A stretch of DNA of 60,647 nucleotides, from the IMG/VR virus record IMGVR_UViG_3300005805_000094, positions 1 to 60,647 of that record. One strand, given 5' to 3'. Within the stretch, counting starts at the first letter, position 1. Every line of letters starts with the position of its first letter. Positions 1 to 60,647 of the stretch are shown here, one piece after another. Origin of the DNA: a virus. Its lineage: Duplodnaviria; Caudoviricetes. The notes below the pieces were generated by a model. The model was not told the origin of the DNA, ran no database searches, and worked only from the letters and a program-made list of their open reading frames with translations. Made by a program: the position numbers and the translations under genes.

Positions 1-45
1 TGGGTTGGCGAGAACGCTCATATGGAGTGGTTGCTTAATAGATAA
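1..45 (+). CDS. 3' end of small early ORF (partial)
   Basis: Open frame WVGENAHMEWLLNR* ending just before the same hairpin that follows other early ORFs. Confidence 0.4.
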   Translation, partial: WVGENAHMEWLLNR

Positions 46-50
46 ACAAA

Positions 51-89
51 CCCGAAGGGGTGGGGCGAAAGCCCTGCCCCGACAAGGGG
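51..89 (+). terminator. GC-rich hairpin family copy 1
   Basis: CCCGAA-GGGGTGGGGC-GAAA-GCCCTGCCCC-GACAAGGGG; related copies at 3141, 3511, 3793. Confidence 0.6.
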
Positions 90-98
90 TGGCAGAGG

Positions 99-157
99 CC
101 AAGGAAAACGCTCGCCAAAATAAATCCGAATTATCTTGATGACCATATTTTTGGGAA
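99..157 (+). repeat. ~60-bp unknown repeated motif copy 1
   Basis: AGGAAAACGC..GCnAAATAAATCC..ACCATATTTTtGGG; copies at ~1434, ~1921, ~4576. Confidence 0.8.
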
Positions 158-165
158 CCGGGAGC

Positions 166-196
166 AACTTTACATAATAAATAGTTATGTAAAGTT
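166..196. other. Symmetric XerD-arm (dif-like) palindrome
   Basis: AACTTTACATAA-TAAATAG-TTATGTAAAGTT; arms resemble the XerD half of dif. Confidence 0.65.
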
Positions 197-221
197 GGGC
201 ACCGGGCCGGCGGGTCGAAAG

Positions 222-244
222 TTATCCACAGCCCCTGTGGAAAA
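222..244. promoter_or_regulatory. Inverted pair of DnaA boxes
   Basis: TTATCCACA (222-230) and TGTGGAAAA (236-244), both fit TTWTNCACA. Confidence 0.7.
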
Positions 245-270
245 AAATTTAAGAAACTTGCGGTTTTGAC

Positions 271-299
271 TTGCAATTGTATGACATAGCACCTATAAT
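271..299 (+). promoter_or_regulatory. Early sigma70-type promoter
   Basis: TTGCAA-17-TATAAT with TGTATGACA in the spacer and an A-tract upstream. Confidence 0.7.
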
Positions 300-320
300 T
301 GACATATGGAGGTAAACAAA

Positions 321-572
321 ATGAGAACATTACAAGCAGAACTAAATCGTTTTAATCGGAAAGCATTTGACGCAGGCTACGCCTACGCCTATGCCCAGAT
401 TAAAAGTCGGGCAGAAATTACTAAAGTTGCGCCCGAATTATCAGATAAAGAATTGTTAGAAGCGTGGGATAGCGCAGACATCGGATTAGTAGATGACAAC
501 GGCTATGCCTTTAATAACGAATTACTACTAGACCAATTCATAGCAGGATACGAAAGCGCATACGAAAACTAA
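321..572 (+). CDS. Hypothetical early protein
   Basis: ORF with GGAGG SD before ATG 321 (track start 306). Confidence 0.8.
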   Translation: MRTLQAELNRFNRKAFDAGYAYAYAQIKSRAEITKVAPELSDKELLEAWDSADIGLVDDNGYAFNNELLLDQFIAGYESAYEN

Positions 573-577
573 AAAAA

Positions 578-616
578 TATCGGGTCTGAGGTTGTCAAAC
601 AATCTCAGACCCGATA
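578..616. repeat. Inverted repeat overlapping a promoter
   Basis: TATCGGGTCTGAG..CTCAGACCCGATA enclosing TTGTCA, with TAAAAT at its right end. Confidence 0.7.
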
Positions 617-653
617 AAATTAAATTAACAAAACAAAACAGAGAGGGCACAAA

Positions 654-1016
654 ATGAAAACAGCGTTACACGTAAGAACAAACGGAGACATACTAGAAAC
701 AGACCTAGAACCAAACTCGCTACAGGCTTTGCAATTTGCCGTCAATGGCTTAGTGCAGGCAATTGACATAGACGAGTTCACAATGTGGTGCAACGATGAA
801 GGCAAAATCTTAAACTTGCCTCACAACCCATTAGGGCAAGCGTTGTGGACATATCGCTACGGAAACACTGACTACATTGTCGGCGATATTGTAATCACTG
901 GTGGCACAGACGCAGAAGGCGAAACTCTCGGACTGACTAGAAGCCAAGTTCAGAGACTGCGCACCGTTGCGCAAGCCGTCAGGCACTATGTAGAACCCCA
1001 CATTGAGGTTCTGTAG
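654..1016 (+). CDS. DUF3846-like protein
   Basis: LQALQFAVNGLVQAID..MWCNDEGKILNLPHN..IVGDIVITG pattern. Confidence 0.75.
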   Translation: MKTALHVRTNGDILETDLEPNSLQALQFAVNGLVQAIDIDEFTMWCNDEGKILNLPHNPLGQALWTYRYGNTDYIVGDIVITGGTDAEGETLGLTRSQVQRLRTVAQAVRHYVEPHIEVL

Positions 1017-1077
1017 AAAATTAAAATAATCGCACTCGCGAGTTGTAAAAGGCTCGCGAGTGTGATACACTATTATT

Positions 1078-1242
1078 ATGAACAAGACACAAGAACTCAC
1101 CCAACTATTGGACAATATGGAAGTGCCCGAAGGGAGAAAAGGCGACTTAGGTTGGCTTGCCCGAAATCTGGCAATCCGCAACTCAGAGCACCCCGACTTT
1201 ATGAGGGCAAGAAATCTTGTATCCGAGTTGCGAAACTCTTAA
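1078..1242 (+). CDS. Leaderless small protein (54 aa, MNKTQELTQLL...), not in ORF track
   Basis: TG-n-TACACT extended -10 a few nt before ATG; clean frame to TAA. Confidence 0.65.
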   Translation: MNKTQELTQLLDNMEVPEGRKGDLGWLARNLAIRNSEHPDFMRARNLVSELRNS

Positions 1243-1262
1243 AAGTGTGATACACTATTATT

Positions 1263-1403
1263 ATGAACAAAACACAAAACACAAAAAAGCGCAGAGGGTG
1301 GAACGACGCTGACGCGCGGGCATTCGCCGACGGGCAGCGCCTTCGGGCAGCGACAATCCCGGGCAAGCGGAAGGCAGCACCGTCAGCCCGAGAGTGGAAC
1401 TGA
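1263..1403 (+). CDS. Leaderless small basic protein (46 aa, MNKTQNTKKRRGW...), not in ORF track
   Basis: Same GTGTGATACACTATTATTATGAACAA promoter/start block as 1078. Confidence 0.6.
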   Translation: MNKTQNTKKRRGWNDADARAFADGQRLRAATIPGKRKAAPSAREWN

Positions 1404-1433
1404 CGCGAGGACGGCCGGGTGCCAAGCCAGCCC

Positions 1434-1495
1434 GAGGAAAACGCTGCGCAAAATAAATCCGAAATATAACAACTACCATATTTTGGGGAGACGGG
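1434..1495 (+). repeat. ~60-bp unknown repeated motif copy 2
   Basis: GAGGAAAACGCTGCGCAAAATAAATCCGA..ACCATATTTTGGGGAGACGGG. Confidence 0.8.
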
Positions 1496-1528
1496 AGCAA
1501 GTGCCGGGGCAAGCGGGCCGGTCAATAC

Positions 1529-1557
1529 AGTGTATCACAGAATAATTAGTTTGTCAA
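1529..1557 (-). promoter_or_regulatory. Leftward promoter
   Basis: TTGACA-17-TACACT with TG extension on the minus strand. Confidence 0.65.
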
Positions 1558-1662
1558 CCTGAAAAAAATTTATTTATTTTTGTTTTGAGGTTGGTTTTTG
1601 TCTTACAAGGTCTTACAATGAAATAAGTGAGGAATAAGCCTCACTCTTACTAGGAGGTAGTA

Positions 1663-1812
1663 ATGGCATTAGAGATACCCGAGAAAGTTAGCGATATGGC
1701 AAAATCGCTGGCAGAAGCATTACAAGAACTTGCGTTTACGCCAGGCATACCGAAAAGCCAAGAAATGTGGCTGTTCAGTGTCGCCGAGACTTTAGGCGAA
1801 ATTTACAATTAA
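1663..1812 (+). CDS. Small protein (49 aa, MALEIPEKV...), not in ORF track
   Basis: AGGAGGT SD; promoter TTGGTT-17-TACAAT at 1591-1619. Confidence 0.75.
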   Translation: MALEIPEKVSDMAKSLAEALQELAFTPGIPKSQEMWLFSVAETLGEIYN

Positions 1813-1821
1813 ACCCAAGAC

Positions 1822-1886
1822 TGTGTAAGGGGTAGCGTTATGGCGAGAAATCAGGTCGCCCTAAAAGAAGGTCTACCCCTTACACA
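1822..1886. other. Long stem-loop
   Basis: 14-bp TGTGTAAGGGGTAG/CTACCCCTTACACA stem with inner GGCGA/TCGCC hairpin. Confidence 0.6.
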
Positions 1887-1920
1887 AGAAAGGGGGCGGC
1901 CGGGTGCCGAGCCCAGGGTC

Positions 1921-1977
1921 AAGGAAAACGCCACGCGCTAAATAAATCCATTTAAAACGGAACACCATATTTTGGGC
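1921..1977 (+). repeat. ~60-bp unknown repeated motif copy 3
   Basis: AAGGAAAACGCCACGCGCTAAATAAATCC..ACCATATTTTGGG. Confidence 0.8.
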
Positions 1978-1991
1978 GCGGAGGCAGGGGC

Positions 1992-2022
1992 AACTTTACA
2001 TAATAAATAGTTATGTAAAGTT
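1992..2022. other. Symmetric XerD-arm (dif-like) palindrome
   Basis: Identical to 166-196. Confidence 0.65.
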
Positions 2023-2035
2023 CGGGGGCACGGAC

Positions 2036-2064
2036 CGAACATATGTTCGCCGAACAAGTGTTCG
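2036..2064. promoter_or_regulatory. Tandem LexA (SOS) boxes
   Basis: CGAAC-ATAT-GTTCG and CGAAC-AAGT-GTTCG match the Gram-positive/actinobacterial CGAAC-N4-GTTCG box. Confidence 0.8.
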
Positions 2065-2122
2065 GGCAATAGGTAAGTCGGCGAGGCTTTCGCCCCACCG
2101 ACCCGACCCGATTATCTGAGTG

Positions 2123-2443
2123 CTAAATCCTTTCCCACATATGCCCACCGAAATCTAACAATTGTGGAATTACAATTTTGGTCTGAATTTGTCGGCAATT
2201 CTTAAACGGCTTAATGCTTTCATTGAGATAGCGACCAATTGACACCGATGTCATTAACTCAGTGAATTCGTCAAAATCTACTCCGTCATATTCGTAAGTT
2301 TTGCCACTAATGAAAGTTACCGAAAGAGTTCCCTTTGTATAATAGAGTTTGCCATTCTCTATGTCGTAGGTGTCAGTTTCGCCACTGACGAACTCAATTC
2401 GGGTAACTGCTTGACTTGTTAGGCTTTCTATTGCGATACGGAT
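2123..2443 (-). CDS. KTSC domain protein with non-canonical (ATC) start, not in ORF track
   Basis: TLSVTFISGKTYEYDGVDFDEFTELMTSVSIGRYLNESIKPF KTSC pattern; AAGGAGGT SD 5 nt before ATC; in-frame TAA just upstream. Confidence 0.7.
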   Translation of the reverse strand: MRIAIESLTSQAVTRIEFVSGETDTYDIENGKLYYTKGTLSVTFISGKTYEYDGVDFDEFTELMTSVSIGRYLNESIKPFKNCRQIQTKIVIPQLLDFGGHMWERI

Positions 2444-2551
2444 AACTTACCTCCTTGTAAGAGTGGCGTTTTTGCCACTAATAAAATTGTACCACACTGT
2501 AAGACAAAAATGACACATTTTGACAAGTTTCTGAAATTTTTTTTTACGCTA

Positions 2552-2565
2552 CGAACAAGTGTTCG
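2552..2565. promoter_or_regulatory. LexA box
   Basis: CGAACAAGTGTTCG. Confidence 0.75.
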
Positions 2566-2710
2566 CCAGACGGCATTTTGGCTTTGCTGTATAACAGCCT
2601 ATTAGACGCATTAGGAAGCGTTTTGAGAGGCTCTAAAAAAAATAAGAGACTAGGGCAAAGATAGACCACTGTCTAACAACCTGACGCATCTGGAAGCGTC
2701 TGGAACGGGG

Positions 2711-2785
2711 CGAACATATGTTCGGTCGGCAACTTTACATAACAAATAGTTATGTCAAGTTGAGGGCGGGGCGAACAAGTGTTTG
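2711..2785. promoter_or_regulatory. LexA box + XerD-arm palindrome + imperfect LexA box
   Basis: CGAACATATGTTCG (2711-2724); AACTTTACATAA-CAAATAG-TTATGTCAAGTT (2731-2761); CGAACAAGTGTTTG (2772-2785). Confidence 0.75.
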
Positions 2786-2824
2786 GGGGTGTGAAATATG
2801 TTACACAAAAGTTACACAAATAAC

Positions 2825-2853
2825 TTGACAAATGTCTAACAACCTGATACACT
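2825..2853 (+). promoter_or_regulatory. Early promoter with TGTCTAACA spacer motif
   Basis: TTGACA-17-TACACT. Confidence 0.75.
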
Positions 2854-2898
2854 GTATTTAGTGAGGTAAAAGGCTTCACACTTAGGAAGGGGAACAAA

Positions 2899-3138
2899 AT
2901 GGAAGGAATTATCGGGAACAGGGTGGCAATGCCAGCCAACCCAACAGCGTGGCTTATCGCCAACGCACGCAAGGGAGCAATGCTCTACACACGAGACGGG
3001 CAGACGGTGGCAATCATCAACGCCAACACGGTCTACACAGACCCAGACACGGGCGCAAAATTGCGACCACTCTACGCCTCAGAGGGCAAAGGGCGAAGGG
3101 TCTACGAGCCTCGCCCAACACGCCCAATGCTGGACTAG
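2899..3138 (+). CDS. Hypothetical early protein (paralog of 4879..5289)
   Basis: Promoter and SD upstream; shares TAWLIANA.xGAM motif. Confidence 0.8.
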   Translation: MEGIIGNRVAMPANPTAWLIANARKGAMLYTRDGQTVAIINANTVYTDPDTGAKLRPLYASEGKGRRVYEPRPTRPMLD

Positions 3139-3140
3139 AA

Positions 3141-3180
3141 CTCCCCGAAGGGGAAGGGTGAAAGCCCTTCCCCGAAGGAG
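3141..3180 (+). terminator. GC-rich hairpin family copy 2
   Basis: GGGGAAGGGT-GAAA-GCCCTTCCCC right after the stop codon. Confidence 0.6.
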
Positions 3181-3289
3181 GGCGACAGAGGCAGACACGG
3201 GCGACGACGGGCAAAAAAAAAGTTAGAAATAACTTGCTTTTTGTTTAACAAGATGATACAATGAAACCAACAACAACAAAGGAGAAAAA

Positions 3290-3508
3290 ATGCACGAACA
3301 AGGGATACAAGACAGAAACCTAGTAAGTATGAAGGGGACGCCGAGGAGCGTTTTTGCCAATGGCAAAACCGTAGAAATCTGGTGCTCAAGCCCTACGGGC
3401 GACAGTTCAGACACCTCAATCCTCACTCTTACTTGCCTCACAAGTCAGCAGGCGGACATAATCGCCGAGACGTGGCGCAAAGTCTGGGGACTTCCACACT
3501 ACAACTAG
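3290..3508 (+). CDS. Hypothetical early protein
   Basis: AAGGAG SD, promoter at 3234-3262, hairpin after stop. Confidence 0.8.
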   Translation: MHEQGIQDRNLVSMKGTPRSVFANGKTVEIWCSSPTGDSSDTSILTLTCLTSQQADIIAETWRKVWGLPHYN

Positions 3509-3510
3509 AC

Positions 3511-3552
3511 CTCCCCGAAGGGGTGGGGCTTGCGCCCCACCCCGACAAGGGG
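3511..3552 (+). terminator. GC-rich hairpin family copy 3
   Basis: GGGGTGGGGC-TTGC-GCCCCACCCC. Confidence 0.6.
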
Positions 3553-3656
3553 CGGCCAGAGGCAGAAATCGGCGAGCAAAGAAAAAAATAATTAGCCGAA
3601 AATGCTTGACAAATTTTTAAAGTGTGTTATACTAGTATTCAGGAGGGAAGAACAAA

Positions 3657-3791
3657 ATGACACGAAAAGAACAAAACAAAATCACGAGGGAGACGCACGA
3701 GCGTGTAGAGATATACGACTGGGCGCTAGACCCCGAAATAAACGAGGACTTCGGGCAGTGGCACGAGGAACTCGCGCAAGACGACTACTAA
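3657..3791 (+). CDS. Small acidic protein (44 aa, MTRKEQNKI...EIYDWA...), not in ORF track
   Basis: TTGACA/TATACT promoter at 3606-3633, AGGAGG SD, hairpin after stop. Confidence 0.7.
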   Translation: MTRKEQNKITRETHERVEIYDWALDPEINEDFGQWHEELAQDDY

Positions 3792-3792
3792 A

Positions 3793-3826
3793 TCTCCCGA
3801 AGGGGTGGGGCGCGAGCCCCGCCCCA
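3793..3826 (+). terminator. GC-rich hairpin family copy 4
   Basis: GGGGTGGGGC-GCGA-GCCCCGCCCC. Confidence 0.6.
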
Positions 3827-3872
3827 GGAAGACGACAGCCCCAAGGGATTGTTGCGCCCAAGGGCTAGACGC

Positions 3873-3891
3873 AACTTTACATAACTATTTA
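3873..3891. other. XerD-arm half-site
   Basis: AACTTTACATAA-CTATTTA: same arm and spacer as the full palindromes, second arm lost. Confidence 0.5.
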
Positions 3892-3924
3892 TCTTGGGTT
3901 ACACCGAGGAAGGAAAGGAGAAGA

Positions 3925-3987
3925 GTGTTTGTTGGGTTAGGGCTAATGGTCTACGGGCTGTATTGGTTAATTAAAAAAATAATTTAA
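3925..3987 (+). CDS. Possible 20-aa membrane peptide
   Basis: AAGGAG SD before GTG; hydrophobic MFVGLGLMVYGLYWLIKKII. Confidence 0.35.
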   Translation: MFVGLGLMVYGLYWLIKKII

Positions 3988-4052
3988 TTTAGTTGTAATT
4001 TGTTTAACATAATGCTATACTGTAATGGCGGAGAGAAAGGAAGAGGAGAACA

Positions 4053-4145
4053 ATGGTCATAGAAATTTATGATTGGGCGTGCGCAGTCCCGGTGGCGGTT
4101 GCCGTCGTAATTGTGTTCATACTCAAAACAAAAAAAGTTAAATAA
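4053..4145 (+). CDS. 30-aa membrane peptide (MVIEIYDWACAVPV...), not in ORF track
   Basis: GAGGAG SD, promoter at 3993-4021, hairpin downstream. Confidence 0.55.
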   Translation: MVIEIYDWACAVPVAVAVVIVFILKTKKVK

Positions 4146-4154
4146 TCTGAGGGC

Positions 4155-4300
4155 CGAGCCTCGCGGGTGGACAAGCCACCTGCGGGGCTCGCTCGCGGGC
4201 GATGACCGGCACCGGCGCAGGACAGCCCAAGGGAAAAGTGAGGTCTGACGTCAGGTCTTTATTTTCCGCACGAGGAAGGGAAGGGAAGAGACAGTCTCTC
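4155..4300 (-). ncRNA. Candidate sRNA with a pyrimidine-rich anti-SD-like tract
   Basis: Minus-strand TTGACT-17-TACACT promoter (4306-4334), no credible ORF, hairpin at 4155-4192. Confidence 0.35.
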
Positions 4301-4403
4301 TTTATAGTGTATCACATATCGAGCACAAAGTCAAGGGGAAAAATATAAAAAAAATATATATTAATTAGTTGCTATTTGTCTAACACCGTGCTATACTGTA
4401 ATT

Positions 4404-4535
4404 GTAAAGTTCGCAGGTAACCCCTCGCGAACAGACTGTGAGCATATGCCTACGGCGCGGGCACGAGGGCGGTCGGGCGATAAACCCCGATAAACTCGGA
4501 TGACACAGGCAGTGGGTGAAAGCCCCACGTGAATT
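4404..4535 (+). ncRNA. Candidate structured ncRNA
   Basis: Promoter at 4369-4397 followed by several stems and no ORF with an SD. Confidence 0.45.
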
Positions 4536-4575
4536 CCTAGGGCGGCGGGCCAGCGAGTCCGGGGCCCGACGGCCC

Positions 4576-4640
4576 AAGGAAAACGCCGTGCGCTAAATAA
4601 ATCCGATATTGGTGGAACACCATATTTTTGGGAGACGGGG
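4576..4640 (+). repeat. ~60-bp unknown repeated motif copy 4
   Basis: AAGGAAAACGCCGTGCGCTAAATAAATCCGA..ACCATATTTTTGGGAGACGGG. Confidence 0.8.
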
Positions 4641-4646
4641 GCCGAC

Positions 4647-4737
4647 CGAACACTTGTTCGCCGAACACTTGTTTGGGGGTGCGCGACCACTCTGCGTGGT
4701 TGTTAGGTGAGCCTAACAAAATTGCCTCTGTGGATAA
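4647..4737. promoter_or_regulatory. Two LexA boxes, IdeR/DtxR-like palindrome and DnaA box
   Basis: CGAACACTTGTTCG (4647), CGAACACTTGTTTG (4662), TTGTTAGGTGAGCCTAACAA (4700-4719), TGTGGATAA (4729-4737). Confidence 0.7.
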
Positions 4738-4878
4738 CTTCGTGCGCTTGTGCGCGCGTGGCGTGGCCACTTGCGCGCGCGTGGCGTGGCAATTTTCGCC
4801 TATATATGACTAAAAAAAAATAAAAAAAATCGTAAAAAGGTTGTTGCTATTTGTCTAACAATGCGGTAGAAAATAGGT

Positions 4879-5289
4879 ATGACAACAACGAGCCACAACC
4901 GCGAAACCCTCGCTACTCGTTGCGTCATAGTAAAGGGTAATGAAATGTCCGAATACGGAATTGCCGAAACTGGCAAAAGCAACAGCAACACCTACGCAAT
5001 GCGCGACTACTCGCGCAAGGCAACTAAAGAGAATACGCCAGTGCGCTATATCACTCGCGTCAGTGAGCCAGTCAATGCCACCGCGTGGCTCATTGCTAAC
5101 GCTCACAATGGCGCAATGGTGCGCACGCTCAACGGCGTTAAGCACTACGAAATCGGGCACGCACTCGGCGTATTTGACAAGACAACCGAGACTACGCACT
5201 ATCCGCTTATGCCTAAGCGCGGTGCGCGTCGTCGCGGTGCGCGTGGCGTATCGGTTGAGCGTGCGTTGTCAATTTACGACAACGACTAG
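4879..5289 (+). CDS. Hypothetical early protein
   Basis: ORF downstream of promoter 4844-4872; paralog of 2899..3138; start may be 4945. Confidence 0.75.
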   Translation: MTTTSHNRETLATRCVIVKGNEMSEYGIAETGKSNSNTYAMRDYSRKATKENTPVRYITRVSEPVNATAWLIANAHNGAMVRTLNGVKHYEIGHALGVFDKTTETTHYPLMPKRGARRRGARGVSVERALSIYDND

Positions 5290-5298
5290 AAACCGTTA

Positions 5299-5399
5299 GC
5301 GCGAGATGTCGCGAGTGTGAACCCCCCCCACACTCGCGACACTCGCAAGGTTCACGAACTCAAAAGCGTGAGCCTTGCGAGTGTGAAAGTCTCACACTC
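5299..5399. repeat. Nested CACTCGC/GCGAGTG palindromes
   Basis: TGTCGCGAGTGTG..CACACTCGCGACA overlapping CACTCGCAAGG..CCTTGCGAGTG. Confidence 0.6.
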
Positions 5400-5429
5400 T
5401 TAACAACAACAACGAAAGAGAGAAAACTA

Positions 5430-6071
5430 ATGTTCACTTACGGAATTGGCAAAACCGCCAAACGACACACAATCAAACCGAAGCGCGCGCGCGTAATGCT
5501 TGCGCGTTTTGAGCGCTGGCTAGATAGCACTCAAGGCGCGTCAGTGTTCTTTACTGTGCTCACTTGCTTACTCACAACGCTAGTTGCGTTAGCGATAACG
5601 CAAGAGCGCACAAATTTTGCGATGACACTCTTTAGCATTGTGTCTGTGTTCGCGATACTCGCGACCATTGGCGCGCTAATAGTCAGTGATGAGACAAGCA
5701 AGCGCACCACGAAACAATGGCGCGCTATTTTCGCGCGCGAATACAACGCGCAAGCGAAAGAGAAACTCACACTCTCGCAAGAGTTAGAGCGCGAAACTGT
5801 CGCGCGTAAAGAGTTGAGCGCACTACTCGCACGAGTTGAGCGAGACGCACAACTAGAGCGCGAGAACCTAGAACACAACTTGCGCGCCTATAAGCGAGAC
5901 CTAGCGAGTAATCGTCAAAACTACTCGCGCGCACTTGAGACGGTAAACGAGTTGCGCGAGTTAATCGCGAGTTATGAAAGCCAGTTGCGCGAATTATCAG
6001 GCGCGCTATTTGACGCAAAAGTAAATAGTGGCGATATTGACTTTACGAATTACGGGAAAGACATCGACTAG
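5430..6071 (+). CDS. Membrane protein with two TM helices and a coiled coil
   Basis: Two hydrophobic stretches followed by heptad-rich E/R/L region. Confidence 0.75.
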   Translation: MFTYGIGKTAKRHTIKPKRARVMLARFERWLDSTQGASVFFTVLTCLLTTLVALAITQERTNFAMTLFSIVSVFAILATIGALIVSDETSKRTTKQWRAIFAREYNAQAKEKLTLSQELERETVARKELSALLARVERDAQLERENLEHNLRAYKRDLASNRQNYSRALETVNELRELIASYESQLRELSGALFDAKVNSGDIDFTNYGKDID

Positions 6072-6305
6072 GCAACACTCGCGCACGATAGGCGCGCACA
6101 CTCTCGCAATCGTTGAGAGTGTGCGCGCCTTTATCGTTTACGCGCTCACACTCTCGCGCAATCTCTCGCGCTCACACTCTGAGCAAGGCAAGCGCCCTAC
6201 CGCAAAAGGCGCGCCACAATCGCGCCAGACGCGCGCAAGGCACGCGCCTAGTGTCATACAAGCCCAGACAATTTTGGCACGCTTAAAACGCGTCTAAACG
6301 CGGCT

Positions 6306-6390
6306 TGTTAGGCTGACCTAACAGCGGGCGAACAAGTGTTCGCCGAACAAGTGTTCGGTCGGGGACACTTATCCACAGCCCTGTGGATAA
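6306..6390. promoter_or_regulatory. IdeR-like palindrome, two LexA boxes, inverted DnaA box pair
   Basis: TGTTAGGCTGACCTAACA (6306-6323); CGAACAAGTGTTCG x2 (6329, 6344); TTATCCACA-GCCC-TGTGGATAA (6369-6390). Confidence 0.75.
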
Positions 6391-6516
6391 ATACCCCCCC
6401 CTATCTGACCACGCTGAGCGTTCGAGTGGGCGCCGCACTAAGCACTCCCCAAATCTGGAGCCTAATTCACCTGTATAGGTAGCCTTGCCTAATCCTTATA
6501 CTTGATATCATAACAA

Positions 6517-6587
6517 CGGAGTATCGGCTGGAATTGCTTTCCGGCCTTTCTACCGCTGACAGACCGGTACCGATACTTCGTCTGTCA
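6517..6587 (+). ncRNA. Candidate 5'-leader RNA: three-way junction plus pseudoknot
   Basis: 11-bp P1, P2, P3, and P3 loop TGACAGA complementary to TCTGTCA at 6581-6587. Confidence 0.45.
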
Positions 6588-6612
6588 CTCAACGAAAGGA
6601 CGATTACACCCA

Positions 6613-6846
6613 ATGACTTACCGAAGCACTTACTACCTAAACATCACAGAAAAGCAAATGCAACTGCTTGAAGAACTTGTCAAGCAGGAACGACAACGCT
6701 TGTTTGAAGAAAAGAGCGCACGCAACGAGCGAGTAATAGCATTAAAGAATTTGCAAGTTGCCCTATCTAGGTCGATTTACTTTTACGATAAGCATTCCGC
6801 CGCAGATAAAAGTAAACGGAATGGCATTAAAGGACAATCAGCATGA
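6613..6846 (+). CDS. Hypothetical protein
   Basis: ORF with AAAGGA SD; overlaps the next gene (ATGA). Confidence 0.7.
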   Translation: MTYRSTYYLNITEKQMQLLEELVKQERQRLFEEKSARNERVIALKNLQVALSRSIYFYDKHSAADKSKRNGIKGQSA

Positions 6847-7250
6847 ACGAACTACAACTCAAAGTTGAAGCACTCAGAAAGAAAATTAACCCGTCCTATG
6901 GACAGTATGTAACGGTTGATGAAGGTTGGTATCAAATCATTGTTGACTGTGATAATGAACTGACTGCAATCGACCCTAATTACTCCATCCTGCAAATCAA
7001 AGAGAAGTTTGGTGGACTGCGCTACTACATGTCTCCTTCAAACGATACGACCGTAGAACAAAGAGACGAGATGCATAAGGTCATATCAAAGTACGAAGCG
7101 GTAGCCGCTCAGACTTGTGAAGCAACAGGCAAGCCCGGCGTTCTTATGAAGTCAGTTGGTGGCTGGCTTAAAACAGTAAACCCTGAATACGCCGCCTCTG
7201 CCCGTCACTACGCACGGTATGCAGTTGTTAGCCCTAGTGTTGAATCATGA
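6843..7250 (+). CDS. Conserved phage hypothetical protein
   Basis: GW..QIKEKFGGLRYY..TCE.TG.PG motif common in phages. Confidence 0.8.
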   Translation: MNELQLKVEALRKKINPSYGQYVTVDEGWYQIIVDCDNELTAIDPNYSILQIKEKFGGLRYYMSPSNDTTVEQRDEMHKVISKYEAVAAQTCEATGKPGVLMKSVGGWLKTVNPEYAASARHYARYAVVSPSVES

Positions 7251-7426
7251 ACAAACACTCAGGTATTGTCTTTCATCACAATTGTGTCAAATGCGATAAG
7301 TCCATGATTGACTCAGACGGCACACATATTGGTGGATTTATGACATCCATTCACCCTTTTGATACTCCGGATGAAGCAATTATCGCTAAATGGTGCTGGT
7401 CATGCGCGATAAAATTCAAACCATGA
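7247..7426 (+). CDS. Small Zn-finger-like protein (59 aa), not in ORF track
   Basis: CVKC...CWSC; ATGA coupling at both ends. Confidence 0.6.
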   Translation: MNKHSGIVFHHNCVKCDKSMIDSDGTHIGGFMTSIHPFDTPDEAIIAKWCWSCAIKFKP

Positions 7427-7566
7427 GGTATCTCTTTTATATCTATGGGGTCGTTGTAGGTATTGGCATTGGCGTGTTCATAGGTATCTCTTATAAAACT
7501 TTTCGCAAATAGTCTTTACATATAACTGCGTAACACTCCTTGTATATGTTAACAAGGAGAAAACCA

Positions 7567-7818
7567 ATGCTTGAATCAGTAACCACACCCCTAATCGCAA
7601 TCCTCCCCACAGATGGTGGAGAGTTAAAAATGTACGGACCGTTTGATAATGGAATTGCCGCACTTGAGTGGTATGAGAGACAACCCAAAGACGTAAGGAT
7701 TACCTTCAGGCCGTTGCGCAATCCTGATGTCGTTAGGACCTACAACGACTTCTATTTACCCATATGGATAGAGAACGAAGATAGGGAGTTCTCAGTCGTC
7801 GCGAGGACGAGCCAGTAA
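7567..7818 (+). CDS. Hypothetical protein
   Basis: AAGGAG SD before ATG 7567. Confidence 0.7.
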   Translation: MLESVTTPLIAILPTDGGELKMYGPFDNGIAALEWYERQPKDVRITFRPLRNPDVVRTYNDFYLPIWIENEDREFSVVARTSQ

Positions 7819-8097
7819 GCGCTGGGCCCTCAGAATAAGGCTGCGTTCACGGGCGCTTTTGCCTCCCCAGATACCAAAGCGTTCGTTTGTATCCAAGGCG
7901 AAATCAAGACACTCCATCCGAACGGAGCATTCTTTACAAATACTCTTTGCTCTTCGTAGTCTTTCCACATCTCCGGGTGCGGGGTAGAAAGTATCTACTG
8001 GTTCATCTAAGCAGTTTCTGTTTCTTATCCATTTAGGTCGGTTCATCTGAATTCCGATAGTTGGATAATCAAGGTCGTACTCATCCCATTGCGCCAT
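7792..8097 (-). CDS. whiB: WhiB family transcription factor
   Basis: C..FYP..AKSICKECSVRMEC..GIWGG signature. Confidence 0.93.
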   Translation of the reverse strand: MAQWDEYDLDYPTIGIQMNRPKWIRNRNCLDEPVDTFYPAPGDVERLRRAKSICKECSVRMECLDFALDTNERFGIWGGKSARERSLILRAQRLLARPRDD

Positions 8098-8260
8098 AAG
8101 TGTGCGATAGTGTAACAGAGTATGCAACTGCAATCGGTGGTTGTTGTTATTGGGTGTGTGCTACTGTGTGTGTTATGAATTTCGCAATAGAACGTAAACA
8201 GAAAAGCAAACCGGCGGGATGCATAAATACAAAAGGGGTCGAATAGTTGTGATATACGAG

Positions 8261-8449
8261 ATGGTCATGAAAAAAATTTCGTTTTCGAATGACGAGGCCC
8301 GTAAAGAACTTTTGGCCCATTTAGTAAATGAGCAAACCATCGGCTGGCATTCAGTATCGCCACCACCTAGTGAGCGGTCTCTTGTTCTTCGCAAGATGAT
8401 TCAACAAATTCATCAGGCGTTAGAGGAGCATGAAAATGCAGGACGATGA
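8261..8449 (+). CDS. Hypothetical protein
   Basis: ORF in a coupled operon. Confidence 0.55.
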   Translation: MVMKKISFSNDEARKELLAHLVNEQTIGWHSVSPPPSERSLVLRKMIQQIHQALEEHENAGR

Positions 8450-8903
8450 TTCGCTATACGACAACCCAGAAAACGACCTTGAGTATCAATTGGATTTATT
8501 TTGGGACGACGTTTTGTTAGGAGAAGACGAACCTTCTGGTTTGACTTATATACCGGTTCATGTCATCGAAGACGCAATAGAACGTCTCAAGCGCTATCAA
8601 GTTGTTGTAGAGAATCTGACAAAAGTAGGAGATTTCCTATGGCTAGAGAATTTAAAAAAATACGGAGGCAGAAAGATTCACGAAAGAGAAACACCAAGAG
8701 GTTCAATAAACGACAAGGTGTTTAGGAATATGAGTGCATTTGTAAATAAGTTGGGCGATGAAATCACTCTTGATGATGCATATGTGGAACTTGCGTTGTC
8801 AATGGTCAGGATTGACCAAGGAGACCCAACAGGGTTTGCGCAGTATTTGAATAAAGAAGATGATTTGTTTGAAAGACTGGATAGCGAGATTGGCGATGGC
8901 TGA
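8430..8903 (+). CDS. Acidic hypothetical protein
   Basis: GAGGAG SD, 157 aa. Confidence 0.75.
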   Translation: MKMQDDDSLYDNPENDLEYQLDLFWDDVLLGEDEPSGLTYIPVHVIEDAIERLKRYQVVVENLTKVGDFLWLENLKKYGGRKIHERETPRGSINDKVFRNMSAFVNKLGDEITLDDAYVELALSMVRIDQGDPTGFAQYLNKEDDLFERLDSEIGDG

Positions 8904-9213
8904 AAAAGTAAGAGTGATGCCTGTTTCGAAAGAACCAAGAAAACTCAGCGAGGCAGACGCAGCAAGACTGCGTCGTAGGCGAGAAGCGCTTGATGCATTA
9001 AGGAAGCAAACCAAAATTGCGGAAAACCGCTTGAGGTGGGATATTTTCAACACATGGCGCGTTGGCGGTGGAACCTTGGTTGCGATTGCCGAAGCGACCA
9101 ACTATCGAAAAGATTGGGTGTGGAGACTAATCAACAGAATCAGGAACAACGATAAGTTTTTGCAAATGGCTATTGACGAATATTTGAAAGACAACCCAGA
9201 TGCAACACTCTGA
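8896..9213 (+). CDS. Putative HTH-like DNA-binding protein
   Basis: GTLVAIAEATNYRKDWVWRLI helix-turn-helix-like segment. Confidence 0.55.
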   Translation: MAEKVRVMPVSKEPRKLSEADAARLRRRREALDALRKQTKIAENRLRWDIFNTWRVGGGTLVAIAEATNYRKDWVWRLINRIRNNDKFLQMAIDEYLKDNPDATL

Positions 9214-9457
9214 TGAGTCAATCCCACTTCGGGACCGCCTTACCTATCCGGCTGGCGCAAACGAAGAAAAATATCCATATGACGAATGGTTTGATGGTTC
9301 GGTTTGGAAATTAAAAATGTACGAAGATTTTTTTGTGCATCCCGGGTCTATGCGTTCCGCTTTATATCACGCTGCACGCAAAAGAAACTTTAAAGTAAAA
9401 GTACACATACCTACAACAGAAGATGCGGTTTATGTTCAGGTGATAGATAATGAATGA
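9200..9457 (+). CDS. Hypothetical protein
   Basis: KYPYDEWFDG..W.L..EDF motif seen in phage small proteins. Confidence 0.7.
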   Translation: MQHSDESIPLRDRLTYPAGANEEKYPYDEWFDGSVWKLKMYEDFFVHPGSMRSALYHAARKRNFKVKVHIPTTEDAVYVQVIDNE

Positions 9458-10040
9458 TGAAAAAACTTCAAATGACTATCAACAAAGCATGGAGACAGCA
9501 GATGTAAGAATGAGCCTTGTTGTTAGGAAGGGTGCAATGATTATCGAACTCATGAAAGGCGGGCTGACTCCTACGCGGGCCGCTGAAGTGGCGGAGATTT
9601 CAAAAAACACAGTTTCCAACTGGATTAAACGAGGCCTGACAGAACAACGAAGATTGGAACAAGGCGGAGAACCCGACTTAAACGAAAAAATTTATATGGA
9701 TTTTGCTCTCGGTGCACTCAAGGCAGAATCGGAAGCGCAATCAGGTTTGGTTCTTGCTTGGTTTAGGGAGGCAAGACAAGGAGACTGGAAGGCAGCAGAG
9801 CGATTCTTGGCTAAACGTTGGCCACAAGAATGGGGCGATAACAACACCGTCAAACTAGAAGTGTCGGCAATGGGAATACAGTCAGATGCTCCAACTCTTC
9901 AGTCCCAAGAAGAAGACGACTCAAAAAAGCGAGCAGTTCTTGCCGCGTTGGTTGAAGCAGGCGACTTACCAAGCAATGTTTTAAGCGCGTGGGATAAGGA
10001 TGATGTAATTGATGCGGAAGTAGTAGAAGATGATGATTGA
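9450..10040 (+). CDS. Putative terminase small subunit
   Basis: N-terminal HTH, DWKAAERFLAKRWPQEWG motif, position before terL. Confidence 0.7.
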   Translation: MNDEKTSNDYQQSMETADVRMSLVVRKGAMIIELMKGGLTPTRAAEVAEISKNTVSNWIKRGLTEQRRLEQGGEPDLNEKIYMDFALGALKAESEAQSGLVLAWFREARQGDWKAAERFLAKRWPQEWGDNNTVKLEVSAMGIQSDAPTLQSQEEDDSKKRAVLAALVEAGDLPSNVLSAWDKDDVIDAEVVEDDD

Positions 10041-10131
10041 TACCAAATTGACACCAGCGGGCGCTAAGTGTCCGTGTTCTCCGGTAAACAATAATCCATT
10101 TTGCGATTCAAACCAAGACGATGACGACTAG
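10030..10131 (+). CDS. Possible 33-aa Cys-rich peptide
   Basis: Fills the terS-terL gap, overlapping both; CPC..FC. Confidence 0.3.
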   Translation: MMIDTKLTPAGAKCPCSPVNNNPFCDSNQDDDD

Positions 10132-11458
10132 AGAAAACGTTCGCGCGCAACTTGCGAGTCTTGCTGACTACAAAGTCCCTTGCGGGATAAACCTTCCTCA
10201 CAACATGCACCCCAAACAGGGCGCGTTTTTAACATGGTCAACAACCAGAGAGGCCTTATATGGTGGCGCTGCTGGTGGAGGTAAGTCTGACGCCTTACTA
10301 ATGGCCGCATTGCAGTACGTATGCATTCCCGGGTATTCAGCACTTCTTTTACGACAAACATATCCACAGTTAGCGGGTCCTGATGGATTTATCGACCGAT
10401 GCAATGCATGGCTGTCGGGAACAGATGCAACGTATGTTGGAACAAACAAACGATGGACATTCCCGTCTGGCGCAACACTGTCATTTGACCACTGTGAAAG
10501 AGATGACGACAGATACAAGTTTCAATCTTTTGCTTATCACTTTGTTGGAGTAGACGAATTGACTCAGTGGAAGACGGACCGTGTTTATCGATACGTAGGA
10601 TTTTCCCGAGTTAGAAAACCATCAACCTCTGATGCGTTGCTCAGGTGCCCAACTTGTGGCATGTCTTCGGCGGATATCCCTCTTCGTGTGAGGGCTGCCA
10701 CCAACCCTGGAGGCCCAGGCAATAACTGGGTGTACGAGCGTTTCATCCTTGGGAAAACTCAAGAAAGAAAATTTATGCCTGCAAAAATTTCGGATAACCC
10801 CTCTCTTGACGCGGGCACATACATCAAGTCTTTGGATGAATTGGACGCAATAGAGCGAGCAAGATTGCTTGACGGAAACTGGGAAGTTCGAGAAGAAGGC
10901 GGGATGTTCAAGCGAGAGTGGTTTACAATAACTGGCGTCTTTCCAGAAGATATGCAAAAAGTTCGCTATTGGGATTTGGCTGCTACTGCACCCAAACACG
11001 GCAGTGACCCAGACTGGACGGTTGGCGCCTTGGTGGGTCACAAAGAAGGAAGATATTTTGTTCTTGATGTTCGACGGATGAGGGGCACCCCTTATGATGT
11101 TGAAAAGTTAATCAAAATCACATCGGAAGAAGATGGGATTTCAACAAGGATTGTTATGGAACAAGAACCCGGTTCTTCTGGGGTAAACGTGATTGACCAC
11201 TACGCTCGGCATGTAGTGCCAGGCTTTAACTTCAAAGGTCAAAAATCAAACACATCCAAGAAAGATAGAGCAGGCGTTTTTTCCGCTGCGTCTGAGGCGG
11301 GTAACGTCATGTTGGCTCGAGCCACTTGGAATACTCCTTTCCTAGATGAATGCGAAGTGTTTCCCTACGGAGCCCACGATGACCAAGTCGACGCGATATC
11401 GGGCGCAATCCAAGCCCTTGTCTCACGAAAAATGAAACAGGTTAGAATTATTGTATGA
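10121..11458 (+). CDS. terL: Terminase large subunit
   Basis: Walker A YGGAAGGGKS, Walker B VGVDE, ATNPGG coupling motif, nuclease WDLA..HDDQVDA. Confidence 0.95.
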   Translation: MTTRENVRAQLASLADYKVPCGINLPHNMHPKQGAFLTWSTTREALYGGAAGGGKSDALLMAALQYVCIPGYSALLLRQTYPQLAGPDGFIDRCNAWLSGTDATYVGTNKRWTFPSGATLSFDHCERDDDRYKFQSFAYHFVGVDELTQWKTDRVYRYVGFSRVRKPSTSDALLRCPTCGMSSADIPLRVRAATNPGGPGNNWVYERFILGKTQERKFMPAKISDNPSLDAGTYIKSLDELDAIERARLLDGNWEVREEGGMFKREWFTITGVFPEDMQKVRYWDLAATAPKHGSDPDWTVGALVGHKEGRYFVLDVRRMRGTPYDVEKLIKITSEEDGISTRIVMEQEPGSSGVNVIDHYARHVVPGFNFKGQKSNTSKKDRAGVFSAASEAGNVMLARATWNTPFLDECEVFPYGAHDDQVDAISGAIQALVSRKMKQVRIIV

Positions 11459-11925
11459 AAAAATTCTCCCACAAAGGATATTGTGAAGGGCGAAAACAAA
11501 ATTGTAAATATAAAAAGTGCGGGGCATTTGGAAATCTATATTTAGTTAACGGACAAATTGATACTCTTGCAAGGCTAAAAGGCTGTATGGATAAGCCTTT
11601 TAGTTTACCTAAAAACAAACTTGAGCCAACACCACTTAACTTTGCTTCCAATAAAACAAAAAACAATGCTGCCAAAAGAGAAGAAGTCCGGCGTATAGTC
11701 ACGCAACGCGACATGGGGTTGTGTCAGGCAAAGTTCCTGGTAGGGTCAATTACATGTTCAGCACGTCTGGACATTGACGAAATCATCCCTAGGGGTCGAG
11801 GAGGCAACTACTTAGACCCAGATAACTGCCAGGTACTGTGCAGAGCGCACCACCGGTGGAAGCACGATAACCCAGCCGAGGCTGAAAGGTTAGGACTTAC
11901 AAAGTCTCTACCCCCTCGTTCCTGA
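11455..11925 (+). CDS. HNH endonuclease
   Basis: RD..CQ..DEIIPRGRGG..NCQVLCRAHH..KH. Confidence 0.8.
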   Translation: MKKFSHKGYCEGRKQNCKYKKCGAFGNLYLVNGQIDTLARLKGCMDKPFSLPKNKLEPTPLNFASNKTKNNAAKREEVRRIVTQRDMGLCQAKFLVGSITCSARLDIDEIIPRGRGGNYLDPDNCQVLCRAHHRWKHDNPAEAERLGLTKSLPPRS

Positions 11926-11939
11926 CGATAGGAGTATTC

Positions 11940-12686
11940 ATGATTAGCAAAGAAGCAATAATTGGCTTTACCCTGTGGCTTTTAACAGCAATAGGAGTTG
12001 GAGCCACAAACGGTGGAATTACAAGACAAGAAACGCAAAGCCAAGCCACCTCAAGCATTTCCGTAATTCATCGCTCGGTTCGGATGGTCGAGGGGAGTGA
12101 AGGCGCTTTTCTTAACAAGCGTCAAGCAATACTTCAAGTCGTTTTTGTCTTCAATGAACGCAGCGAGAACGTTAGTCGGCTTCAGGAAAATCTTGGAGTC
12201 CTTGTGGACGGACACTATGGCAAGGCTACGAGAAGCGCTCATTTGGCCGCTCTTGAGACTTTTGGGATGGAGACATCATTTGTCCCGGCATTACCCAATC
12301 CAATCACTGACGGCAATAAGCGTCGCTACAACATTTCCGAGGACCTAACTCATAGATGTCCACAGTTTGAACCACTGTTTGCTCAGTATGGGCTTGAACC
12401 AGTAGAGGTTTTTTCTTATATTGCTTATCGTGAGTCGCGGTGTAATCCGGCTGCCGTTAATGCCAAATTTGACTCAAAGGGCAATATTACATGGACCCTA
12501 AATAAGGACGGGTCGGTTGATAGAGGTCTTATTCAAATTAACTCCTGTTGGAAGACTGTCACCAAGAATGTATGCGGGACAGGACTCGAAGGCCTGTTTG
12601 ATGTTCACTGCAATCTTAAGGTCGCCAAATACATTATGGACAACTCAAAAGGCGGTCTATCAAACTGGAACGTCTGGAACAAGTAG
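11940..12686 (+). CDS. Secreted lytic transglycosylase (SLT-like) with peptidoglycan-binding segment
   Basis: Signal/TM N-terminus, LQ..LG..VDG.YG..T, RESRCNP.AVN..DRGLIQIN. Confidence 0.8.
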   Translation: MISKEAIIGFTLWLLTAIGVGATNGGITRQETQSQATSSISVIHRSVRMVEGSEGAFLNKRQAILQVVFVFNERSENVSRLQENLGVLVDGHYGKATRSAHLAALETFGMETSFVPALPNPITDGNKRRYNISEDLTHRCPQFEPLFAQYGLEPVEVFSYIAYRESRCNPAAVNAKFDSKGNITWTLNKDGSVDRGLIQINSCWKTVTKNVCGTGLEGLFDVHCNLKVAKYIMDNSKGGLSNWNVWNK

Positions 12687-12704
12687 GTCACCTAGTATGA
12701 AAAT

Positions 12705-13367
12705 ATGCCTGAACTTAACGCCAACATCCCAGCCATTGAGTGTTTTGTCCGCGGTAATTTTTTGCGCAACCAACAGGATTCTTACGACCTAAAGTTCCCT
12801 TGTAATATTTTTGGTGTTGCATCGCTATCCGATAGGGTTCCGATGTTTCACTTCCTCATGGAAGACGGCGGAATCTGGTGGCGAATGCCAATTAATGCAT
12901 TTTGCTGGAAACAAGATGCACCCGAACTAGACATTCATGACCAGGTTCTATGGAACTCATTTTCCCCCTATATAACAGTCACGGTCTTTCACTCACTGCG
13001 TGGAATGCGAATGGAATATCTTGATAGGCACAAGAAAAAACACAAAGGCGAATACCTGATGACATTTGATTGGCACTGGCCTGAACCAAACACCACAAAT
13101 CCGGGATGGTCAGAAAATCCAGGACAACACAAGTGTGGACATTTAATAAAACTCGACGACGGCAATTTCGCAATTCAGCCAAACAACAGGGTGATATTGA
13201 AAGACCCATCATTTACCACAAAACTCGGGCAGCCGGTCATAGAAAGAATTATTAATCAACACATGTTTGCGGTAGAAGATGCTGACAGGTGGGTAACCGA
13301 AGACAGCGAGAACTACTTCTATTCGGTCTCGTCCAGTCAGAATGACCATCATGAAAAGAAAGACTAG
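12705..13367 (+). CDS. Conserved phage hypothetical protein
   Basis: 220 aa; HKCGH..LDDGNFAIQPNNR motif. Confidence 0.75.
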   Translation: MPELNANIPAIECFVRGNFLRNQQDSYDLKFPCNIFGVASLSDRVPMFHFLMEDGGIWWRMPINAFCWKQDAPELDIHDQVLWNSFSPYITVTVFHSLRGMRMEYLDRHKKKHKGEYLMTFDWHWPEPNTTNPGWSENPGQHKCGHLIKLDDGNFAIQPNNRVILKDPSFTTKLGQPVIERIINQHMFAVEDADRWVTEDSENYFYSVSSSQNDHHEKKD

Positions 13368-13551
13368 AGGTCTCCTGCTCGCCACTTTTGGCGTTTTCGC
13401 CCTCTCTGCGTGTGGTTATCAGGGCAGTTATCGTTATGAATGCCAAGACCCCGAAAACTGGAAGGCCGAAAAATGCAATCCGCCGATGTGCAAAGTAGAT
13501 GGAGGGTGTTGGAAAGAATTGGTTGGGTTCGAAGAGGAGACAAACGAATGA
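13342..13551 (+). CDS. Small lipoprotein
   Basis: Lipobox LSAC; Cys-rich. Confidence 0.7.
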   Translation: MTIMKRKTRGLLLATFGVFALSACGYQGSYRYECQDPENWKAEKCNPPMCKVDGGCWKELVGFEEETNE

Positions 13552-13820
13552 AACCGCGTTACACACCAGAGGAACTAGATGCAAGACTTAAGTTTGTTGT
13601 TGGCTGTATTCTCGGCGGAGTTCTTACAATTACGACAATTGGCGTTCTTTACGCGCTTGTTTTCGTCGCACAGCCAATTGGTGCTCAAGCAGAAAACGAC
13701 AAAATGTTTTTTGGGGTTCTTTCTTCGGTAGCCACATTTATTACCGGGACGCTTGCGGGGTTGATGATTTCAACAGGTCGCAATAAAGAACAACCAACAG
13801 AGGAGACTCCAAATGCTTAA
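13548..13820 (+). CDS. Two-TM membrane protein (holin-like candidate)
   Basis: Two hydrophobic helices near the lysin; ATGA coupling. Confidence 0.6.
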   Translation: MKPRYTPEELDARLKFVVGCILGGVLTITTIGVLYALVFVAQPIGAQAENDKMFFGVLSSVATFITGTLAGLMISTGRNKEQPTEETPNA

Positions 13821-13923
13821 TCTAATTAGTTGTGTTCTTCTCATCGTGGTTTCTTTTGCGTGCGGAAAAGTAGTGGCAGAAAAAAAATGTCACTGCGCAA
13901 CTTGCAAATGTGAGGGGGAGTGA
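13813..13923 (+). CDS. Small membrane peptide (36 aa), not in ORF track
   Basis: GAGGAG SD; hydrophobic then CHCATCKC. Confidence 0.45.
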   Translation: MLNLISCVLLIVVSFACGKVVAEKKCHCATCKCEGE

Positions 13924-14210
13924 GTATGACTCTCGACGACATCCTAAATACAAACCTTGGGGTAACTCTTGCTTTTGCAATTACTTGGGGTGCAGCAGTA
14001 TGGGCCTATAAGAAAAACGTAGAAGACCACAGCAGACTTGGCGATAAGGTCGACGACGCAAGGGATGAATTAGCAATATCGATTGACAAACTAGGTGAAA
14101 AAATTGATGCTGTTCGCGAAGCAATCTCGCATCATGAGGCTATTTGGCACGCTAGCGTTCGAACAAACAAAAAATCCACTACAAAAACAAATAAAGGCAG
14201 AATAAAATGA
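13920..14210 (+). CDS. Membrane protein with coiled coil
   Basis: One TM plus heptads. Confidence 0.65.
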   Translation: MSMTLDDILNTNLGVTLAFAITWGAAVWAYKKNVEDHSRLGDKVDDARDELAISIDKLGEKIDAVREAISHHEAIWHASVRTNKKSTTKTNKGRIK

Positions 14211-14737
14211 AAATAGAAAAACTAAGAATCGGAGACACAGGCCCTGCAGGTGGAATAGTTTTCATCAACCCCACTACGCGCGGCAACACAACTGGTTTGT
14301 GGTTTGAAGCGGGCCCATGTAGGAACCCAGACATTGTGATGACATGGTCTACTCGTTACGACGACTCCGGAACTTCTGCAACAGCAATTGGCTCAGGAGC
14401 AAGCAATACAAAAATCATTGCAGCCATGCCTGGAAATACGAAAGACAACTGCGCAGCCGCGTATTGCGCTAGTTATTCATGGAATGGATTCTCAGACTGG
14501 TTTTTGCCATCAGATGAAGAGTTGGCTCAATTACATCTTCAAAGAGACAAAGTTGGTGGCTTTCCAAGTGACATGACTGGCTACTGGAGTTCTACGCAGG
14601 GTGTCCCGGGTATGGATACCGGCTACAGCAACGCGCATGTGCAAATCATGTCGCCTACTGGTACTACTGGCTACAACGTTGGAAAAGACACATTGCACTC
14701 CGTCCGCGTAGTAAGAGCCTTTTCTCCTTTTAATTAA
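14207..14737 (+). CDS. DUF1566/Lcl-like protein
   Basis: IGDTGPAGG.VF..GFSDWFLPS.EEL..YWSST..VRVVRAF. Confidence 0.7.
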   Translation: MKIEKLRIGDTGPAGGIVFINPTTRGNTTGLWFEAGPCRNPDIVMTWSTRYDDSGTSATAIGSGASNTKIIAAMPGNTKDNCAAAYCASYSWNGFSDWFLPSDEELAQLHLQRDKVGGFPSDMTGYWSSTQGVPGMDTGYSNAHVQIMSPTGTTGYNVGKDTLHSVRVVRAFSPFN

Positions 14738-15003
14738 TGAGGGTCTGGATTGACCAAGACCTGTGTACTGGCGATGGTCTCTGCGCAGAAATAGCATCAG
14801 ATGTGTTTGCTATGCACAATGATGGTTTGGCATATGTAAAAGAAGCAACATGGCCAAACCTATTTGGGCCCGACGGAAAAGGCGACACTCCAAAACTGCA
14901 AATGGGTCAAGGCACAGCATCAATTCCTGATAATCTTTTGGACGATGTTGTTACGGCAGCAGAAGAATGCCCGGGTGAATGTATATTTATTGAAGTTGAA
15001 TAA
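14737..15003 (+). CDS. Ferredoxin (single-cluster actinobacterial type)
   Basis: CTGDGLC and CPGECI motifs. Confidence 0.88.
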   Translation: MRVWIDQDLCTGDGLCAEIASDVFAMHNDGLAYVKEATWPNLFGPDGKGDTPKLQMGQGTASIPDNLLDDVVTAAEECPGECIFIEVE

Positions 15004-15028
15004 CTTTTTGCACTGAGAAAGGATTTTT

Positions 15029-15739
15029 ATGATAGTCGTAGGTACGACTCTTCATGCTTATGTAATGGATAATCCCGACCACTGGAGTTCGTGGATGAAA
15101 AATGCAGAAAAGGTAAAAGAAGAATACGCAAGATTCGGAGACTGGGCCAAAATTCAGTATTTTGCAGCCATACAAGTTGATTCTCGTGGCCTAGAACCTT
15201 TTAAGCCTTTTTTGGACAGGCTCGCCCAAATTGATGGCGGCTTTTGGACATATTCGCTTGATGATGGCAGAACTCAAGTGACAACAAAAAACAGACTTAG
15301 ACACATTGTTGTCGGCCAAAACCTATGTAACGATTTCGCCATGTCGACAAGTGATTGCACTCATATGCTTTTTATGGCCGCTGATTGTATGCCACCAGAT
15401 GACATCATGCCAAGAATGCTGGAGATGAATCACCCACTTTGTGCTCCATATATACGAACTTATAATTTGCGAGGGAAACCAATTGATAAGTATCCGTTTC
15501 CCGTTGAAGAAGCAATGGCTTCTGCGGCGGCGATATTTATGGATAGACGTGTATTTTCCTCAATAAGGTGGCGCTGGGACCTCGATAACAACATGTCAGA
15601 CGACCCCGCTTATCACCACGACGCTCTTCACTATCTTGGGATACCAACTTATGTACGACACGACTGTATCGCCAAGCATTTCCCGGAATCAGTCGGAGCG
15701 ATTGAGACAAGAGGTCACAATATGACGGTACATAGATGA
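15029..15739 (+). CDS. Glycosyltransferase-like (GT-A fold) protein
   Basis: THMLFMAAD DxD-like motif, SDDP, context with epimerase. Confidence 0.55.
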   Translation: MIVVGTTLHAYVMDNPDHWSSWMKNAEKVKEEYARFGDWAKIQYFAAIQVDSRGLEPFKPFLDRLAQIDGGFWTYSLDDGRTQVTTKNRLRHIVVGQNLCNDFAMSTSDCTHMLFMAADCMPPDDIMPRMLEMNHPLCAPYIRTYNLRGKPIDKYPFPVEEAMASAAAIFMDRRVFSSIRWRWDLDNNMSDDPAYHHDALHYLGIPTYVRHDCIAKHFPESVGAIETRGHNMTVHR

Positions 15740-16296
15740 TTAAGCAATTGCGTGAATTTCATAATGATGAAATGTTGGCTCAGATTTACGCAAAACCACA
15801 TGACCACCGAATTTACGGTAGAGGGCATCACGTAAGGGTCGAAGTTACAAAAAATATTGTTCGTGACGCAATTGCCATGACAAGAGCCAGCAGTATTGCA
15901 GACTTAAGTTGCGGAAACGCAGACATAGTTAAATCTATGGGAATTCAAAATATGTTTCTTGGCGACTATGCGCCAACATATGATTTGGTTGGCCCAATCC
16001 ATAAAACGATTATCAATATTCCAAAAGTTGATGTTTATGTTTGCTCAGAGTCCTTAGAGCACGTAGAAGAACCGCTTCAAATTTTAAAACTTATTAGGGA
16101 AAAATCAAAATATTTGGTTCTTTCTACTCCGATAGAAAATTGGGAAGATACCAATAACGAGCATTACTGGTCCTGGGATAGAACCGGAGTTGAACAACTG
16201 CTTAGCCAGTCGGGCTGGAGCCCAAATATATTTTTATATTTAGACACAACGGTTTTTGGTGAGCCGTACAAGTACGGCATTTGGGGATGTAAATGA
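15736..16296 (+). CDS. SAM-dependent methyltransferase
   Basis: DLSCGNA, CSESLEHV, LVLSTP motifs. Confidence 0.75.
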   Translation: MIKQLREFHNDEMLAQIYAKPHDHRIYGRGHHVRVEVTKNIVRDAIAMTRASSIADLSCGNADIVKSMGIQNMFLGDYAPTYDLVGPIHKTIINIPKVDVYVCSESLEHVEEPLQILKLIREKSKYLVLSTPIENWEDTNNEHYWSWDRTGVEQLLSQSGWSPNIFLYLDTTVFGEPYKYGIWGCK

Positions 16297-17165
16297 AAAT
16301 CCTTATTACTGGTGACGCCGGATTTGTTGGTGGGTATTTTAGAAAAGCATTAGATGGTCATGACATTGTTGGTGTAGATATCAAAAACGGCCTTGACGCT
16401 CGTAGGTTTTTTGCCGAAGACCAAACACGTTTTGACCTTGTTGTTCACCTGGCTGCAATTGTTGGCGGGCGAGCAACGATTGAAGGAGCACCGCTTTCGG
16501 TTGCAGTAGACCTTGCAATTGATTCTGAATTGTTTCAATGGGCTCTTAGAACAAAGCCAGGCAGAATTATTTATTACTCTTCTTCTGCTGCCTATCCAAT
16601 TAAATATCAAAAACTTGAAGACAAGATAAGACTCTCTGAGCAACACATAGATTTATCAAACATTAAGTCGCCCGACTATACATACGGATGGGCAAAACTT
16701 ACTGGAGAAATGCTGGCAAGTTATGCCGAAAAAGAAGGCTTGCGAGTTCACATATTTAGGCCATTTTCTGGATATGGCGAAGACCAATCTTTAGATTATC
16801 CATTTCCGTCATTTATTAAACGGGGCGTAGAAAAAGCAGACCCGTTTATTATTTGGGGAACAGGAAATCAGACTCGCGATTTCATGCATATGGAAGATGT
16901 CGTTGAAGCGACACTGGAAGCAGTAAAACAAGATGTTCTTGGTCCAGTTAATCTTGGAGTTGGAAGGGCTACATCGTTTAATCAACTTGCGGAAATAGTT
17001 GCAAAACAGTGCGGGTACTCTCCTTCTTTTGAGCGCAAAATTGGGGCTCCCGAAGGTGTTGAATACAGGGTTTCCAATCCGTCAAAGATGCTTTCTTTTT
17101 ATAAACCAAAAATTAGCCTAGAAGAAGGCATTTCTAGAGCGATTAAATATATGCAGGGTCTTTAA
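16293..17165 (+). CDS. NAD-dependent sugar epimerase/dehydratase
   Basis: TGDAGFVG, SSSAAY, YGWAK (YxxxK), RDF.H..D. Confidence 0.92.
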   Translation: MKILITGDAGFVGGYFRKALDGHDIVGVDIKNGLDARRFFAEDQTRFDLVVHLAAIVGGRATIEGAPLSVAVDLAIDSELFQWALRTKPGRIIYYSSSAAYPIKYQKLEDKIRLSEQHIDLSNIKSPDYTYGWAKLTGEMLASYAEKEGLRVHIFRPFSGYGEDQSLDYPFPSFIKRGVEKADPFIIWGTGNQTRDFMHMEDVVEATLEAVKQDVLGPVNLGVGRATSFNQLAEIVAKQCGYSPSFERKIGAPEGVEYRVSNPSKMLSFYKPKISLEEGISRAIKYMQGL

Positions 17166-17247
17166 CAATTAAACTAAATATATTTACGGTTGCAATGAAG
17201 GCTTGCAATCAATAGACTGAAGTCAACCCAATGGAAGGAAATTTAAA

Positions 17248-18447
17248 ATGTTAAAATTTATACTCTCAATTTTTGTTGCGACAACTTCTTTTGTCTCTCA
17301 GCCATTACAAAACGACAATGGTTGGCGCCCGGCATGGGGGCTGGACAGAATTGACCAACGTGAAGCAGACCTAAACGATACTTACAACTATTCATTAACC
17401 GGCTCTGGAGTAACAGTTTACGTTTTTGACTCTGGAATTAATTCATCTCACAACGAATTCTCGGGAAGAGTAAAACCTGGATTTAGTGTAATCAATGATG
17501 GGTACGACACAGAAGATTGTACTGGTCATGGCACCCACAGTGCAAGTCTTATCGGCGGAAACATTTATGGAGTGGCAAAAAATGTTCAACTAGTTCCAGT
17601 GAGAGTCCTTAATTGTTCTAATAGTAATTCATCCAGCGTTACACTTTTTACTGCAATTGATTGGATTGTTGAGCATCACGAAGATGGAGTTCCAGCAGTT
17701 GTGAATATGAGTGTCGGAATGTCAAAGTCAGTTGCGTTTAACGAAGCCGTGCAAAAACTTATTGCTGATGGTTTAATTGTTGTAGCGGCAGCAGGTAATC
17801 AAAATAGAGACGCATGTTTGTATTCGCCGGCGTCTGAGTTGAGTGTTATTTCTGTTGGAGGAACAGATAGGGCCGAACTTCGAGCATCTTATTCAAATTA
17901 TGGAGCATGCGTAGACATTTTTGCTCCAGGCTCAGACCTCGTTGGCGGCTGGATTGGTGCGCCAGATACATACAGGTCAAGCAGTGGCACATCAAATGCT
18001 GCGCCAATCGTTAGCGGAATAGTTGCACTTATGCTGGAAGATAATCCGTCTTTGGCGCAGTCACAAGTTGAACAAAAATTGAAAGATAACGCAACAAGAG
18101 ATGCAGTATTTAACATTGGATTAAATAGTCCAAATCTTCTCGCTTATTCTTTTTTCGGCACCAACAATTCATTACCGTCAACAACTACTGTCCCGACGTC
18201 AGTTATCGAAACGACAACTACGACCATTGCTCCACAGCCGGTAATTGTAACGACAACAACTCTTGCCCCTCAGCCAGTAAGCACAACGACAACTTTTGTT
18301 CCGTCAAGCCCTACGACAGTTCAAATTGATTTGACTTGTTTTAAGCCAGCCGAAAGAATAAGGTTTTTTAATGTGCCTTATGTTTGTGTGAATACCGGCA
18401 ATCAACTGATGTGGATTCCTCAACGGTATTCCCCAGGACGACCATAA
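17248..18447 (+). CDS. Secreted subtilisin (S8) protease with Thr/Pro-rich linker
   Basis: WGLDRIDQ, DSG, HGTH, GTS.AAP triad; signal peptide. Confidence 0.92.
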   Translation: MLKFILSIFVATTSFVSQPLQNDNGWRPAWGLDRIDQREADLNDTYNYSLTGSGVTVYVFDSGINSSHNEFSGRVKPGFSVINDGYDTEDCTGHGTHSASLIGGNIYGVAKNVQLVPVRVLNCSNSNSSSVTLFTAIDWIVEHHEDGVPAVVNMSVGMSKSVAFNEAVQKLIADGLIVVAAAGNQNRDACLYSPASELSVISVGGTDRAELRASYSNYGACVDIFAPGSDLVGGWIGAPDTYRSSSGTSNAAPIVSGIVALMLEDNPSLAQSQVEQKLKDNATRDAVFNIGLNSPNLLAYSFFGTNNSLPSTTTVPTSVIETTTTTIAPQPVIVTTTTLAPQPVSTTTTFVPSSPTTVQIDLTCFKPAERIRFFNVPYVCVNTGNQLMWIPQRYSPGRP

Positions 18448-20373
18448 CTACTTGACTGGACAGGCCCCAGTGGAGCAGTTATCTAGGTCTAGGTCTGCGT
18501 CAAACGCTTTGCCCTGAAGAGGTATTGAGAAGTCGATTTTTGCAAGCAACTTTTCATATTCTTCTTTACTGACTTCCTCGTATGGAGGAAGCGGGAAGTT
18601 GTGGTCACTATAAAGTAAAAACGACACTGACTTAACACCGTTGTCGTAGTTCTTGGCAAGCCAATCTTTAATTAGCGATAACTCTTCTTTGCGATAGTAA
18701 ACAGTCACGGACACCGCATTATCGGCCCAGATTGTTTGCATTTTTTTAACCCATTCCAATTGCTCTACGGCAGTCATAGACGTTGCGAGTACGGAATCTT
18801 CTGGAGACATGCATGGGAAGTCAACCACGTAGCGCGAATGGTCCTCCCTGCCATCAAGGCCGATATCCCACTGCACCTTGTATCCACGCTTCCTGCAAGC
18901 GTCAACCAACGGGTCAGCCGAACCGAACCGTACTCTGCGCACGTAGTACTGAGCAAAAGCAGGATGGATTCCTGGAGTTACACCAGGGAGTAGAGACAAT
19001 GTTCCCGAAGGCTGAACCGTAGTCAATCGGATTGACGTCGGCCAACCTTTTTCTTTTGAATATTGTTTGTCAAAAGCAGAAAGGTTTTTGTACGCCTCAT
19101 CAAGCCACTCAATTTTTTCGGCTTTGGCTTGCAAAACTCCGGTGATATTTTGGCCCAATCGTGCGTTCTTTCTTACAATGTTGGTTGTTTTTTCATAGGG
19201 GTACGCCAAGCGAGTAATTTGTTTTTGTACTTTGTAAAGAAGAATTGAAATTTCTTTCAATTGCTTTAGGCTTTCAATATTTGGAAGATAGATGGTTGCT
19301 AGGTTGCATGATTCACCATCGGCAAGAGCAATTTCTGCACATGGATTAAACCCTTCAATTGAAGGGTCTGGATTCTTTTCCCCAAGACGACCAACTGAGC
19401 GCGCCAACCTACGATTCAAGAGACCGTACGGTTCGCCAGAGCCGTCATAACCCTTCCAGAGTTCAGGCATAATCTCTTCGTAGGAGTCTGCGTAAATACT
19501 GTTATTGCTATTTGCCCGCCACGCTGGAACAGTGCCGGTTGACCAGTTTTTTGCGCGAAGAAAAAGAACGTCATCGGGGTCGCCCATTGCAATCTGAGCA
19601 GAGCGACGAGAAGAGCCAGATACGACAATCCGACCAATGATGTTGCAGATATCAAGAACATCAATTGAGCGGAGTTTTTTGCCTTCTCGGCCACTCAATA
19701 CTTTGCAGATGTCAGCAATTCCGTCGATTAACGCACCAGGACCAGAAGCAGTTCCACCAAAAGTTTTTAGTGGTGCGCCATACTCGCGGATAAGGATTGT
19801 TGAATATGAAAATGACTTTCCAGTTTCAAAGTAAGACTTCAAAACCGCATGAAGTAGGCGTTTCCAGCCGTGACGTGAGTCTGGGACAATGATGTCAGCG
19901 TCATTACTTCTTTCCTGTGTGACAACAACTCCAGGTTTAACTTTTGGAAGGTCGTGGATTTTTGAACGCTCAACAGAAAAACCCACACCCCCGCCAAGCA
20001 TTAAATATTCAAATAAAAGTTCAAAATCCTCAACTTTTTCAATGTTTGTGAAATAGCAATTATTTAATGATGACCCGTTGAATTTCTGAACGAGCGGCGT
20101 TCCAAGTTGCCAAAGTGCTCGGCCGGAGAATGAGCAGCGCAAATTGAACATGTGGTCGAAGAGTGCTTCTGCTTCCTTCTTTGTGTAGTCAACTCCAATT
20201 TCGTGAGCACCATTAACCACGCGTTGAAGAGTCTCGGTCCAAGTTTCATTTTCACCGTTCTCCTTTTTGCGACTGTATGTGCGAAGAAAAACAATTTCCC
20301 CCATGCCATTGAAACCCCACGGTGCTTTTTTTAGGGAATAGGAATCTACAAAAGATTGGTCGAGGAGTGTCAT
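18448..20373 (-). CDS. nrdJ: Class II (adenosylcobalamin-dependent) ribonucleotide reductase
   Basis: RTYSR, LNNC, NPCAE, TTVQPSGTLS, C-terminal CSTGACP; no beta subunit nearby. Confidence 0.9.
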   Translation of the reverse strand: MTLLDQSFVDSYSLKKAPWGFNGMGEIVFLRTYSRKKENGENETWTETLQRVVNGAHEIGVDYTKKEAEALFDHMFNLRCSFSGRALWQLGTPLVQKFNGSSLNNCYFTNIEKVEDFELLFEYLMLGGGVGFSVERSKIHDLPKVKPGVVVTQERSNDADIIVPDSRHGWKRLLHAVLKSYFETGKSFSYSTILIREYGAPLKTFGGTASGPGALIDGIADICKVLSGREGKKLRSIDVLDICNIIGRIVVSGSSRRSAQIAMGDPDDVLFLRAKNWSTGTVPAWRANSNNSIYADSYEEIMPELWKGYDGSGEPYGLLNRRLARSVGRLGEKNPDPSIEGFNPCAEIALADGESCNLATIYLPNIESLKQLKEISILLYKVQKQITRLAYPYEKTTNIVRKNARLGQNITGVLQAKAEKIEWLDEAYKNLSAFDKQYSKEKGWPTSIRLTTVQPSGTLSLLPGVTPGIHPAFAQYYVRRVRFGSADPLVDACRKRGYKVQWDIGLDGREDHSRYVVDFPCMSPEDSVLATSMTAVEQLEWVKKMQTIWADNAVSVTVYYRKEELSLIKDWLAKNYDNGVKSVSFLLYSDHNFPLPPYEEVSKEEYEKLLAKIDFSIPLQGKAFDADLDLDNCSTGACPVK

Positions 20374-20468
20374 GAAATGCCTTCCATATGTAAGTTGAGT
20401 TGTTTAGATTAGCGTAGACTATTGCAAGAAAATCGTCTAATTTGTGTTTCTGCGACTATGATAACTGT

Positions 20469-20720
20469 ATGAATTTTGACCACACAATTAAAGCAATTTT
20501 AGATTTTAAAGATAAAATTAAATTAAGTGATAATGTTGAAGTTCCTGTAACCCTTCTCGAAATGGCGATTGCGGAGATTAATCAGTGGAAAGAACTTGCT
20601 GACGACTTTGCTTCGTGTATAGTTATTACGCAAGGCGAAATAAAACCACGTATTAGTGTCGATATAGAAAAATTTTTAGAAACTCAACATAATTACAAAA
20701 TCAAATCCGATGGCCTATAG
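20469..20720 (+). CDS. Hypothetical protein
   Basis: ORF at head of rightward operon. Confidence 0.6.
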   Translation: MNFDHTIKAILDFKDKIKLSDNVEVPVTLLEMAIAEINQWKELADDFASCIVITQGEIKPRISVDIEKFLETQHNYKIKSDGL

Positions 20721-21171
20721 AAAAGAATTTGACATTGATAAAAAATCATTTGACTTTGCGTCCGACCTCGCTTTTGGTCATTTGGGCGAAAATTTTATCA
20801 AGCAATTTTATCATTCAGTCATACAGGGTTCAGCCGAAATAAAAACCGACCGTTACAGAAACGGGAGGATGGTGGTTGAAACAAATCAGAACCCACAAAA
20901 CGCTGTCGATGAAAAGGGCGTTCGGATTTGGAAATTGAGCGGCATTAACGTGACCACAGCGCAATGGTGGATTTACATTTACGCCATTGAGCAATCAATG
21001 ATTGTTGTTTCCGTTCAAAGACTGAAAAATTACCTAAGGTCAAATCGCGAAACATTCAACGATAAAACAAAGGTTACATTTGCAAAGAATAGCGACAACC
21101 CAGCAAAAGGTTTTCTTATTGAGCCTGGGCAAGTCATGGATATGATGTATAATGAAAAATACGACCAATAG
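20710..21171 (+). CDS. Putative PD-(D/E)XK-like protein
   Basis: DLAFG..GE, EIKTD, VVE, SGI..T.A.WW pattern. Confidence 0.55.
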   Translation: MAYRKEFDIDKKSFDFASDLAFGHLGENFIKQFYHSVIQGSAEIKTDRYRNGRMVVETNQNPQNAVDEKGVRIWKLSGINVTTAQWWIYIYAIEQSMIVVSVQRLKNYLRSNRETFNDKTKVTFAKNSDNPAKGFLIEPGQVMDMMYNEKYDQ

Positions 21172-21179
21172 GAGAAGCA

Positions 21180-21518
21180 ATGTCTAAAATTGCCGGAATA
21201 AATCTGGGAAACTCTAATGAATCATTTCAAGTTTTTGGCAGCCAACTAGGCGGCAGGGATGGAGCAATTACGGTTCAGCGACCTACAGCAAACATCAAAC
21301 GCGAGCAGGTTGATGAATTTGCTAAGCAATTAAATATATATATTAAAGAAATTTGGGTCAGTATTGAATCTCTTGAGGTGATGAAAGAGATGATGACGAT
21401 GGAAGAAGACACGGATTCAATTATTCTCGACAGGGAATTTGCGAGCGAATATTCAGAAAAAGTCAAAGACCTTAAATTAAAGTTTCAGGACATATTGAAA
21501 GCGGTCAATAGTAAGTGA
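21180..21518 (+). CDS. Hypothetical protein
   Basis: AGGAG SD. Confidence 0.7.
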   Translation: MSKIAGINLGNSNESFQVFGSQLGGRDGAITVQRPTANIKREQVDEFAKQLNIYIKEIWVSIESLEVMKEMMTMEEDTDSIILDREFASEYSEKVKDLKLKFQDILKAVNSK

Positions 21519-21751
21519 CAAAGAAGAATAGGTCTGAGTTTAAATGCGAAGTAAACCTAATCGGAGGCAGTTACGACGGCAAGCAATTCGGCATCGTTTC
21601 CCCTAGCCCCAAATATCTTGTTTTAGGTATGGGGTTGGAGTTGTACGAAAGGCAAAGTCCTGATACAGTTATTGAAGCAACATACAGGCACACGGACAAT
21701 TGGGATGACTATAAAAAGCATCTTGAGGAACAGGCACATAAAAACCAATGA
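21515..21751 (+). CDS. Hypothetical protein
   Basis: GTGA/ATGA coupling; L.GG.YDG motif. Confidence 0.65.
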   Translation: MTKKNRSEFKCEVNLIGGSYDGKQFGIVSPSPKYLVLGMGLELYERQSPDTVIEATYRHTDNWDDYKKHLEEQAHKNQ

Positions 21752-22518
21752 CAAACCCAAAAATTCAGACTCTTAAAGTCAACGGATATCGTCACTACAA
21801 ACACCCAAATATTAATAATTTGTCGGCGCCATCGGTGACATCAATAATTGACATGCTTCCCGCACCATTCCTTAGAACATGGAATAGTAAAATTACAGCA
21901 AATGCGGCCGTAGAAAACATTCAGTATGTCAATGAGTTGATTCTTGCAAACAAACAAGAAAAAGCAAAACTTTGGCTTAAAGCCGCACCAGAGCGAGAAC
22001 TTGCAATTGCGGCGGATATGGGAACCAAGGTTCACGAAGCGATTGAGCAAAGAATTGCTGACCCGTCAGCAGAGTATGACCAAGAACTCCAGCCATACAT
22101 AGAACACTTTGACAAATTCTGTGTTGAGTATGAGCCCGAATGGCTACATGTTGAGAAGTCTGTTTTTTCAATTACGCACTTGTATGCAGGTTCGTTTGAC
22201 GCAATCGCGCGCATCAGAAACAAGGTAACGATTGTCGACTTTAAGACAACCCGTTCAGGGATTAGCGCAAAAGTCGCCCTTCAACTTGCCGCTTATGCAA
22301 GAGCAGACGTAATGTTTGACGGGGACACGGAACTACAAATTCCAGAAATCCAAAGCGGAGCAGCATTGTGGCTGAGGCCCGACAAGTGGGGTTTTTTCCC
22401 GCTTAGAATTGATGATGACATATTTGAAACGTTCTTGGCTTTACGCAGAACCTTTGAATGGGAATCAAGACAATCCAAAACAGCAATGCTGGCATCAACA
22501 AGTTACGGAAGGCAGTAA
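21748..22518 (+). CDS. PD-(D/E)XK exonuclease (RecB/Cas4-like phage family)
   Basis: PSVTSI, GTKVH..IE, YAGSFD, DFKT, QLAAY. Confidence 0.85.
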   Translation: MTNPKIQTLKVNGYRHYKHPNINNLSAPSVTSIIDMLPAPFLRTWNSKITANAAVENIQYVNELILANKQEKAKLWLKAAPERELAIAADMGTKVHEAIEQRIADPSAEYDQELQPYIEHFDKFCVEYEPEWLHVEKSVFSITHLYAGSFDAIARIRNKVTIVDFKTTRSGISAKVALQLAAYARADVMFDGDTELQIPEIQSGAALWLRPDKWGFFPLRIDDDIFETFLALRRTFEWESRQSKTAMLASTSYGRQ

Positions 22519-23054
22519 TGATAGTTACCAAAACCACTCCAAAAACATGGAACGGAGCATCAGAAATTGTTGTTTCGGAAATGATATTAAACGCAAATTC
22601 TTTTATTGAGACTGGGGTAAGTTCAACCCAAGAACGACAAGATTTTATTCTTAAAACTTTTGAAAAACTTATTGATAATGTTTTTAAATCCGAAGTACCT
22701 CAAGACGAACAAAGTCTTGACTCTATGTGGACAGCAATTGCATGGAGTGGACTTATTGGGTACGCAAACGAAACAAAGGTTTCCGTCGAAGAGGCGGGAA
22801 TGCATGTTCTGAGAACCGTTATCGGTAAGCAGCGCATGTATGGACATGGCAACATCTCACGCTTTGGGGTGCCAGGACTCGTAATTCGTCTAAATGACAA
22901 ATTAGAGAGACTGAAAAACATTCAAAAGCACGATGGTCCTGTCTTGTTTGAACCACTCAATGACACATGGCTTGACATTTGCGGATACTCCGTGATTGCA
23001 GTCATGTGGCTAAATGATTGGTTCATGCTCGAACTGGATGCCATTCCGCAATAA
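22518..23054 (+). CDS. DUF1599-like (nucleotide-modification-associated) protein
   Basis: KQ..YG..NI..G..GLVIRLNDKLERL..DTWLD..GY. Confidence 0.65.
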   Translation: MIVTKTTPKTWNGASEIVVSEMILNANSFIETGVSSTQERQDFILKTFEKLIDNVFKSEVPQDEQSLDSMWTAIAWSGLIGYANETKVSVEEAGMHVLRTVIGKQRMYGHGNISRFGVPGLVIRLNDKLERLKNIQKHDGPVLFEPLNDTWLDICGYSVIAVMWLNDWFMLELDAIPQ

Positions 23055-23077
23055 ACATCAGGTACATAGGAGAATAT

Positions 23078-23497
23078 ATGACAGCACAAGTAACGGTGGT
23101 CGGGAATCTCACTGCAGAGCCCGAGATTAAAACCACAAAAACGGGGAGCAGTGTCCTCAAGGTTGGCGTTGCAGTCAATCGGCGTTGGAAGAATAAGCAA
23201 GATGAGTGGGAAGAAGAAGCCTCTTTTTTCGACGTAAATGCTTGGGGTGAATTGGCCGAGAATGTTGCGGCCAGCCTTTCCAAGGGTTCGCGGGTCTTGA
23301 TTTCCGGGCGCCTAGAGCAACAAACTTGGGAAAATAAAGAAGGCCAAAAACAATCCAAAGTTGTTTTGGTAGCCGACGATATTGGCGTGTCTTTACGTAA
23401 GGCGCAAGTTGCCGGCATTAATAAAACCGGTGTGCAGGCGCAACAACAAAAGCAAGCCTCTAAAAACACTAGTGGCTGGGAAGAAGAAGCCTTTTAA
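23078..23497 (+). CDS. ssb: Single-stranded DNA-binding protein
   Basis: VVGNLT.EPE, actinobacterial SSB pattern, acidic EEEAF tail. Confidence 0.95.
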   Translation: MTAQVTVVGNLTAEPEIKTTKTGSSVLKVGVAVNRRWKNKQDEWEEEASFFDVNAWGELAENVAASLSKGSRVLISGRLEQQTWENKEGQKQSKVVLVADDIGVSLRKAQVAGINKTGVQAQQQKQASKNTSGWEEEAF

Positions 23498-23506
23498 CCA
23501 TTCATC

Positions 23507-23567
23507 ACTCCCCAATGGTGGTGCGAACACCTTTATCGGTGTCGGCACTATCATTGGGGTAGTTTTG
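23507..23567 (+). terminator. Intrinsic terminator-like hairpin
   Basis: CCCCAATGGTGGTGC..GCACTATCATTGGGG followed by a T-rich run. Confidence 0.55.
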
Positions 23568-23612
23568 TAAATATGGCCGACTTATCACTCTCTGCGTTGT
23601 AAAGGAATAAAT

Positions 23613-23840
23613 ATGGTTTTAGGAGGAGTTCTTGCCGCCCTACTCGCCGTAATTACTTATTTTATAAGTAAATTTTTGGTGTCAACTCGAAGAGAGAGGG
23701 TTTCTCTTGCGGCATTATCTGCTGGCGGAGCATGCGTAGCAACTTCTGGATTTCTGGTAAATTTAGCCCTTGGCTATTTTGCTGTTGGCGCTCTTTCTGT
23801 TGCGTTCGCAATTTTACTCGGCTATGAGACTGGTGAATAA
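23613..23840 (+). CDS. Small membrane protein
   Basis: Three hydrophobic segments, upstream of portal. Confidence 0.7.
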   Translation: MVLGGVLAALLAVITYFISKFLVSTRRERVSLAALSAGGACVATSGFLVNLALGYFAVGALSVAFAILLGYETGE

Positions 23841-23842
23841 AA

Positions 23843-26002
23843 ATGGCATTTTATAAAACTTTTACAAGGGCGACCGCAAATGGATTTGCGGGCATTGATG
23901 AAAAAAAACGCTACACCACGAGCGGTTATAGCCGACCCGGAACTCCCTACAAAGATGGTTGGGATGTAGAGCGAGGAATTAATCAGGCTCTTGACAGAGT
24001 TGTTTGGGTTTATAAAGCAGTTTATGCAATTGCGTCTAATGCAGCGTCTCTTCCAATTGGGCAAAGAGTTGGCGACTGGAGAATTGGTGAACTGCAATGG
24101 GATGACCCAATATTAGATTTGCTAAACCGTAGGCCAAATCAAAATACTGATGCTTTTACTTTTAGGTTTATGCTTTCCTCTCAAGTACTTCTTTCTAAAA
24201 AAGGTGCCTATGTTGAGATAACAAGAAACAGACTTGGCGATGTTTCCTCGCTATTCTTACATCAACCGCAGTATGTGTTTCCGATACCGGATGCGGAAAA
24301 ATTTGTTTCTGGCTATTCAATTGAATACCCAAATACACCAAAAAAAATAGTTGAACCACAAAATATGATGTGGATTCGTGTACCGCACCCTATTGACCCA
24401 TACAAAGGCCAAACACCACTTGAATCTGCTGGTTTAGCAATTGAATTTGATTATTATTCGCGTGTTTATAATCGCAACTTTGTTATTAACGACGGTCGCC
24501 CTGGCGGAATGTTGGTGATTAAGGGCGATATGGAGGAAGAGCAAAGCGAGGAAATTGCTCGTCGCTTCAGGGGTACTACTGGCTCAAATATTGGTGGTGC
24601 TGGCCGTATCACTGTTTTGTCAGCCGAAGACGCAAGTTTTATTGACACTGGGGTCAATCAGCGCGATGCACAGTACACGGAAGCGAGAGCACAGAATAAA
24701 GAAGAAATCCTTTTGGCATTCGGTGTACCGGAATCAGTTATAGGTAATGCCTCTGGAAGAAGTTTTGCAAATGCTGATGTTGAATTAGAAGTTTTCTGGA
24801 GAGAAACAATGTTGCCACACTTGACTCTTCTTGAGCGCGCATTTGACATTCTTGACGACGACCTAACTACATTTTTTTCTTACGACCTTTCATCTGTTGC
24901 TATTCTTAGTCGCGACGATAGAGAACGAGCAAAATTCCATCTTGAAGAATTGAAGCAAGGCGCAATCAGTATTGATGAATACCGGGAACTAACCGGTAGG
25001 GAGGGTGTAGGAATAGATGAACTTCTTGTTCCAACAAACCTGTCCCCAGTTGTTATGTCAACTGACGGCGGTGGTCTTCAAGACGGCAATAGGGTAAACC
25101 CAAATCAGCGCCCAGGCCGAAGACCAAACGACGCACCAGACGAAGCAATGCCTTCTGCTGGTAACGTTCCTACCTCCCCAAGGGTTACGACGGACAATAC
25201 AGAAAATCCATCACCAAGACCTGTTTACGAACCAGCGCTTTCCCCACTGTCCCACCCAATGGGCGACAATATTAAAACGGAAAGCACAACTCAAAAGCGA
25301 ACCAGGCAACTGGACAGACTTGAAGCAAGTGTTACATTGCAAATCGCTTCATTTTTTAAGCGTCAACAAAGAGTTGTTATAGAAAAAGCAAGTTCTAAAA
25401 AACTTAAAGAAAGATGGGATTCTGGCGAAAAAATTGTAGTTAGTGATTTTTTCGACATAGATATTTGGAATAAGCAGTTAGACAGCGACGGCAAAACTTG
25501 GATTTCTGCTGTGTTCCTAGATGGTGCCATAGATATAGCGGGAGAAAGTTTTGACCGACTAGACATGCAGGGCAAAGCAGTTCAAGAACTTATCGAAGAC
25601 AGGATTGCTAACCTACTTTTAGTAAATGCGACGACAGGCATGAATATGCAAAAAATGCTTGATTCTCATATTGGACGACCACACGGCGCATTTGTTGCCG
25701 AACTAAGCAGTTGGATTTCAGATTCTTTCGCAAAGCGCATCAAAACAATCGTCAGAACAGAAGTTTCCGGGGCATTCAATGCTGGGTTGCTCTGGGCAGC
25801 GCTTCAACTTGGATACACCCAAAAGACTTGGGTGAATCTTGATTCTGCAGGCGGTCGCGAAGAGCATCAACATGTTTCGAATTCGACAATAGGTATAAGT
25901 GATAGTTTTGACGTGTCGGGGAAAAGCGTAAGGTTCCCAGGTGATTTCGTAGGGGACGGCACATCGGTCATTAATTGCCGGTGCACCCTATCGTTTGCTT
26001 AG
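23843..26002 (+). CDS. HK97-family portal fused to Mu gpF-like head morphogenesis domain
   Basis: Portal motifs (G.TPLE, I..AFGVP); C-terminal RTE..KTW..RE.H..PGD..INCRC. Confidence 0.9.
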   Translation: MAFYKTFTRATANGFAGIDEKKRYTTSGYSRPGTPYKDGWDVERGINQALDRVVWVYKAVYAIASNAASLPIGQRVGDWRIGELQWDDPILDLLNRRPNQNTDAFTFRFMLSSQVLLSKKGAYVEITRNRLGDVSSLFLHQPQYVFPIPDAEKFVSGYSIEYPNTPKKIVEPQNMMWIRVPHPIDPYKGQTPLESAGLAIEFDYYSRVYNRNFVINDGRPGGMLVIKGDMEEEQSEEIARRFRGTTGSNIGGAGRITVLSAEDASFIDTGVNQRDAQYTEARAQNKEEILLAFGVPESVIGNASGRSFANADVELEVFWRETMLPHLTLLERAFDILDDDLTTFFSYDLSSVAILSRDDRERAKFHLEELKQGAISIDEYRELTGREGVGIDELLVPTNLSPVVMSTDGGGLQDGNRVNPNQRPGRRPNDAPDEAMPSAGNVPTSPRVTTDNTENPSPRPVYEPALSPLSHPMGDNIKTESTTQKRTRQLDRLEASVTLQIASFFKRQQRVVIEKASSKKLKERWDSGEKIVVSDFFDIDIWNKQLDSDGKTWISAVFLDGAIDIAGESFDRLDMQGKAVQELIEDRIANLLLVNATTGMNMQKMLDSHIGRPHGAFVAELSSWISDSFAKRIKTIVRTEVSGAFNAGLLWAALQLGYTQKTWVNLDSAGGREEHQHVSNSTIGISDSFDVSGKSVRFPGDFVGDGTSVINCRCTLSFA

Positions 26003-26066
26003 CCTATACGCTAAGTTTAGTTAATCTGAACGCTTGCTCAGTGTAGAGTTACCCCTAGGAGGTCAG

Positions 26067-28403
26067 ATGGACCGCAAAAATGTTCCTGTTTCAATGGTTA
26101 ACGCTATTGATAGCGCTGATGGAATCGTTGAAGCAATTGTTTCGGTAACGAATGTTGTTGACTCGGTTAATGACGTCATTGAGCCTGGCGCATATAAGAA
26201 TACTCTTCGAAAGCGAAATCCAAAAGGTGTTTGGTCGCACGATACTAATATCCCGGTTGCTAAAACTCTCAAGGTTGAAGAGTTGATGCCGAACGACCCA
26301 AGATTACCAGAAGATTTGCGTCAACAAAACGCAGGAGCATTGCTTGTAAAAATGCAATTTAATTTAAATACAAGTCGTGGACGTGATGCATTTTATGATG
26401 TTCAATTTTTCGCAGAAGAACAAGAGTGGTCAATCGGTTATTCTGTCCCTGAAGGCAAGTCGACAACAGACGAAAAAACTGGTGTTCGTTTCATTAAGGC
26501 TCTTGAACTTTATGAATATTCTCCTGTTATTTTTGGAGCGGCCCCAAACACGAGAACGCTTAGCGTCAAAGATGATGTTGATATTGAAACAAACGAAGAA
26601 GAACTTTATGACGAGTTTGATGATTTCAACGAATCAAAGGCTGGAGATTATTCCGATTTAAATTTTTCAATTCCAGACGGGGTCAAAAAGCAAGCAGAAA
26701 TAGGCTTAAAGTGGTCTCGCGAATATAATCGCGGTGGAACATCGGTCGGTAAAAACACTGCCAATTATTTAACTAACAACAATATTGCTGCGCCACGCAA
26801 AGTACGACATATCGCAAAGTATTTTCCGCGTCACGAAGTAGACCTTCGTACCCCTGCAAATAGTCGACCCGGCGCTGATGGTTATCCGGGCGCTGGTCTT
26901 ATCGCATGGAAACTTTGGGGTGGAGATGCTGGAAGAACATGGTCTACAAAACTCGTTGAGGCAATGAATCGTCGAGACGAAAAAAATGCCAACATCGAAA
27001 ATCTTGAAGAAAAAGCACCTGCGATGTCTGCTCGTGTAGAAAAAGCATTGCGTAAAAAAGTTGCAGACCATAACGAGAAGTACGGAGATTCCGCAGGAAA
27101 GCGAGCCACTTACTCGATGCTTGCTGCTTGCTATCGACGAGGAGTCGGGGCTTATCGCACAAATCCAAGTTCGGTGCGTCCGAATGTTTCATCACCCGAA
27201 CAATGGGCGATGGCAAGAGTCAACGGTCTTTTGTTTGCTCTCCGAACAGGACGCTTTCGTCGCGCGGCGTATGATACCGACCTTCTTCCATCAGAGCATC
27301 CACTAAGCAGCCGCAAAGATGTTTATACCGATATGCCAGAAGGAAACCCTGGTTCGTTTGGTACGCCGTATCGTCCAGGTGTTGTTGGTCGTCCCGGTGC
27401 TCGCCGCCCTCGTCGTCGTCGCCCAGCCGAAGGTAAGCCGTATCGCATCTCTAGCAACATGTCTGGTTGCAGCGGATACGCAGTTGTAAAAGAAGGTGAA
27501 GACAGTCCAGTCCCAGGCGGTTGTCATGAGACCTTGGCCGAAGCACGACGCCACATGTCTGCTCTTTACGCAGCAGAAAAAGCAGAATTTCAGACTCTTG
27601 AGCAAAAACATATCGGACACAGATTTCTTCTTTCGGCAGAAGAAGCGGCGCTGCACGAATCTCTTCTACAGATTGCAACTGTCTACGGAAAGTTTGACGA
27701 AGACGGAGATGGAATTTGGGCGGGTTATGATTCCCCTGCAGAAAATGATGTTAAAGACATTGGAGTAAAATGTTCAAACTGCACCCTGTACAAAGGCGAT
27801 GGGGTCTGTTCAATAATTAAACAAACAGTGCAAGAAGAAGGCAAATGCAGATTTGCTGTCATTCCCGACGGCGTCGTTCAGTTGGACGGAGTCAAGTCTT
27901 ACGCCGAAGCAATCACTGAGTGGGAAGAAAGCGAAGAGGGAGCCGACTGGGAAGCAATTGAATCAAAAGCCGGTGGACCAATCCGTAGTCACTCAACGGC
28001 AGTAAGAGACGATACGCCTATTAACAGAAGTGCAATTCTGGCTGTTCGTTCGCCAGAAAAACCATCTTACTACAGAAACATTTTCGCGTATCAGTTACCA
28101 AATACTGATGGAACGCGCAAAACTCACTACACATTTATTCATCATCACATTTCTAAAGATGGACAAGCCGGAGCGGCCGCAATGGGAGAACTAAGAGTTC
28201 AGATGTCGGTTCTGAACGGCGCACGAGGTGGAACTATTTTGCGCGGCTCAGATAGAAAAGCAGTTTACAATCATCTCGCGAAACATTATCGGGACGGCGG
28301 CTTTGAAATACCTTCGCTAAAGTCAGACCACGAAGTAGATAATCTTATGATTAAGGCTGGTCACATCACTGAACCATTGACGAAAGAAGAAGTAAATGAC
28401 TGA
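26067..28403 (+). CDS. HK97-type prohead protease with multiple C-terminal domains
   Basis: DVIEPGAY, WSHD, WSIGY, LYEYSPV.FGA; AGGAGG SD before ATG 26067. Confidence 0.88.
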   Translation: MDRKNVPVSMVNAIDSADGIVEAIVSVTNVVDSVNDVIEPGAYKNTLRKRNPKGVWSHDTNIPVAKTLKVEELMPNDPRLPEDLRQQNAGALLVKMQFNLNTSRGRDAFYDVQFFAEEQEWSIGYSVPEGKSTTDEKTGVRFIKALELYEYSPVIFGAAPNTRTLSVKDDVDIETNEEELYDEFDDFNESKAGDYSDLNFSIPDGVKKQAEIGLKWSREYNRGGTSVGKNTANYLTNNNIAAPRKVRHIAKYFPRHEVDLRTPANSRPGADGYPGAGLIAWKLWGGDAGRTWSTKLVEAMNRRDEKNANIENLEEKAPAMSARVEKALRKKVADHNEKYGDSAGKRATYSMLAACYRRGVGAYRTNPSSVRPNVSSPEQWAMARVNGLLFALRTGRFRRAAYDTDLLPSEHPLSSRKDVYTDMPEGNPGSFGTPYRPGVVGRPGARRPRRRRPAEGKPYRISSNMSGCSGYAVVKEGEDSPVPGGCHETLAEARRHMSALYAAEKAEFQTLEQKHIGHRFLLSAEEAALHESLLQIATVYGKFDEDGDGIWAGYDSPAENDVKDIGVKCSNCTLYKGDGVCSIIKQTVQEEGKCRFAVIPDGVVQLDGVKSYAEAITEWEESEEGADWEAIESKAGGPIRSHSTAVRDDTPINRSAILAVRSPEKPSYYRNIFAYQLPNTDGTRKTHYTFIHHHISKDGQAGAAAMGELRVQMSVLNGARGGTILRGSDRKAVYNHLAKHYRDGGFEIPSLKSDHEVDNLMIKAGHITEPLTKEEVND

Positions 28404-29844
28404 GGAGCACGATATGGAGTTGAAAGATACGGGACCCAACGGTCGCGCTATTCCCTCTCACTCAACATCGGTGGATTCTTCTTCTGCTTGGGATAGAACC
28501 GCGCAGTTTAAAAAAATGCGTTCACCGGCAACGCCTGCCTACTATAACGATATTTTTGCATTTCAACTCCCCAATACAAAGGGAACGAGAAAAACACATT
28601 ATTCTTTTATCCATCATTACGTGGATTCAAGCGGCAAGGCCGGTGCAGCATCGGGTCGTGCTCTAGGTAACTCTGTTGCAGTACTAAATGGCGGACGACA
28701 AGGGACAGTACTTCGCGGGGCAGCAAGACAGGGCGTGTATCGTCATATTGCTAATCACTACAAAGAAATGGGTCGCGACGCCCCAGAACTAAAGTCAGAC
28801 GAAAACCTTGATGCAATTATGATGTTTAAAGGATTAATTAATGCCCCACTGGCCGAAACGCTAGACCTCACCGTAAAAGGACTTAAAGACATGGACAACA
28901 TTATCGACACAGACAGCAATATCTCTTGGTTTGACGGAGAACAAGAGATGAAAGGTGTCGTCATTGAGGCCGAAGACGACGTGGCGCTTGTTGAGGAACT
29001 TAATGAAGCCGGGCAACGAACGGGTGAGTTTTATGAGGTTGAATACTCGGAGATTAAACTTCGCACCTTTGTGGTTATGGAAAAAGCGGGCGAAATGATA
29101 GAAAAGGGGTCAATTGTCTCGTGGGAGACCTCAAAGGGCAGGTATTACGGGGACATCCTTGAGGTCGTTACCGACGGAATGGCTAGAGGTGAGCCGCAAG
29201 GCCTCGAAATTGAGGGTTCCGAAGACAACCCAGCGTACGTTATTCGCGTTTGGCACAATCCAAATATGACTGAAAAGCCTGACGATTATGACGGTAGCGA
29301 CGCTGACGAGGACGAAAAGGGAGAGCACGGAGACTGGCACGCCACCAATGTAACCGTGGTCGCTCGGGGCGATGGTTTAAAGGTAGAGGAAGCCTTGCCC
29401 ACCGGGACCGAAGAAGATGACTACGATTATGGAGACGATGATGAGGAGACAGCAATGAAGAGTATTGACAAAGAGTTCCGCGCACAAGTTGAGCAAGTGA
29501 TTAAGGCTAATGCTGAAATTATTGAGCGTCTTGCAAAATTTGATGTTGAGGAAAAATCAATTGACCAAGACGAAACAGTATCGGTTCAAGAAATTGCCGC
29601 CGAAGAAGTATCAGTCGAAGAAGTCAAATCAGAGATTGCTGTTGAAGCGGTAGAAGAAGTAGTTGCTGAAGAAATTACCGAAGAAGTAAAAACCGAAGAC
29701 ACTATTGTCGAGGAAGTAAAAACTGAAGAAGAGTTGACTGAAGTTGTTCAAGAAGAGCAACCAGTTCAAGAGAGCAAGGCATCAATTACTTTTGATGACC
29801 TTCGTCAGTTCCATGACCTTTTGAAAGACATTAGCAACTCGTAA
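28396..29844 (+). CDS. Acidic head-associated/scaffold-like multidomain protein
   Basis: N-terminal domain duplicates the protease C-terminal domain; Tudor-like VSW..G segment; E/V-rich tail. Confidence 0.7.
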   Translation: MTEEHDMELKDTGPNGRAIPSHSTSVDSSSAWDRTAQFKKMRSPATPAYYNDIFAFQLPNTKGTRKTHYSFIHHYVDSSGKAGAASGRALGNSVAVLNGGRQGTVLRGAARQGVYRHIANHYKEMGRDAPELKSDENLDAIMMFKGLINAPLAETLDLTVKGLKDMDNIIDTDSNISWFDGEQEMKGVVIEAEDDVALVEELNEAGQRTGEFYEVEYSEIKLRTFVVMEKAGEMIEKGSIVSWETSKGRYYGDILEVVTDGMARGEPQGLEIEGSEDNPAYVIRVWHNPNMTEKPDDYDGSDADEDEKGEHGDWHATNVTVVARGDGLKVEEALPTGTEEDDYDYGDDDEETAMKSIDKEFRAQVEQVIKANAEIIERLAKFDVEEKSIDQDETVSVQEIAAEEVSVEEVKSEIAVEAVEEVVAEEITEEVKTEDTIVEEVKTEEELTEVVQEEQPVQESKASITFDDLRQFHDLLKDISNS

Positions 29845-29936
29845 ACAATAGACACCCAATCGGTGTCACATAATTGCACAATCAGGCACCAAACATGTGC
29901 TATGCTCGTCCATACGCGGAGTAACAGCGGAGGGCC

Positions 29937-30194
29937 ATGGACATATACGAGCAGTGCAAATCAGACACCAAACAACATCCAGTTTCTAAGGTTGATGTTG
30001 TTCTTGAGTCTTTAGATAAAAAAGATGCAGAAAGCCTAAAAAAGGCTTTGTTGGACCCATCGATATCAACAAGGACAATCGAACGAGTATTGGAAAACAA
30101 TAATGTCAGTTGTGGTTTATGGGCCATCAATAGGTGGCGTAAAACAAATAATGTAAAACTAAAATCAACATCTGCTATAGAAGGGAAAAAATAA
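29937..30194 (+). CDS. Hypothetical protein
   Basis: GGAGG SD; precedes phosphoesterase. Confidence 0.7.
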   Translation: MDIYEQCKSDTKQHPVSKVDVVLESLDKKDAESLKKALLDPSISTRTIERVLENNNVSCGLWAINRWRKTNNVKLKSTSAIEGKK

Positions 30195-30196
30195 TC

Positions 30197-31381
30197 ATGG
30201 CAATGTCTGAAGATTTTGAAAAGGTTAAGGAAAAGTCACAAATTGAAGCAGTAATAAAATTATTAAAAGAGCACAACATAAAACCAGATGAGGTTGGCTC
30301 CATAAAATCAATGAGGGTTGGCAGATGGCAAACTGTCACCAAAGACGAAGCGGGTGAAGCGCAAATTCACGACCTTAAAGGCGCAAGTCTTATCTTGAGT
30401 CCAAAATGGGATTCTGGCCCAGAGTGGCCAGTAGTTACACAAGGACCAAAATATAATGTTCCACGCACAAAAGGTAAAGTAAAAAAATCTAAAGAATGGG
30501 AAACAGCAGTAATTCTTCCAGACATGCAAATGGGTTACTACAAAAAATCTTTAGAGTTAAATGCTGAACTTGAACCCATACATGACGAGTCGGCTATATC
30601 TGTTTCTTTAAAACTTATTGAAGAAATGAAGCCAGACCGTGTTGTGATGCTTGGAGATAATTTAGATTTTGCAGAATTTGGAAAGTTTTTAACTGCTCCG
30701 ACTTTTAAGCAACTTACTCAAGCAACAATAGACAGGGCAACGCTTTTGTGTGCACAGGTCAGAACCGCTGCGCCAAATGCCAAAATAACTTGGATTGCTG
30801 GAAACCATGAGGCAAGGCTCGCTCGCTATATCCAAACAAATGCAGAGGCGGCATTTGGCTTAACACGGGGAAGGCTGGATGAGGAACTGCGAGAAAATTG
30901 GCCAGTTCTTTCAGTGCCAAATCTTTGCAGAATGGATGAATTTGGGGTTGAGTATCTATCTGGATACCCGGAATCCTTTTTAGCACTTAATGAAAATTTA
31001 ATTATTCGTCATGGAGACAGGGTTACATCAAATGGCTCTACGACCACAAAGTATTTGAACGACGCTCACAGGTCTGTTATCTACGGACATATTCATCGCG
31101 TTGAGGTTGCTTATAGAACTCGGATTACCGACCACGGTCCAAGAACTATTATGGCAGCAAGTCCAGGCTGTCTCTGCAGAATCGACGGCGCTGTGCCATC
31201 AACAAAATCCGGAGCAGACGAATTTGGTCGCCCATTAATGCAGGGCGCAGAAAATTGGCAACAAGGTCTTGCGGTTGTCCAGTACCAACCAAAGGGTGTT
31301 GGTGATGAATGGTTCAACTATGAGCAGATGTGGATTTACAATGGCAGAGGCATATTTAGAGGAATTGAATACTCCTGCTGA
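30197..31381 (+). CDS. Calcineurin-like metallophosphoesterase
   Basis: PDMQ, GDNLD, GNHE, HG, GHIHR. Confidence 0.85.
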   Translation: MAMSEDFEKVKEKSQIEAVIKLLKEHNIKPDEVGSIKSMRVGRWQTVTKDEAGEAQIHDLKGASLILSPKWDSGPEWPVVTQGPKYNVPRTKGKVKKSKEWETAVILPDMQMGYYKKSLELNAELEPIHDESAISVSLKLIEEMKPDRVVMLGDNLDFAEFGKFLTAPTFKQLTQATIDRATLLCAQVRTAAPNAKITWIAGNHEARLARYIQTNAEAAFGLTRGRLDEELRENWPVLSVPNLCRMDEFGVEYLSGYPESFLALNENLIIRHGDRVTSNGSTTTKYLNDAHRSVIYGHIHRVEVAYRTRITDHGPRTIMAASPGCLCRIDGAVPSTKSGADEFGRPLMQGAENWQQGLAVVQYQPKGVGDEWFNYEQMWIYNGRGIFRGIEYSC

Positions 31382-31397
31382 ATAGAGAGATGCAAAG

Positions 31398-31685
31398 ATG
31401 CAGAACATAGCCCAGTTTCAAGATGATGGGGATATTAGATTTCCCGTTATCACTATTTCCGTATCGGAAGATGACCTAAACGAACCTATTCATGTAGATT
31501 TGGGTTCTGTCCCTCCATTTATTGCTTCTGCCGTATTGGAAAAAGTTGTTTTGGCGTTGAAAATAGCGGTACCAGAGCCAAAAATAACTTTTAAAGGAGA
31601 CATTATTGTTGCCCCACCAATGGCAATCATTGATGACCTATTTCAAGAATTTTTAAAAGATGAAGACGGAGACGAAAATCCTTAG
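31398..31685 (+). CDS. Hypothetical protein
   Basis: 95-aa acidic ORF. Confidence 0.65.
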   Translation: MQNIAQFQDDGDIRFPVITISVSEDDLNEPIHVDLGSVPPFIASAVLEKVVLALKIAVPEPKITFKGDIIVAPPMAIIDDLFQEFLKDEDGDENP

Positions 31686-31788
31686 TCTGCCTGCTTGACA
31701 ACAGGCCAATGTTCTAGCATACTCTGTTACAACGAGGTGCTTACCTTGTATCCTAAAAGTACAACACTCTAAAAGGAGTATCTATATC

Positions 31789-33063
31789 ATGGCAACAAAC
31801 AGCCGTCTTAAGGAACTTAAGGGTGCCCTCAAGGATGTACTCGCCAAGAATGACGAAATCGTCAATCATGTCGATGCTAACCGCGAAGAGGGTGGCCCAG
31901 AAGTTCAAGTTGAAGTAAAGCATGTCGAGGCATTCCGTTCAGGACTTGCTAAGGCTCGTGAAATCCGTGCGGAAATTGAGGCACTCGAAGGTCACGAAGA
32001 AGTCAAAGCATGGGCTGCAGGTACACCTGCCCCAGCACCAATGGCTTCCAAGAACCTTTGGACCCCAGCCGATGAGCGTAAGTCTGTTGGACAACGCTTT
32101 ATTGATTCCGAGGAATTCAAGAGTGTCGCAGGTGGTCGAAATGGCTACACGATGCACGCTCCATATCAAGTCAAGGACATTTTCACCGCATTGCCATCTG
32201 GCACCCCTGGTGATTTTGGAACCCCACAGCGAGAGGGCATCGTTGAGCGCGCCAAGCGTATCAGCCGTGTTCGCGACCTGTTCCCAGTCCAGCAGACAAA
32301 CACGAACATGATTGAGTTTTTCCGTGTAAGCGGTTTCACCAATAATGCTTCGACAGTTGCAGAGCGCTCAGGTTCACCTGCAGTGTTCGCAGCAAAACCA
32401 CAGTCATCCATGACGGTGGTTGGTGTGCAGGCTCCGGTCCGTACTATTGCCCACTTCGAAGTTGCTCACCGCAACGTTCTTGACGATGAGCCAACACTTC
32501 GTGGCATCATCGACAACGAGTTGCTCTATGGCCTTCGTCTTGTAGAAGATGACCAGATTTTGAACGGCGACGGCACAGGCTCAAACCTGACCGGTATCCG
32601 CGAGACTTCAGGCATCCAGTCGCAAGTGTGGAGCGCAGGCAGCCTTGGCGATACGCGAATTGACGCAGTGCGTCGCGCTATCACCAAGTCGTTGCTCGCC
32701 TACTACGAGCCAACGGGCATTATCGTTCACCCGAACGACATGGAAGACATCGAACTGACCAAGGATGCTGAAGAGCGTCACTTGATGGTCATGTCGGTTT
32801 CTCTTGGTGCTGAAGCACGCTTGTGGCGCTTGCCAATGGTTTCAACTCCGGCAATCACCGAGGGCTTCGCTCTTGTTGGTTCGTTTGGTATTGGCGCCAC
32901 TCTGTACGACCGTATGGAAGGCAGCATCCGTGTTGCTGAGCAACACAGTGACTTCTTCATCCGGAACGCAGTTGCGGTCCTGGCTGAAGAGCGTCTTGCT
33001 CTTGCTGTTAAGCGTCCAGAGTCGTTCGTTGAAGTTGAATTCGACGGCGCACCAGAAGCCTAA
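31789..33063 (+). CDS. HK97-fold major capsid protein
   Basis: Delta-domain N-terminus, EDDQILNGDG, F.RN.V.VLAEERLAL.V.RP. Confidence 0.95.
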   Translation: MATNSRLKELKGALKDVLAKNDEIVNHVDANREEGGPEVQVEVKHVEAFRSGLAKAREIRAEIEALEGHEEVKAWAAGTPAPAPMASKNLWTPADERKSVGQRFIDSEEFKSVAGGRNGYTMHAPYQVKDIFTALPSGTPGDFGTPQREGIVERAKRISRVRDLFPVQQTNTNMIEFFRVSGFTNNASTVAERSGSPAVFAAKPQSSMTVVGVQAPVRTIAHFEVAHRNVLDDEPTLRGIIDNELLYGLRLVEDDQILNGDGTGSNLTGIRETSGIQSQVWSAGSLGDTRIDAVRRAITKSLLAYYEPTGIIVHPNDMEDIELTKDAEERHLMVMSVSLGAEARLWRLPMVSTPAITEGFALVGSFGIGATLYDRMEGSIRVAEQHSDFFIRNAVAVLAEERLALAVKRPESFVEVEFDGAPEA

Positions 33064-33085
33064 TAACTAAAGAGATAAAGTAGTT

Positions 33086-33115
33086 AGCCGGGGCGAAAGC
33101 CCCGGCTTTCTTCTT
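33086..33115 (+). terminator. Intrinsic terminator
   Basis: AGCCGGGGC-GAAA-GCCCCGGCT followed by TTCTTCTT. Confidence 0.85.
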
Positions 33116-33117
33116 AT

Positions 33118-33660
33118 ATGAAAGACCTCAAACACAAACCTTTTGAATTTAGATTTATCGGGCAGTGCCCAAATTTTTGGGGCGAACTAAAAAATTCTAT
33201 ATTATCTTTGTCTAATGCAGACTGGAAAGAATTTAATTATAGACAAAAAAATATTGTTGGCCACAAAGACACAATGACCATACCGCTTCTTTATGACCAC
33301 AAAAAGGGTCATAGAAAAATAGAGCATCCGAAATACGTATTATTCCAAAAACACCTTAATGAAATTTCTGAATACCTCTCATCAATTAATGAACCCTCAG
33401 AAATAAAAAGAGCAAATATAGTTTTGCTAAAAGCAAGGTCTTTAATTGGGACCCATATGGATGGGGGTGAATTTTTGCAATCGACTAGGCGGATTCATTT
33501 ACCCATTACAACAAACGACCAATGCTATTTTGTTGTTGAAGATAAAAAGCAACACTTTAGGGAGTCGGAGTTTTGGGAATTGGATAATACAGGCAAATAT
33601 CACAGCGTCCATAATGATGGGTCTACTGATAGGATTCATTTAATTATTGACGTTTATTAA
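33118..33660 (+). CDS. Aspartyl/asparaginyl beta-hydroxylase-like 2OG-Fe(II) oxygenase
   Basis: H.D, RIHLPI.TN, H.V.N.G..DRIHLIID. Confidence 0.8.
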   Translation: MKDLKHKPFEFRFIGQCPNFWGELKNSILSLSNADWKEFNYRQKNIVGHKDTMTIPLLYDHKKGHRKIEHPKYVLFQKHLNEISEYLSSINEPSEIKRANIVLLKARSLIGTHMDGGEFLQSTRRIHLPITTNDQCYFVVEDKKQHFRESEFWELDNTGKYHSVHNDGSTDRIHLIIDVY

Positions 33661-33674
33661 ATTGAGGTTAGGAT

Positions 33675-33833
33675 ATGACACACGTAATTGCTCCAAGAGA
33701 TATTTTTGAAACACAAAACGGCATTGCTGTCAAGGTTAAGAGTAAAGGCGACAGACTCACTGTCGACGAAGCAAAAAAGTACAAGGTCCTACCAATCACT
33801 GTTTCTTCAGCGCTGAATATCGAAACGAAATAA
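33675..33833 (+). CDS. Small protein (52 aa, MTHVIAPRDIFE...), not in ORF track
   Basis: GAGG SD, clean frame in the head-neck operon. Confidence 0.6.
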   Translation: MTHVIAPRDIFETQNGIAVKVKSKGDRLTVDEAKKYKVLPITVSSALNIETK

Positions 33834-33837
33834 TATT

Positions 33838-34248
33838 GTGAGCGAGCCAGAACAAGAAGGCGCGTCTCATTACGATTTTTCCCATGCATGGGGCTATCCT
33901 CATGCATTTGCCATAATTAAAGCCGGGCTGCAAAAAGTGTTTATGGCGCGAGAGGACTTTAGCCCCGAAAACCCATATGAGCAATTAATAACAACCCTTA
34001 CGACAACAGGGATGATTCATAGCGCATATAATCTTCAAAAAAATATAGAAGTTAGGTACGGTTGGGAACTGCTCGATGATGACAATATTGTTATGCACTC
34101 TTGTTTTGGGCTTGTAGAAAAGGTTGATATAAAAGTCAATGCTAAAGACATGGGATTCTTGCTTGATTTGGGCGACGACGAATTTGGAGCGTTTGCCTAT
34201 AAGGATATTTTTTGGGTATGCGAGGCAGATTTAGGCCAGTTTAAATAA
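33838..34248 (+). CDS. Hypothetical protein
   Basis: 136-aa ORF. Confidence 0.6.
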   Translation: MSEPEQEGASHYDFSHAWGYPHAFAIIKAGLQKVFMAREDFSPENPYEQLITTLTTTGMIHSAYNLQKNIEVRYGWELLDDDNIVMHSCFGLVEKVDIKVNAKDMGFLLDLGDDEFGAFAYKDIFWVCEADLGQFK

Positions 34249-34275
34249 TTTAAATTTTGGTGTATTATCTGCCGC

Positions 34276-34836
34276 ATGGCCATAATCACCCCAACCGACC
34301 TAGAAATATACATTGGGAAAACGTTTACTGACGCGCAAGAAGATGCCGCTCAGTCTATTATTGCAAGCCTTGAAGCCGAGTTGGAGTATTACTTAAATAG
34401 ACCACTTGGTGCTCGTACGTACACGGAAGAAGAACATAAACTCGTTCCCAATCAACGCCAAATATTTTTGCGTCACGCACCGGTAATTAGCGTTACCTCA
34501 TTCTATGTTGGTCTTGCAGGAGAAGAAGTCCAACAAAATGTTTCTGATTTTGATATTTTCCCATGGGGCATAGACAACATCAGAATTGCTGGAACTAGCA
34601 ATCAAGCACTTGTTACTTATACGGCAGGTATGACATCAGATGACACTGTCGCGCTGGAAAGAGTTTTGTATTCTGCTTCAACCCGAGAGATGGGGAGATA
34701 TTTAATTGACGCACAAGGCCTTGCAAAACTAAAAGTCGAGGGAACCGAGTACACATTTCCGCAAGCCGGCGAAGGAGGTTTTACTCCATCGGAACTCAAT
34801 TCGATTAAAAGATTTAAGCGAAGGGTGATAATTTAA
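34276..34836 (+). CDS. Head-tail connector/adaptor
   Basis: Position after capsid; L...PV.SV..VTYTAG pattern. Confidence 0.75.
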   Translation: MAIITPTDLEIYIGKTFTDAQEDAAQSIIASLEAELEYYLNRPLGARTYTEEEHKLVPNQRQIFLRHAPVISVTSFYVGLAGEEVQQNVSDFDIFPWGIDNIRIAGTSNQALVTYTAGMTSDDTVALERVLYSASTREMGRYLIDAQGLAKLKVEGTEYTFPQAGEGGFTPSELNSIKRFKRRVII

Positions 34837-35178
34837 ATGAGAGGCGCACGCACCCCAATCACGATAAGAAACATGGAACCGGATTTCGCCAATCAATCTG
34901 CTGAAGATGAAGGTATTTGGACCAATGATGGTTCTGACACAACCGTGTATGGCTCCATTCATCAAAAAAAATCCGAAGACGTAGATGAAGGAACTACTGG
35001 GCAATTGAGCGAAGAAAGAAATATTGTTTGCAGGATTCCGCTTAGTGCAAGCGTAACTTACGGCGACCAAATTGTTATATCAAACATTCATCCGGTACTT
35101 GATGGCATTTATGAAATTGATTCATTGCTTTACACGAGAACTCACCTAAGAGCAGAATGTAGAAGGACGTTGCGTTAA
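34837..35178 (+). CDS. Head closure/stopper protein
   Basis: Synteny, size, GD.I...G.YEI pattern. Confidence 0.6.
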   Translation: MRGARTPITIRNMEPDFANQSAEDEGIWTNDGSDTTVYGSIHQKKSEDVDEGTTGQLSEERNIVCRIPLSASVTYGDQIVISNIHPVLDGIYEIDSLLYTRTHLRAECRRTLR

Positions 35179-35179
35179 T

Positions 35180-35692
35180 ATGGCAAAAAAATTAACACCA
35201 ACACAGACTGTGTATAAGGCGCTTGCCGCAGTTGACCCCATGATTAAAAAAATAATTTTGGCTGGAATTTATCAAATGAGAGAAGCGGCAAAAGACCTTT
35301 CAGTTATTGGATTTAATGAAGTAAAAAAATCAATTGCTCATAAAGGAAGTTATAAGCCGTACAGAAAAAAGAGTAAAGAAAGAATGTCATCACAGCCCGG
35401 TCAGCCACCAGCAGCAGAGATGGGCGAAGATTTAGAGCCGAGTATTTATCAAAAAGTAGTAAGCAAACCCAATCAAAATCCTGCGGTTGCGGAATTTGGC
35501 AGCACCGCTTCATTTGCTAGAACTCTTGAATTTGGAAACACTAAAACGGCGGCACGACCGTTCATGCTGCCGGCAAGACAAAAAGTTGCAAGTGTCGCTC
35601 ATTCGAATATTGCAAGACATCTGCAAATTGCATATTCGAGAAAAACGAAAGCCCTTGGTGGGACAGTAATCAAAGTGGATATGGATATCTGA
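35180..35692 (+). CDS. HK97 gp10-like neck protein
   Basis: S.PG.PPA, LEFG..K.AARPFM.PA. Confidence 0.8.
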   Translation: MAKKLTPTQTVYKALAAVDPMIKKIILAGIYQMREAAKDLSVIGFNEVKKSIAHKGSYKPYRKKSKERMSSQPGQPPAAEMGEDLEPSIYQKVVSKPNQNPAVAEFGSTASFARTLEFGNTKTAARPFMLPARQKVASVAHSNIARHLQIAYSRKTKALGGTVIKVDMDI

Positions 35693-36081
35693 TGGCTTCT
35701 ATAGGTGGGGCAATTCGTACAACTCTTGTTGATGCGTCTTTGAATGGTGTCTCTAGTCGCGTATATAGGGATATTGCGCCACCGGAAACTCAGTACCCAT
35801 ACATAACAATTAGTGACGAAATAACAAATCAGCCTTCTTTGCTTGGGGATAAAAGAGTCTTAGCCAGAACCAGACAGTTAAGAGTTAATCTGTGGCAGAT
35901 AAGGGCCAGCGAGGACGTAACCCTAGTGGATGATATTGTCAGCACTCTTGACTCCGCCAACTTGGTCGCAAATCAAAATGTCTTTAGGGTGCGAGTCTTT
36001 GACATCCAAAGACTTTTCGAATCAGAAGATGATACTATTCTGCACGCTATAACCCTGAACGTAACACAAAAGGCGCAATAA
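35692..36081 (+). CDS. Tail terminator-like (DUF3168-like) protein
   Basis: RVY...AP....PYI pattern and synteny. Confidence 0.7.
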   Translation: MASIGGAIRTTLVDASLNGVSSRVYRDIAPPETQYPYITISDEITNQPSLLGDKRVLARTRQLRVNLWQIRASEDVTLVDDIVSTLDSANLVANQNVFRVRVFDIQRLFESEDDTILHAITLNVTQKAQ

Positions 36082-36755
36082 TGGCATTTACACCAATAAC
36101 AGTCACTGGCGAGTTTTTATCAGCCACAGGGGGAGCCGGAAGTGGGCGTATAACTTTTCTTGCAACGTCCGCTATGCGGCAACCAGCAGACAACATAACA
36201 ATTGCGCCAACAGAAATAACAGCAACGCTAAGTGCTTCTGGTACTTTTTCTGTAGTTCTTTATGCAACAAACGATACTGGGACCGTTCCCCAAGGAGTTA
36301 CTTATGAGGTAACCGAGCGAATCAGGGGTGCCTCGCTCAATAAGTATTTTATTTCTATTGACAAAGACGCTATTGGCGGGACTGTAGATTTGGCAGATTT
36401 GGTCCCCAATGTTGACCCAATTGTACAGATTAACTATGCGACAGTTGAGTATGTTGATGACGCGGTAGGCGGAGTCAATAGTGCAGCAGAAATTTCCTTT
36501 AGCCCCACATCAGAAATAACGGCGGTTACTGTTCAGGGAGCCATCGAAGAACTCCGCGAAAAGTCCAGATTTGTTCATAACCAAGCAAGCGCTTCAACAA
36601 CTTGGAGCATTACTCACAATATGAAGTTTTTCCCAAACGTAAGCATTGTCGATACAGCCCTAACAAAGGTAATTGGAGAAGTCGTTTATACTTCTGAAAA
36701 CGCCCTTACGGTGACCTTCTCACAATCGTTCGCTGGAAAGGCGTATCTTTCTTAG
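36081..36755 (+). CDS. Virion structural protein
   Basis: Beta-rich; C-terminal H.Q..AS..W.I.HN...PNV..AYLS module. Confidence 0.7.
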   Translation: MAFTPITVTGEFLSATGGAGSGRITFLATSAMRQPADNITIAPTEITATLSASGTFSVVLYATNDTGTVPQGVTYEVTERIRGASLNKYFISIDKDAIGGTVDLADLVPNVDPIVQINYATVEYVDDAVGGVNSAAEISFSPTSEITAVTVQGAIEELREKSRFVHNQASASTTWSITHNMKFFPNVSIVDTALTKVIGEVVYTSENALTVTFSQSFAGKAYLS

Positions 36756-36779
36756 GATGCAATTCTGGAGGTAAAAAAC

Positions 36780-38237
36780 ATGAAATTCGTAACAAACTTA
36801 AATCTTAATCAGAACGAACTCCAGAACGGTAAGTTCCAGGTCCTCGCGTCTGACCCAAGCACGGGCAACTTTGAAGGTCGCCTGATTTACAACTCTACTG
36901 AAAAAACCATTAAGTATTATGATGGCACTGGTTGGAAGAAAGCAATTGTTTCTGTTGAGGCGGGCGGGTCTGCTTCTGCGGCTTTAACAATTAATGAGTC
37001 GAACGGTTCGATTACAATAACTCCGAATCTCGCCACATCGTCCAACGCTGGAGTTATGTCCACGTCGGATAAATCAAAACTCGACGATGCGACAGCGGAT
37101 GCAACAGCAAGCAAATTAGTTATTCGTGACGCCAGTGGAAACTTCAAGGCCGCCACACCAACCGACTCTGCTCATGTAGCCACAAAGGGATATGTAGATT
37201 CCGCTCGCTCTGGTCTTGATGTTAAACAATCAGTAAGGGCTGCAACAACTGCACCACTCACTCTTGCGAATCAACTTGAAGCGGGCGATGTTGTTGATGG
37301 CGTAACTCTATCTGCTGGAAATCGAGTTCTCGTCAAAGACCAAAGCAGTGGTTCTGAAAACGGTATTTATGTTGTTCAGGCATCTGGCGCTGCTGTCCGA
37401 GCGGAAGATTTTGATTCTTCTGCTGAAGTAACTGCTGGAGCATTTACGTTCGTCGAAGAAGGAACAATAAATGGAGACACTGGTTTTGTTCTTACAACAA
37501 ACGACACAATAACTCTTGGAGCAACCGCACTCACATTTACTCAGTTTTCTGGCACGGGACAGATTACTGCAGGTGATGCACTTTCAAAAGATGGAGCAAC
37601 ACTTAACGTAAATGTTGACAACTTAAGCATTGAAGTTTCGTCAGATGCTTTGCGAATTGCGTCTGGCGCTGCCGGTAATGGTCTTTCTGCTTCGGTTGGT
37701 GTTTTAAGCGTAAACACAGCCGCCAATGGTGGTCTTGAAATTTCAAGCGATGATTTGCAAATCAAGATTGACTCTGGTGTTTCTGGTCTAACAACAACAT
37801 CAAATGGTCTTGCTCTTAGTGCTTCCATTGCTGGTGACGGACTTACATTTACATCGGGCGTAATTAGCAGAGACGCAATTGACCTTGCGCAGGGCTCTAA
37901 TGACACGACCGGGACACTTCCAATTGACCAAGGTGGTACCGGAGAAACATCGGCATCCGCGGCACGCAACTCCCTGGCAAGCACCTCATCGTCAGGTGCA
38001 AACACCAGCACCCCGACGCTTGCTCGTATCGCAAACAGGGTTATTGGAGACGGAGCGAATACTTCCTACACTGTTACACATAACTTCAATACACGTGCGG
38101 TTATGGTTCAGGTGTACGATTCTTCTAATTATGACACCGTTATCGCGGATGTTGTAAGGACAACAGAGGACAGCGTTGTAGTTTCGTTCTCTGTCGCACC
38201 TTCTTCAAGCGCTTACACGGTTGTCATAACCGGATAA
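36780..38237 (+). CDS. Tail fibre-like protein
   Basis: ATKGYVD, K.SVRAATT, RVLVKDQ....NGIY fibre motifs. Confidence 0.8.
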   Translation: MKFVTNLNLNQNELQNGKFQVLASDPSTGNFEGRLIYNSTEKTIKYYDGTGWKKAIVSVEAGGSASAALTINESNGSITITPNLATSSNAGVMSTSDKSKLDDATADATASKLVIRDASGNFKAATPTDSAHVATKGYVDSARSGLDVKQSVRAATTAPLTLANQLEAGDVVDGVTLSAGNRVLVKDQSSGSENGIYVVQASGAAVRAEDFDSSAEVTAGAFTFVEEGTINGDTGFVLTTNDTITLGATALTFTQFSGTGQITAGDALSKDGATLNVNVDNLSIEVSSDALRIASGAAGNGLSASVGVLSVNTAANGGLEISSDDLQIKIDSGVSGLTTTSNGLALSASIAGDGLTFTSGVISRDAIDLAQGSNDTTGTLPIDQGGTGETSASAARNSLASTSSSGANTSTPTLARIANRVIGDGANTSYTVTHNFNTRAVMVQVYDSSNYDTVIADVVRTTEDSVVVSFSVAPSSSAYTVVITG

Positions 38238-38298
38238 GCAATATTCATAGCACCTTGAGGGGTGCGAACGATAAGAAAACAGTTGAGGCTGGATTCAA

Positions 38299-38760
38299 AT
38301 GACGAGATTTGTAGGAACCCCGCTACGCGGGATTGAGTTTAGTAGCGCAAGCGATGAGGCTATTTCCGCTCGCGTAAATAACGATGCTCATCCCCGAGTA
38401 AGAATTGACGCCGGCGGACGACTTACTTGGTCATCTGGTTCAGTAGCCGGAGATACGACACTCTATCGAATTTCTGCAAATACCCTGTATACAGATGATG
38501 TATTTCAGGCCGCATTAGGACTTGTTACTCTTACGACTAGCGGCACCCCATCAGCAACACTTCCAAACGGCGCTTTGGCCGTAGATACAACAAATAACAA
38601 GTTCTTTTTTAGGTCAAATTCTCAGTGGACAGAAGTATCCGGAATCGGAAGTGGTGGCTTACTGTCAGGCGATGTAGATGGTGGTAATCTCTCTCCTGAG
38701 ATTTACGAAGCAGAAGTAACAAACTATGTAATCGTGGGATTTGATGGAGGTACGCTGTAA
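38299..38760 (+). CDS. Virion structural protein
   Basis: Ser/Thr/Gly-rich, in the fibre operon. Confidence 0.7.
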   Translation: MTRFVGTPLRGIEFSSASDEAISARVNNDAHPRVRIDAGGRLTWSSGSVAGDTTLYRISANTLYTDDVFQAALGLVTLTTSGTPSATLPNGALAVDTTNNKFFFRSNSQWTEVSGIGSGGLLSGDVDGGNLSPEIYEAEVTNYVIVGFDGGTL

Positions 38761-41700
38761 TGGCTGGTGCAAGGATTCAACTTAAGCGTGCCACTGCTGC
38801 TTCGTGGGCATCCAACAACCCAGTTCTTTACGCTGGCGAAATTGGTCTAGAAACCGATACCAACAAATTTAAGATTGGTGACGGCACTACTGCGTTTAAC
38901 TCCTTGCCGTACTTCAATGGCAACCTTACTGGTTCTAGCCTCAACGACCTTGCCGACGTAACAATTGTTTCTGCGTCCAACGGCGATTTCCTTCGCTGGA
39001 ACGGCTCTGCTTGGATTAACGATGCCGTAAATCTTTCGACCGACACAGTCGGTAATTACATGGTTGATGTCGCTGGAGGTACTGGCGTAACAATTAGTCA
39101 CACCCCAGGTGAAGGTTCTACAGCATCAGTTGCAATTGGTCAGGATGTTGCCACTAGCGCTTCCGTAACATTTGCTCATGTTAACGCTGATGTAAGTGGC
39201 GATGTTCTTGGTGACTTAACTGGTAATGCAGATACAGCAACAACGCTGGAAACAGCACGAGTAATTGAATTAAGTGGTGACGTTACTGGTTCAGTTTCAT
39301 TTGATGGTTCTACAAATGTTAACATTGTTACGACTGTCGTTAGCGATGGAGTCGAACTTGGTGTTAACACCACAGGAAACTACATGGTTGATGTGGTTGC
39401 TGGCACTGGCGTAACTGTTACACATACTCCTGGTGAAGGTTCAAGTGCGTCTGTGGCAATTGGACAAGATGTTGCAACTTCTGCGTCTGTTGAATTTGCA
39501 GCATTGACTGTTGCTGGACTTACAGAAGTTGGTGGACACATCCTGCCTGACGCAACTGAAACATATGACCTTGGTTCTGCTTCTGCTCGCTTCCGTGATA
39601 TTTATCTTTCTGGAACAAGTATCAATCTTGGTGGAGCAGAAATCACCAGTGACGGAGTAACAATTACGTTCCCTGGTGGTTTGACTGGTGATATCGCTGG
39701 TAATGCCGATACGGCATCAGAACTTGAAACAGCACGCATAATTTCGCTTGGCGGTGACTTGTCTGGTTCGGTTTCATTTGATGGCTCACAGAACGTCACA
39801 ATTACAGCCGAGGTTCAGCCAAATAGTGTTGCGCTAGGCACAGACACGACTGGCAATTACATGTCAGACCTCACGCAGGGAACCGGTGTAACAATTACAC
39901 ACACCCCAGGGGAGGGCTCCAACGCCACAATAGCAATTGGTCAGGCGGTCGGGACATCGTCGTCTGTAACATTTGCGCACGTAAACGCAGATGTAACTGG
40001 GGACCTTACTGGTAATGCAGATACAGCCACAACTCTCCAAACTGCACGAGCAATTTCTCTTGCTGGAGATTTGTCGGGTTCAGTTTCGTTTGATGGCTCT
40101 CAAAATGTAACTATCACTGCGCAAGTAGAGCCGAACTCTGTCGCTCTTGGAACAGATACGACCGGAAACTTTATGTCCGATGTCGTTGCTGGTACAGGTG
40201 TTTCTATTACTCATACTCCGGGTGAAAGTTCGTCGGCATCTATCGCAATTGGACAGGCTGTTGGCACAACCGACAACCCTTCTTTTGCCGGGCTGACCGC
40301 AGACGGCGTTCAGATTGGTATTTCGAATACAACAGAAATCGATACTGTCAGCGGAAATCTAACTATCGATTCTGCTGGCGGAACCACGACACTTGACGAT
40401 GATGTTGTTATTACAGGAACTCTTACCGTCAGTGGAAGTGCGACATATATAAATACAGAAATACTTACAGTTGATGACAATATTATTGTTCTTAACAATA
40501 ATCAGACTGGTTCGCCATCTCAAAATGCCGGCATTGAAGTAGAGCGGGGCTCATCAGACAATGTTTCAATTAGGTGGAATGAAGCAAACGATTCATGGGA
40601 ACTCACCGAGGATGGTTCAACATATCGCAATATTGCCGCAGGTCAAGATGTTGAGACATCTTCATCTGTAAGTTTTGCGGCTGTTACTGCACCAGTCATT
40701 GGAAATGCATCAACAGCGACAACACTTGAAACAGCACGAGCAATCAGTTTAGGTGGAGACCTTTCGGGTTCTGCCTCATTCGATGGTTCTGCAAATATCA
40801 CAATTACTGCTGATGTTCAGCCGAACAGCGTTGCCCTTGGAACAGATACAACCGGTAATTATCTTGTTGATGTCGTTGCAGACTCATCGGGAATTACTGT
40901 AAACCATACAGCGGGTGAAGGCTCCTCCGCCTCTTTGTCTCTTGTTCAGGACATTAATACCTCTGCTTCTGTCACATTTGCAAACGTAACTGCTGACCTT
41001 GTTGGAGATGTCACTGGTAATTCAGACACAGCATCAACACTTCAGACAGCACGAGCAATTTCTCTTGGCGGAGACCTCAGTGGCTCTGCATCTTTTGATG
41101 GTTCAACAAATATCACTATCACTGCTGACGTTCAACCAAATAGCGTTGCTCTTGGTACTGATACAACTGGAAACTTTGTAAATGATGTCATTGCAGGCAC
41201 TGGAGTTACTGTCAGTCACACACCCGGCGAGGGTTCAAGTGCAAGCATCGCAATCGGACAAGATGTTGCAACCACAGCATCTGTAACTTTTGCTGCAGTA
41301 ACTGCACCGGTAATTGGGAATGCAAGCACAGCAACAACCTTGCAAACATCGAGAGCAATTTCTCTTACTGGCGACCTTAGCGGCTCTGTTTCATTTGACG
41401 GTTCTCAAGATGTGAGCATTACCGCAACTGTTCAACCAAATAGCGTTGCTCTTGGAACTGACACCACTGGCAATTATGTTGCTGATGTAGTTGCTGGTAC
41501 CGCAATAACTGTTACGCACACACCAGGAGAGGGTTCAAGTGCATCGATTGCTCTCAACGCGGCCCTAAATGACCTCACCGATACGGTGATTACTAGCCCA
41601 GAAGAATTCCAGGGTCTTTCATATAACGGCACAAGTTGGATTAACCAGTATTCCCCTGTCGTTAGTTATGTCCAAAACGCTGAAGCGACCACCCTCACGA

Positions 41701-44700
41701 CGGGAACAGTCGTTTACCTGTTTGGCGGCACTGGCGACCATGCGTCAGTAAAACGTGCTGACAATAGTTCTGACTTAACATCCTCCAAGACTGTCGGACT
41801 GGTCGGTGCAAACATTGCCGCATCTCAAAACGGTCCAGTAATTACTCGTGGTTATGTTGACGGAATTGACTTGTCCGTCGGTTACTCCGCTGGCGACGTT
41901 CTGTGGCTCGGCGAGAATGGCGCATTCACAACAACCAAGCCAAGCGCTCCAGACCACCTTGTATTTGTGGGCGTTGTCGTTCGCGCAACCGTTAACGGCA
42001 TCATTTATGTCGCCACACAGAATGGCTATGAACTCGAAGAACTTCACGACGTCAAAATAATCAGTGCTGCAAATGGCGATTTCCTTAAGTACAACAGCGC
42101 ATCTGCAGTTTGGGTAAATGACCAAATTAATCTTGGGACAGACACAGTTGGTGACTATGTCCAGAATCTTGTTGCTGGAACTGGCGTAACTCTTTCCAAT
42201 AACAGCGGTGAGGGTTCAACCCCAACAATCGCAATCGGTCAGGCTGTTGGTACTTCTTCGTCTGTTGTTTTCCACACAATTGAGTCAACTCATGACTTAA
42301 CAATTGGTGGAAACCTTTACGTAAGTGGCTCTGTCATTACCGAAAATCAAACAAGCCTTGCAATTGATGACCCGTTCATCTACCTCAATGTCTCAAGCAG
42401 CGTTTCGAACGTTGACCTTGGTATCGCAGGAAACTACAACGACGGCACTTACCGACATGCTGGTGTTTTCCGCGATGCAACTGACGGGAAGTTCAAGTTT
42501 TTTGATTCTTACGAGCCTGAACCATCAAGCCCGATTGATGTTGCCCACGCTACATATTCTCCAGCACCAGTAGTTGCTGAGACTTTTGAAAGCACAGTCA
42601 CAACCGGAACTGCGCCATTTGCGGTTTCGTCAACAACAGAAGTAGCCAATCTTCATGCTGATACTGCGACAACCCTACATACTGCTCGCGCCATTTCACT
42701 CGGCGGAGATTTGTCTGGTTCGGCTTCGTTTGATGGCTCTGGCGACATCACGATTACCGCTTCGGTTGAACCAAATTCAGTTGCTCTTGGCACAGATACA
42801 ACGGGCAACTACATGGTGGGATTGGCTGAAGGTACTGGTGTAACCATTACCCACACCCCAGGTGAAGGCTCAACAGCATCTGTTTCTATTGGACAAAGCG
42901 TGGCTACCACTGCTTCTGTGACATTTGCTCATGTGTCTGCCGATTTGACCGGCAATGTCACCGGAAATATTTCTGGCAATGCAGGGACTGCTAGTGCACT
43001 TCAGAGTGCACGAACTATCTCTCTTGGTGGAGACTTGTCTGGTTCGGTGTCATTTAACGGAACCTCCGATGTAACAATCACGGCATCCGTTGAGCCAAAC
43101 AGTGTTGCCCTTGGTACGGACACAACTGGCAACTATATGTCGGACCTCACTCAGGGTACCGGTGTCACGATTACGCATACGCCTGGCGAAGGTTCAAATG
43201 CAACAATCGCAATCGGTCAGGCTGTTGGTACTTCTTCGTCTGTCACGTTCGCTCATGTTTCTGCACCAATCACAGGAAATGTAACTGGAGATTTGACAGG
43301 CAATGCTGGAACTGCAACTGCCCTCCAGACATCGCGCACAATCAATCTTGGTGGAGACCTTTCGGGTTCTGCATCGTTCAATGGAACTTCGGATGTAACG
43401 ATTACTGCAACAGTGCAGCCCAACTCTGTTGCTCTTGGTGCAGACACGACCGGTAATTTTGTTTCCGATGTAGTTTCTGGAACGGGTGTAACAGTAACGC
43501 ATACTCCTGGTGAGTCGTCATCTGCTTCGATTGCGATTGGTCAAGACGTAGCAACTACTGCCTCTGTGACTTTTGCGCATGTTTCAGCCCCTGTAACTGG
43601 AAACGTGACAGGCAATGTCACTGGTGATGTTTCTGGGAATGCAGGAACCGCCACGGCGCTACAAAACTCACGTGCGATTAGTCTTAGTGGCGACCTTAGC
43701 GGCTCAGTATCTTTCAATGGAACATCTGATGTAACAATCACTGCGACAGTCCAGCCAAACTCTGTCGCTCTCGGCACAGACACTACCGGCAACTATATGT
43801 CAGGTGTTACTGCTGGCACTGGCGTAACCGTTACACATACACCTGGTGAAGGTTCTTCAGCAACTATTGCTATCGGCCAGGCAGTCGGCACATCTGATAA
43901 CCCATCATTCGCTGGAGTTACGGCAGACGGTGTTCAGATTGGCATTTCGGCATCAGCAGAAATTGATACAACTGCTGGCAATCTCGTAATTGACTCTGCA
44001 GGTGGAACAGTCACAATCGACGACAACCTCATTGTTTCTGGCGACCTGACAGTCAACGGAACAACAACAACTGTTAATACAGAAACAATCAATCTTGCCG
44101 ACAACCTCATTGTTCTGAACAGCAACGAGACTGGCGCCCCATCACAAAACGCCGGACTTGAAATCGAGCGAGGCTCTTCCACAAACGTAGCGTTGCGCTG
44201 GAATGAAACTTCGGATAAGTGGGAACTCACTGAAGACGGTTCAACATATGTAGATATTGCAACTGTTAGTTATGTTGATGCTCAGACGATTAACAGTCTT
44301 GACGAAATCGGTGATGTTTCGACAGCATCTGCTGCATCAGGAGATTTCCTCAAGTGGAACGGTTCAGCATGGGTGAATGACCCAATCAATCTGGGTAGCG
44401 ACACTGTTGGCAACTATGTCAATGACGTAACAGCGGGCACTGGTGTTACTGTAACTCACACCCCGGGTGAGGGTTCAAGTCCAACCATTGCAATCGGCCA
44501 GGCCGTTGGGACATCATCCTCGGTAACTTTTGCTGCTGTTACTGCTCCACTGATTGGCAACGTAACTGGCAATGCCGACACCGCTACGGCACTTGCTATA
44601 TCGCGCACGATTGAACTGACTGGTGATGTAACTGGTTCAGTTTCCTTCAACGGTTCGGCTAACGCATCAATCACCGCAACTATCGCAGCGAATAGCGTCG

Positions 44701-46316
44701 CTCTCGGCACTGATACCACAGGTAATTACGTCTCTGATGTAACCGGCGGAACTGGTGTAACGGTCACGCACACACCAGGCGAGGGTTCGTCGCCAAGTAT
44801 CGCAATCGGTCAATCAGTTGCGACTTCATCTTCTGTTCAGTTTGAGGCTGTTGAACTTGGTCACGCATCAGATACAACACTGTCACGTTCTGCTGCTGGC
44901 AGACTCGCCGTTGAAGGTGTTAATGTGCCGACAATTTCGTCGACCGACACCCTTACCAATAAGACTCTTAGTAGCGCGACGCTTACTGGAACACTCACCG
45001 CTGGTGGTGGAACTGGAACGTCAGGTCAGTTCCTAAAGACAACCGGAACCGGAGTTGAATGGGCTGCTGTTGGCGCTGCCGTTACTACGACAACCCTCTC
45101 TGCAAATACAGAGACCACCGTTGCTACGTTTACAACTGCAAGCGCAAAAGCGGCAGAGTTCCATGTGAAGGTCGGTCAGGGTGACCGTCTATATTCAACA
45201 AAAGTTCTTGCTCTTCATAACGGCAGTACTGCTGACTTTACTAAGTATGGAGAACTATCAATTGGCGGACAAGAAGCAGTGGCTGGAACTGGCGCTGTAA
45301 CTTGGGTAACACGAACATCAAACTTTGCAAATGCTTTTTTTGGAGGCATCTATGCTGCCGCCTACGGCAACGACGTTTGGGCTATTGGTGGATACTACGG
45401 CAGAATTATTACTTCAACCGACACAATAACTTGGACCACACGCACCTCAAACTTTAGCCCCAATTATCCCAGTGCTGTGTATGCTTTGGGTCATGGCAAC
45501 AACCTTTGGGTTGCTGGTGGGCAAGGTGGTCAACTTCGCACCTCTACCGACGCTATTACTTGGGTAACACGAACATCAAACTTTGGTAATTATCGTATTG
45601 TGGAAGTTGCCTACGGCAACAACCTGTGGGTTGCTACTGGATTCGATGGTCAAATCCGCTCTTCAACAGACGCAATAACTTGGGTAACACAAACATCAAA
45701 CTTTGGTAATACAATAGTCCGCTCCGTTGCCTACGGCAATAACCTCTGGGTTGCTTCTGGATACTACGGTCAACTCCGTACGTCGACAGACGCAATTACT
45801 TGGGTAACTCAAACCTCAAACTTTACTGGGGCCATCGTTGCCGTAGCCTACGGCAACAACCTTTGGGCTATTGGTGGTGCCGAGGGTCGACTCCGCACTT
45901 CTACTGACGCAATAACTTGGGTAACACGAACCTCAAACTTTAGTAATAGTATCAATGAAATTGTTTACGGCAACGGTCTTTGGGTCGGTGCTGCACGAAA
46001 CGGTGAAATCCGCACATCAACCGACGCAATCACTTGGACTACTAGAACTTCAAACTTTGTAGACACTTCAAATGGAAGTATCTTCGGGCTCACCTACGGC
46101 GACAATTTCTGGGTTGCTGCTGGCAATTACGGTCAACTTCGCACCTCTGCTGTAGACACCGCTGCTGTATATGTTGGCGGTTTGACATCATCTGCCTCCG
46201 TTACGTTCAATACAGATATTTCTGGTTCCGATGTTCGTTTGCGCATGACGATTCCAGATGCCGCGACAACTAATGCAACTGTTAAAGTTTCGACAACAAC
46301 TGTGGGAGAATCGTAA
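38760..46316 (+). CDS. Giant fibre: Mtd-like N-terminus, ~14 shaft repeats, C-terminal 7-bladed beta-propeller
   Basis: IQLKR.TAA.W...NPVL..GEIG.ETDT.KFKIGDG; repeated HTPGEGSS unit; 7 Asp-box-like blades. Confidence 0.88.
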   Translation: MAGARIQLKRATAASWASNNPVLYAGEIGLETDTNKFKIGDGTTAFNSLPYFNGNLTGSSLNDLADVTIVSASNGDFLRWNGSAWINDAVNLSTDTVGNYMVDVAGGTGVTISHTPGEGSTASVAIGQDVATSASVTFAHVNADVSGDVLGDLTGNADTATTLETARVIELSGDVTGSVSFDGSTNVNIVTTVVSDGVELGVNTTGNYMVDVVAGTGVTVTHTPGEGSSASVAIGQDVATSASVEFAALTVAGLTEVGGHILPDATETYDLGSASARFRDIYLSGTSINLGGAEITSDGVTITFPGGLTGDIAGNADTASELETARIISLGGDLSGSVSFDGSQNVTITAEVQPNSVALGTDTTGNYMSDLTQGTGVTITHTPGEGSNATIAIGQAVGTSSSVTFAHVNADVTGDLTGNADTATTLQTARAISLAGDLSGSVSFDGSQNVTITAQVEPNSVALGTDTTGNFMSDVVAGTGVSITHTPGESSSASIAIGQAVGTTDNPSFAGLTADGVQIGISNTTEIDTVSGNLTIDSAGGTTTLDDDVVITGTLTVSGSATYINTEILTVDDNIIVLNNNQTGSPSQNAGIEVERGSSDNVSIRWNEANDSWELTEDGSTYRNIAAGQDVETSSSVSFAAVTAPVIGNASTATTLETARAISLGGDLSGSASFDGSANITITADVQPNSVALGTDTTGNYLVDVVADSSGITVNHTAGEGSSASLSLVQDINTSASVTFANVTADLVGDVTGNSDTASTLQTARAISLGGDLSGSASFDGSTNITITADVQPNSVALGTDTTGNFVNDVIAGTGVTVSHTPGEGSSASIAIGQDVATTASVTFAAVTAPVIGNASTATTLQTSRAISLTGDLSGSVSFDGSQDVSITATVQPNSVALGTDTTGNYVADVVAGTAITVTHTPGEGSSASIALNAALNDLTDTVITSPEEFQGLSYNGTSWINQYSPVVSYVQNAEATTLTTGTVVYLFGGTGDHASVKRADNSSDLTSSKTVGLVGANIAASQNGPVITRGYVDGIDLSVGYSAGDVLWLGENGAFTTTKPSAPDHLVFVGVVVRATVNGIIYVATQNGYELEELHDVKIISAANGDFLKYNSASAVWVNDQINLGTDTVGDYVQNLVAGTGVTLSNNSGEGSTPTIAIGQAVGTSSSVVFHTIESTHDLTIGGNLYVSGSVITENQTSLAIDDPFIYLNVSSSVSNVDLGIAGNYNDGTYRHAGVFRDATDGKFKFFDSYEPEPSSPIDVAHATYSPAPVVAETFESTVTTGTAPFAVSSTTEVANLHADTATTLHTARAISLGGDLSGSASFDGSGDITITASVEPNSVALGTDTTGNYMVGLAEGTGVTITHTPGEGSTASVSIGQSVATTASVTFAHVSADLTGNVTGNISGNAGTASALQSARTISLGGDLSGSVSFNGTSDVTITASVEPNSVALGTDTTGNYMSDLTQGTGVTITHTPGEGSNATIAIGQAVGTSSSVTFAHVSAPITGNVTGDLTGNAGTATALQTSRTINLGGDLSGSASFNGTSDVTITATVQPNSVALGADTTGNFVSDVVSGTGVTVTHTPGESSSASIAIGQDVATTASVTFAHVSAPVTGNVTGNVTGDVSGNAGTATALQNSRAISLSGDLSGSVSFNGTSDVTITATVQPNSVALGTDTTGNYMSGVTAGTGVTVTHTPGEGSSATIAIGQAVGTSDNPSFAGVTADGVQIGISASAEIDTTAGNLVIDSAGGTVTIDDNLIVSGDLTVNGTTTTVNTETINLADNLIVLNSNETGAPSQNAGLEIERGSSTNVALRWNETSDKWELTEDGSTYVDIATVSYVDAQTINSLDEIGDVSTASAASGDFLKWNGSAWVNDPINLGSDTVGNYVNDVTAGTGVTVTHTPGEGSSPTIAIGQAVGTSSSVTFAAVTAPLIGNVTGNADTATALAISRTIELTGDVTGSVSFNGSANASITATIAANSVALGTDTTGNYVSDVTGGTGVTVTHTPGEGSSPSIAIGQSVATSSSVQFEAVELGHASDTTLSRSAAGRLAVEGVNVPTISSTDTLTNKTLSSATLTGTLTAGGGTGTSGQFLKTTGTGVEWAAVGAAVTTTTLSANTETTVATFTTASAKAAEFHVKVGQGDRLYSTKVLALHNGSTADFTKYGELSIGGQEAVAGTGAVTWVTRTSNFANAFFGGIYAAAYGNDVWAIGGYYGRIITSTDTITWTTRTSNFSPNYPSAVYALGHGNNLWVAGGQGGQLRTSTDAITWVTRTSNFGNYRIVEVAYGNNLWVATGFDGQIRSSTDAITWVTQTSNFGNTIVRSVAYGNNLWVASGYYGQLRTSTDAITWVTQTSNFTGAIVAVAYGNNLWAIGGAEGRLRTSTDAITWVTRTSNFSNSINEIVYGNGLWVGAARNGEIRTSTDAITWTTRTSNFVDTSNGSIFGLTYGDNFWVAAGNYGQLRTSAVDTAAVYVGGLTSSASVTFNTDISGSDVRLRMTIPDAATTNATVKVSTTTVGES

Positions 46317-46318
46317 TC

Positions 46319-47602
46319 ATGGCTGAAAAAAACTTTGTAGTCAGCAAAAGTATTGTTGCAGATAATGTTGGCGAAATTGTAGAAACAACCGTAACCGCAA
46401 ATACCGCTACTACAGTTGCCTCATTCCCGCTGTCTGATTCCGATACGGTTGAATTTACCGTAAAAGCAACACAGGGAGACCGTAGGTATTCCAGTAAGGC
46501 TCTTGCTCTACATAACGGAACAACTGTTGATTTGTCTCAGTATGGAGAATTATCAATTGGTGGAACAGAAGTAGAAGTAGTTGCAGGTACTGGTGCTGTA
46601 ACTTGGGTAACCCAAGAATCAAACTTTAGTACTCCACAAATCCAATCCGTCGCTTACGGCAACAACCTCTGGGTCGCTGGTGGAGCGAATGGTCGACTCC
46701 GCACCTCTACTGATGCAGTGACTTGGGTTACACAAACCCCAAACTTTGATACTTATCAAATCCAATCCGTCACCTACGGTGACAACATCTGGGTTGCTGG
46801 TGGATACTTTGGTCAACTCCGCACCTCAACAGATGCTATCACCTGGGTAACCCAAACCTCAAACTTTAATAATAATTATTCTGGAGACATCCTCTCCGTT
46901 GTCTACGGCAACGACCTCTGGGTTGCTGCTGGAACCTATGGTCAACTCCGCACCTCAACCGACACAATAACTTGGGTAACACAAGAATCAAACTTTCCAA
47001 ATAATTATTCTGGTGGGTCCATCGAATCCGTTGCCTACGGCAATAACCTTTGGGTTGCTGTTGGAAGTTTTGGTCGACTCCGCACCTCTACTGACGCTGT
47101 AACATGGGTAACCCAAGAATCAAACTTTACACCTGACAACTACGGGAAAATTTACTCCGTTGCTTACGGCAATAGCCTTTGGGTTGCTGCTGGATATGGT
47201 GGTCAACTCCGCACCTCAACTAACGCAACAACTTGGACTACTCAAACCTCAAACTTTGGTAACTCACATATCCAATCCGTTGCCTACGACAACAACCTCT
47301 GGGTTGCTGGTGGTGCCGGTGGTCAAATCCGCACCTCTACTGATGCAATCACCTGGGTAACACGAACCTCAAACTTTGGTAATACAACTATCCAGTCCGT
47401 CGCCTACGGCAACAGTCTGTGGGTCGCTGCTGGATATGAGGGTCAACTTCGCACCTCTGCTACGGATACCACATCGTCAGTTGTAGAAATGCCGCTCACT
47501 CTGTCCGCCGATATCTCAGGCTCAGATGTACGACTTCGTGCAACTATTACAGACGCCGCAACTACCAATGCTGAGGTAAAGGTACTTAAGACAACCCTGT
47601 AA
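46319..47602 (+). CDS. Beta-propeller repeat protein (7 blades), putative receptor-binding
   Basis: 7 x TW.T..SNF..SVAYGNNLWVAGG..GQLRTSTD. Confidence 0.85.
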   Translation: MAEKNFVVSKSIVADNVGEIVETTVTANTATTVASFPLSDSDTVEFTVKATQGDRRYSSKALALHNGTTVDLSQYGELSIGGTEVEVVAGTGAVTWVTQESNFSTPQIQSVAYGNNLWVAGGANGRLRTSTDAVTWVTQTPNFDTYQIQSVTYGDNIWVAGGYFGQLRTSTDAITWVTQTSNFNNNYSGDILSVVYGNDLWVAAGTYGQLRTSTDTITWVTQESNFPNNYSGGSIESVAYGNNLWVAVGSFGRLRTSTDAVTWVTQESNFTPDNYGKIYSVAYGNSLWVAAGYGGQLRTSTNATTWTTQTSNFGNSHIQSVAYDNNLWVAGGAGGQIRTSTDAITWVTRTSNFGNTTIQSVAYGNSLWVAAGYEGQLRTSATDTTSSVVEMPLTLSADISGSDVRLRATITDAATTNAEVKVLKTTL

Positions 47603-47649
47603 TAAAAAGTGATATTATTGTTTCTACATCAACGGGAAAGTGAACAGCG

Positions 47650-49818
47650 ATGGCAGATAAAAATTTCAAGGTAAAAAACGGCTTAGACATTGGAGACAAT
47701 GTCGCCACGTCTGTTACTAAGACGACTATCAATAGAACCTCAGAAACAACCCTTGACTCCGTACTAACTGGGACTATTAAGTCCGCCGATTATTCGCTAA
47801 CCCTATATCAAGGGAATACTGGTGTTGTAGGCAAAAAGTATTTTTTTACCGAAAATGGTACTGGCGCATCAATCCAAGAATACGCTTCTATCTCTGTAAA
47901 TAGAGAAGAATACATTACGCCTAACGATGCAAGCATTTGGACAACCCGCACATCAAACTTTGGTAATAGAAGAATCTACTCCGTTGCCTACGGCAATAAC
48001 CTTTGGGTTGCTGCTGGGTACTACGGTCAACTTCGTACCTCAACCGATGCAATAACCTGGACTACAAGAGCGTCAAACTTTCCAAGTAATTATAGTGGAG
48101 TCATCCGCTCCGTTGCCTACGGCAACGTCTGGGTTGCTGCTGGGTACTACGGTCAACTTCGTACCTCAACCGATGCAATAACCTGGACTACAAGAGCGTC
48201 AAACTTTGGTGGTTATGCACAAATCCGCTCCGTTGCCTATGGCAACAACCTTTGGGTCGCTGGTGGAAGCAGTGGTCAACTCCGTTCCTCAACCGACGCT
48301 ATTACTTGGGTTACAAGAACGTCAAACTTTGGTAACTCACAAATCCGCTCCGTTGCCTATGGCAATAACCTTTGGGTGGCTGGTGGATACAGTGGTCAAC
48401 TTCGTACCTCAACTGACGCAGTAACTTGGGTAACACGAACATCAAACCTTCCAAATAGTTTTTCTGGAAGAATCGATGCCGTAGCCTACGGCAACAACCT
48501 CTGGGTCGCTGGTTCCCGCTCTGGTCAACTCCGTACCTCTACCGACGCAGTCACTTGGACTACTCAAACCTCAAACTTTGCTAATAACGTCAACATCCTC
48601 GCCGTTGCCTACGGCAACAACCTCTGGGTTGCCGGGGGGGGTTATGGTCAACTTCACACCTCAACCGACGCTATTACTTGGGTAACACGAACATCAAACT
48701 TTGGTAATACAACTATCAACTTCTTTGCCTACGGTGACGCCGTCTGGGTTGCTGCTGCTGACAATGGTCAACTCCGTACGTCATCTGCTCAACTATTTTC
48801 ACCAGCGGCAGTTCCAGCAACAGTTTCAGTTGCACTGGTCCAGACTTGGGTTACACGAACCTCAAACTTTGGTAATTACAGCAACAACAACATTAACTCC
48901 GTTGCCTATGGTGACGCCGTTTGGGTTGCTGGTGGAAACTCTGGTGAACTTCGTACATCAACCGACGCAGTAACTTGGACTACACGAACATCTAACTTTA
49001 CTTCACACATTCGCTCCGTTGCCTACGGCAATGGCCTCTGGCTTGCTGCTGGTGGTATGTATCAGGCCAATGGTGAACTTCGCACCTCTACCGACGCTAT
49101 TACTTGGGTAACTCAAACCTCAAACTTTGGTAATACACGCATCAACGCCGTTGCCTACGGCAACAGCCTTTGGGTTATTGGTGGGGATTATGGTCAACTT
49201 CGTACCTCCACTGACGCAGTAACTTGGGTAACACAAACATCAACCTTCGACCAAGATTTTACTGGAAAAATCAACTGCGTCGCTTACGGCAACAACCTCT
49301 GGGTTGCTGGTGGGTACAGAGGTAAACTTCGCACCTCAACTGACGCAATCACTTGGACCACAAGAACCCCAAACTATGGCAATTTTCCATCTATCCTCTC
49401 CGTTGCTTACGGAGATAACGTGTGGGTTATAGGTGGCGCTTATAACGCCAGTGAAATTCGTACCTCAACAGACGCAATTACCTGGGTTACACGCACCTCA
49501 AACTTTGTAGGGGCTAATCAGCAAGTCAACTCCGTTGCCTATAACAACAATTTTTGGGTTATAGGTGGGTCCTCAGGTCAAATTCGTACCTCAACAGATG
49601 CAATAACTTGGGCAACCCAAACCTCGAACTTTGGTACTACATTTATCGGGTCCATTGCCTACGGCAATAGTCTGTGGGTGGCTGGCGGTGGTGCTGGTAA
49701 AATTGCTACAGAAAACCCAGCAGAACGTCAACTAAAACTTACGGCAACCGTGACTAATGCAGGCATATCTGGCTCCGAAGCAACAGCGATTCTAAAGAAA
49801 GAAACGGTTGTTGCATAG
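47650..49818 (+). CDS. Double beta-propeller repeat protein (2x7 blades)
   Basis: 14 blade repeats; MADKNFKVKNGL N-terminus. Confidence 0.85.
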   Translation: MADKNFKVKNGLDIGDNVATSVTKTTINRTSETTLDSVLTGTIKSADYSLTLYQGNTGVVGKKYFFTENGTGASIQEYASISVNREEYITPNDASIWTTRTSNFGNRRIYSVAYGNNLWVAAGYYGQLRTSTDAITWTTRASNFPSNYSGVIRSVAYGNVWVAAGYYGQLRTSTDAITWTTRASNFGGYAQIRSVAYGNNLWVAGGSSGQLRSSTDAITWVTRTSNFGNSQIRSVAYGNNLWVAGGYSGQLRTSTDAVTWVTRTSNLPNSFSGRIDAVAYGNNLWVAGSRSGQLRTSTDAVTWTTQTSNFANNVNILAVAYGNNLWVAGGGYGQLHTSTDAITWVTRTSNFGNTTINFFAYGDAVWVAAADNGQLRTSSAQLFSPAAVPATVSVALVQTWVTRTSNFGNYSNNNINSVAYGDAVWVAGGNSGELRTSTDAVTWTTRTSNFTSHIRSVAYGNGLWLAAGGMYQANGELRTSTDAITWVTQTSNFGNTRINAVAYGNSLWVIGGDYGQLRTSTDAVTWVTQTSTFDQDFTGKINCVAYGNNLWVAGGYRGKLRTSTDAITWTTRTPNYGNFPSILSVAYGDNVWVIGGAYNASEIRTSTDAITWVTRTSNFVGANQQVNSVAYNNNFWVIGGSSGQIRTSTDAITWATQTSNFGTTFIGSIAYGNSLWVAGGGAGKIATENPAERQLKLTATVTNAGISGSEATAILKKETVVA

Positions 49819-49825
49819 AAATTTG

Positions 49826-50746
49826 CTAGATATTTTCTAACACTTGTTTCCACTGTTTAACAATTCTATCCCACGAATAAAAGTGGTTAAAGTATTGCGA
49901 CTGTTGTTGAAGCATTGGCTCATCATCCCAATAGTTATCAATGGCTTGATTTAATGCCGATGCATACTTTTCAGCGATTCTTTTCTTATCAATCTGTATC
50001 GGTACAAGTGTCGCAAACTCTCCACCAGTTTCAGCCAAGGCCCCAAGGTTTTGCCCGATAAGCCGACATCCAGCCGCCCCAGCCTCAATCATTGCCAAAC
50101 AGCAAGTCTCTTCAAACATGCTTGGGTAGGCAAAGATGTGTGATTGCTGTAATGCTTGAGTAACTTCGGTATTTGGTGCGTACCCCATATAAAAAACATT
50201 CTTCATGTTCTTGGCTCGCTCAAACAGCGCCGCGTAATCACTACCGTGCTTTAGGTCGTAATCGGTCCCATAGACAATCGTGGAAGAATAAACATAGAGT
50301 TCCACATCGTCACGTTCAAGCAACTCAAACGAATCAAGCAGTACATCTAATCCACGAAAAGGCGCAGATGTATAGATAAGGCGAATCTTCTCGCCCTTCT
50401 TGCGCTGTTGGTATTTAACTGGCTCAATAGCGTTTTTAATTACATGTGCATTATCTACTGGAATGTGGTACACATAACGAAACTTTTCATGCTGCCAATG
50501 GGACACATAGACATAAGCATCAATGCAACGGGTGAAGAACTTATTGGTCATTCCCTGCGTCAATGGCTCGTTGTAGTTTAAGTGTTGCCAAAGGATGTTC
50601 TTTTTGCTTGAATCAATCTGGTCTTCAATACAGCGAGAGAGAATTAAATTTACGTTGTAGTCGTCGAAATTAATTCTCTTGCGTAATCCTTCTTCCATGA
50701 TGTCTGAACCACCACGGGGTGGCAATTTGCCGCTTAACTCGGCCAT
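49826..50746 (-). CDS. Glycosyltransferase (GT-B)
   Basis: YTS.P.RGL, YPS.FEET.C..IEA.AAG. Confidence 0.85.
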   Translation of the reverse strand: MAELSGKLPPRGGSDIMEEGLRKRINFDDYNVNLILSRCIEDQIDSSKKNILWQHLNYNEPLTQGMTNKFFTRCIDAYVYVSHWQHEKFRYVYHIPVDNAHVIKNAIEPVKYQQRKKGEKIRLIYTSAPFRGLDVLLDSFELLERDDVELYVYSSTIVYGTDYDLKHGSDYAALFERAKNMKNVFYMGYAPNTEVTQALQQSHIFAYPSMFEETCCLAMIEAGAAGCRLIGQNLGALAETGGEFATLVPIQIDKKRIAEKYASALNQAIDNYWDDEPMLQQQSQYFNHFYSWDRIVKQWKQVLENI

Positions 50747-51405
50747 CGCAACTTCACTGTCTTTTGATGACCAACACGAACGAGCGGGTCAACCCAGATG
50801 TCAATTCCCATCTGATACACCTTTTCGCACCACGACGTATCTTCGCCCATAAGTGGAAATTTATATTCCTTTTCTCCTGTTTCAGGATTTTGAATTGTTA
50901 CGTGAGTAGAGGAAAACCACGGACGTTCAAGGCGTTCAAATACTCCGCAAGCAACTGCCAAAAATCCAAACCCAACTCCACGAGTAGTGAATGGCGCCTT
51001 AAGTTTTAAGATGTCGTTCTTATGTAGTGGCGGACCAAGCGGAACAGGGTACACCGTTACTTCTTCGCTCTCCATCATGTAGCACCCGGAGATGACTTGT
51101 TTGTCTGAGTTTAGAAGTCTGAAGAAGTCATCTGGCTCCCATTCAATGTCTGAGTCAATCCAGAACAACTTGTCGTATGTCCACTCGCCATTGCCTGGCT
51201 TGCGACAGTTTTTGTCATTGAAGGCACTTCCGCCAACTGTTCGCTCTCGGGCATCAGCCACGTGCGAGGAGTACTCAGTCATGAAGTTCCAAGTGATGTT
51301 GTTTTGGTTCATGTAATAGGTGACTTTCAACAGGCTCCGAACGTAGGCGGGAACCATGCTTGAGCCAGGGGTGCAGATAACTACATTAAAGTGTGGAATT
51401 GTCAT
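50734..51405 (-). CDS. Glycosyltransferase (GT-A)
   Basis: WIDSDI DxD, GFGF, GED..WC. Confidence 0.8.
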   Translation of the reverse strand: MTIPHFNVVICTPGSSMVPAYVRSLLKVTYYMNQNNITWNFMTEYSSHVADARERTVGGSAFNDKNCRKPGNGEWTYDKLFWIDSDIEWEPDDFFRLLNSDKQVISGCYMMESEEVTVYPVPLGPPLHKNDILKLKAPFTTRGVGFGFLAVACGVFERLERPWFSSTHVTIQNPETGEKEYKFPLMGEDTSWCEKVYQMGIDIWVDPLVRVGHQKTVKLRWPS

Positions 51406-51462
51406 AGGGTCATTCTATACATGCTCACTTAAGACGCGGCGGTATGTGTTATCATTTTACCT

Positions 51463-52113
51463 ATGAAACTACACGGAACTTACGCCTTCAACGAGGCTCT
51501 CGCAACAACAATCGCCACGGCGCTGAACGCCTCGTATTCGGACAAAGCGTCTGGACACGAGTACGAAAAAGTATTCGCTCATCTGTTTGAGGGCAAGACC
51601 GTAAACAACTTTCTTGAAGTAGGTCTTTTCCTGAACGAACTTCAGCACACCGACCTCAACGCATGGACATCGGTATTCCCATCTGCAAATATCTACGGCG
51701 CAGACAAGAAAGAATCACAATTATTTAATTCTGGCAATATCAGAACGCATGCAGTCGACCAAGAAGTCCCAGCATCGTTTGATGCTCTCAAGGCAGAATT
51801 TGACGTTGAGTTTGACGTGGTTCTTGATGATGCTTCACATGTCTACGCAAATACCATCGCAACATTTGAAGCACTCTTCTCAGCAGTAAAAACTGGCGGA
51901 ATGTACTTGATTGAAGACATCCAAGATGCTGGTGAAGGCGCAAACGATTGGCAGCATACGCTTGTGCAACTTGAGGCTTATATGACCGCACAAGGTCACA
52001 CCTATGAAGTGTTCCAGTCGGTTGTTCCCGGAAAAGTAATGGACCGAGAAACACAAGAACCAACAGATGTTGACAGGGTTTCAGACAGTTATATCCTCTG
52101 CGTTTACAAGTAA
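51463..52113 (+). CDS. SAM-dependent methyltransferase
   Basis: H.YE..F, LEVG, FD.VLDDASH, GG.Y.IED. Confidence 0.8.
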   Translation: MKLHGTYAFNEALATTIATALNASYSDKASGHEYEKVFAHLFEGKTVNNFLEVGLFLNELQHTDLNAWTSVFPSANIYGADKKESQLFNSGNIRTHAVDQEVPASFDALKAEFDVEFDVVLDDASHVYANTIATFEALFSAVKTGGMYLIEDIQDAGEGANDWQHTLVQLEAYMTAQGHTYEVFQSVVPGKVMDRETQEPTDVDRVSDSYILCVYK

Positions 52114-52181
52114 GAAAAGAGTTTTACTATGTTGCTAGTTTTAGGCGCGTGTTTCAGTCTAGGTGAACGGAGTACCCGTTC

Positions 52182-54299
52182 ATGGCTGATAAAAATTTCA
52201 AGGTAAAAAACGGCTTAGATATTGGAGACAATGTCTCTACGTCTGTTACCAAAGTAGTAATTGATACTGCTTCAGAAACGACCCTTGACTCTGTACTGAC
52301 TGGCACTGTTAAGTCCGCCGACTATTCGCTGACCTTGTTTCAGGATGCTGGGGTAATTGGCAAAAAGTATTTTGCTACCGAAAATGGTTTAGGTGCTTCA
52401 ATCCAAGAGTACGGTTCGGTGTCTGTAAATAGAAGTGAATATTCTGGTGTGTGGATTTGGACTACCAGAACCTCAAACTTTGGTACCTCCAGAATATCGT
52501 CCATTGCCTACGGCAACAGTCTCTGGGTTGCTGGTGGAAGAGGTGGAAATCTCCGCACCTCTACAGATGCAATAACTTGGACAACCAGAACTTCAAACTT
52601 TGGTAATGCATATATCTATTCCGTTGCCTATGGCAACAACCTTTGGGTTGCTAGTGGTATGACTGGTCAAATCCGCTCTTCAACTGACGCAATAACTTGG
52701 GTAACACAAACTTCAAACTTTGGTAATTCACAAATCTTCTCCGTTGCCTACGGCAACAACCTCTGGGTTGCTGGTGGTTACTATGGTCATCTCCGCACCT
52801 CAACCGATGCTGTTACTTGGACTACACGCACCTCAACCTTTCCTAATAATTATATCGGAGGCATCTTCTCCATTGCCTATGGCAACAACCTGTGGGTTGC
52901 TGTTGGAAGAGGTAATCTCCGTTCCTCTACTGATGCAATAACTTGGACAACACGAACCTCAAACTTTGGTGGCTACACATACATCAACTCCGTTGCCTAC
53001 GGCAACAACGTTTGGGTCGCTGGTGGGGGATATCATTCTGCTGGTCAAATCCGCACTTCTACCGACGCAGTTACTTGGACAACCCGAACATCGAACTTTG
53101 GTAATACAGGCATCAACTCCGTCGCCTACGGCAACAGTCTCTGGGTTGCTGGTGGACAAATGGGTCAAATCCGCGCCTCAACTGATGCAATAACTTGGAC
53201 AACCCGACCATCAAACTTTGGTGATACACAAATCTTCTCCGTTGCCTACGGCAACAACGTTTGGGTTGCTGGTGGAAACTATGGAGAACTCCGCTCCGCC
53301 AGTGAAATAAATCCACCAGCGGCGATTCCAGCAACAGTGTCATTGAGTCTCCAACAGACATGGACTACTCAAACCTCAAACTTTGGTCCATACGATTCCA
53401 TCCATTTCGTTACCTACGGCAACAACCTCTGGGTTGCTGGTGGGGACTATGGTCAACTTCGTACTTCAACCAATGGAGTAACTTGGGTGACACAAACATC
53501 AACCTTTGGTAATACACGCATCCGCTCCGTTGCCTACGGCAATAACCTCTGGGTTGCTGGTGGTGGTCAGGGTTTGGCTGGTCAAATTCGTACCTCAACC
53601 GACGCAATAACTTGGGTAACACAAACTTCAAACTTTGGTTTTCAAAGCGTCCACTCCGTTGCTTACGGCAACAGTCTCTGGGTTGCTGTTGGACAAATGG
53701 GTCAAATCCGCACCTCAACCGATGCTGTTACTTGGGTAACACAAACTTCAAACTTTGGTGATACAGGCATCCGCCAAGTTGCCTTCGGCAATAATCTCTG
53801 GGTTGCGGGTGGGTACGGTGGTCAACTCCGCACTTCAACCGACGCAGTTACTTGGACAACCCGAACATCAAACCTTTCGGAAAACATTGGTGCCGTCGCT
53901 TACGACAACAACCTCTGGGTTGTTGGTGGTGGTGTGGGTCAACTCCGCACCTCAACAGATGCAATAACTTGGACTACGAGAACTTCAAACTTTGGTAATG
54001 CAGGCATCCTCTCTGCTGCTTACGGCAACAATCTCTGGGTTGCTGCTGGAGCCTATGGTCAACTCCGTACCTCAACCGACGCAATTACTTGGGTTACAAG
54101 AACATCAAACTTTGGTACTAGCGAAATCCTCTCTGTTACCCATGGCAACAACCTCTGGGTTGCTGTTGGAATCGGTGGTCAAATTCGCACAGAAAGCATA
54201 TCACAACGACAACTGGCACTTATGGTAACCGTTACCAACGGCAGTGTGGCTGGCTCAGAAGCGACTGCGATTCTAAAGAAAGAAACGGTTGTTGCATAG
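52182..54299 (+). CDS. Double beta-propeller repeat protein (2x7 blades), paralog of 47650..49818
   Basis: Near-identical N- and C-termini, 14 blades. Confidence 0.85.
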   Translation: MADKNFKVKNGLDIGDNVSTSVTKVVIDTASETTLDSVLTGTVKSADYSLTLFQDAGVIGKKYFATENGLGASIQEYGSVSVNRSEYSGVWIWTTRTSNFGTSRISSIAYGNSLWVAGGRGGNLRTSTDAITWTTRTSNFGNAYIYSVAYGNNLWVASGMTGQIRSSTDAITWVTQTSNFGNSQIFSVAYGNNLWVAGGYYGHLRTSTDAVTWTTRTSTFPNNYIGGIFSIAYGNNLWVAVGRGNLRSSTDAITWTTRTSNFGGYTYINSVAYGNNVWVAGGGYHSAGQIRTSTDAVTWTTRTSNFGNTGINSVAYGNSLWVAGGQMGQIRASTDAITWTTRPSNFGDTQIFSVAYGNNVWVAGGNYGELRSASEINPPAAIPATVSLSLQQTWTTQTSNFGPYDSIHFVTYGNNLWVAGGDYGQLRTSTNGVTWVTQTSTFGNTRIRSVAYGNNLWVAGGGQGLAGQIRTSTDAITWVTQTSNFGFQSVHSVAYGNSLWVAVGQMGQIRTSTDAVTWVTQTSNFGDTGIRQVAFGNNLWVAGGYGGQLRTSTDAVTWTTRTSNLSENIGAVAYDNNLWVVGGGVGQLRTSTDAITWTTRTSNFGNAGILSAAYGNNLWVAAGAYGQLRTSTDAITWVTRTSNFGTSEILSVTHGNNLWVAVGIGGQIRTESISQRQLALMVTVTNGSVAGSEATAILKKETVVA

Positions 54300-54343
54300 T
54301 TCTATTTAGTATTATTTAATGAGGAGTCAAAATTCCTCAAAAC

Positions 54344-55003
54344 ATGCATCAAACAACAACTACCTCTTCTGAGTCCATAAAGCATAATAAACTCGCAGTT
54401 TTCTATCACCTATATCAACACGGTGATTGGGGAAATCTTTTAGCCGAACAGTCTCAACTCCTAGTTAATTCTGGACTTGCCGAAGCATGTGAGTTCATTC
54501 ATGTTGGCGTAAGCGGAAATGATATCCCAGAGTCGTTCGGTAAGTTTAGGTTCATCAAGAACGAAGAACCCTGGACGGAAGAGACGCCGACCCTTACTGC
54601 TTTAAAAGATTTTTGCGCACACAACGACAACTATTCAGTCTTATACATGCACACAAAAGGCGTTACTCAGCCCATGCAATCAACATATGACTGGCGCAAA
54701 ATTATGGAATATTTTTGCATAGAAAAATGGCAAGATGCTGTTGAGAAACTACAAGAACATGACGCCGTTGGGTGTCTATATATGGACCACTGTTACTACG
54801 GATACTTCCCGCACTTCTCTGGAAATTTCTGGTGGTCTAATGCTTCTTATGTCAACCATCTAAACCACTCATACCTAACGGATGGCATTCGTCAAAACAG
54901 GGAGTTTTGGATAGGTACTGGTGGTGGCTCTTTATATAGTTTTCACACCACTGGCCTTAATCATTATGCGCATGAATACCCGCGCAGTTTGTATGCGAAC
55001 TAA
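54344..55003 (+). CDS. Glycosyltransferase-like protein
   Basis: VLYMHTKG, WR..MEYF, HFSGNFWW motif family. Confidence 0.6.
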   Translation: MHQTTTTSSESIKHNKLAVFYHLYQHGDWGNLLAEQSQLLVNSGLAEACEFIHVGVSGNDIPESFGKFRFIKNEEPWTEETPTLTALKDFCAHNDNYSVLYMHTKGVTQPMQSTYDWRKIMEYFCIEKWQDAVEKLQEHDAVGCLYMDHCYYGYFPHFSGNFWWSNASYVNHLNHSYLTDGIRQNREFWIGTGGGSLYSFHTTGLNHYAHEYPRSLYAN

Positions 55004-55683
55004 TCAAGCCATTCGTGGTCAATGCGACGCTGTAGGTCGTACTGAAGACAATTGACGTGAGGATTGTCGGCGACACTCTTGGCAAACCTGTACTCAGCAT
55101 TCCGCTTATTGGTGAACACGTTCTTTTCGTAGAACTTCCTATCGCTATGAACAGTCATTGAGGCTTGGACTTGATAGATAGCAGAGGTTGACCAGACAAT
55201 GTTTTTATCAAGACCCGCGTATTGAATGCGAAGCATGTAGTCGCTGTCTTCGCTGTAGGCAGGATAAAAGTTTTCATCAAACAAGCCAATCTGTTTTACT
55301 ATGTCGCTACCAAGCGAGAACCCGTTCCATGCCTGATTTGACATAACTAGTTTGTCGGGTGCGGACAATTCGGACATTTCTTTTAACCCACCCGGCATCC
55401 AGTGATTATCGTTTGAAGAAATCAACCAATACGGCGCATGTGGGAAACACTTAATTCCAAGATTCCACGAGCCAGCAACGCCCATATTCGCTGGCATGTT
55501 CAAGACCTGACACTTTGTGTTCTTTAGGTTTTCGTGAACTTTTAGGTTTGAGGGCATCTGATACGAGTTGCTGTTATCAATAATCAGTAAATTATCAATC
55601 GGATAATCCATGCACTGGATTGCTTGTTCCAGCATGTCGAATCTATTGAGAACTGGAATTATTACTACGGGAATTGACTCCAT
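55000..55683 (-). CDS. Glycosyltransferase family 2
   Basis: IPVLNR.D, IIDN, GVAGSWNLG, IGLFDENFYPAY.ED.DY. Confidence 0.85.
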   Translation of the reverse strand: MESIPVVIIPVLNRFDMLEQAIQCMDYPIDNLLIIDNSNSYQMPSNLKVHENLKNTKCQVLNMPANMGVAGSWNLGIKCFPHAPYWLISSNDNHWMPGGLKEMSELSAPDKLVMSNQAWNGFSLGSDIVKQIGLFDENFYPAYSEDSDYMLRIQYAGLDKNIVWSTSAIYQVQASMTVHSDRKFYEKNVFTNKRNAEYRFAKSVADNPHVNCLQYDLQRRIDHEWLD

Positions 55684-56405
55684 TACTTATATGACTTCTT
55701 CTTCCAGAACTGCATTTGATACGAACGGATTATCTTGCCCTTAAGCAAGAAACCCTGCTTCTTGTTTTCTTGTTCATCAAATTCGGTGGTCGAACTAGCC
55801 CAATCGTCACGGCGGAATGGAATGACTTGACAAATGGGCGTACCCTTTTCAAGTATTACCAAGTCTTTGTTGGTATCCAAAAGACGGAACGGGAACTCAA
55901 CACCCAACTTGTACGAGTCGGTATCTACGACGCCAGACAAAGTTGCAAATGGTAAATCAAAACGATTCAAGGGGTGAGTAAATAGGCAACTATATCCAGG
56001 AGGTGTAATCATGCGCCAACCAGGACTCCATTTAAGGATGTTTGGGCTTGCACCTTGTGGAATTGGCAAGCCTGGCGCTTGGTCAGGGCCGTGCTGCCCA
56101 ATCAAGTTTTGGTTTGTTGCCCAGCGCAACCCAACTTGACCCTTGTCGTTCTTGCGAATTTCTATATCGAAAGGAAGCGTGAACATATACCCAGATGTCA
56201 TTGCATCAAGGAACGGCATACATCCCTTGAGGGTTAGGTTGCTTACAGCAACGCCATCGGGAGACAACCCAGTGACTGTTTCTCCGGGAAGGTGTAATGA
56301 CATGCTTTTATACCACTCTGGCAAATGCTCCGCAGCCGGGCTTGGCTTTTCGTACAAAAGACCAGCGTCTTCAGAAAAGGGTTCAAAGATTACATGTTTA
56401 GTCAT
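55683..56405 (-). CDS. DUF6065-like protein
   Basis: PEWYK, K.CMPFLDAM..GY, TPPGYSCLF.HP.N, KGTP..QVIPF. Confidence 0.6.
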   Translation of the reverse strand: MTKHVIFEPFSEDAGLLYEKPSPAAEHLPEWYKSMSLHLPGETVTGLSPDGVAVSNLTLKGCMPFLDAMTSGYMFTLPFDIEIRKNDKGQVGLRWATNQNLIGQHGPDQAPGLPIPQGASPNILKWSPGWRMITPPGYSCLFTHPLNRFDLPFATLSGVVDTDSYKLGVEFPFRLLDTNKDLVILEKGTPICQVIPFRRDDWASSTTEFDEQENKKQGFLLKGKIIRSYQMQFWKKKSYK

Positions 56406-57052
56406 TGTCGTATTGCCACTTTCTTGTGGTGAGTGAGTTTTGTTAATGGGTCGATAAATATTTTGTACCCAACTTCTCGGGCAGAAACACACCAAGAATA
56501 ATCTTCCCCGAACGGGATAAACACTTCTTTGCCTGTCTGCTCGTCTTGAAATTTTACAAATTTTGTATCAAACCATGGTCGCGGCATAGATTCAAACACG
56601 CCTTGCTTAACGCAGACGAATCCAAATCCAACACCCGCTACCTCCTGCGTTTCCGTTAGGGAAATCATTGCCCGAACATCTTGCTTTTCGTCTAGAGGTG
56701 AAAACATAGGAACACCTTTGTCGCTCAAATAAATACCGGAAACGATGTCTAAGTCTGAGTTATATAAAGCAAGAAAGTCAGATGGATTCCATGACATATC
56801 CGAATCAATCCAGAAAATCTTTTTGTATGAAACCTGCCCAAGAAGTGGCGCGTTATTAAATGCGTCAAGAAAATCAGAATCCATCGCCGTTGCTTCTCGT
56901 GCTGCCGCAACGCGAGACGTGTACTTATTGGCGTAGTAAAAAGAAATTCCTCGCTCATTTAAAAGACCTATTGTCGCCACAAGGCTGCGAACATACTCAG
57001 CCTCCATTGAGTGGCCAGGTGTCGCAATGATTACATCAACTGACCTGTTCAC
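56402..57052 (-). CDS. Glycosyltransferase (GT-A), paralog of 50734..51405
   Basis: WIDSDM, GFGF, GED.SWC. Confidence 0.8.
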   Translation of the reverse strand: MNRSVDVIIATPGHSMEAEYVRSLVATIGLLNERGISFYYANKYTSRVAAAREATAMDSDFLDAFNNAPLLGQVSYKKIFWIDSDMSWNPSDFLALYNSDLDIVSGIYLSDKGVPMFSPLDEKQDVRAMISLTETQEVAGVGFGFVCVKQGVFESMPRPWFDTKFVKFQDEQTGKEVFIPFGEDYSWCVSAREVGYKIFIDPLTKLTHHKKVAIRQ

Positions 57053-57923
57053 GATTTCTCCAGAATTCCATGTTTGAATATTTGTTCAGGACATACGGAG
57101 TAAGGACTTCACCTATATTCACTGTGCTGCGTGAAAGCCGGCGGCGTACGTCATGCATGCCATACAAGCCGTAGGTTTCGTCTCGCTCGTGAAACTTGTT
57201 CTCGATGTTTTCATAATTGTGCTCAAACGGTTCAAGCCCCAAGAATTCATAAATTCCCTGTATGGTTTTTGATGTATTGGCTACGAGGTCGTCATACTCT
57301 ACAAAATGAAAATACTTAGCGTTTTCCGGCTGACATGCAAACATAACACCATAAAGCGCATTATCGATAGGACCTTTGGGTCGCATGAGGCTATCGCACC
57401 GCGTTTCGTCTGGCTGGCGATAAAAATGAAATTCTTGTCGTGCTTGAATTTCTTTATCAATGAAAGAAACATTGCTCGCATTGTTGTGCACAAGATTGAT
57501 GAACGATGCAAGAATTTCAATAATTGACCTAACTGTTATAATGATTTTTGGCTCGTAAGGGAGTACACGCTTCAACAACTCAAGGTGTTGAGGCATTGAC
57601 CATTCACGTGACTTATCAATCACTAGAGATTCATTGCGGTCGGCATAAAAGGATTCAAGAATCCCGTAAACCATCGGAGGCACCACATGCATTTTCGGAT
57701 AAGCATTAAACTGTTCTGTAGCAACAATGCTTTGCTCTAGATGCCACATCATTCCACACATTGGCGAATTGGCCCCAGAGTGAATTGCTGGATTTTGATT
57801 CAATATTGAAGCCAACAGCGTGCTGCCAGAACGCGGCAATCCTGACAGGAATGCATACTGTTTTTGGTTTACATTTTGTTTTAGGGCAAGATTTGGCTTG
57901 CTGCCAGATACGACTATTTCCAT
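57036..57923 (-). CDS. Sulfotransferase family protein
   Basis: PAPS-binding GLPRSGSTLL..ILNQNP, IDKSR.W, VEYDDL. Confidence 0.82.
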   Translation of the reverse strand: MEIVVSGSKPNLALKQNVNQKQYAFLSGLPRSGSTLLASILNQNPAIHSGANSPMCGMMWHLEQSIVATEQFNAYPKMHVVPPMVYGILESFYADRNESLVIDKSREWSMPQHLELLKRVLPYEPKIIITVRSIIEILASFINLVHNNASNVSFIDKEIQARQEFHFYRQPDETRCDSLMRPKGPIDNALYGVMFACQPENAKYFHFVEYDDLVANTSKTIQGIYEFLGLEPFEHNYENIENKFHERDETYGLYGMHDVRRRLSRSTVNIGEVLTPYVLNKYSNMEFWRNREQVS

Positions 57924-57948
57924 GCCGACAGTCTAGTATGTCTAGACA

Positions 57949-59031
57949 ATGCGCCCACTGACTATTGGTTTCATTTCTCAGGATTGGTCAAAATTTGAAG
58001 AATCCCGCGTCCCTAATGGGTGTACTTGGTATCGCTGTGTTTTGCCGTCGAATGCCCTGAATGCGTTGGGTCATCAAACCCACGTTGGAACCGGAGCGAC
58101 GACGGAAGGAAAAAAATTTGGACTGCTGGATGACCTCAACAGAATAGTAAATGGGCATCAAATACTTGTTTTTAAACTGCCAATGCACATATCTAATCTA
58201 GAGGGTGCGCAAATAGCAATTGCTTCTGGGCAAAAAATTGTTGTTGATATTGACGATTGGTTTGATAATTTGCCCGAAACAAATAGGGCCAAACAAATAA
58301 CAGACCCAGAAACAAACCCAACAAATAATCGAAATATTTATTTTTCAGTTATCGAACTTGCTCATGCGCTCATCTGTTCAACCCCATTTCTCCGCGACTA
58401 CTATGCAGCAAAATATCCCAACAAGCCAGTATTTATGGTTAGAAATTCAATAGATATAAAACGCTGGCCAAATAGAAAAACACGCAAATCCCGACCCACA
58501 ATTGGTTGGGTCGGCGCGACGCCTTGGCGAGCAAATGACCTTGAGCAGTTATCTGGGTTCTTTGACCAATATCTTACAAGTCGTAAAAATAAGTTTCATC
58601 ACTCAGGACACATAGAAAAAGCACCTGTCGCGGCTCAATTGCTAGGAATCACATCAACAACCACGGGTGAGCCAATGAGGCCAATTACTCAATTGCCTTC
58701 TCTTTTTAAACAAATAGATATTGGAATTGTGCCGTTAAACAATATTGAATTCAATTATGCCAAGTCGTACCTAAAAGGACTTGAATACGCCGCGGCAGGT
58801 ATTCCGTTTGTTTCATCATATTCTCCCGAATATCAATTTCTAGCCGATGCTGGTATCGGCAGGGTCGCCAATTCTGTTGAAGAATGGATTTATCATCTTG
58901 ACGAACTCCAGGGCTTTATTATGAGGGATGATGAGGCTAAGATAAATAAAGAAATTATTCATGAACAATTTTCAATTGCCAAAAAAGTTAATGAATGGGT
59001 AGATGTATATACAAAGATTATGGATTTATAA
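57949..59031 (+). CDS. Glycosyltransferase (GT-B)
   Basis: WYRC.LP, VDIDD, IGWVG, DIGIVPL..FN.AKS.LK.LEYAAAGIP. Confidence 0.85.
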   Translation: MRPLTIGFISQDWSKFEESRVPNGCTWYRCVLPSNALNALGHQTHVGTGATTEGKKFGLLDDLNRIVNGHQILVFKLPMHISNLEGAQIAIASGQKIVVDIDDWFDNLPETNRAKQITDPETNPTNNRNIYFSVIELAHALICSTPFLRDYYAAKYPNKPVFMVRNSIDIKRWPNRKTRKSRPTIGWVGATPWRANDLEQLSGFFDQYLTSRKNKFHHSGHIEKAPVAAQLLGITSTTTGEPMRPITQLPSLFKQIDIGIVPLNNIEFNYAKSYLKGLEYAAAGIPFVSSYSPEYQFLADAGIGRVANSVEEWIYHLDELQGFIMRDDEAKINKEIIHEQFSIAKKVNEWVDVYTKIMDL

Positions 59032-60126
59032 ATGCCAAATTTTGAACTAGGTGTCGGCTTTGCTTCAACTGACTGGTCGCGCGTGGATGATGGTATAGCG
59101 CCGAATGGTTGTACGTGGTATAGGTGCATGCTTCCCGCGCGTCAATTAATAAAAGCAAAAATTACATCCGACGTTGGATTTTTGAATGTGCGCCCTAATG
59201 GCATGTTTGCGATTCAGCGTCCTGGAGATAATCGCAGTCGTCCTTACAGAGTGATTGTATTAAAAGTAATTATGAATAAATTTGCTTTGGACGGCATGAA
59301 AACCGCTCAGTCAAAAGGACAGAAAATAGTCGTGGATGTTGACGACCTATTTGATGAAATTCACGAAACAAACTTGGCCCATCAGTCGACAGACAAAAAC
59401 AAAGACCGCGACAACAACAGGGAAATATATAAAGAAATTCTTGCGCGAGCAGACGCAATAATTTGCTCTACCCCGTTTATTTACGATTATTATAAAATCA
59501 AATTTCCCGACAAGCCAATGTTTATGCTCAGGAATTCAATTGACGCCGATAGATGGACTCGACTAAACGCAGTTAACCGAAAACCAATTATTGGATGGCT
59601 CGGCGCCACACCATGGCGCTCTCTTGATTTAGAGCAGTTAAAAGATTTTTTTGCGGAATATATCGAATCGCGTGATTTAACTTTTCATCATGCTGGGCAT
59701 CTCACTTGGGCGCCCCCTGCTTTTGTGAAACTTGGAATTACCAACAAACAAAGGGTCACCGCTTCGGGGATGGTGCCGCTTTATGAGTTACCCAACATTT
59801 ATGCCAACTTTGACATTGGCATAGTTCCGCTCAATGACATTCCATTTAATCGGGCTAAGTCGTACATTAAAGGTCTTGAGTATGCGGCAGCAGGAATCCC
59901 ATTTGTGGCGTCGTCACTTCCGGAGTATAAATATTTATCGGAACACGGTATAGGACGGGTTGCAAAAACTTCTAAAGAATGGATTGCGTCTTTTGATGAA
60001 CTCTTAGACGAAGACATGCGGCAAGACGAATCAATTCTTAATCGCGAAATTCTTGACGAACATTTCACAATTAAAGCAAATGCACAGAACTGGATTAGTA
60101 CATTTAAGGAAATAGTAAAACTATAA
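59032..60126 (+). CDS. Glycosyltransferase (GT-B), tandem paralog
   Basis: Same motifs as 57949..59031. Confidence 0.85.
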   Translation: MPNFELGVGFASTDWSRVDDGIAPNGCTWYRCMLPARQLIKAKITSDVGFLNVRPNGMFAIQRPGDNRSRPYRVIVLKVIMNKFALDGMKTAQSKGQKIVVDVDDLFDEIHETNLAHQSTDKNKDRDNNREIYKEILARADAIICSTPFIYDYYKIKFPDKPMFMLRNSIDADRWTRLNAVNRKPIIGWLGATPWRSLDLEQLKDFFAEYIESRDLTFHHAGHLTWAPPAFVKLGITNKQRVTASGMVPLYELPNIYANFDIGIVPLNDIPFNRAKSYIKGLEYAAAGIPFVASSLPEYKYLSEHGIGRVAKTSKEWIASFDELLDEDMRQDESILNREILDEHFTIKANAQNWISTFKEIVKL

Positions 60127-60176
60127 TAAACGTAGTATAGAAACTATCTAGCAATATCGTTTTAGTCTTGCCAAAT

Positions 60177-60647
60177 ATGGCAAAACGTAAATCGCTTAGT
60201 GCATTAATTTGGCTGACCTGTTTTTTTTCAGTTCTTTTTAGCGCCGGGTTTTTCTCTGCCCCGGTTAGAGCAGTAAATGACTGCGACACTGCCTACTCTG
60301 CTTCTGATTTCACCTTGGGTGGCGTTGCTTCTGACTCGTCTGGAACCGTAACAATGACGCCCAATGCTGGTGGTCAATTTGGTGCCATTTGGAATAAATC
60401 TCGAGTAGACCTTTCTAGCGATTTTTGTGTTATTGCAGATATTTATTTGGGCAATAACGACAGTGGTGCCGATGGTCTTGCCTTCGTAATGCAACCAAAC
60501 TCGGTTGCTGCTGGTAGTAGTGGTGGTGGTCTTGGCTATGCAGGCATAACTCCATCATTTGCTGTTGAGTACGACACATATTGGAACAGCGAAGGGTCGG
60601 ATTTATACAACGACCATGTTGCGCTAATGAAAAACGGCAACACGACT
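60177..60647 (+). CDS. Secreted L-type (legume) lectin domain protein, partial; not in ORF track
   Basis: Signal peptide then GAIW....DL..DF, GADGLAFV, GGGLGY, FAVEYDTY. Confidence 0.82.
   Translation, partial: MAKRKSLSALIWLTCFFSVLFSAGFFSAPVRAVNDCDTAYSASDFTLGGVASDSSGTVTMTPNAGGQFGAIWNKSRVDLSSDFCVIADIYLGNNDSGADGLAFVMQPNSVAAGSSGGGLGYAGITPSFAVEYDTYWNSEGSDLYNDHVALMKNGNTT

What the first reader, a model, noticed from the sequence alone, without database searches (positions are those of the whole stretch)
99..6492. Array of host-protein binding sites (LexA, DnaA, XerD arm, IdeR) packed into the phage early region
Seen: spacers between tiny early genes hold cassettes of near-consensus sites for at least four unrelated host DNA-binding proteins, often abutting each other (e.g. 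6306-6390: IdeR, LexA, LexA, DnaA, DnaA), plus a 4-copy unknown motif. Most do not overlap a -35/-10, so they are not simple operators. I saw no such clusters in the other 54 kb. Known: the T5 injection-stop region carries repeats and DnaA boxes; single LexA boxes control some prophages. Inference: a multi-factor landing pad on first-entering DNA that could (a) brake or ratchet ejection, (b) shield the DNA end from nucleases or defence, or (c) titrate LexA/DnaA/IdeR to induce SOS, stall host replication and derepress iron uptake.
Basis: partly seen in the sequence, partly recalled or inferred. Interest (0 to 1): 0.9.

Follow-up and report, generated by a model that had tools for sequence, protein, structure and literature searches.

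The report
Host-regulator sites in phage early cassettes
The first 6.5 kb of this uncultured lake phage of actinobacteria is a chain of tiny early-gene cassettes whose spacers hold exact binding sites for the host's DNA-damage repressor LexA and replication initiator DnaA, plus an iron-repressor-like site, a design shared with its relatives and echoed in coliphage T5, but no binding has been tested.

Summary
All 9 LexA-type boxes (7 exact), all 4 exact DnaA boxes, both TTAGG-N4-CCTAA words and all 7 arms of a 33-nt palindrome lie in 1-6500. None lies in the other 54 kb, and 0 of 500 shuffles reach the counts.

The window is a fragment of a whiB-carrying actinophage. The region is 48% coding: small transcription units, each with terminator-like hairpin, a 75-nt lineage-specific element ("m65"), a slot of palindromic words, an A-tract and a sigma-A-like promoter.

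Twelve of 13 close relatives hold LexA boxes and 11 of 13 hold DnaA boxes upstream of terL. The 6306-6390 cluster is syntenic.

"IdeR" is a partial match (14/19 and 16/19). The "XerD arm" palindrome is absent from the relatives fetched.

"First-entering DNA" is not shown: the contig's left end is an assembly break at a repeat.

My best reading (0.4) is that default-bound host proteins act as inputs or insulators for early transcription units. A regulator sponge and a T5-like entry checkpoint remain open.

T5's injection-stop region holds a comparable set: LexA and DnaA boxes beside Fur-like repeats. This scan has noted the same class in other actinophages and in T5.

The parts
94..169 (+). m65 copy 1: a 75-nt block element (CCAAGGaAAACGC / AAATAAATCC / N9 / GGAACACCATaTTTT / GGGAGC)
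   Evidence: nhmmer E=5e-20. It belongs to a family with 46 copies at E<1e-4 in the window plus relatives, all co-oriented with terL. RNAalifold predicts 0 pairs.
1427..1502 (+). m65 copy 2, followed by a leftward promoter-like site (1557-1529)
1913..1995 (+). m65 copy 3
4568..4644 (+). m65 copy 4
165..197 (.). 33-nt palindrome: 13-nt arms with a 7-nt centre. The arm TTATGTAAAGT equals the XerD arm of several proteobacterial dif sites.
   Evidence: dif table in PMC2731167
1991..2023 (.). second copy of the 33-nt palindrome
2731..2762 (.). third copy of the palindrome (one arm has 1 mismatch); a lone arm also lies at 3873-3884
222..244 (.). inverted DnaA-box pair (TTATCCACA exact, partner with 1 mismatch), 27-49 nt upstream of the -35 at 271
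   Evidence: The same 'GAAAGTTATCCACAGCCTGTGGA' cassette occurs in relatives L168, L170 and L171.
2036..2064 (.). tandem LexA-type boxes at 15-bp pitch, in a promoter-less convergent spacer
2552..2565 (.). single LexA-type box upstream of the leftward promoter of the KTSC gene (2126-2446, minus strand)
2711..2785 (.). LexA box, palindrome, LexA box (1 mismatch), lying 40-114 nt upstream of the -35 at 2825
4647..4737 (.). composite cluster directly after m65 copy 4 and 107-197 nt upstream of the -35 at 4844: LexA x2 (4647, 4662), GACCAC...GTGGT palindrome (4683-4699), iron-box-like word (4701-4718), DnaA box (4729-4737)
6306..6390 (.). boundary cluster at the junction of the early cassettes and the operon that leads to terS/terL: iron-box-like word (6306-6323), LexA x2 (6329, 6344), inverted DnaA pair (6369, 6382)
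   Evidence: It is syntenic in relatives about 3.75 kb upstream of terL. Eleven of the 18 invariant alignment columns fall in the LexA and DnaA boxes.
271..299 (+). sigma-70/sigma-A-like early promoter. Others of the class are at 592-620, 1591-1620, 2825-2853, 3234-3262, 3606-3633, 3993-4021, 4369-4397 and 4844-4872.
   Evidence: 21 promoter-like sites against 7.2 +/- 2.5 in shuffles; repeat families D1, D2 and D9
51..95 (+). GC-rich terminator-like hairpin family (also at 3144-3192, 3514-3562, 3796-3844) that closes the upstream unit
   Evidence: repeat family D3
7792..8133 (-). whiB-like gene (context only: marks an actinobacterial host)
   Evidence: PF02467 at E=1.4e-20; present in 5 of 5 records; Corynebacterium is the only one of 14 control genomes that rings
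9450..11458 (+). terS-like gene (HTH, 9450-10040) and terL (10121-11458): start of the packaging and structural genes (context only)

Best explanation
Positions 1-6500 are the right-hand part of a 20-kb-class hyperplastic early region of a virulent-looking freshwater actinophage.

The region is a chain of mini transcription units. Each unit has a hairpin, a 75-nt phage-lineage element (m65), a slot of palindromic 'words', an A-tract, a sigma-A-like promoter and a tiny gene.

Several of the words are true high-affinity sites for host proteins that sit on DNA by default in a healthy cell. These are LexA (CGAAC-N4-GTTCG, often in tandem at 15-bp pitch), DnaA (TTATCCACA, in pairs) and probably a DtxR/IdeR-type dimer (TTAGG-N4-CCTAA).

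I infer that the bound proteins act on the spacers between units. They would serve as barriers or insulators and as upstream inputs to the early promoters, so the early programme is read differently when the host is DNA-damaged, iron-starved or low in DnaA.

Shown: the sites, their confinement to the early region, their conservation, and the absence of phage-encoded homologues of these DNA-binding domains. Inferred: the binding, and any effect on transcription.
For: Enrichment and confinement of the sites.

Conservation in the clade: 23 LexA boxes and 32 DnaA boxes in 102 kb upstream of terL, against 0 and 3 in 129 kb from terL onward, in 13 close relatives. Whole-record scans of 5 relatives place the boxes on the cassette side of terL or at the contig ends.

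Footprint-like conservation of the boxes in the syntenic 6306-6390 block.

The core matches the ChIP-seq-derived actinobacterial LexA motif tCGAAC-N4-GNNCGa (PMC9380542, passages read).

Two adjacent or overlapping LexA boxes that bind two dimers are the known design of colicin operators (PMC2994835, passages).

No LexA_DNA_bind, Bac_DnaA_C or above-threshold Fe_dep_repress domain in 5 of 5 phage records.

The words sit in promoter-upstream spacers next to A-tracts. The DnaA pair ends 17-18 nt (two relatives) or 26 nt (window) before the -35, about one helical turn apart (my count).

Lytic cyanophages are known to carry host NtcA sites and PhoB-controlled genes (PMC3037559 passages; PMC10976474 abstract).

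In two other actinophage types the tandem boxes lie just before or over a promoter-like stretch ahead of a gene (read by eye).
Against: LexA is a repressor, yet 0 of 9 boxes overlaps a predicted -35/-10.

The pair at 2036-2064 lies in a convergent spacer with no promoter within about 400 nt.

Orthologous small genes (the TAWL..NA..GA family: 2899, 4945, and relatives) carry different word sets upstream. There is therefore no gene-specific wiring.

19 of 45 m65 copies have no word that my patterns recognise within 110 nt.

The boxes are nearer to consensus than the host recA and lexA operators listed for S. venezuelae. That suits a sponge at least as well.

The host is unknown, and no binding or expression data exist.
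Confidence: 0.4

Rival explanations
1. Regulator sponge. The arrays exist to soak up LexA, DnaA and the iron repressor. Entering and replicating phage DNA would then derepress the SOS and iron regulons and disturb host replication initiation.
For: Only perfect or near-perfect sites are enriched: 7 exact, 2 with one mismatch, 0 with two mismatches inside 1-6500.

The boxes are packed densely at 15-bp pitch, with up to 4-5 in a row in other whiB-positive viral contigs.

There is no fixed relation to promoters or genes.
Against: There are only about 16 sites in this fragment and about 10 exact sites in a 79%-complete relative. One incoming genome would titrate little unless the host has very few regulator molecules.

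My one literature search on LexA titration or decoy sites in phage genomes listed no such phage case among the 10 of 46 papers shown.

The fixed position of the boundary cluster is not required by a sponge.
Confidence: 0.2
2. T5-like entry checkpoint or anchor. The composite cluster at the early/late boundary (6306-6390) docks host proteins to the incoming DNA, to pause, anchor or protect it, as proposed for the DnaA boxes of the T5 injection stop signal.
For: The T5 record annotates its left terminal repeat as entering the cell first and annotates an iss at 9140-10149.

In the T5 record I found a CTGT-N8-ACAG LexA box at 9411 next to paired DnaA-type boxes, and repeats matching a recalled Fur-box consensus at 14-16 of 19 positions at 9653-9712. 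A second DnaA plus LexA module lies at 6121-6228.

Paired DnaA boxes in 25 T5-like phages, and a DnaA-docking model, are described in the Davison preprint 10.1101/866236 (abstract and section 3.3.3 read).

The window's cluster sits at the same kind of boundary and is syntenic in relatives.
Against: No terminal repeat or defined end was found. IMG/VR classes the window and relatives as linear, and the ends of G001 are not repeats of each other.

A 4005-nt DNA contig of another sample runs straight across the cluster.

Most sites are scattered through the cassettes rather than at the boundary.

The T5 model itself is unproven.
Confidence: 0.15
3. The words are read by phage-encoded proteins (for example early XRE-type regulators), and their likeness to host sites is mimicry or chance.
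For: Relatives encode XRE-like HTH proteins in the cassettes (translations read by eye).

Several other words in the same slots have no host match that I could name: GACCAC...GTGGT, the TGTGAAAGT palindrome, TGTTACAC repeats and the 33-nt palindrome.

The records are 38-79% complete, so a reader could lie in a part not held.
Against: Exact identity to the 10 fixed bases of the Gram-positive LexA box and to the 9-mer DnaA box is very unlikely by chance.

The same pair of words recurs in viral contigs of 39-68% G+C, and 36 of the 50 records examined carry whiB.

No LexA- or DnaA-type domain was found in 5 of 5 records.

No DNA-binding Pfam family appeared among 10 early proteins of the window at E<=0.1.
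Confidence: 0.12
4. DnaA-dependent replication origin: the DnaA-box pairs mark one or more phage origins, with LexA boxes as gates.
For: DnaA boxes occur in pairs or 11-bp tandems in relatives and other phages, some followed by a T-rich stretch.
Against: There are at least three separate DnaA sites in 6.5 kb and 3-7 per relative.

A C8 tract, not an AT-rich unwinding element, follows the boundary pair.

No replication genes lie nearby in the window.
Confidence: 0.08
5. Passive recombination linkers: the repeats matter only as homology for cassette shuffling (PeSL-like), and the host-site likeness has no function.
For: Contigs of other samples join m65 copy 1 to copy 4 (134>4618), copy 3 to copy 4 (1954>4643), and promoter to promoter (1581>4369). 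They also break at the repeats.

Gene content between the window and G001 is almost wholly different, although the cassettes are shared.
Against: Linkers need no match to LexA or DnaA consensus.

The boxes are the most conserved columns of the syntenic block.

The tool warns that joints with short sides can be assembly artefacts.
Confidence: 0.05

Closest known systems
Phage T5 first-step-transfer DNA: injection stop signal and repeat regions
   Same: Both are non-coding stretches among small early genes that carry paired consensus DnaA boxes. In the T5 record I also found a perfect LexA box next to them, and iron-repressor-like (Fur-like) repeats. That is a comparable set of three host factors, written in the host's own dialect. 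The function is unproven in both cases.
   Different: T5's module lies in a 10.2-kb terminal repeat known to enter first, and there are two modules. Here no terminal repeat or end is shown. The sites are spread over many cassettes. The host is an actinobacterium and the phage lineage is unrelated (TerL nearest to Gordonia and Brevibacterium phages at 41-44%).
PeSL (promoter-early stem-loop) cassettes of T4-type phages
   Same: Composite terminator/promoter repeats flank small, variable ORFs in a hyperplastic region and serve as exchange points (PMC4122927 abstract; PMC2839356 from the listing only). Here hairpin, m65 and promoter cassettes flank tiny genes, and contigs from other samples join between the copies.
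   Different: This is a different phage lineage. The cassette here has an extra 75-nt block element and a slot holding host-regulator sites, which the PeSL abstract I read does not mention.
Host transcription-factor sites in lytic cyanophages (NtcA sites, PhoB-controlled genes)
   Same: A lytic phage carries several consensus sites for a host global regulator and so couples its own genes to the host's state (PMC3037559 passages; PMC10976474 abstract).
   Different: Those sites act as promoter elements or activator sites for one regulator. Here there are at least two or three different regulators, the sites abut each other, none is at an operator position, and one regulator (LexA) is a repressor.
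Double SOS boxes of colicin operators; LexA-controlled phages such as GIL01
   Same: Two adjacent LexA boxes bind two dimers for tight control (PMC2994835). The phage uses host LexA instead of its own repressor (PMC4551915, abstract in the listing).
   Different: In those systems the boxes overlap the promoter, and GIL01 is temperate. Here no integrase or resolvase was found in 5 of 5 records, and the boxes lie upstream of or between units.

Membership tests
LexA (SOS) box, Gram-positive/actinobacterial type | Palindrome CGAAC-N4-GTTCG (core of tCGAAC-N4-GNNCGa) | tested here: met
   7 exact boxes and 2 with one mismatch. The motif is taken from S. venezuelae ChIP-seq (PMC9380542).
LexA (SOS) box, Gram-positive/actinobacterial type | Lies over or just after a promoter so that LexA represses it | tested here: not met
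   0 of 9 boxes overlaps any of the 21 promoter-like sites. They lie 40-197 nt upstream of the next -35, or in a promoter-less spacer.
LexA (SOS) box, Gram-positive/actinobacterial type | Bound by the host's LexA | not testable with these tools
   The host is unknown. Two genome-contig scans gave no host handle.
DnaA box | 9-mer TTATCCACA (within TTWTNCACA) | tested here: met
   4 exact boxes, all in 1-6500, and 0 of 500 shuffles reach 4. The consensus is as quoted in 10.1101/866236, section 3.3.3.
DnaA box | Clustered or paired boxes, as at origins or the T5 iss | tested here: met
   Inverted pairs at 222/236 and 6369/6382. Relatives have tandem pairs 2 nt apart.
IdeR/DmdR1 (DtxR-family) iron box | 19-nt inverted repeat TTAGGTTAGGCTAACCTAA | tested here: inconclusive
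   The consensus is as printed in PMC4598388 and PMC7174319. The window words match 14/19 (6303-6321) and 16/19 (4701-4718, read on the other strand), with 14 of the right-hand 15 positions matching. Their own dyad (7-nt arms, 4-nt centre) is shifted about 2.5 bp, and the outer left arm is missing. This is my own hand alignment.
dif / XerCD site | 11-nt XerD arm | tested here: met
   TTATGTAAAGT equals the right arm of the Bordetella pertussis and Geobacter sulfurreducens dif sites in the table of PMC2731167. No actinobacterial dif sequence was seen.
dif / XerCD site | 6-bp central region between unlike XerC and XerD arms | tested here: not met
   The centre is 7 nt, and both arms are the same word inverted.
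dif / XerCD site | Kept in related elements | tested here: not met
   0 arms in 218 other loci (2.1 Mb), including close relatives. One unrelated IMG/VR contig has the arms with a 6-nt centre.
T5-type injection stop / first-step-transfer region | Lies in a terminal repeat that enters the cell first | tested here: inconclusive
   The records are classed linear and incomplete. The G001 ends are not a repeat. Contigs cannot show molecule ends.
T5-type injection stop / first-step-transfer region | Paired DnaA boxes in a non-coding stretch bounding the early genes | tested here: met
   Window 6369-6390; T5 at 9430-9520 and 6121-6202.
T5-type injection stop / first-step-transfer region | Homologues of the T5 pre-early proteins (dmp, A1, A2) | not tested
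   No direct comparison was run. Twelve proteins of 321-6071 gave only DUF3846, KTSC and sub-threshold DUF hits in Pfam or PHROGs.
PeSL-type regulatory cassettes | Composite stem-loop plus early promoter repeated between small ORFs of a hyperplastic region | tested here: met
   Repeat families D1-D3 and D9; 21 promoter-like sites against 7.2 expected; 48% coding; gene content differs from G001.
PeSL-type regulatory cassettes | Copies act as recombination points | tested here: inconclusive
   Joints 134>4618, 1954>4643 and 1581>4369 occur in contigs of other samples, but their sides are short (21-33 nt) and could be assembly artefacts.

The most novel reading that the evidence does not exclude
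A docking module for three 'default-bound' host proteins (the SOS repressor LexA, the initiator DnaA and the iron repressor, Fur in E. coli or IdeR-type in actinobacteria) has arisen independently in the first-expressed DNA of unrelated phages: T5-like coliphages and freshwater actinophages.

In this reading it works as a host-protein-dependent checkpoint on the incoming genome. It would pause or anchor DNA entry, or keep silencers and nucleases off the early promoters, and it would release when the host's state changes.
Probability: 0.2. Interest if true: 0.9.

Novelty: new variant of a known kind. Interest (0 to 1): 0.68.

Why it matters
If host LexA, DnaA and an iron repressor really sit on these spacers, a large clade of abundant lake phages reads or manipulates three central host signals in the first minutes of infection: DNA damage, replication potential and iron.

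A comparable set of three host-factor sites in T5 makes the question directly testable in E. coli K-12. There, lexA, fur and dnaA mutants and the classical two-step injection assay already exist. A result there could bear on how T5 stops its own injection, which the preprint read here (10.1101/866236) treats as unresolved.

The finding also offers compact, natural, multi-input regulatory cassettes for actinobacterial synthetic biology. Finally, it explains why assemblies of these phages break in the early region.

Tried and rejected
Rfam at gathering threshold and ARAGORN on the whole window found nothing.

blastn of 1-7000 against GenBank phages gave no match. blastn of the 35-nt tandem LexA stretch against the same collection gave only chance-level hits at E>=1.

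m65 as a structured RNA: RNAalifold on 32 copies predicted 0 pairs. Rejected.

m65 as a minus-strand micro-ORF: the conserved blocks are read in different frames in different copies (hand translation sequence). Rejected.

m65 as the only promoter of the cassettes: every cassette inspected in two relatives still has a sigma-A-like promoter between m65 and the gene. Not supported. The function of m65 stays open.

Lysogeny: no Phage_integrase or Resolvase hits in 5 of 5 records. No phage Lsr2 either.

Host identification: the genome-contig scan with WhiB found no relative. The scan with the ribonucleotide reductase found one 26-kb contig in a 'Bacteroidia' MAG at 76% identity, which is probably a mis-binned phage contig. 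I therefore could not test the host's own LexA, DnaA, dif or IdeR sites.

Terminal location of tandem-LexA modules in other phages: 4 of 5 checked records have the module within 1 kb of a contig end. Across 19 whole-contig loci, 10 lie in the outer quarter (my arithmetic). Across 50 records, 17 lie there against 12.5 expected (my arithmetic). This is a mild excess that assembly breaks at repeats can explain, so I do not use it as evidence.

Gene context of those modules in two other phages gave no replication or packaging clue. In one 41-kb phage the tandem lies about 1 kb upstream of terL.

RNA runs: metatranscriptome contigs cover parts of several early genes. DNA carry-over cannot be excluded, and the uncovered word regions are not evidence of anything.

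k-mer depth in run X2 is about 1.6-fold higher left of 8.7 kb. Run X6 does not show this, so there is no case for a terminal repeat.

One search used a wrong spacer length (10 instead of 9 nt) in the m65 pattern. Its 10 hits are unrelated, and one search is the corrected scan.

An earlier impression that the relatives' TGTGAAAGT palindrome is a variant of the window's 33-nt palindrome did not survive re-alignment by hand (7 of 13 positions), so I dropped it.

Supplementary files of the papers were not opened. The dif and LexA-regulon supplements might hold actinobacterial sites that bear on the XerD and LexA comparisons.

Full report
WHAT THE WINDOW IS

The window is a complete IMG/VR viral record of 60,647 bases. 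It is classed linear, with a CheckV completeness estimate of 38%.

It encodes a terminase large subunit (10121-11458), portal, head protease, major capsid protein, a ribonucleotide reductase and a 2518-residue fibre-like protein. A terS-like HTH protein lies at 9450-10040.

A whiB gene lies at 7792-8133 on the minus strand. whiB is present in 5 of 5 records of the clade, and among 14 control genomes only Corynebacterium rings. whiB is used in the literature as the marker of actinophages (PMC10914622, passages).

The nearest cultured phages by TerL and capsid protein are Gordonia and Brevibacterium phages at 41-52% identity. Runs that hold the DNA are lake and freshwater metagenomes.

I therefore treat the host as an uncultured freshwater actinobacterium. 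That is an inference, and I could not obtain a host genome.

All 9 LexA-type boxes lie in 2036-6357: CGAAC-N4-GTTCG, 7 exact and 2 with one mismatch. All 4 exact DnaA boxes lie at 222, 4729, 6369 and 6382. All 7 arms of a 33-nt palindrome lie in 166-3884. Both TGTTAGG-N4-CCTAACA words lie at 4701 and 6306. None of these occurs in the remaining 54 kb.

In 500 dinucleotide shuffles of 1-6500, no shuffle had more than one of any site.

6306-6390 reads iron-like word, LexA, LexA, DnaA, DnaA. 4647-4737 reads LexA, LexA, a GACCAC...GTGGT palindrome, iron-like word, DnaA.

ANATOMY

Only 48% of 1-6500 is coding.

The region is a chain of small transcription units. Sigma-70-type promoter-like sites number 21, against 7.2 +/- 2.5 in shuffles. 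They fall into repeat families that share a TTTGTCTAACA-like spacer. A family of GC-rich hairpins closes the units (family D3).

Of the small products scanned, twelve from 321-6071 and eight from 6613-11925, none has an above-cut-off DNA-binding family. The terS-like protein (9450-10040) gives a sub-cut-off HTH match (HTH_23, 21.9 bits against 24.6). The remaining hits are DUF3846, KTSC and weak DUF and HNH hits.

None of the LexA, DnaA or iron-like words overlaps a promoter-like site. They lie 27-197 nt upstream of the next -35. The pair at 2036-2064 lies in a convergent spacer with no promoter nearby.

THE '4-COPY MOTIF' (m65)

This motif is a lineage-wide element. A profile built from the four window copies finds 46 copies at E<1e-4 in the window and the relatives' early regions. 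They occur every 1-2 kb, and all are on the terL strand.

An exact-pattern scan of IMG/VR lists 71 matches in 42 stretches from 17 contigs. Stretches of one contig may overlap.

The element consists of conserved blocks at fixed spacing with variable filler. RNAalifold predicts no pairs in 32 copies, so it is not a structured RNA.

In 26 of 45 copies, the next 110 nt hold at least one recognisable word: DnaA-type 11, CAC-N5-GTG 8, LexA 6, iron-like 6, a TGTGAAAGT palindrome 3, and a leftward promoter 2. In 19 copies my patterns found none. A sigma-A-like promoter still follows in the cassettes I inspected.

I do not know what reads m65.

RELATIVES

Thirteen close relatives (TerL at least 74% identical) have at least 4.3 kb upstream of terL. 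Of these, 12 have exact LexA boxes there, 11 have exact DnaA boxes, and 10 have both.

Together they hold 23 LexA and 32 DnaA boxes in 102 kb upstream. From terL onward, 129 kb hold 0 LexA and 3 DnaA boxes. Of 13 distant relatives (37-65%), 1 has LexA boxes and 2 have DnaA boxes.

Whole-record scans of five relatives put the LexA boxes on the cassette side of terL or at the contig ends, including both ends of a 106-kb contig. Reversed-pattern controls gave 0-1 hits. DnaA boxes behave similarly.

The 6306-6390 cluster is syntenic about 3.75 kb upstream of terL. In a 9-sequence alignment, 11 of the 18 invariant columns fall inside its first LexA box and its DnaA boxes.

The 33-nt palindrome is absent from all 218 other loci held.

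BEYOND THE CLADE

Tandem LexA boxes at 15-bp pitch occur in 76 other IMG/VR stretches with 39-68% G+C, with up to 4-5 boxes in a row. Of 50 such records, 36 encode WhiB.

Within 400 nt of the tandem, exact DnaA boxes are about 12-fold denser than elsewhere in the same loci (17 boxes in 7 loci). TTAGG-N4-CCTAA words are about 14-fold denser (6 words in 5 loci). Reversed-pattern controls gave 1 and 0.

The LexA plus DnaA (plus iron-like) combination therefore recurs, in a minority of these phages.

WHAT THE WORDS ARE

- The LexA core equals the actinobacterial motif from S. venezuelae ChIP-seq (PMC9380542).
- Two adjacent boxes binding two dimers is the colicin-operator design (PMC2994835).
- TTATCCACA is the consensus DnaA box (10.1101/866236).
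- The iron-like words match the published 19-nt IdeR/DmdR1 box at 14/19 and 16/19 positions, and at 14 of the right-hand 15 positions. Their own symmetry is shifted and the outer left arm is missing (my alignment). One DtxR-type dimer might fit, but that is a guess.
- The palindrome arm equals the XerD arm of dif in Bordetella and Geobacter (PMC2731167). The centre is 7 nt, both arms are alike, and relatives lack it. I do not file it as a Xer site.
- No LexA, DnaA or above-threshold DtxR DNA-binding domain, and no integrase or resolvase, is encoded in the 5 records.

IS IT FIRST-ENTERING DNA?

This is not shown. The left end of the record lies inside the repeat array.

In another sample of the same study, DNA contigs break at 164, 1437, 2019/2033 and 4730, which are the repeats. 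Other contigs join m65 copies to one another. The end of the record is therefore an assembly break.

The two ends of the 106-kb relative share only cassette repeats. Contigs cannot show molecule ends.

THE T5 PARALLEL

Earlier notes of this scan pointed to LexA and Fur-like sites beside the DnaA boxes of T5. I checked the T5 record.

The left terminal repeat is annotated as entering first, and the iss is annotated at 9140-10149. In it, a CTGT-N8-ACAG box at 9411 abuts paired DnaA-type boxes. Repeats at 9653-9712 match a recalled Fur consensus at 14-16 of 19 positions. A second DnaA plus LexA module lies at 6121-6228.

Davison's preprint describes the DnaA boxes in 25 T5-like phages and proposes that membrane-bound DnaA stops injection. 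That proposal is a model, not a result.

MECHANISM

I weigh the readings as follows.

- 0.4: host proteins that are DNA-bound by default act in the spacers as barriers and upstream inputs for the early units.
- 0.2: regulator sponge.
- 0.15: T5-like entry checkpoint at the boundary cluster.
- 0.12: phage-encoded readers.
- 0.08: replication origin.
- 0.05: passive recombination linkers.

Against my own first choice: LexA is a repressor and no box sits on a promoter. Orthologous genes also carry different words.

NOVELTY

Three things are in print:

- host-factor sites in lytic phages (cyanophage NtcA and PhoB);
- DnaA boxes in the T5 iss;
- shuffling promoter cassettes (PeSL).

A search for 'DnaA box' + 'SOS box' + 'phage' returned 3 papers, none on phage arrays. 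A search on LexA titration or decoys in phage genomes listed none among the 10 of 46 papers shown.

I therefore rate this a new variant of a known kind. It was found before by this scan on other actinophage and T5 DNA.

Noticed in passing
window 4369-4560: A full promoter-like site (TTGCTA-17-TATACT) is followed by about 160 nt with no ORF before m65 copy 4. It is a candidate small RNA, which another first-reader note also flagged.
   Followed up: no
window 1039-1092 and 1224-1277: A duplicated 54-nt block places a TGnTACACT-type -10 only about 6 nt before the ATG of two tiny genes (1078, 1263). This suggests leaderless mRNAs, as are common in actinobacteria (recalled).
   Followed up: no
window 2899-3138 and 4945-5289; relatives L168, L170: A paralogous small-protein family (motif TAWL..NA..GA) recurs in the cassettes of the window and relatives behind different upstream word sets.
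   Followed up: partly
window 1529-1557 and 4306-4334 (minus strand): Two strong leftward promoter-like sites (TTGACA/TTGACT-17-TACACT with TG) point back into the preceding spacer. One would transcribe m65 copy 2 antisense.
   Followed up: no
window 6440-6500 and relatives (alignment A1): A palindrome CACCTGTATAGGTG and a C-tract just right of the boundary cluster are conserved in the relatives. They could be a late promoter, an operator or a packaging signal.
   Followed up: no
window 11455-11925: An HNH-endonuclease-like ORF lies directly after terL.
   Followed up: no
window 38760-54299: A 2518-residue protein with an Mtd_N domain is followed by Kelch-repeat proteins and by minus-strand glycosyltransferase and sulfotransferase genes (49826-57923).
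   Followed up: no
L172 (genome contigs): A 26-kb contig binned into a 'Bacteroidia' MAG encodes a ribonucleotide reductase 76% identical to the phage's. It is probably a mis-binned relative of this phage.
   Followed up: no
L227:168-195: An unrelated 36%-G+C viral contig carries the same 11-nt arms as a perfect 11+6+11 dif-like palindrome, 170 nt from its end.
   Followed up: partly
L047:5750-5950: In one relative the boundary block holds 4-5 abutting iron-like words. Their junctions (CTAAC-AAGT-GTTAG) resemble a LexA box with one symmetric base change.
   Followed up: no
L228 (phage T5) 9411-9712 and 6121-6228: A perfect LexA box and Fur-like repeats lie beside the published DnaA boxes of the T5 injection-stop region. 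The T5 preprint sections I read do not mention them.
   Followed up: partly

Follow-up and report, generated by a model that had tools for sequence, protein, structure and literature searches.

Dif-like palindromes between the early-gene cassettes of a freshwater actinophage as possible landing sites for host XerD

The DNA analysed here (the window, 60,647 nucleotides at its full length) comes from a tailed actinophage of fresh water that encodes WhiB. It is only part of a genome probably longer than 100 kb, and CheckV puts its completeness at 38%. Small cassettes make up its early region and are bounded by short palindromic sites, which are intergenic, lie 60-100 nt upstream of sigma-70-like promoters and adjoin promoter-like elements without overlapping the -35 or -10 of these promoters. 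The sites have a G+C content of 16-21% amid G+C-rich flanks, and LexA-like and DnaA boxes adjoin them (Table 1). Altogether, the early region looks assembled from predicted binding sites for conserved host proteins, namely XerD-like, LexA-like and DnaA sites.

Table 1. Coordinates of the sites and of neighbouring features in the window
Feature	Position	Strand	Description
Site 1	165..197	none	CAACTTTACATAA-TAAATAG-TTATGTAAAGTTG; perfect 13-nt arms, polar 7-bp spacer
Site 2	1991..2023	none	31-nt core identical to site 1; perfect 12-nt arms at 1992-2022
Site 3	2730..2762	none	spacer CAAATAG; right arm TTATGTCAAGT, the C variant
One-armed unit	3872..3892	-	minus-strand TAAATAG-TTATGTAAAGT-TG: spacer and right arm, without second arm
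C-repeat, copy 1	96..167	+	GGAAAACGC ... AAATAAATCC-N14-ACCATATTTT ... GGGAGCA
C-repeat, further copies	1429-1500, 1917-1990, 4572-4642		
Two LexA-like boxes	2036..2064	none	CGAACNNNNGTTCG, 15 nt apart
Other LexA-like boxes	2552-2565, 2711-2724, 2772-2785, 4647-4660, 4662-4675, 6329-6342, 6344-6357		
DnaA box with partner	222..244	none	TTATCCACA and imperfect inverted partner, beside site 1
Other DnaA boxes	4729-4737; inverted pair 6369-6390		
KTSC-domain gene	2123..2446	-	flanked by sites 2 and 3; no other early-cassette gene is on the minus strand

A sequence-only reading of this DNA had described three copies of the pattern ACTTTACATAA-N7-TTATGTMAAGT. They are real and lie at 167-195, 1993-2021 and 2732-2760, their starts having been placed one base early, and the pattern never occurred in 100 dinucleotide-preserving shuffles (mean 0.00, maximum 0). 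The palindromic arms that it reported are likewise present, but they had been cut too short, since the perfect arms extend to 12-13 nt, so that the window holds three palindromes of 13-7-13 geometry (in site 3 the 13-nt arms carry one A/C mismatch) and one lone arm with its spacer. The latter, previously taken for a half-site, comprises an exact arm and the entire 7-bp spacer in inverted orientation, complementary at 21 of 21 positions to 177-197; where its second arm would stand (TCTTGGGTTAC), only 3 of 11 letters agree with the expected arm by our own count. This one-armed unit belongs to a 90-nt piece at whose position L129 and L118, two close relatives, carry a gene cassette of 48 codons. 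Exact 12-nt arms occur seven times in the window, all inside the 3.7 kb from 166 to 3884. The remaining 56 kb contains no one-mismatch arm and 14 two-mismatch matches, shuffles at this latter looseness giving a mean of 13.0 over the whole window.

Among the neighbouring motifs is the C-repeat, a bipartite, promoter-like element after which the sites come at a distance of 15-21 nt. Among 29 copies, the element that follows is a site in 13, a LexA box in six and neither in ten, and beyond the C-repeat the flanks of the site copies have nothing in common. Site 1 lies 15 nt past its C-repeat and 24 nt ahead of the DnaA-box pair, site 2 has C-repeat copy 3 before it and two LexA-like boxes after it, and site 3 carries a LexA-like box on either side. 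The LexA-like boxes amount to 16 strand matches against 0.25 expected. Two further assignments were discarded: the TTAGG boxes as an IdeR iron box (with 4-5 of 19 positions mismatched, about what chance would give) and the site itself as a promoter, the 9/12 match being made by site 1 only.

The same site is present in 17 related metagenome contigs, always with a spacing of 7 bp and a polar, conserved spacer. With spacers of 5-9 allowed, the 11-7-11 geometry held in all 30 full sites, where the only variable arm position is the seventh, A or C; the change to C affects a single arm in seven sites and both arms in one. The one-armed form, spacer plus right arm, also recurs among these contigs, and every untruncated lone arm (12/12) has kept the adjoining AG (CT when read from the opposite strand), most of them the longer AATAG. 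Hairpins in L114 and L126, from gut and other metagenomes, were set aside as unrelated intergenic structures without the AG spacer end. Both the site and the C-repeat are limited to one subclade: the arm is missing from G001 and G002 (roughly 105 kb each), relatives whose terminases are 86-87% identical, and among 80 terminase-related loci there were only single one-mismatch matches. The sole exact arm in five related records is located inside a gene and was rejected as a counterpart, as was another palindrome of G001, directly after gene ends and probably a terminator. In IMG/VR, the exact palindrome was found in no other contig, and a variant with G/C arms in two contigs of one low-G+C phage.

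The arms resemble the XerD half of dif, as the sequence-only reading had proposed, and the likeness turns out to be letter for letter: in a comparison with published predicted dif sites of other bacteria, which may differ from the dif of the phage's own host, TTATGTCAAGT is identical at 11/11 positions to the predicted XerD arm of Frankia alni, and TTATGTAAAGT at 11/11 to those of Bordetella, Geobacter and Caulobacter. Both variants conform to the TTATGTnAAnT type of XerD arm, and the single variable arm position corresponds to dif position 24, called 'more variable' by Carnoy and Roten, in keeping with recognition by XerD. The proposed XerD-arm/XerD-arm symmetry also holds, the left arm being an inverted XerD arm and not an actinobacterial XerC arm: by our own count it agrees at 6/11 positions with CCCGCCCATAA, the XerC-like arm of a site in the phage contig L137, and at 5/11 with CACGCCGATAA, the XerC arm of F. 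alni. The window sites show the two inverted 11-nt arms around a centre of 6-8 bp of a Xer core, arranged as 11-7-11, whereas a distinct XerC arm opposite the XerD arm is found only in the L137 site, outside the window. From the paired XerD arms and the 7-bp spacer, binding without normal XerCD recombination had previously been suggested. This argument is not supported as it stands, because the attP of VGJphi is a functional 29-bp dif-like site with a 7-bp centre and the stated range of Xer central regions is 6-8 bp, so that a 7-bp centre alone is not proof of such a mode.

The spacer-plus-arm unit is also found in unrelated actinophage contigs. Of its nearby genes, the window shares only WhiB with one of these lineages and a single small ORF with a second; since the unit spans lineages with almost no local gene in common, a conserved host protein fits better than a phage-specific one. 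In L149 the units stand in tandem-direct arrangement with spacings of 10 nt and 29 nt, and in L136 a 30-nt tandem array adjoins the unit. The L137 record (42,232 bp, 100% complete according to CheckV, without PF00589) carries a 28-bp site, CCCGCCCATAA-TGCATG-TTATGTAAAGT, which is identical to the predicted F. alni dif at 23/28 positions and has the full dif architecture, with a XerC-like arm matching at 9/11 and a 6-bp centre; it is the only match with five or fewer mismatches to that dif in 1.38 Mb of loci. DnaA boxes flank it, as they do site 1 of the window. Among 50,697 cultured-phage records, a BLAST search with the site returned weak A+T-rich matches only (JCL1032, ICP2) and no XerD/XerD sites. 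The palindrome was not found among 185,579 species representatives in actinobacterial genomes, a weak test, as such hosts are mostly known from fragmentary genomes. It did occur in six genome contigs of non-actinobacterial origin, where no phage genes were seen beside it; integration at a host dif with hybrid flanks was not seen in these six, again a weak test for the same reason. The identical 13-nt arms of Lawsonibacter do not represent a general site, as they occur in 2 of 121 genomes of the order, the second time inside an ATPase gene, and a single match of this type is near chance (an estimated 0.1-0.3 or so).

The reading that we favour, and to which we give an even chance, is that the sites would be mimics of host dif that bind host XerD. 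We infer this binding from what was directly observed: arms identical in sequence to XerD arms, the site geometry, its pattern of conservation, and the absence of an integrase of the phage's own. By copying the XerD half of dif, the sites would offer landing places on phage DNA for a host tyrosine recombinase of the XerD type, with a recognised unit of probably 15-17 nt, (A)ATAG-TTATGTMAAGT-TG, that is, a XerD arm and the adjoining part of the central region; the window would then present two such arms facing each other across 7 bp three times, plus one lone unit. The presence near the sites of further canonical host-protein motifs, nine LexA-type boxes and four DnaA boxes, is consistent with this reading. 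Several observations nevertheless go against it. The left arm does not resemble a XerC arm, and sites of the XerD/XerD type are not known to us as substrates of any Xer reaction. There are 3-4 copies per genome, mostly as direct repeats, which makes active recombination doubtful because direct repeats would be deleted; neither a site-to-site joint in the contigs of four runs nor a rearrangement among related contigs was seen, two weak tests. The AG of the spacer is kept beyond the known needs of XerD binding alone. Moreover, the site is dispensable, as G001 and G002 lack the arm, and the absence of the palindrome from actinobacterial genomes leaves no sign of a prophage.

Should XerD bind, about half of the expectation would fall on recombination driven by Xer, whether cassettes are gained or lost, multimers resolved or the phage integrated at host dif in the manner of IMEX elements, and about half on a non-recombining role, such as a roadblock, SMC unloading or regulation. 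In one recombining form, the symmetric cores and the one-armed units would allow host XerCD to relocate cassettes of early (anti-defence) genes or to insert the phage at dif, the LexA boxes serving as a repressor switch and the DnaA boxes as accessory or replication sites; we regard this scheme as rather doubtful. Somewhat less probable still is the non-recombining sub-case, put forward in the sequence-only reading, in which XerD binds and never recombines: like the XDS of Bacillus subtilis, the sites would release or hold up loop extruders of the SMC type, MksBEF among them, or would stop FtsK on phage DNA. XerD/XerD symmetry and lone arms would permit XerD binding without a XerC partner, and seven arms lie inside 3.7 kb; citing papers call XDS 'dif-like sequences' where XerD unloads Smc-ScpAB and state that an array of them blocks its translocation. 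The conserved polar centre and the full dif-like site of L137 suggest a strand-exchange logic instead. As a use of XerD outside dimer resolution that is effective as an array, XDS would be akin to our sites; they differ in being chromosomal and located in the terminus region, whereas the present ones are on phage DNA.

The main competitor, possible though clearly behind XerD binding, is an operator for a dedicated DNA-binding protein other than XerD, of phage or host, that controls the early cassettes, the XerD likeness being a coincidence. Such a role would suit the intergenic position upstream of promoters, the restriction to one subclade, and the occurrence of the unit in inverted, lone and tandem-direct form. 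The site after the C-repeat also occupies the place of the LexA-like box of other copies, which gives it the look of an operator and counts against XerD; in addition, sites 2 and 3 flank the only divergent gene, that for the KTSC protein, as operators flank a repressor gene. Coincidence is nonetheless hard to reconcile with 11/11 identity of both arm variants to published XerD arms and with variation confined to dif position 24, and the L137 copy with full dif architecture and the distribution over lineages with almost no local gene in common argue in the same direction. Furthermore, no regulator family was recognised among the early proteins (20 scanned with Pfam, 10 with PHROGs), and an invariant half-site of 15 nt is long for a small helix-turn-helix protein.

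The sites might also be the cores of a tyrosine recombinase encoded by the phage in the missing part of its genome, working in a lox- or shufflon-like way to invert or excise cassettes. Apart from the 13-7-13 geometry and the polar spacer, this would account for the KTSC gene, inverted in the window relative to the site-less G001 and G002, where it has the orientation of its neighbours, and for the two sites flanking it, which in L117, L120 and L128 are inverted relative to each other. However, the KTSC segment has one orientation in 6/6 contigs that hold both flanking sites, and all related contigs are collinear, without inversions or other rearrangements (a weak test). In L130, the 2.7 kb between two C-repeat-plus-site composites is missing, which resembles a deletion, but the junction lies inside about 110 nt of repeated sequence and homologous recombination explains it equally well. 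No site-to-site joints were found in the Logan contigs of X2, X3, X4 and X6, which break at the sites and so give no evidence either way; the joints listed are located at other repeats. The recombinase that the sequence-only reading had placed outside the window, as an alternative, found no support: PF00589 gave no match at E<=1 in the 60.6 kb of the window, nor any in ten other records. Five of these are related to it, and five carry the unit or a similar palindrome, including the one that CheckV rates 100% complete. With the unit present in unrelated phages as well, we consider this explanation improbable. Far less credible still is a structural element, be it an RNA hairpin for termination or processing, the DNA-unwinding element of an origin or the ends of a mobile repeat, in spite of RNA folds of -17 to -27 kcal/mol with z-scores of -4.1 to -7.2, the low G+C of the sites, the DnaA boxes beside some copies and the tandem array of L136. 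The RNA hairpin was discarded for want of covariation, the A-to-C change breaking the pair in the seven sites where it affects one arm; lone arms cannot form a hairpin, no U-tract follows the sites, and Rfam gave no match above the gathering score. An origin, in turn, requires one copy and not four, and outside the C-repeat the flanks of the copies differ.

In the literature covered here, the mobile elements recorded as using host Xer recombinases are filamentous and tailless phages, genomic islands and Acinetobacter plasmids; our search found no report of such use for tailed phages or actinophages. If XerD does bind, these phages, which are a common group in lakes, would add a third use of dif mimics, with many copies and symmetric arms wired with LexA and DnaA sites; spacer plus XerD arm would be a simple signature for host prediction from dif, and the sites a tractable test bed for the action of XerD on non-dif DNA. 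Were the cassette-moving or integration reading true, it would give Caudoviricetes and Actinobacteria alike their first IMEX-like or dif-module-like system.

Among known systems, the IMEXs and VGJphi come close: a phage-borne mimic of host dif without phage integrase, of 29 bp with a 7-bp centre in VGJphi, and one-armed versions of arm plus centre. The 17-bp 'right-armed' dif-like attP described in vibriophage IMEXs is comparable to our lone units, because AG is kept beside all untruncated lone arms, and the full and one-armed forms lack an integrase of their own here too, as seen in a fragment only 38% complete. Their bearers are phages that infect Proteobacteria, are small and either filamentous or tailless, are found integrated at dif and have one or two sites combining a XerC with a XerD arm, whereas here a tailed actinophage has three symmetric XerD/XerD sites and lone units, and no integrated copy was found. 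Multimer-resolution sites of the cer type share an extrachromosomal Xer core with 11-nt arms, a centre longer than 6 bp (8 bp in cer) and an adjoining accessory sequence, but their XerC arm differs from their XerD arm and each plasmid has a single copy, while the C-repeat here also occurs without the site. Perfect 13-nt inverted arms and a short polar spacer are hallmarks of lox/FRT-type sites and of those described here; the former are accompanied by the gene of a dedicated recombinase and usually stand singly, and no recombinase gene was found in our case. The pdif sites of Acinetobacter plasmids have a 6-bp centre and alternate in orientation. They combine XerC and XerD arms, as opposed to our XerD/XerD sites with 7 bp, mostly in direct repeat; in the contigs compared here no module was seen in a new context. 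On those plasmids, several Xer-type sites per replicon bracket small modules of accessory genes. A comparable layout is seen in L137, where two like-oriented sites bracket an ArdA module.

The three palindromes at the left end of the window, each made of two inverted arms around a 7-bp spacer, may well imitate the dif site of the host and be bound by host XerD, a reading that we hold to be evenly balanced between right and wrong. The motif ACTTTACATAA-N7-TTATGTMAAGT occurs at these three places and in none of 100 shuffles. All seven exact arms of the window lie within 166-3884, and the remaining 56 kb contain 14 arm matches with two mismatches, which is the chance level (shuffle mean 13.0 for all matches that loose). 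As for the arm itself, the predicted dif of Frankia alni, the actinobacterial seed of Kono et al. (PMC3025954), has TTATGTCAAGT as its XerD arm, and TTATGTAAAGT is the closing stretch of the dif listed as putative for Caulobacter, Bordetella and Geobacter in 3 of the 49 rows of Table 1 of Carnoy and Roten (PMC2731167), who give dif positions 23 and 24 as the more variable ones of the XerD arm; arm position 7 of our site corresponds to dif position 24. The likeness to XerD arms pointed out in the sequence-only reading is thus borne out, the arm variants being published predicted XerD arms. The left arm agrees at 6 of 11 positions with CCCGCCCATAA, the XerC-like arm of the site in phage locus L137, and at 5 of 11 with CACGCCGATAA, the XerC arm of F. 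alni, and by this comparison it is an inverted XerD arm and no actinobacterial XerC arm. The same reading had taken the geometry, including the 7-bp centre, to suggest binding without normal XerCD recombination, but such a centre does not by itself support this: the attP of VGJphi is described as a single functional dif-like site of 29 bp (PMC4246890, PMC5357621) and Xer central regions are described as spanning 6-8 bp, so that a centre of 7 bp is compatible with Xer. The lone units found here, with the spacer and one arm, match the 17-bp 'right-armed' dif-like attP described for vibriophage IMEXs.

Positions of the palindromic sites and of neighbouring features (window coordinates unless a locus is named)
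Feature	Position	Orientation	Remarks
Site 1	165-197		perfect arms of 13 nt; motif at 167-195
Site 2	1991-2023		perfect arms of 12 nt at 1992-2022; motif at 1993-2021
Site 3	2730-2762		arms of 13 nt with one mismatch; motif at 2732-2760
Fourth element	3872-3892	opposite	exact arm and whole spacer, second arm absent
C-repeat, four copies	96-167, 1429-1500, 1917-1990, 4572-4642		
Perfect DnaA boxes	222-244, 4729-4737, 6369-6390		twice inverted pairs, 2-4 nt apart
LexA-type boxes, nine	2036-6357		often paired 15 nt apart
KTSC-domain gene	2123-2446	minus	between sites 2 and 3
Terminase gene	10121-11458		
DnaA-box and dif-like-site composites, two	L137 (record G129) 632-716, 3517-3602		

A scan of metagenome contigs yielded 19 stretches, 17 of them related to the left end of the window; one of the contigs, L129, is ~94% identical to it and reaches 5.8 kb beyond its left end. 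Together with the window, the 17 related contigs contain 30 full sites, a count that includes near-duplicate contigs (L120 and L124 are 99.9% identical). The spacer is 7 bp in every full site, although spacers of 5-9 were allowed, and the sole variable arm position is position 7 (A or C). The conserved spacer reads YAAATAG, with the variants TAAACAG, CTAAAAG, CTGATAG, TAAAAAG and CGAATAG, and occurs in both orientations, each full site being orientable with AG adjoining one arm. Since the C variant is skewed towards the arm on the AG side (8 sites, against a single case on the other arm, where the AG-side arm carries it too), the site has a polarity. Moreover, AG (or CT on the opposite strand) is retained next to all 12 untruncated lone arms, and AATAG next to most of them, from which a functional unit of about (A)ATAG-TTATGTMAAGT-TG emerges; a full site is two arms with one common spacer.

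The unit is also found in other phages. An IMG/VR scan for ATAGTTATGTMAAGTTG gave 16 loci, against an estimated ~7-14 chance matches for a word of such length, and 7 low-G+C loci were left out of the comparison. In four loci (L140, L149, L144, L150) the space separating the terminase operon from the first early promoter holds direct tandem units, with the same A/C arm variation as the relatives of the window. In L136 an XerD-arm unit stands beside a 30-nt tandem array that looks like iterons; the array (3650-4009, at least 10 copies) begins 20 nt after the unit, at the contig end. The loci L137 and L138 belong to another WhiB phage, with SSB, YqaJ exonuclease and ArdA, where the unit is placed between DnaA-box pairs and adjoins two LexA-type boxes. 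One copy in L137 reads CCCGCCCATAA-TGCATG-TTATGTAAAGT; its centre is 6 bp long and one of its arms is XerC-like. It agrees with the predicted dif of F. alni at 23 of 28 positions, and no other match to that dif with at most five mismatches turned up in the 1.38 Mb of loci searched. The two L137 arms are like-oriented and 2.9 kb apart, bracketing the ArdA antirestriction gene. The window shares only WhiB (L137/L138) and one small ORF (L141) as local genes with these unit-bearing lineages.

The sites could instead belong to a recombinase that the phage encodes outside the window, the alternative offered in the sequence-only reading. The tyrosine recombinase family PF00589 had no match in the window (E<=1), in five related records or in five further ones, among them the L137 record (42,232 bp, rated 100% complete), in a search where the control genomes all scored. 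This finding tells against such an owner, which we consider quite improbable; it is likewise very improbable that the palindrome is a purely structural element. If host XerD does bind, its effect would about as likely be recombination as a role without it. Two observations hint at recombination. Contig L130 links the left flank of site 2, via one site, to sequence at window ~4680-4830, and so lacks 2.7 kb, a deletion that homologous recombination explains equally well because the junction falls inside ~110 nt of repeated C-repeat and site. The other hint is the KTSC gene, on the minus strand in the window and co-oriented with its neighbours in G001 and G002, two terminase relatives that lack the site. 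The sites flanking the KTSC segment are inverted in three contigs (L117, L120, L128) and direct in the window and L129. Related contigs are collinear, with no rearrangement from site to site, and no site-to-site joint was seen in contigs of four runs, yet contigs break at the sites, so this last result says little. The proposal that the sites block SMC, a sub-case of XerD binding scored on its own, is unlikely.

More weight, though still clearly doubtful, goes to the sites being the operator of some other protein. The evidence here comes from the C-repeat, AAATAAATCC-N14-ACCATATTTT with conserved flanks and blocks always 14 nt apart, which has the layout of a promoter and might serve some sigma factor or polymerase. 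The window and its related contigs together contain 29 copies; the terminase relatives, including the compared stretches of G001 and G002, contain none. At 12-25 nt downstream the copies are followed by a site (13, at 15-21 nt), a LexA-type box (6) or neither (10), an interchange that suggests an operator and counts against XerD binding. So do other observations: the arm is absent from G001 and G002 (86-87% terminase identity, ~105 kb each), which makes the site an accessory of one subclade; the palindrome was found in no actinobacterial genome among species representatives; recombination would make several direct copies unstable; and we know of no feature of XerD binding that explains the conserved AG beside the arm. 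A limited search of full-text literature found no report of Xer-type sites in tailed phages.

Matches of the palindrome in genomes came from two Dehalococcoidia, which have longer perfect hairpins, and from Lawsonibacter, with one site; this site is no general feature of the order, with matches in 2 of 121 genomes, the second of them within a gene. The Dehalococcoidia palindromes (L085-L090, L093, L106) have outer arms ACTTGACATAA...TTATGTCAAGT and variable yet palindromic centres, with 9-10 arms in each genome, where a control word gave 0; one adjoins a tyrosine recombinase gene fragment and a transposase-like ORF, and another heads an operon ending in a ParA-like gene.

The window is an IMG/VR virus record in full (60,647 bp), with a CheckV completeness of 38%. 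Its WhiB protein (nearest Atlas clusters: Actinomycetota and phages), its terminase, its occurrence in lake and freshwater metagenome runs of 14 studies and terminase relatives of up to 105-106 kb together indicate that this phage is large and tailed and infects a freshwater actinobacterium. Glycosyltransferases are also encoded, and a 2518-codon ORF is taken for the tape measure protein on size and position. Positions 1-6400 form a row of small cassettes, each with a sigma-70-like promoter, at least one short gene and a G+C-rich hairpin, separated by gaps made of few motifs: the palindrome, the C-repeat, LexA-type boxes, DnaA boxes and TTAGG-N-CCTAA palindromes. The nine LexA-type boxes (CGAACNNNNGTTYG; 16 strand matches against 0.25 expected) are of the perfect Gram-positive/actinobacterial type, and perfect DnaA boxes number 4 against 0.59 expected. 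In relatives, a single LexA-type box is retained next to inverted paired DnaA boxes, ~4 kb upstream of terminase. The inverted DnaA-box pair of the window is also present in L020, L021, L027, L028, L039, L042 and G002. TTGTYAGG-N4-CCTAACAA palindromes occur at window 4701-4720 and 6305-6323 and three in tandem in contig L123 (1696-1770); their resemblance to an IdeR iron box is weak (4-5 of 19 mismatched, near chance). Palindromes of the GAGGTCnGACGTCnGACCTC type occur once in the window (4232-4267) and after lone units in L123 (2340-2365, 2405-2430). The window and L129 differ in whole cassettes (window 3222-3503 and 324-560): the 72-codon gene at 3290-3508 is absent from L129, which also has a replacement for the gene at 306-572, and a 48-codon cassette common to L129 and L118 is absent from the window. 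The KTSC frame opens directly after a stop codon, with no ATG, GTG or TTG before residue 65; its Pfam match nevertheless spans residues 37-80, and with a strong AAGGAGG 8 nt ahead of an in-frame ATC, translation probably starts at a non-canonical codon.

Follow-up and report, generated by a model that had tools for sequence, protein, structure and literature searches.

We propose that the six seven-bladed β-propellers encoded in the DNA analyzed here (hereafter the window, the 60,647 nucleotides of the IMG/VR virus record IMGVR_UViG_3300005805_000094) are probably the distal host-binding heads of tail fibers, which diversify by recombination over evolutionary time rather than through antibody-like machinery. 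As an IMG/VR contig, the window is estimated to be about 38% complete; its DNA is contained in lake-water metagenomes, and it comes from a large lake phage, as yet uncultured, with a genome of about 160 kb. The portal protein of the window is nearest to the portals of Actinobacteria phages (about 39% identity), from which we infer that the host is probably an actinobacterium. The region had no match among isolate phages in a megablast search.

Blades were called in two ways, with a residue-pattern anchor and with a profile HMM built from the blades, and both gave the same counts (7, 7, 14, and 14) in four genes on the + strand, gA, gB, gC, and gD (Table 1). The first-pass annotation of this DNA had placed 42 blades, in six seven-bladed propellers, in these four genes between positions 45295 and 54200; the two calls agree with this count, and the blades were found over positions 45300-54197. 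All 42 blades lie within intact open reading frames and score at least 20 bits; a six-frame scan of the window revealed no further blades, all other matches scoring 6.6 bits or less. The length or spacing of the blades is 39-44 amino acids, and the gap between blades 7 and 8 is 55-56 amino acids in both double-propeller genes. The N terminus of gA matches the Pfam domain Mtd_N (45.9 bits), and the protein matches PHROG tail-fiber and minor-tail families. The N termini of gC and gD share 93% DNA identity over 71 nucleotides, and gB, gC, and gD have in common a short N-terminal peptide, conserved among them, through which they may attach to the virion.

Table 1. Propeller genes, their parts, and neighboring features (nucleotide positions in the window; aa, amino acids)
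Feature	Position	Strand	Description
gA	38760..46316	+	Giant fiber protein, 2518 aa; Mtd_N-type N-terminal domain, long repetitive shaft, C-terminal tip module
β-Sandwich halves either side of propeller 1	about 45072-45299 and 46152-46313	+	By similarity to gB
Propeller 1	45300..46151	+	C-terminal end of gA, aa 2181-2464 (profile HMM); 7 blades
gB	46319..47602	+	Stand-alone tip module, 427 aa; scaffold-propeller-scaffold
gB scaffold N-half			aa 1-94
Propeller 2	46601-47464		gB aa 95-382
gB scaffold C-half			aa 383-427
gC	47650..49818	+	Double-propeller tip protein, 722 aa; 14 blades
Propeller 3	47935-48789		gC aa 96-380
gC linker			aa 381-398
Propeller 4	48844-49722		gC aa 399-691
Exact direct repeat in gC, 78 nt	48004-48081 and 48130-48207 (48004..48207)	+	Joins neighboring blades
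Cassette between gC and gD	49826..52113	mixed	Three genes
GT1 glycosyltransferase	49826-50746	-	In the cassette
phrog_1574 protein	50734-51405	-	In the cassette
Methyltransferase-like protein	51463-52113	+	In the cassette
gD	52182..54299	+	Double-propeller tip protein, 705 aa; 14 blades
Propeller 5	52455-53306		gD aa 92-375
gD linker			aa 376-392
Propeller 6	53358-54197		gD aa 393-672

The AlphaFold2 model of gB (pLDDT 86.3, pTM 0.71) shows a seven-bladed propeller inserted in a small β-sandwich, with sandwich strands at residues 21-87 and 384-426 and seven blades of four strands between them; according to DSSP, the first strand (residues 96-99) completes the last blade (residues 358-380). The model of gD (pLDDT 73.1, pTM 0.52) contains 14 four-stranded blades and an 8-residue linker strand (residues 384-391). 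Because each blade has four strands and strand 96-99 closes the ring, the loops alternate between two faces, and in the predicted structure both variable loops of each blade must lie on the same face by four-stranded meander topology, which bears on a question that the first-pass annotation had left to structure prediction. The 40-residue repeat would correspond to strand D of one blade followed by strands A-C of the next, in a strand naming that assumes the placement of the Asp-box. An Asp-box-like turn and a tight G-N-N turn would then lie on one face and the variable loops (D-to-A and B-to-C) on the opposite one, and each propeller would present 14 loops, enriched in Tyr, Asn, Gly, and Ser, on the canonical binding face. 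The ligand of this variable face may be a structure on the host surface, a glycan being the likeliest candidate, and with six different propellers a virion would have several binding specificities or bind with high avidity.

A Foldseek search against the PDB retrieved Ycf48 (target-normalized TM-score 0.68-0.75) as well as WD40 and designer propellers, and an alignment profile matched Ycf48 chains among the PDB sequences at E values of 5.6e-6 to 4.4e-5; the propeller is a remote relative of the Asp-box/Ycf48 propellers. We take the Asp-box motif to be S-x-D-x-G-x-T-W, once per blade. Its serine is kept in 39, its aspartate in 34, and its tryptophan in all 42 of the 42 blades, the glycine position being occupied by A, I, or V, and in relatives the motif often reads S-T-D-G-T-T-W. 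Ycf48/HCF136 and Asp-box (BNR) propellers (PDB 2xbg, 5ojp, 5ojr, and 8am5) have the same seven four-stranded blades and Asp-box-like turn; unlike them, the phage propellers have a degenerate Asp-box (S-T-D-A-I-T-W, in which the usual glycine is missing) and blades of far greater mutual similarity, and form a domain insert in a fiber tip with no photosynthetic context. The proteins of the window had no match to Pfam BNR, and gB, gC, and gD none to PSII_BNR at E ≤ 0.01; one homologue (P0111) matched PSII_BNR with 28.5 bits against a cut-off of 27. Whole-protein scores for Kelch_6 were 32.3, 40.5, and 28.3 bits against a cut-off of 25.3, with no single stretch passing alone and the match spanning only about 20 profile positions around an h-h-h-G-G strand. 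An NCBIfam search returned noise only.

The β-sandwich also occurs uninterrupted in 15 loci, at the C terminus of reading frames of 244-2172 amino acids, and no blades were found in these loci. Residues 39-79 and 394-421 of gB, two collinear segments flanking the propeller, align to residues 166-206 and 213-240 of L010 (BLASTP, E values of 6e-8 and 0.004). The gB model and the insert-free domain in other fibers bear out the earlier claim that the propellers are placed inside a common small domain. We suggest that this small C-terminal β-sandwich caps many phage fibers and that its loops have here taken in one or two propellers of the seven-bladed Asp-box/Ycf48-like type. Homologues bear Collar and Mtd_N domains, many are annotated with Pfam PF25852, and the one in phage DSL-LC01 sits among collagen-like fiber genes; the paper on this phage does not mention the propeller gene. 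Fold matches in BFVD were phage fiber, baseplate, and collagen-like proteins with 20-33% identity. Among 8000 candidates scored, at least 679 proteins match the module at E ≤ 1e-5. When metagenomes were scanned, a first alignment gave 115 pattern matches, none of which was confirmed, and a second gave 69 loci; in no locus did blastn find any segment of at least 100 bp with at least 88% identity. Of 220 blade-matching proteins or reading frames, 81 have 7 blades, 6 have 14, and 2 have 21, and the related locus L004 holds 56 blades in six genes, compared with 42 in four in the window; blades may thus be gained and lost in units of seven. Relatives carry source names such as "photosystem II stability/assembly factor-like" and "photosynthesis system II assembly factor," and we argue that labels of the type "photosystem II assembly factor" are misannotations. 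A literature search found no paper describing such propellers on phage fibers; the β-propeller of phage SU10 was considered and set aside as an unrelated part of a nozzle protein.

The blades combine a constant framework with two variable loops. The framework motifs TW.T.TSNF, AYGNNLWVAGG, and GQLRTSTDA were found as claimed at first pass, with a mean column entropy of 0.69 bits over 33 framework columns versus 2.93 bits over 7 loop columns. The claimed likeness at the DNA level also stands: framework nucleotide identity between blades averages 0.78 (range 0.61-0.94), whereas the protein sequences lead one to expect 0.664 with the codon usage of the window or 0.707 with that pooled from the blades, and the observed value was reached in 0 of 200 simulations under either null. 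A DNA repeat search recovered 34-36 blade copies at 60-86% identity, and the blades are not near-identical, with a framework synonymous divergence of pS 0.44 and dS 0.66. As expected from the first-pass annotation, both loops differ in sequence and length. Loop 1 has 3-8 residues, four in 21 of the 42 blades (mostly G-N-x-x) and seven, of the type P-N-N-Y-S-G-x, in 10; loop 2 has 1-6 residues, two in 36 of the 41 parsed blades. Loop 1 is less free than the term hypervariable implies and falls into a few recurring classes. Likewise, the stated richness in Y, N, S, R, and G holds for G, N, Y, and S (Y 4.1-fold, N 3.4-fold) but not for R (0.7-fold). The seven variable positions have a pN/pS of 1.09, a ratio of two values near saturation with which relaxed constraint remains compatible.

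The propellers could instead be virion-associated without being primary receptor binders, serving, for example, as a weak glycan-binding decoration or as a glycosidase or other enzyme. Sialidases and GH74 enzymes are among the Asp-box propellers, and glycosyltransferase, methyltransferase, and sulfotransferase genes are interspersed with the propeller genes in the window. However, the blades are near-equivalent and lack a unique catalytic set, searches matched no glycoside-hydrolase family, the module stands at the extreme C terminus of a 2518-residue fiber, and the divergence pattern is as expected for specificity determinants; we therefore consider this alternative unlikely. The cassette between gC and gD is syntenic with L004, with 86-93% protein identity.

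Several observations point to exchange among the blades. A 78-nucleotide exact tract in gC starts in the conserved DNA word for W-V-A and stops in that for S-N-F, the two most conserved words, and exact runs of at least 60 nucleotides occurred in 0 of 100 codon-permuted nulls. Exact runs of at least 30 nucleotides number 16, against a null mean of 5.85 and a null maximum of 18, and are thus within the null range; only the 78-nucleotide tract clearly exceeds the null for recent exchange. Blades group by genome rather than by gene: a tree of 123 blades requires 32 changes of genome label, compared with 54.0 ± 2.8 in 300 shuffles (minimum 45), but 80 changes of gene label, compared with 84.9 ± 2.5. 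Genome-specific codon bias could partly account for this clustering. Where residues are shared, codon identity amounts to 0.645 within the window, to 0.49 within L004, and to 0.55 between the two. Certain framework residues are also specific to a genome; V at position 3, for instance, is present in 23 of 42, 4 of 56, and 1 of 22 blades of three genomes.

The histories of propeller and scaffold are decoupled. When gB is aligned with P0001, P0004, P0005, and P0011, which are 69-76% identical to it overall, 78 of the residues 1-80 never vary, nor do 36 of the 38 at 390-427. Propeller identity remains within 55-72% while scaffold identity runs from 53% to 97%. Blades 4-5-6 of P0004 resemble blades 2-3-4 of P0008 (80%, 93%, and 77% identity), out of register and in different gene contexts; the relatives are all metagenome assemblies, in which repeats can be mis-joined. 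Between gD and its syntenic counterpart in L004 (D1), the positional partner is the best match for only 1 of 14 blades, a loss of positional orthology that could partly reflect saturation. Blade pairs with at least 85% identity share a ring position in 99 of 654 cases, no more than expected by chance, and we set this comparison aside as a test of exchange, since consensus-like blades are alike anyway. A dS of 0.66 between blades implies that exchange is not frequent. Overall, the data fit diversification by recombination on an evolutionary timescale. Homologous exchange among many similar blades would drive the change, homogenizing the blades across the paralogous genes of one genome and transferring segments of several blades, or entire propellers, with respect to the scaffold, with mutation and selection acting at about five positions per blade.

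A faster version of this process can be imagined, in which the 42 blades are a germline repertoire reshuffled among the four fiber genes quickly enough to matter within a bloom, the loop-flanking DNA words serve as recombination anchors, and new binding-face combinations arise without reverse transcriptase or a dedicated recombinase; we give this idea little credence.

Lamprey VLRs and the DGR target Mtd likewise have a constant framework with variable residues on one binding surface. VLR assembly requires an incomplete gene and silent cassettes, and a DGR depends on a reverse transcriptase together with a template repeat whose changes are specific to adenines. We looked for these hallmarks and found none of them. 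We think it very unlikely that a programmed or high-frequency generator exchanges blades between paralogues to make receptor variants within one population, in the manner of VLRs or pilin antigenic variation. Such a generator would suit the large number of alike repeats across the four genes, the conserved DNA words that flank the loops, the exact tract joining neighboring blades, the genome-wise clustering, and the PD-(D/E)XK exonuclease and SSB genes present in the window. However, silent or partial donor cassettes were absent outside the four genes in a six-frame scan of the window, and none was found in a complete 160-kb relative, in which 22 of 22 matches lie inside its six propeller genes. 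The neighborhood of the propeller genes showed neither a site-specific recombinase nor any other dedicated machinery, and the synonymous divergence between blades speaks against frequent exchange. Three additional samples from the study that yielded the window gave contigs with 0 differences to it over the longest listed pieces, rare variants being invisible in contigs. The first-pass annotation had proposed RT-independent diversification analogous to VLR assembly. The first part is supported by the signs of exchange (genome clustering, the out-of-register segment, and the 78-nucleotide tract) and by the lack of a reverse transcriptase; the antibody/VLR analogy is not supported, given the lack of silent donor cassettes, the intact reading frames, the dS, and the single tract beyond the null. 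The contigs of four lake-water runs yielded no usable variation within the population: they end at the repeats, and their few differences within the propeller genes all lie 33-49 letters from contig ends; in run X2, the joints at which loop 2 has alternative letters measure 24-57 letters on their short sides and may stem from other blades or related phages.

That the blades are DGR targets, served by a template repeat and a reverse transcriptase in the unsequenced part of the genome, is hardly credible. The window covers only about 38% of the genome, and gA starts with Mtd_N, a domain named after a DGR target. Yet RVT_1 was absent from the window, as stated at first pass, and from all three related records searched, one of them estimated to be 100% complete, in a search that detected the control genomes. 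Blade-to-blade mismatches fall on A in 27% of cases versus an A content of 25%, showing no adenine bias; the strongest ordered blade pair has 56% of its mismatches at one base, and no template/variable repeat pair differing at adenines was found among these mismatches. Further, the variation includes length changes and extends over 8.9 kb, unlike a short variable region. There is next to no chance that the propellers are an auxiliary metabolic gene product, a Ycf48-type photosystem II assembly factor, as the names of relatives and the remote sequence and fold likeness to Ycf48 might suggest, given their insertion in a fiber-tip domain and fusion to a fiber shaft, the lack of PSII_BNR matches, the six copies per genome, and the portal relatives in Actinobacteria phages.

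Fiber-end propellers have parallels. The receptor-binding protein of Staphylococcus aureus phage phi11 reportedly has a five-bladed propeller at the fiber end, of a different family and blade number. The fibers of eCIS carry β-propeller lectins on collagen-like shafts, the glycan-binding role, presumed or shown, falling to a propeller at the far end of the fiber or close to it (PMC12923769); these belong to another propeller family with another blade number, and the accessible part of that report mentions neither near-identical multi-gene arrays nor insertion in a β-sandwich. With respect to diversification, there is a close likeness to the HNWD family of Podospora anserina (including het-d and het-e), WD-repeat proteins of fungal intracellular allorecognition. 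[quoted passage not shown] The HNWD repeats differ in being WD40 repeats that are much more alike in DNA than the phage blades and in that positive selection has been demonstrated for them (PMC1805685), whereas the pN/pS of the phage blades is saturated; the phage blades are of the Asp-box type, sit on a phage fiber, and form fixed rings of seven.

Most phages that infect abundant freshwater bacteria have yet to be brought into culture. If the module is a receptor binder, as we favor, it would mark host-range genes in many metagenomic phage genomes, as a seven-bladed propeller plugged into a common fiber-tip domain in up to six copies per genome. It would also add a viral case to the fungal WD-repeat pattern, in which a multi-gene pool of similar blades feeds the variation of one face. 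The very regular 40-residue blade may be of interest to protein designers.

Residue pattern and profile HMM agreed on the 7+7+14+14 blades (repeats of ~40 residues) that the first-pass annotation had assigned to four genes, here named gA to gD, and a six-frame scan of the whole window returned none beyond these 42. The blade and ring anatomy is confirmed: blades follow each other at 39-44 residues, and the two rings of gC, like those of gD, are separated by a linker of 17-18 residues.

Fibre-tip genes (+ strand) and their propeller blades
Gene	Coordinates	Blades	Detected by
gA	38760-46316	7	residue pattern and profile HMM built from the blades
gB	46319-47602	7	residue pattern and profile HMM
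gC	47650-49818	14	residue pattern and profile HMM
gD	52182-54299	14	residue pattern and profile HMM

Mean entropy was 0.69 bits in the 33 framework columns compared with 2.93 bits in the 7 variable columns. As claimed in that annotation, the framework is also alike in DNA (mean nucleotide identity 0.78), and because neither of two codon-redraw nulls (0.664 with window codon usage, 0.707 with blade-pooled usage) reached this value in any of 200 simulations, the similarity is real and position-specific. The framework divergence between blades (pS 0.44, dS 0.66) indicates that they are not young copies. Loop 1, after SNF, falls into a few classes (four residues in 21/42 blades; seven residues, P-N-N-Y-S-G-like, in 10/42), and loop 2, after WVAxG, is two residues long in 36 of 41 parsed blades. 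Of the residues proposed as abundant in the loops, G, N, Y and S are indeed enriched, but R is not. We also noted that gC (47650-47720) and gD (52182-52252) have a common 71-nt start (93% DNA identity), and that gB (46319-46366), gC, gD and relatives open with a similar peptide of ~16 residues, M-A-D/E-K-N-F-.-V, which may be a docking peptide for virion attachment; pLDDT is <50 over the first 15 residues of the gB model.

The small domain said to enclose the propellers was found uninterrupted in 15 loci of other phages, where it forms the C-terminal end of reading frames 244-2172 residues long, and none of these loci contains blades. Residues 39-79 and 394-421 of gB are collinear with residues 166-206 and 213-240 of one uninterrupted protein, indicating that ~314 propeller-bearing residues stand in place of a turn of about seven residues. 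By these comparisons, the propellers are genuine insertions into a shared domain. In an AlphaFold2 model of gB computed with 20 homologues (pLDDT 86.3, pTM 0.71), residues 21-87 and 384-426 form a beta-sandwich, with seven four-stranded blades between its halves. The first propeller strand (96-99) lacks preceding partners and the last blade (358-380) has three strands only, so that the ring is predicted to be closed by the usual "velcro". Within each blade the strands meander, so successive loops alternate between faces; this would place loops 1 and 2 together on one side and the G-N-N turn and an Asp-box-like turn on the opposite one. The idea that both loops share a face is thus borne out by predicted strand topology rather than by coordinates. 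In propellers of this class, the Asp-box lies between strands C and D; if that holds here, the variable loops would be the D-A and B-C loops of the canonical binding face. The gD model is less confident (pLDDT 73.1, pTM 0.52) and shows 14 blades, with a strand of 8 residues in the linker; this would fit two inserts in successive sandwich loops. Foldseek against the PDB returned WD40 proteins, designer propellers and Ycf48 (target-normalised TM-score 0.68-0.75), and the family profile matched PDB sequences of Ycf48 chains (E 5.6e-6) and the designer protein Ika8 (E 2.1e-6). With Pfam, whole-protein Kelch_6 scores were barely above threshold, and no individual repeat passed alone.

The scaffold, i.e. 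the sandwich split by the insert, and the propeller have had separate histories. Aligned with four database proteins (69-76% overall identity to gB), gB has an invariant residue at 78 of its first 80 positions and at 36 of the 38 positions 390-427, and all seven blades differ. Across five loci with DNA, scaffold identity ran from 53% to 97% and propeller identity stayed at 55-72%, the propeller being nearer to gB than the scaffold in two of them. Blades also appear to lose their positional identity. When gD was compared with its counterpart in the syntenic complete relative (L004), the positional partner was the most similar blade for only 1 of 14 (mean identity 0.702 on the diagonal versus 0.694 off it), and gB and a database protein, P0001, showed a diagonal signal only in blades 5-7 (69%, 75% and 82%). 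Further, a three-blade stretch with a rare long loop is common to P0004 (blades 4-5-6; a gB-type gene standing alone) and P0008 (blades 2-3-4; a fibre C-terminus), with identities of 80%, 93% and 77%; a multi-blade segment has thus moved between the two contexts.

In a tree built from 123 blades of three genomes, blades group by genome and hardly by gene: compared with 300 shuffles, genome labels changed 32 times (54.0 +/- 2.8 shuffled, minimum 45) and gene labels 80 times (84.9 +/- 2.5), although genome clustering may in part reflect stronger codon uniformity in the window, since same-residue codon identity is 0.645 within it, 0.49 within the complete relative and 0.55 between them. Some framework residues are particular to a genome as well, with V at position 3 in 23/42, 4/56 and 1/22 blades and F at position 19 in 1/42 versus 14/56. 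A 78-nt exact repeat in gC (48004-48081, 48130-48207) marks one recent exchange; it runs from the conserved W-V-A DNA word to the S-N-F word, spanning loop 2 and ending at loop 1, and a run of >=60 nt arose in 0/100 codon-permuted nulls. Exact runs of >=30 nt were moderately raised (16 observed; null mean 5.85, null maximum 18), and highly similar blade pairs at the same ring position (99/654) were not above chance. At variable positions, pN/pS is 1.09 with both terms near saturation, which fits diversifying selection and lack of constraint alike. All relatives are metagenome assemblies, in which repeats may be mis-joined. Contigs of four lake samples showed 0 differences from the window over the longest pieces listed, and they break at repeats and are uninformative on rare variants. 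In contigs of run X2 (48062-49640, 53434-53977), window-like frameworks are joined across different loop-2 letters; these may be blades of related phages in the sample or real variants.

Our best reading, which we consider fairly probable, is that these are host-binding fibre heads diversifying by ordinary recombination among repeats. The first-pass annotation had likened them to antibodies and VLRs; the architecture, in which the framework is constant and the variable loops share a face, sustains that analogy, but the mechanism does not. A six-frame scan found no silent blade cassettes in the window, and in the complete relative 22/22 blade matches lie inside its six propeller genes, so that programmed VLR-like assembly is left with no support. 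Diversification by a diversity-generating retroelement, which that annotation had named as what could overturn its proposal, is refuted as far as testable here: RVT_1 is absent from the window, as had been stated, and from 3/3 related records, including the complete one (control genomes were detected), and blade-to-blade mismatches show no adenine bias, 27% falling at A in sequence that is 25% A.

Among known systems, Asp-box/Ycf48 propellers are closest in fold and remote homology, and propeller heads on other fibres, those of eCIS and of the phi11 receptor-binding protein, which has a propeller, are closest in role. The eCIS fibres carry beta-propeller lectins on collagen shafts (PMC12923769). 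The closest analogue in mechanism is the Podospora HNWD/het-d/het-e family, in which the WD repeats show concerted evolution across ten genes, with diversifying selection on four residues per repeat at the interaction face (PMC1805685). A literature search found no description of the window's propeller family on phage fibres.

At least 679 of 8000 candidates scored are gB relatives at E <= 1e-5, with Collar, Mtd_N, Kelch and PSII_BNR among their precomputed domains and "photosystem II stability/assembly factor-like" among their source names; we regard the photosystem names as misannotations. In BFVD, the best-matching folds belong to phage fibre, baseplate and collagen-like proteins. A homologue in the lake Actinomycetia phage DSL-LC01 (L093 5980-6852, OQ999401.1) is labelled 'photosynthesis system II assembly factor', yet collagen-like fibre genes flank it on both sides; it is probably a fibre head under a wrong name and goes unmentioned in the paper describing that genome. 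A blade match was found in 220 proteins or reading frames: 81 carry 7 blades, 6 carry 14 and 2 carry 21, and many others are fragments. The syntenic relative (160,282 bp, estimated 100% complete) carries 56 blades spread over six genes, which surround the same glycosyltransferase/methyltransferase cassette. Three rings (21 blades) occur in reading frames L036 3745-6990 and L038 1040-5389; in the latter, protein identity is 100% between blades 3 and 7 and 85-97% in many further pairs, which marks this array as far younger, or more homogenised, than that of the window.

The window, an entire IMG/VR virus record of 60,647 bp whose completeness CheckV estimates at ~38%, carries the genes of a tailed-phage head and neck (small and large terminase, portal, protease, major head protein, adaptor and tail terminator), after which the fibre-gene block comes. 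The host is presumably an actinobacterium; the portal is closest to those of phages of Actinobacteria, sharing ~39% identity with Gordonia, Streptomyces and Brevibacterium phages across half of its length. Near-identical DNA is present in four lake-water metagenome runs of one study. An HNH endonuclease gene (11455-11925) immediately follows the large terminase gene, and PD-(D/E)XK exonuclease and SSB genes lie near each other (21748-23497), with no annealing protein recognised between them. The gA product (2518 aa) starts with an Mtd_N domain and has a shaft (38760-45290) of many ~90-residue repeats, within which lake-run contigs show many skips and back-joins. Among and after the fibre-tip genes (49826-52113, 54344-60126) are glycosyltransferase genes (GT1, GT2 and two phrog_7162), a methyltransferase-like gene, a sulfotransferase gene (57036-57923) and a DUF6065 gene, with virion proteins or the host envelope as candidate targets, and the cassette between gC and gD is kept in the complete relative at 86-93% protein identity.
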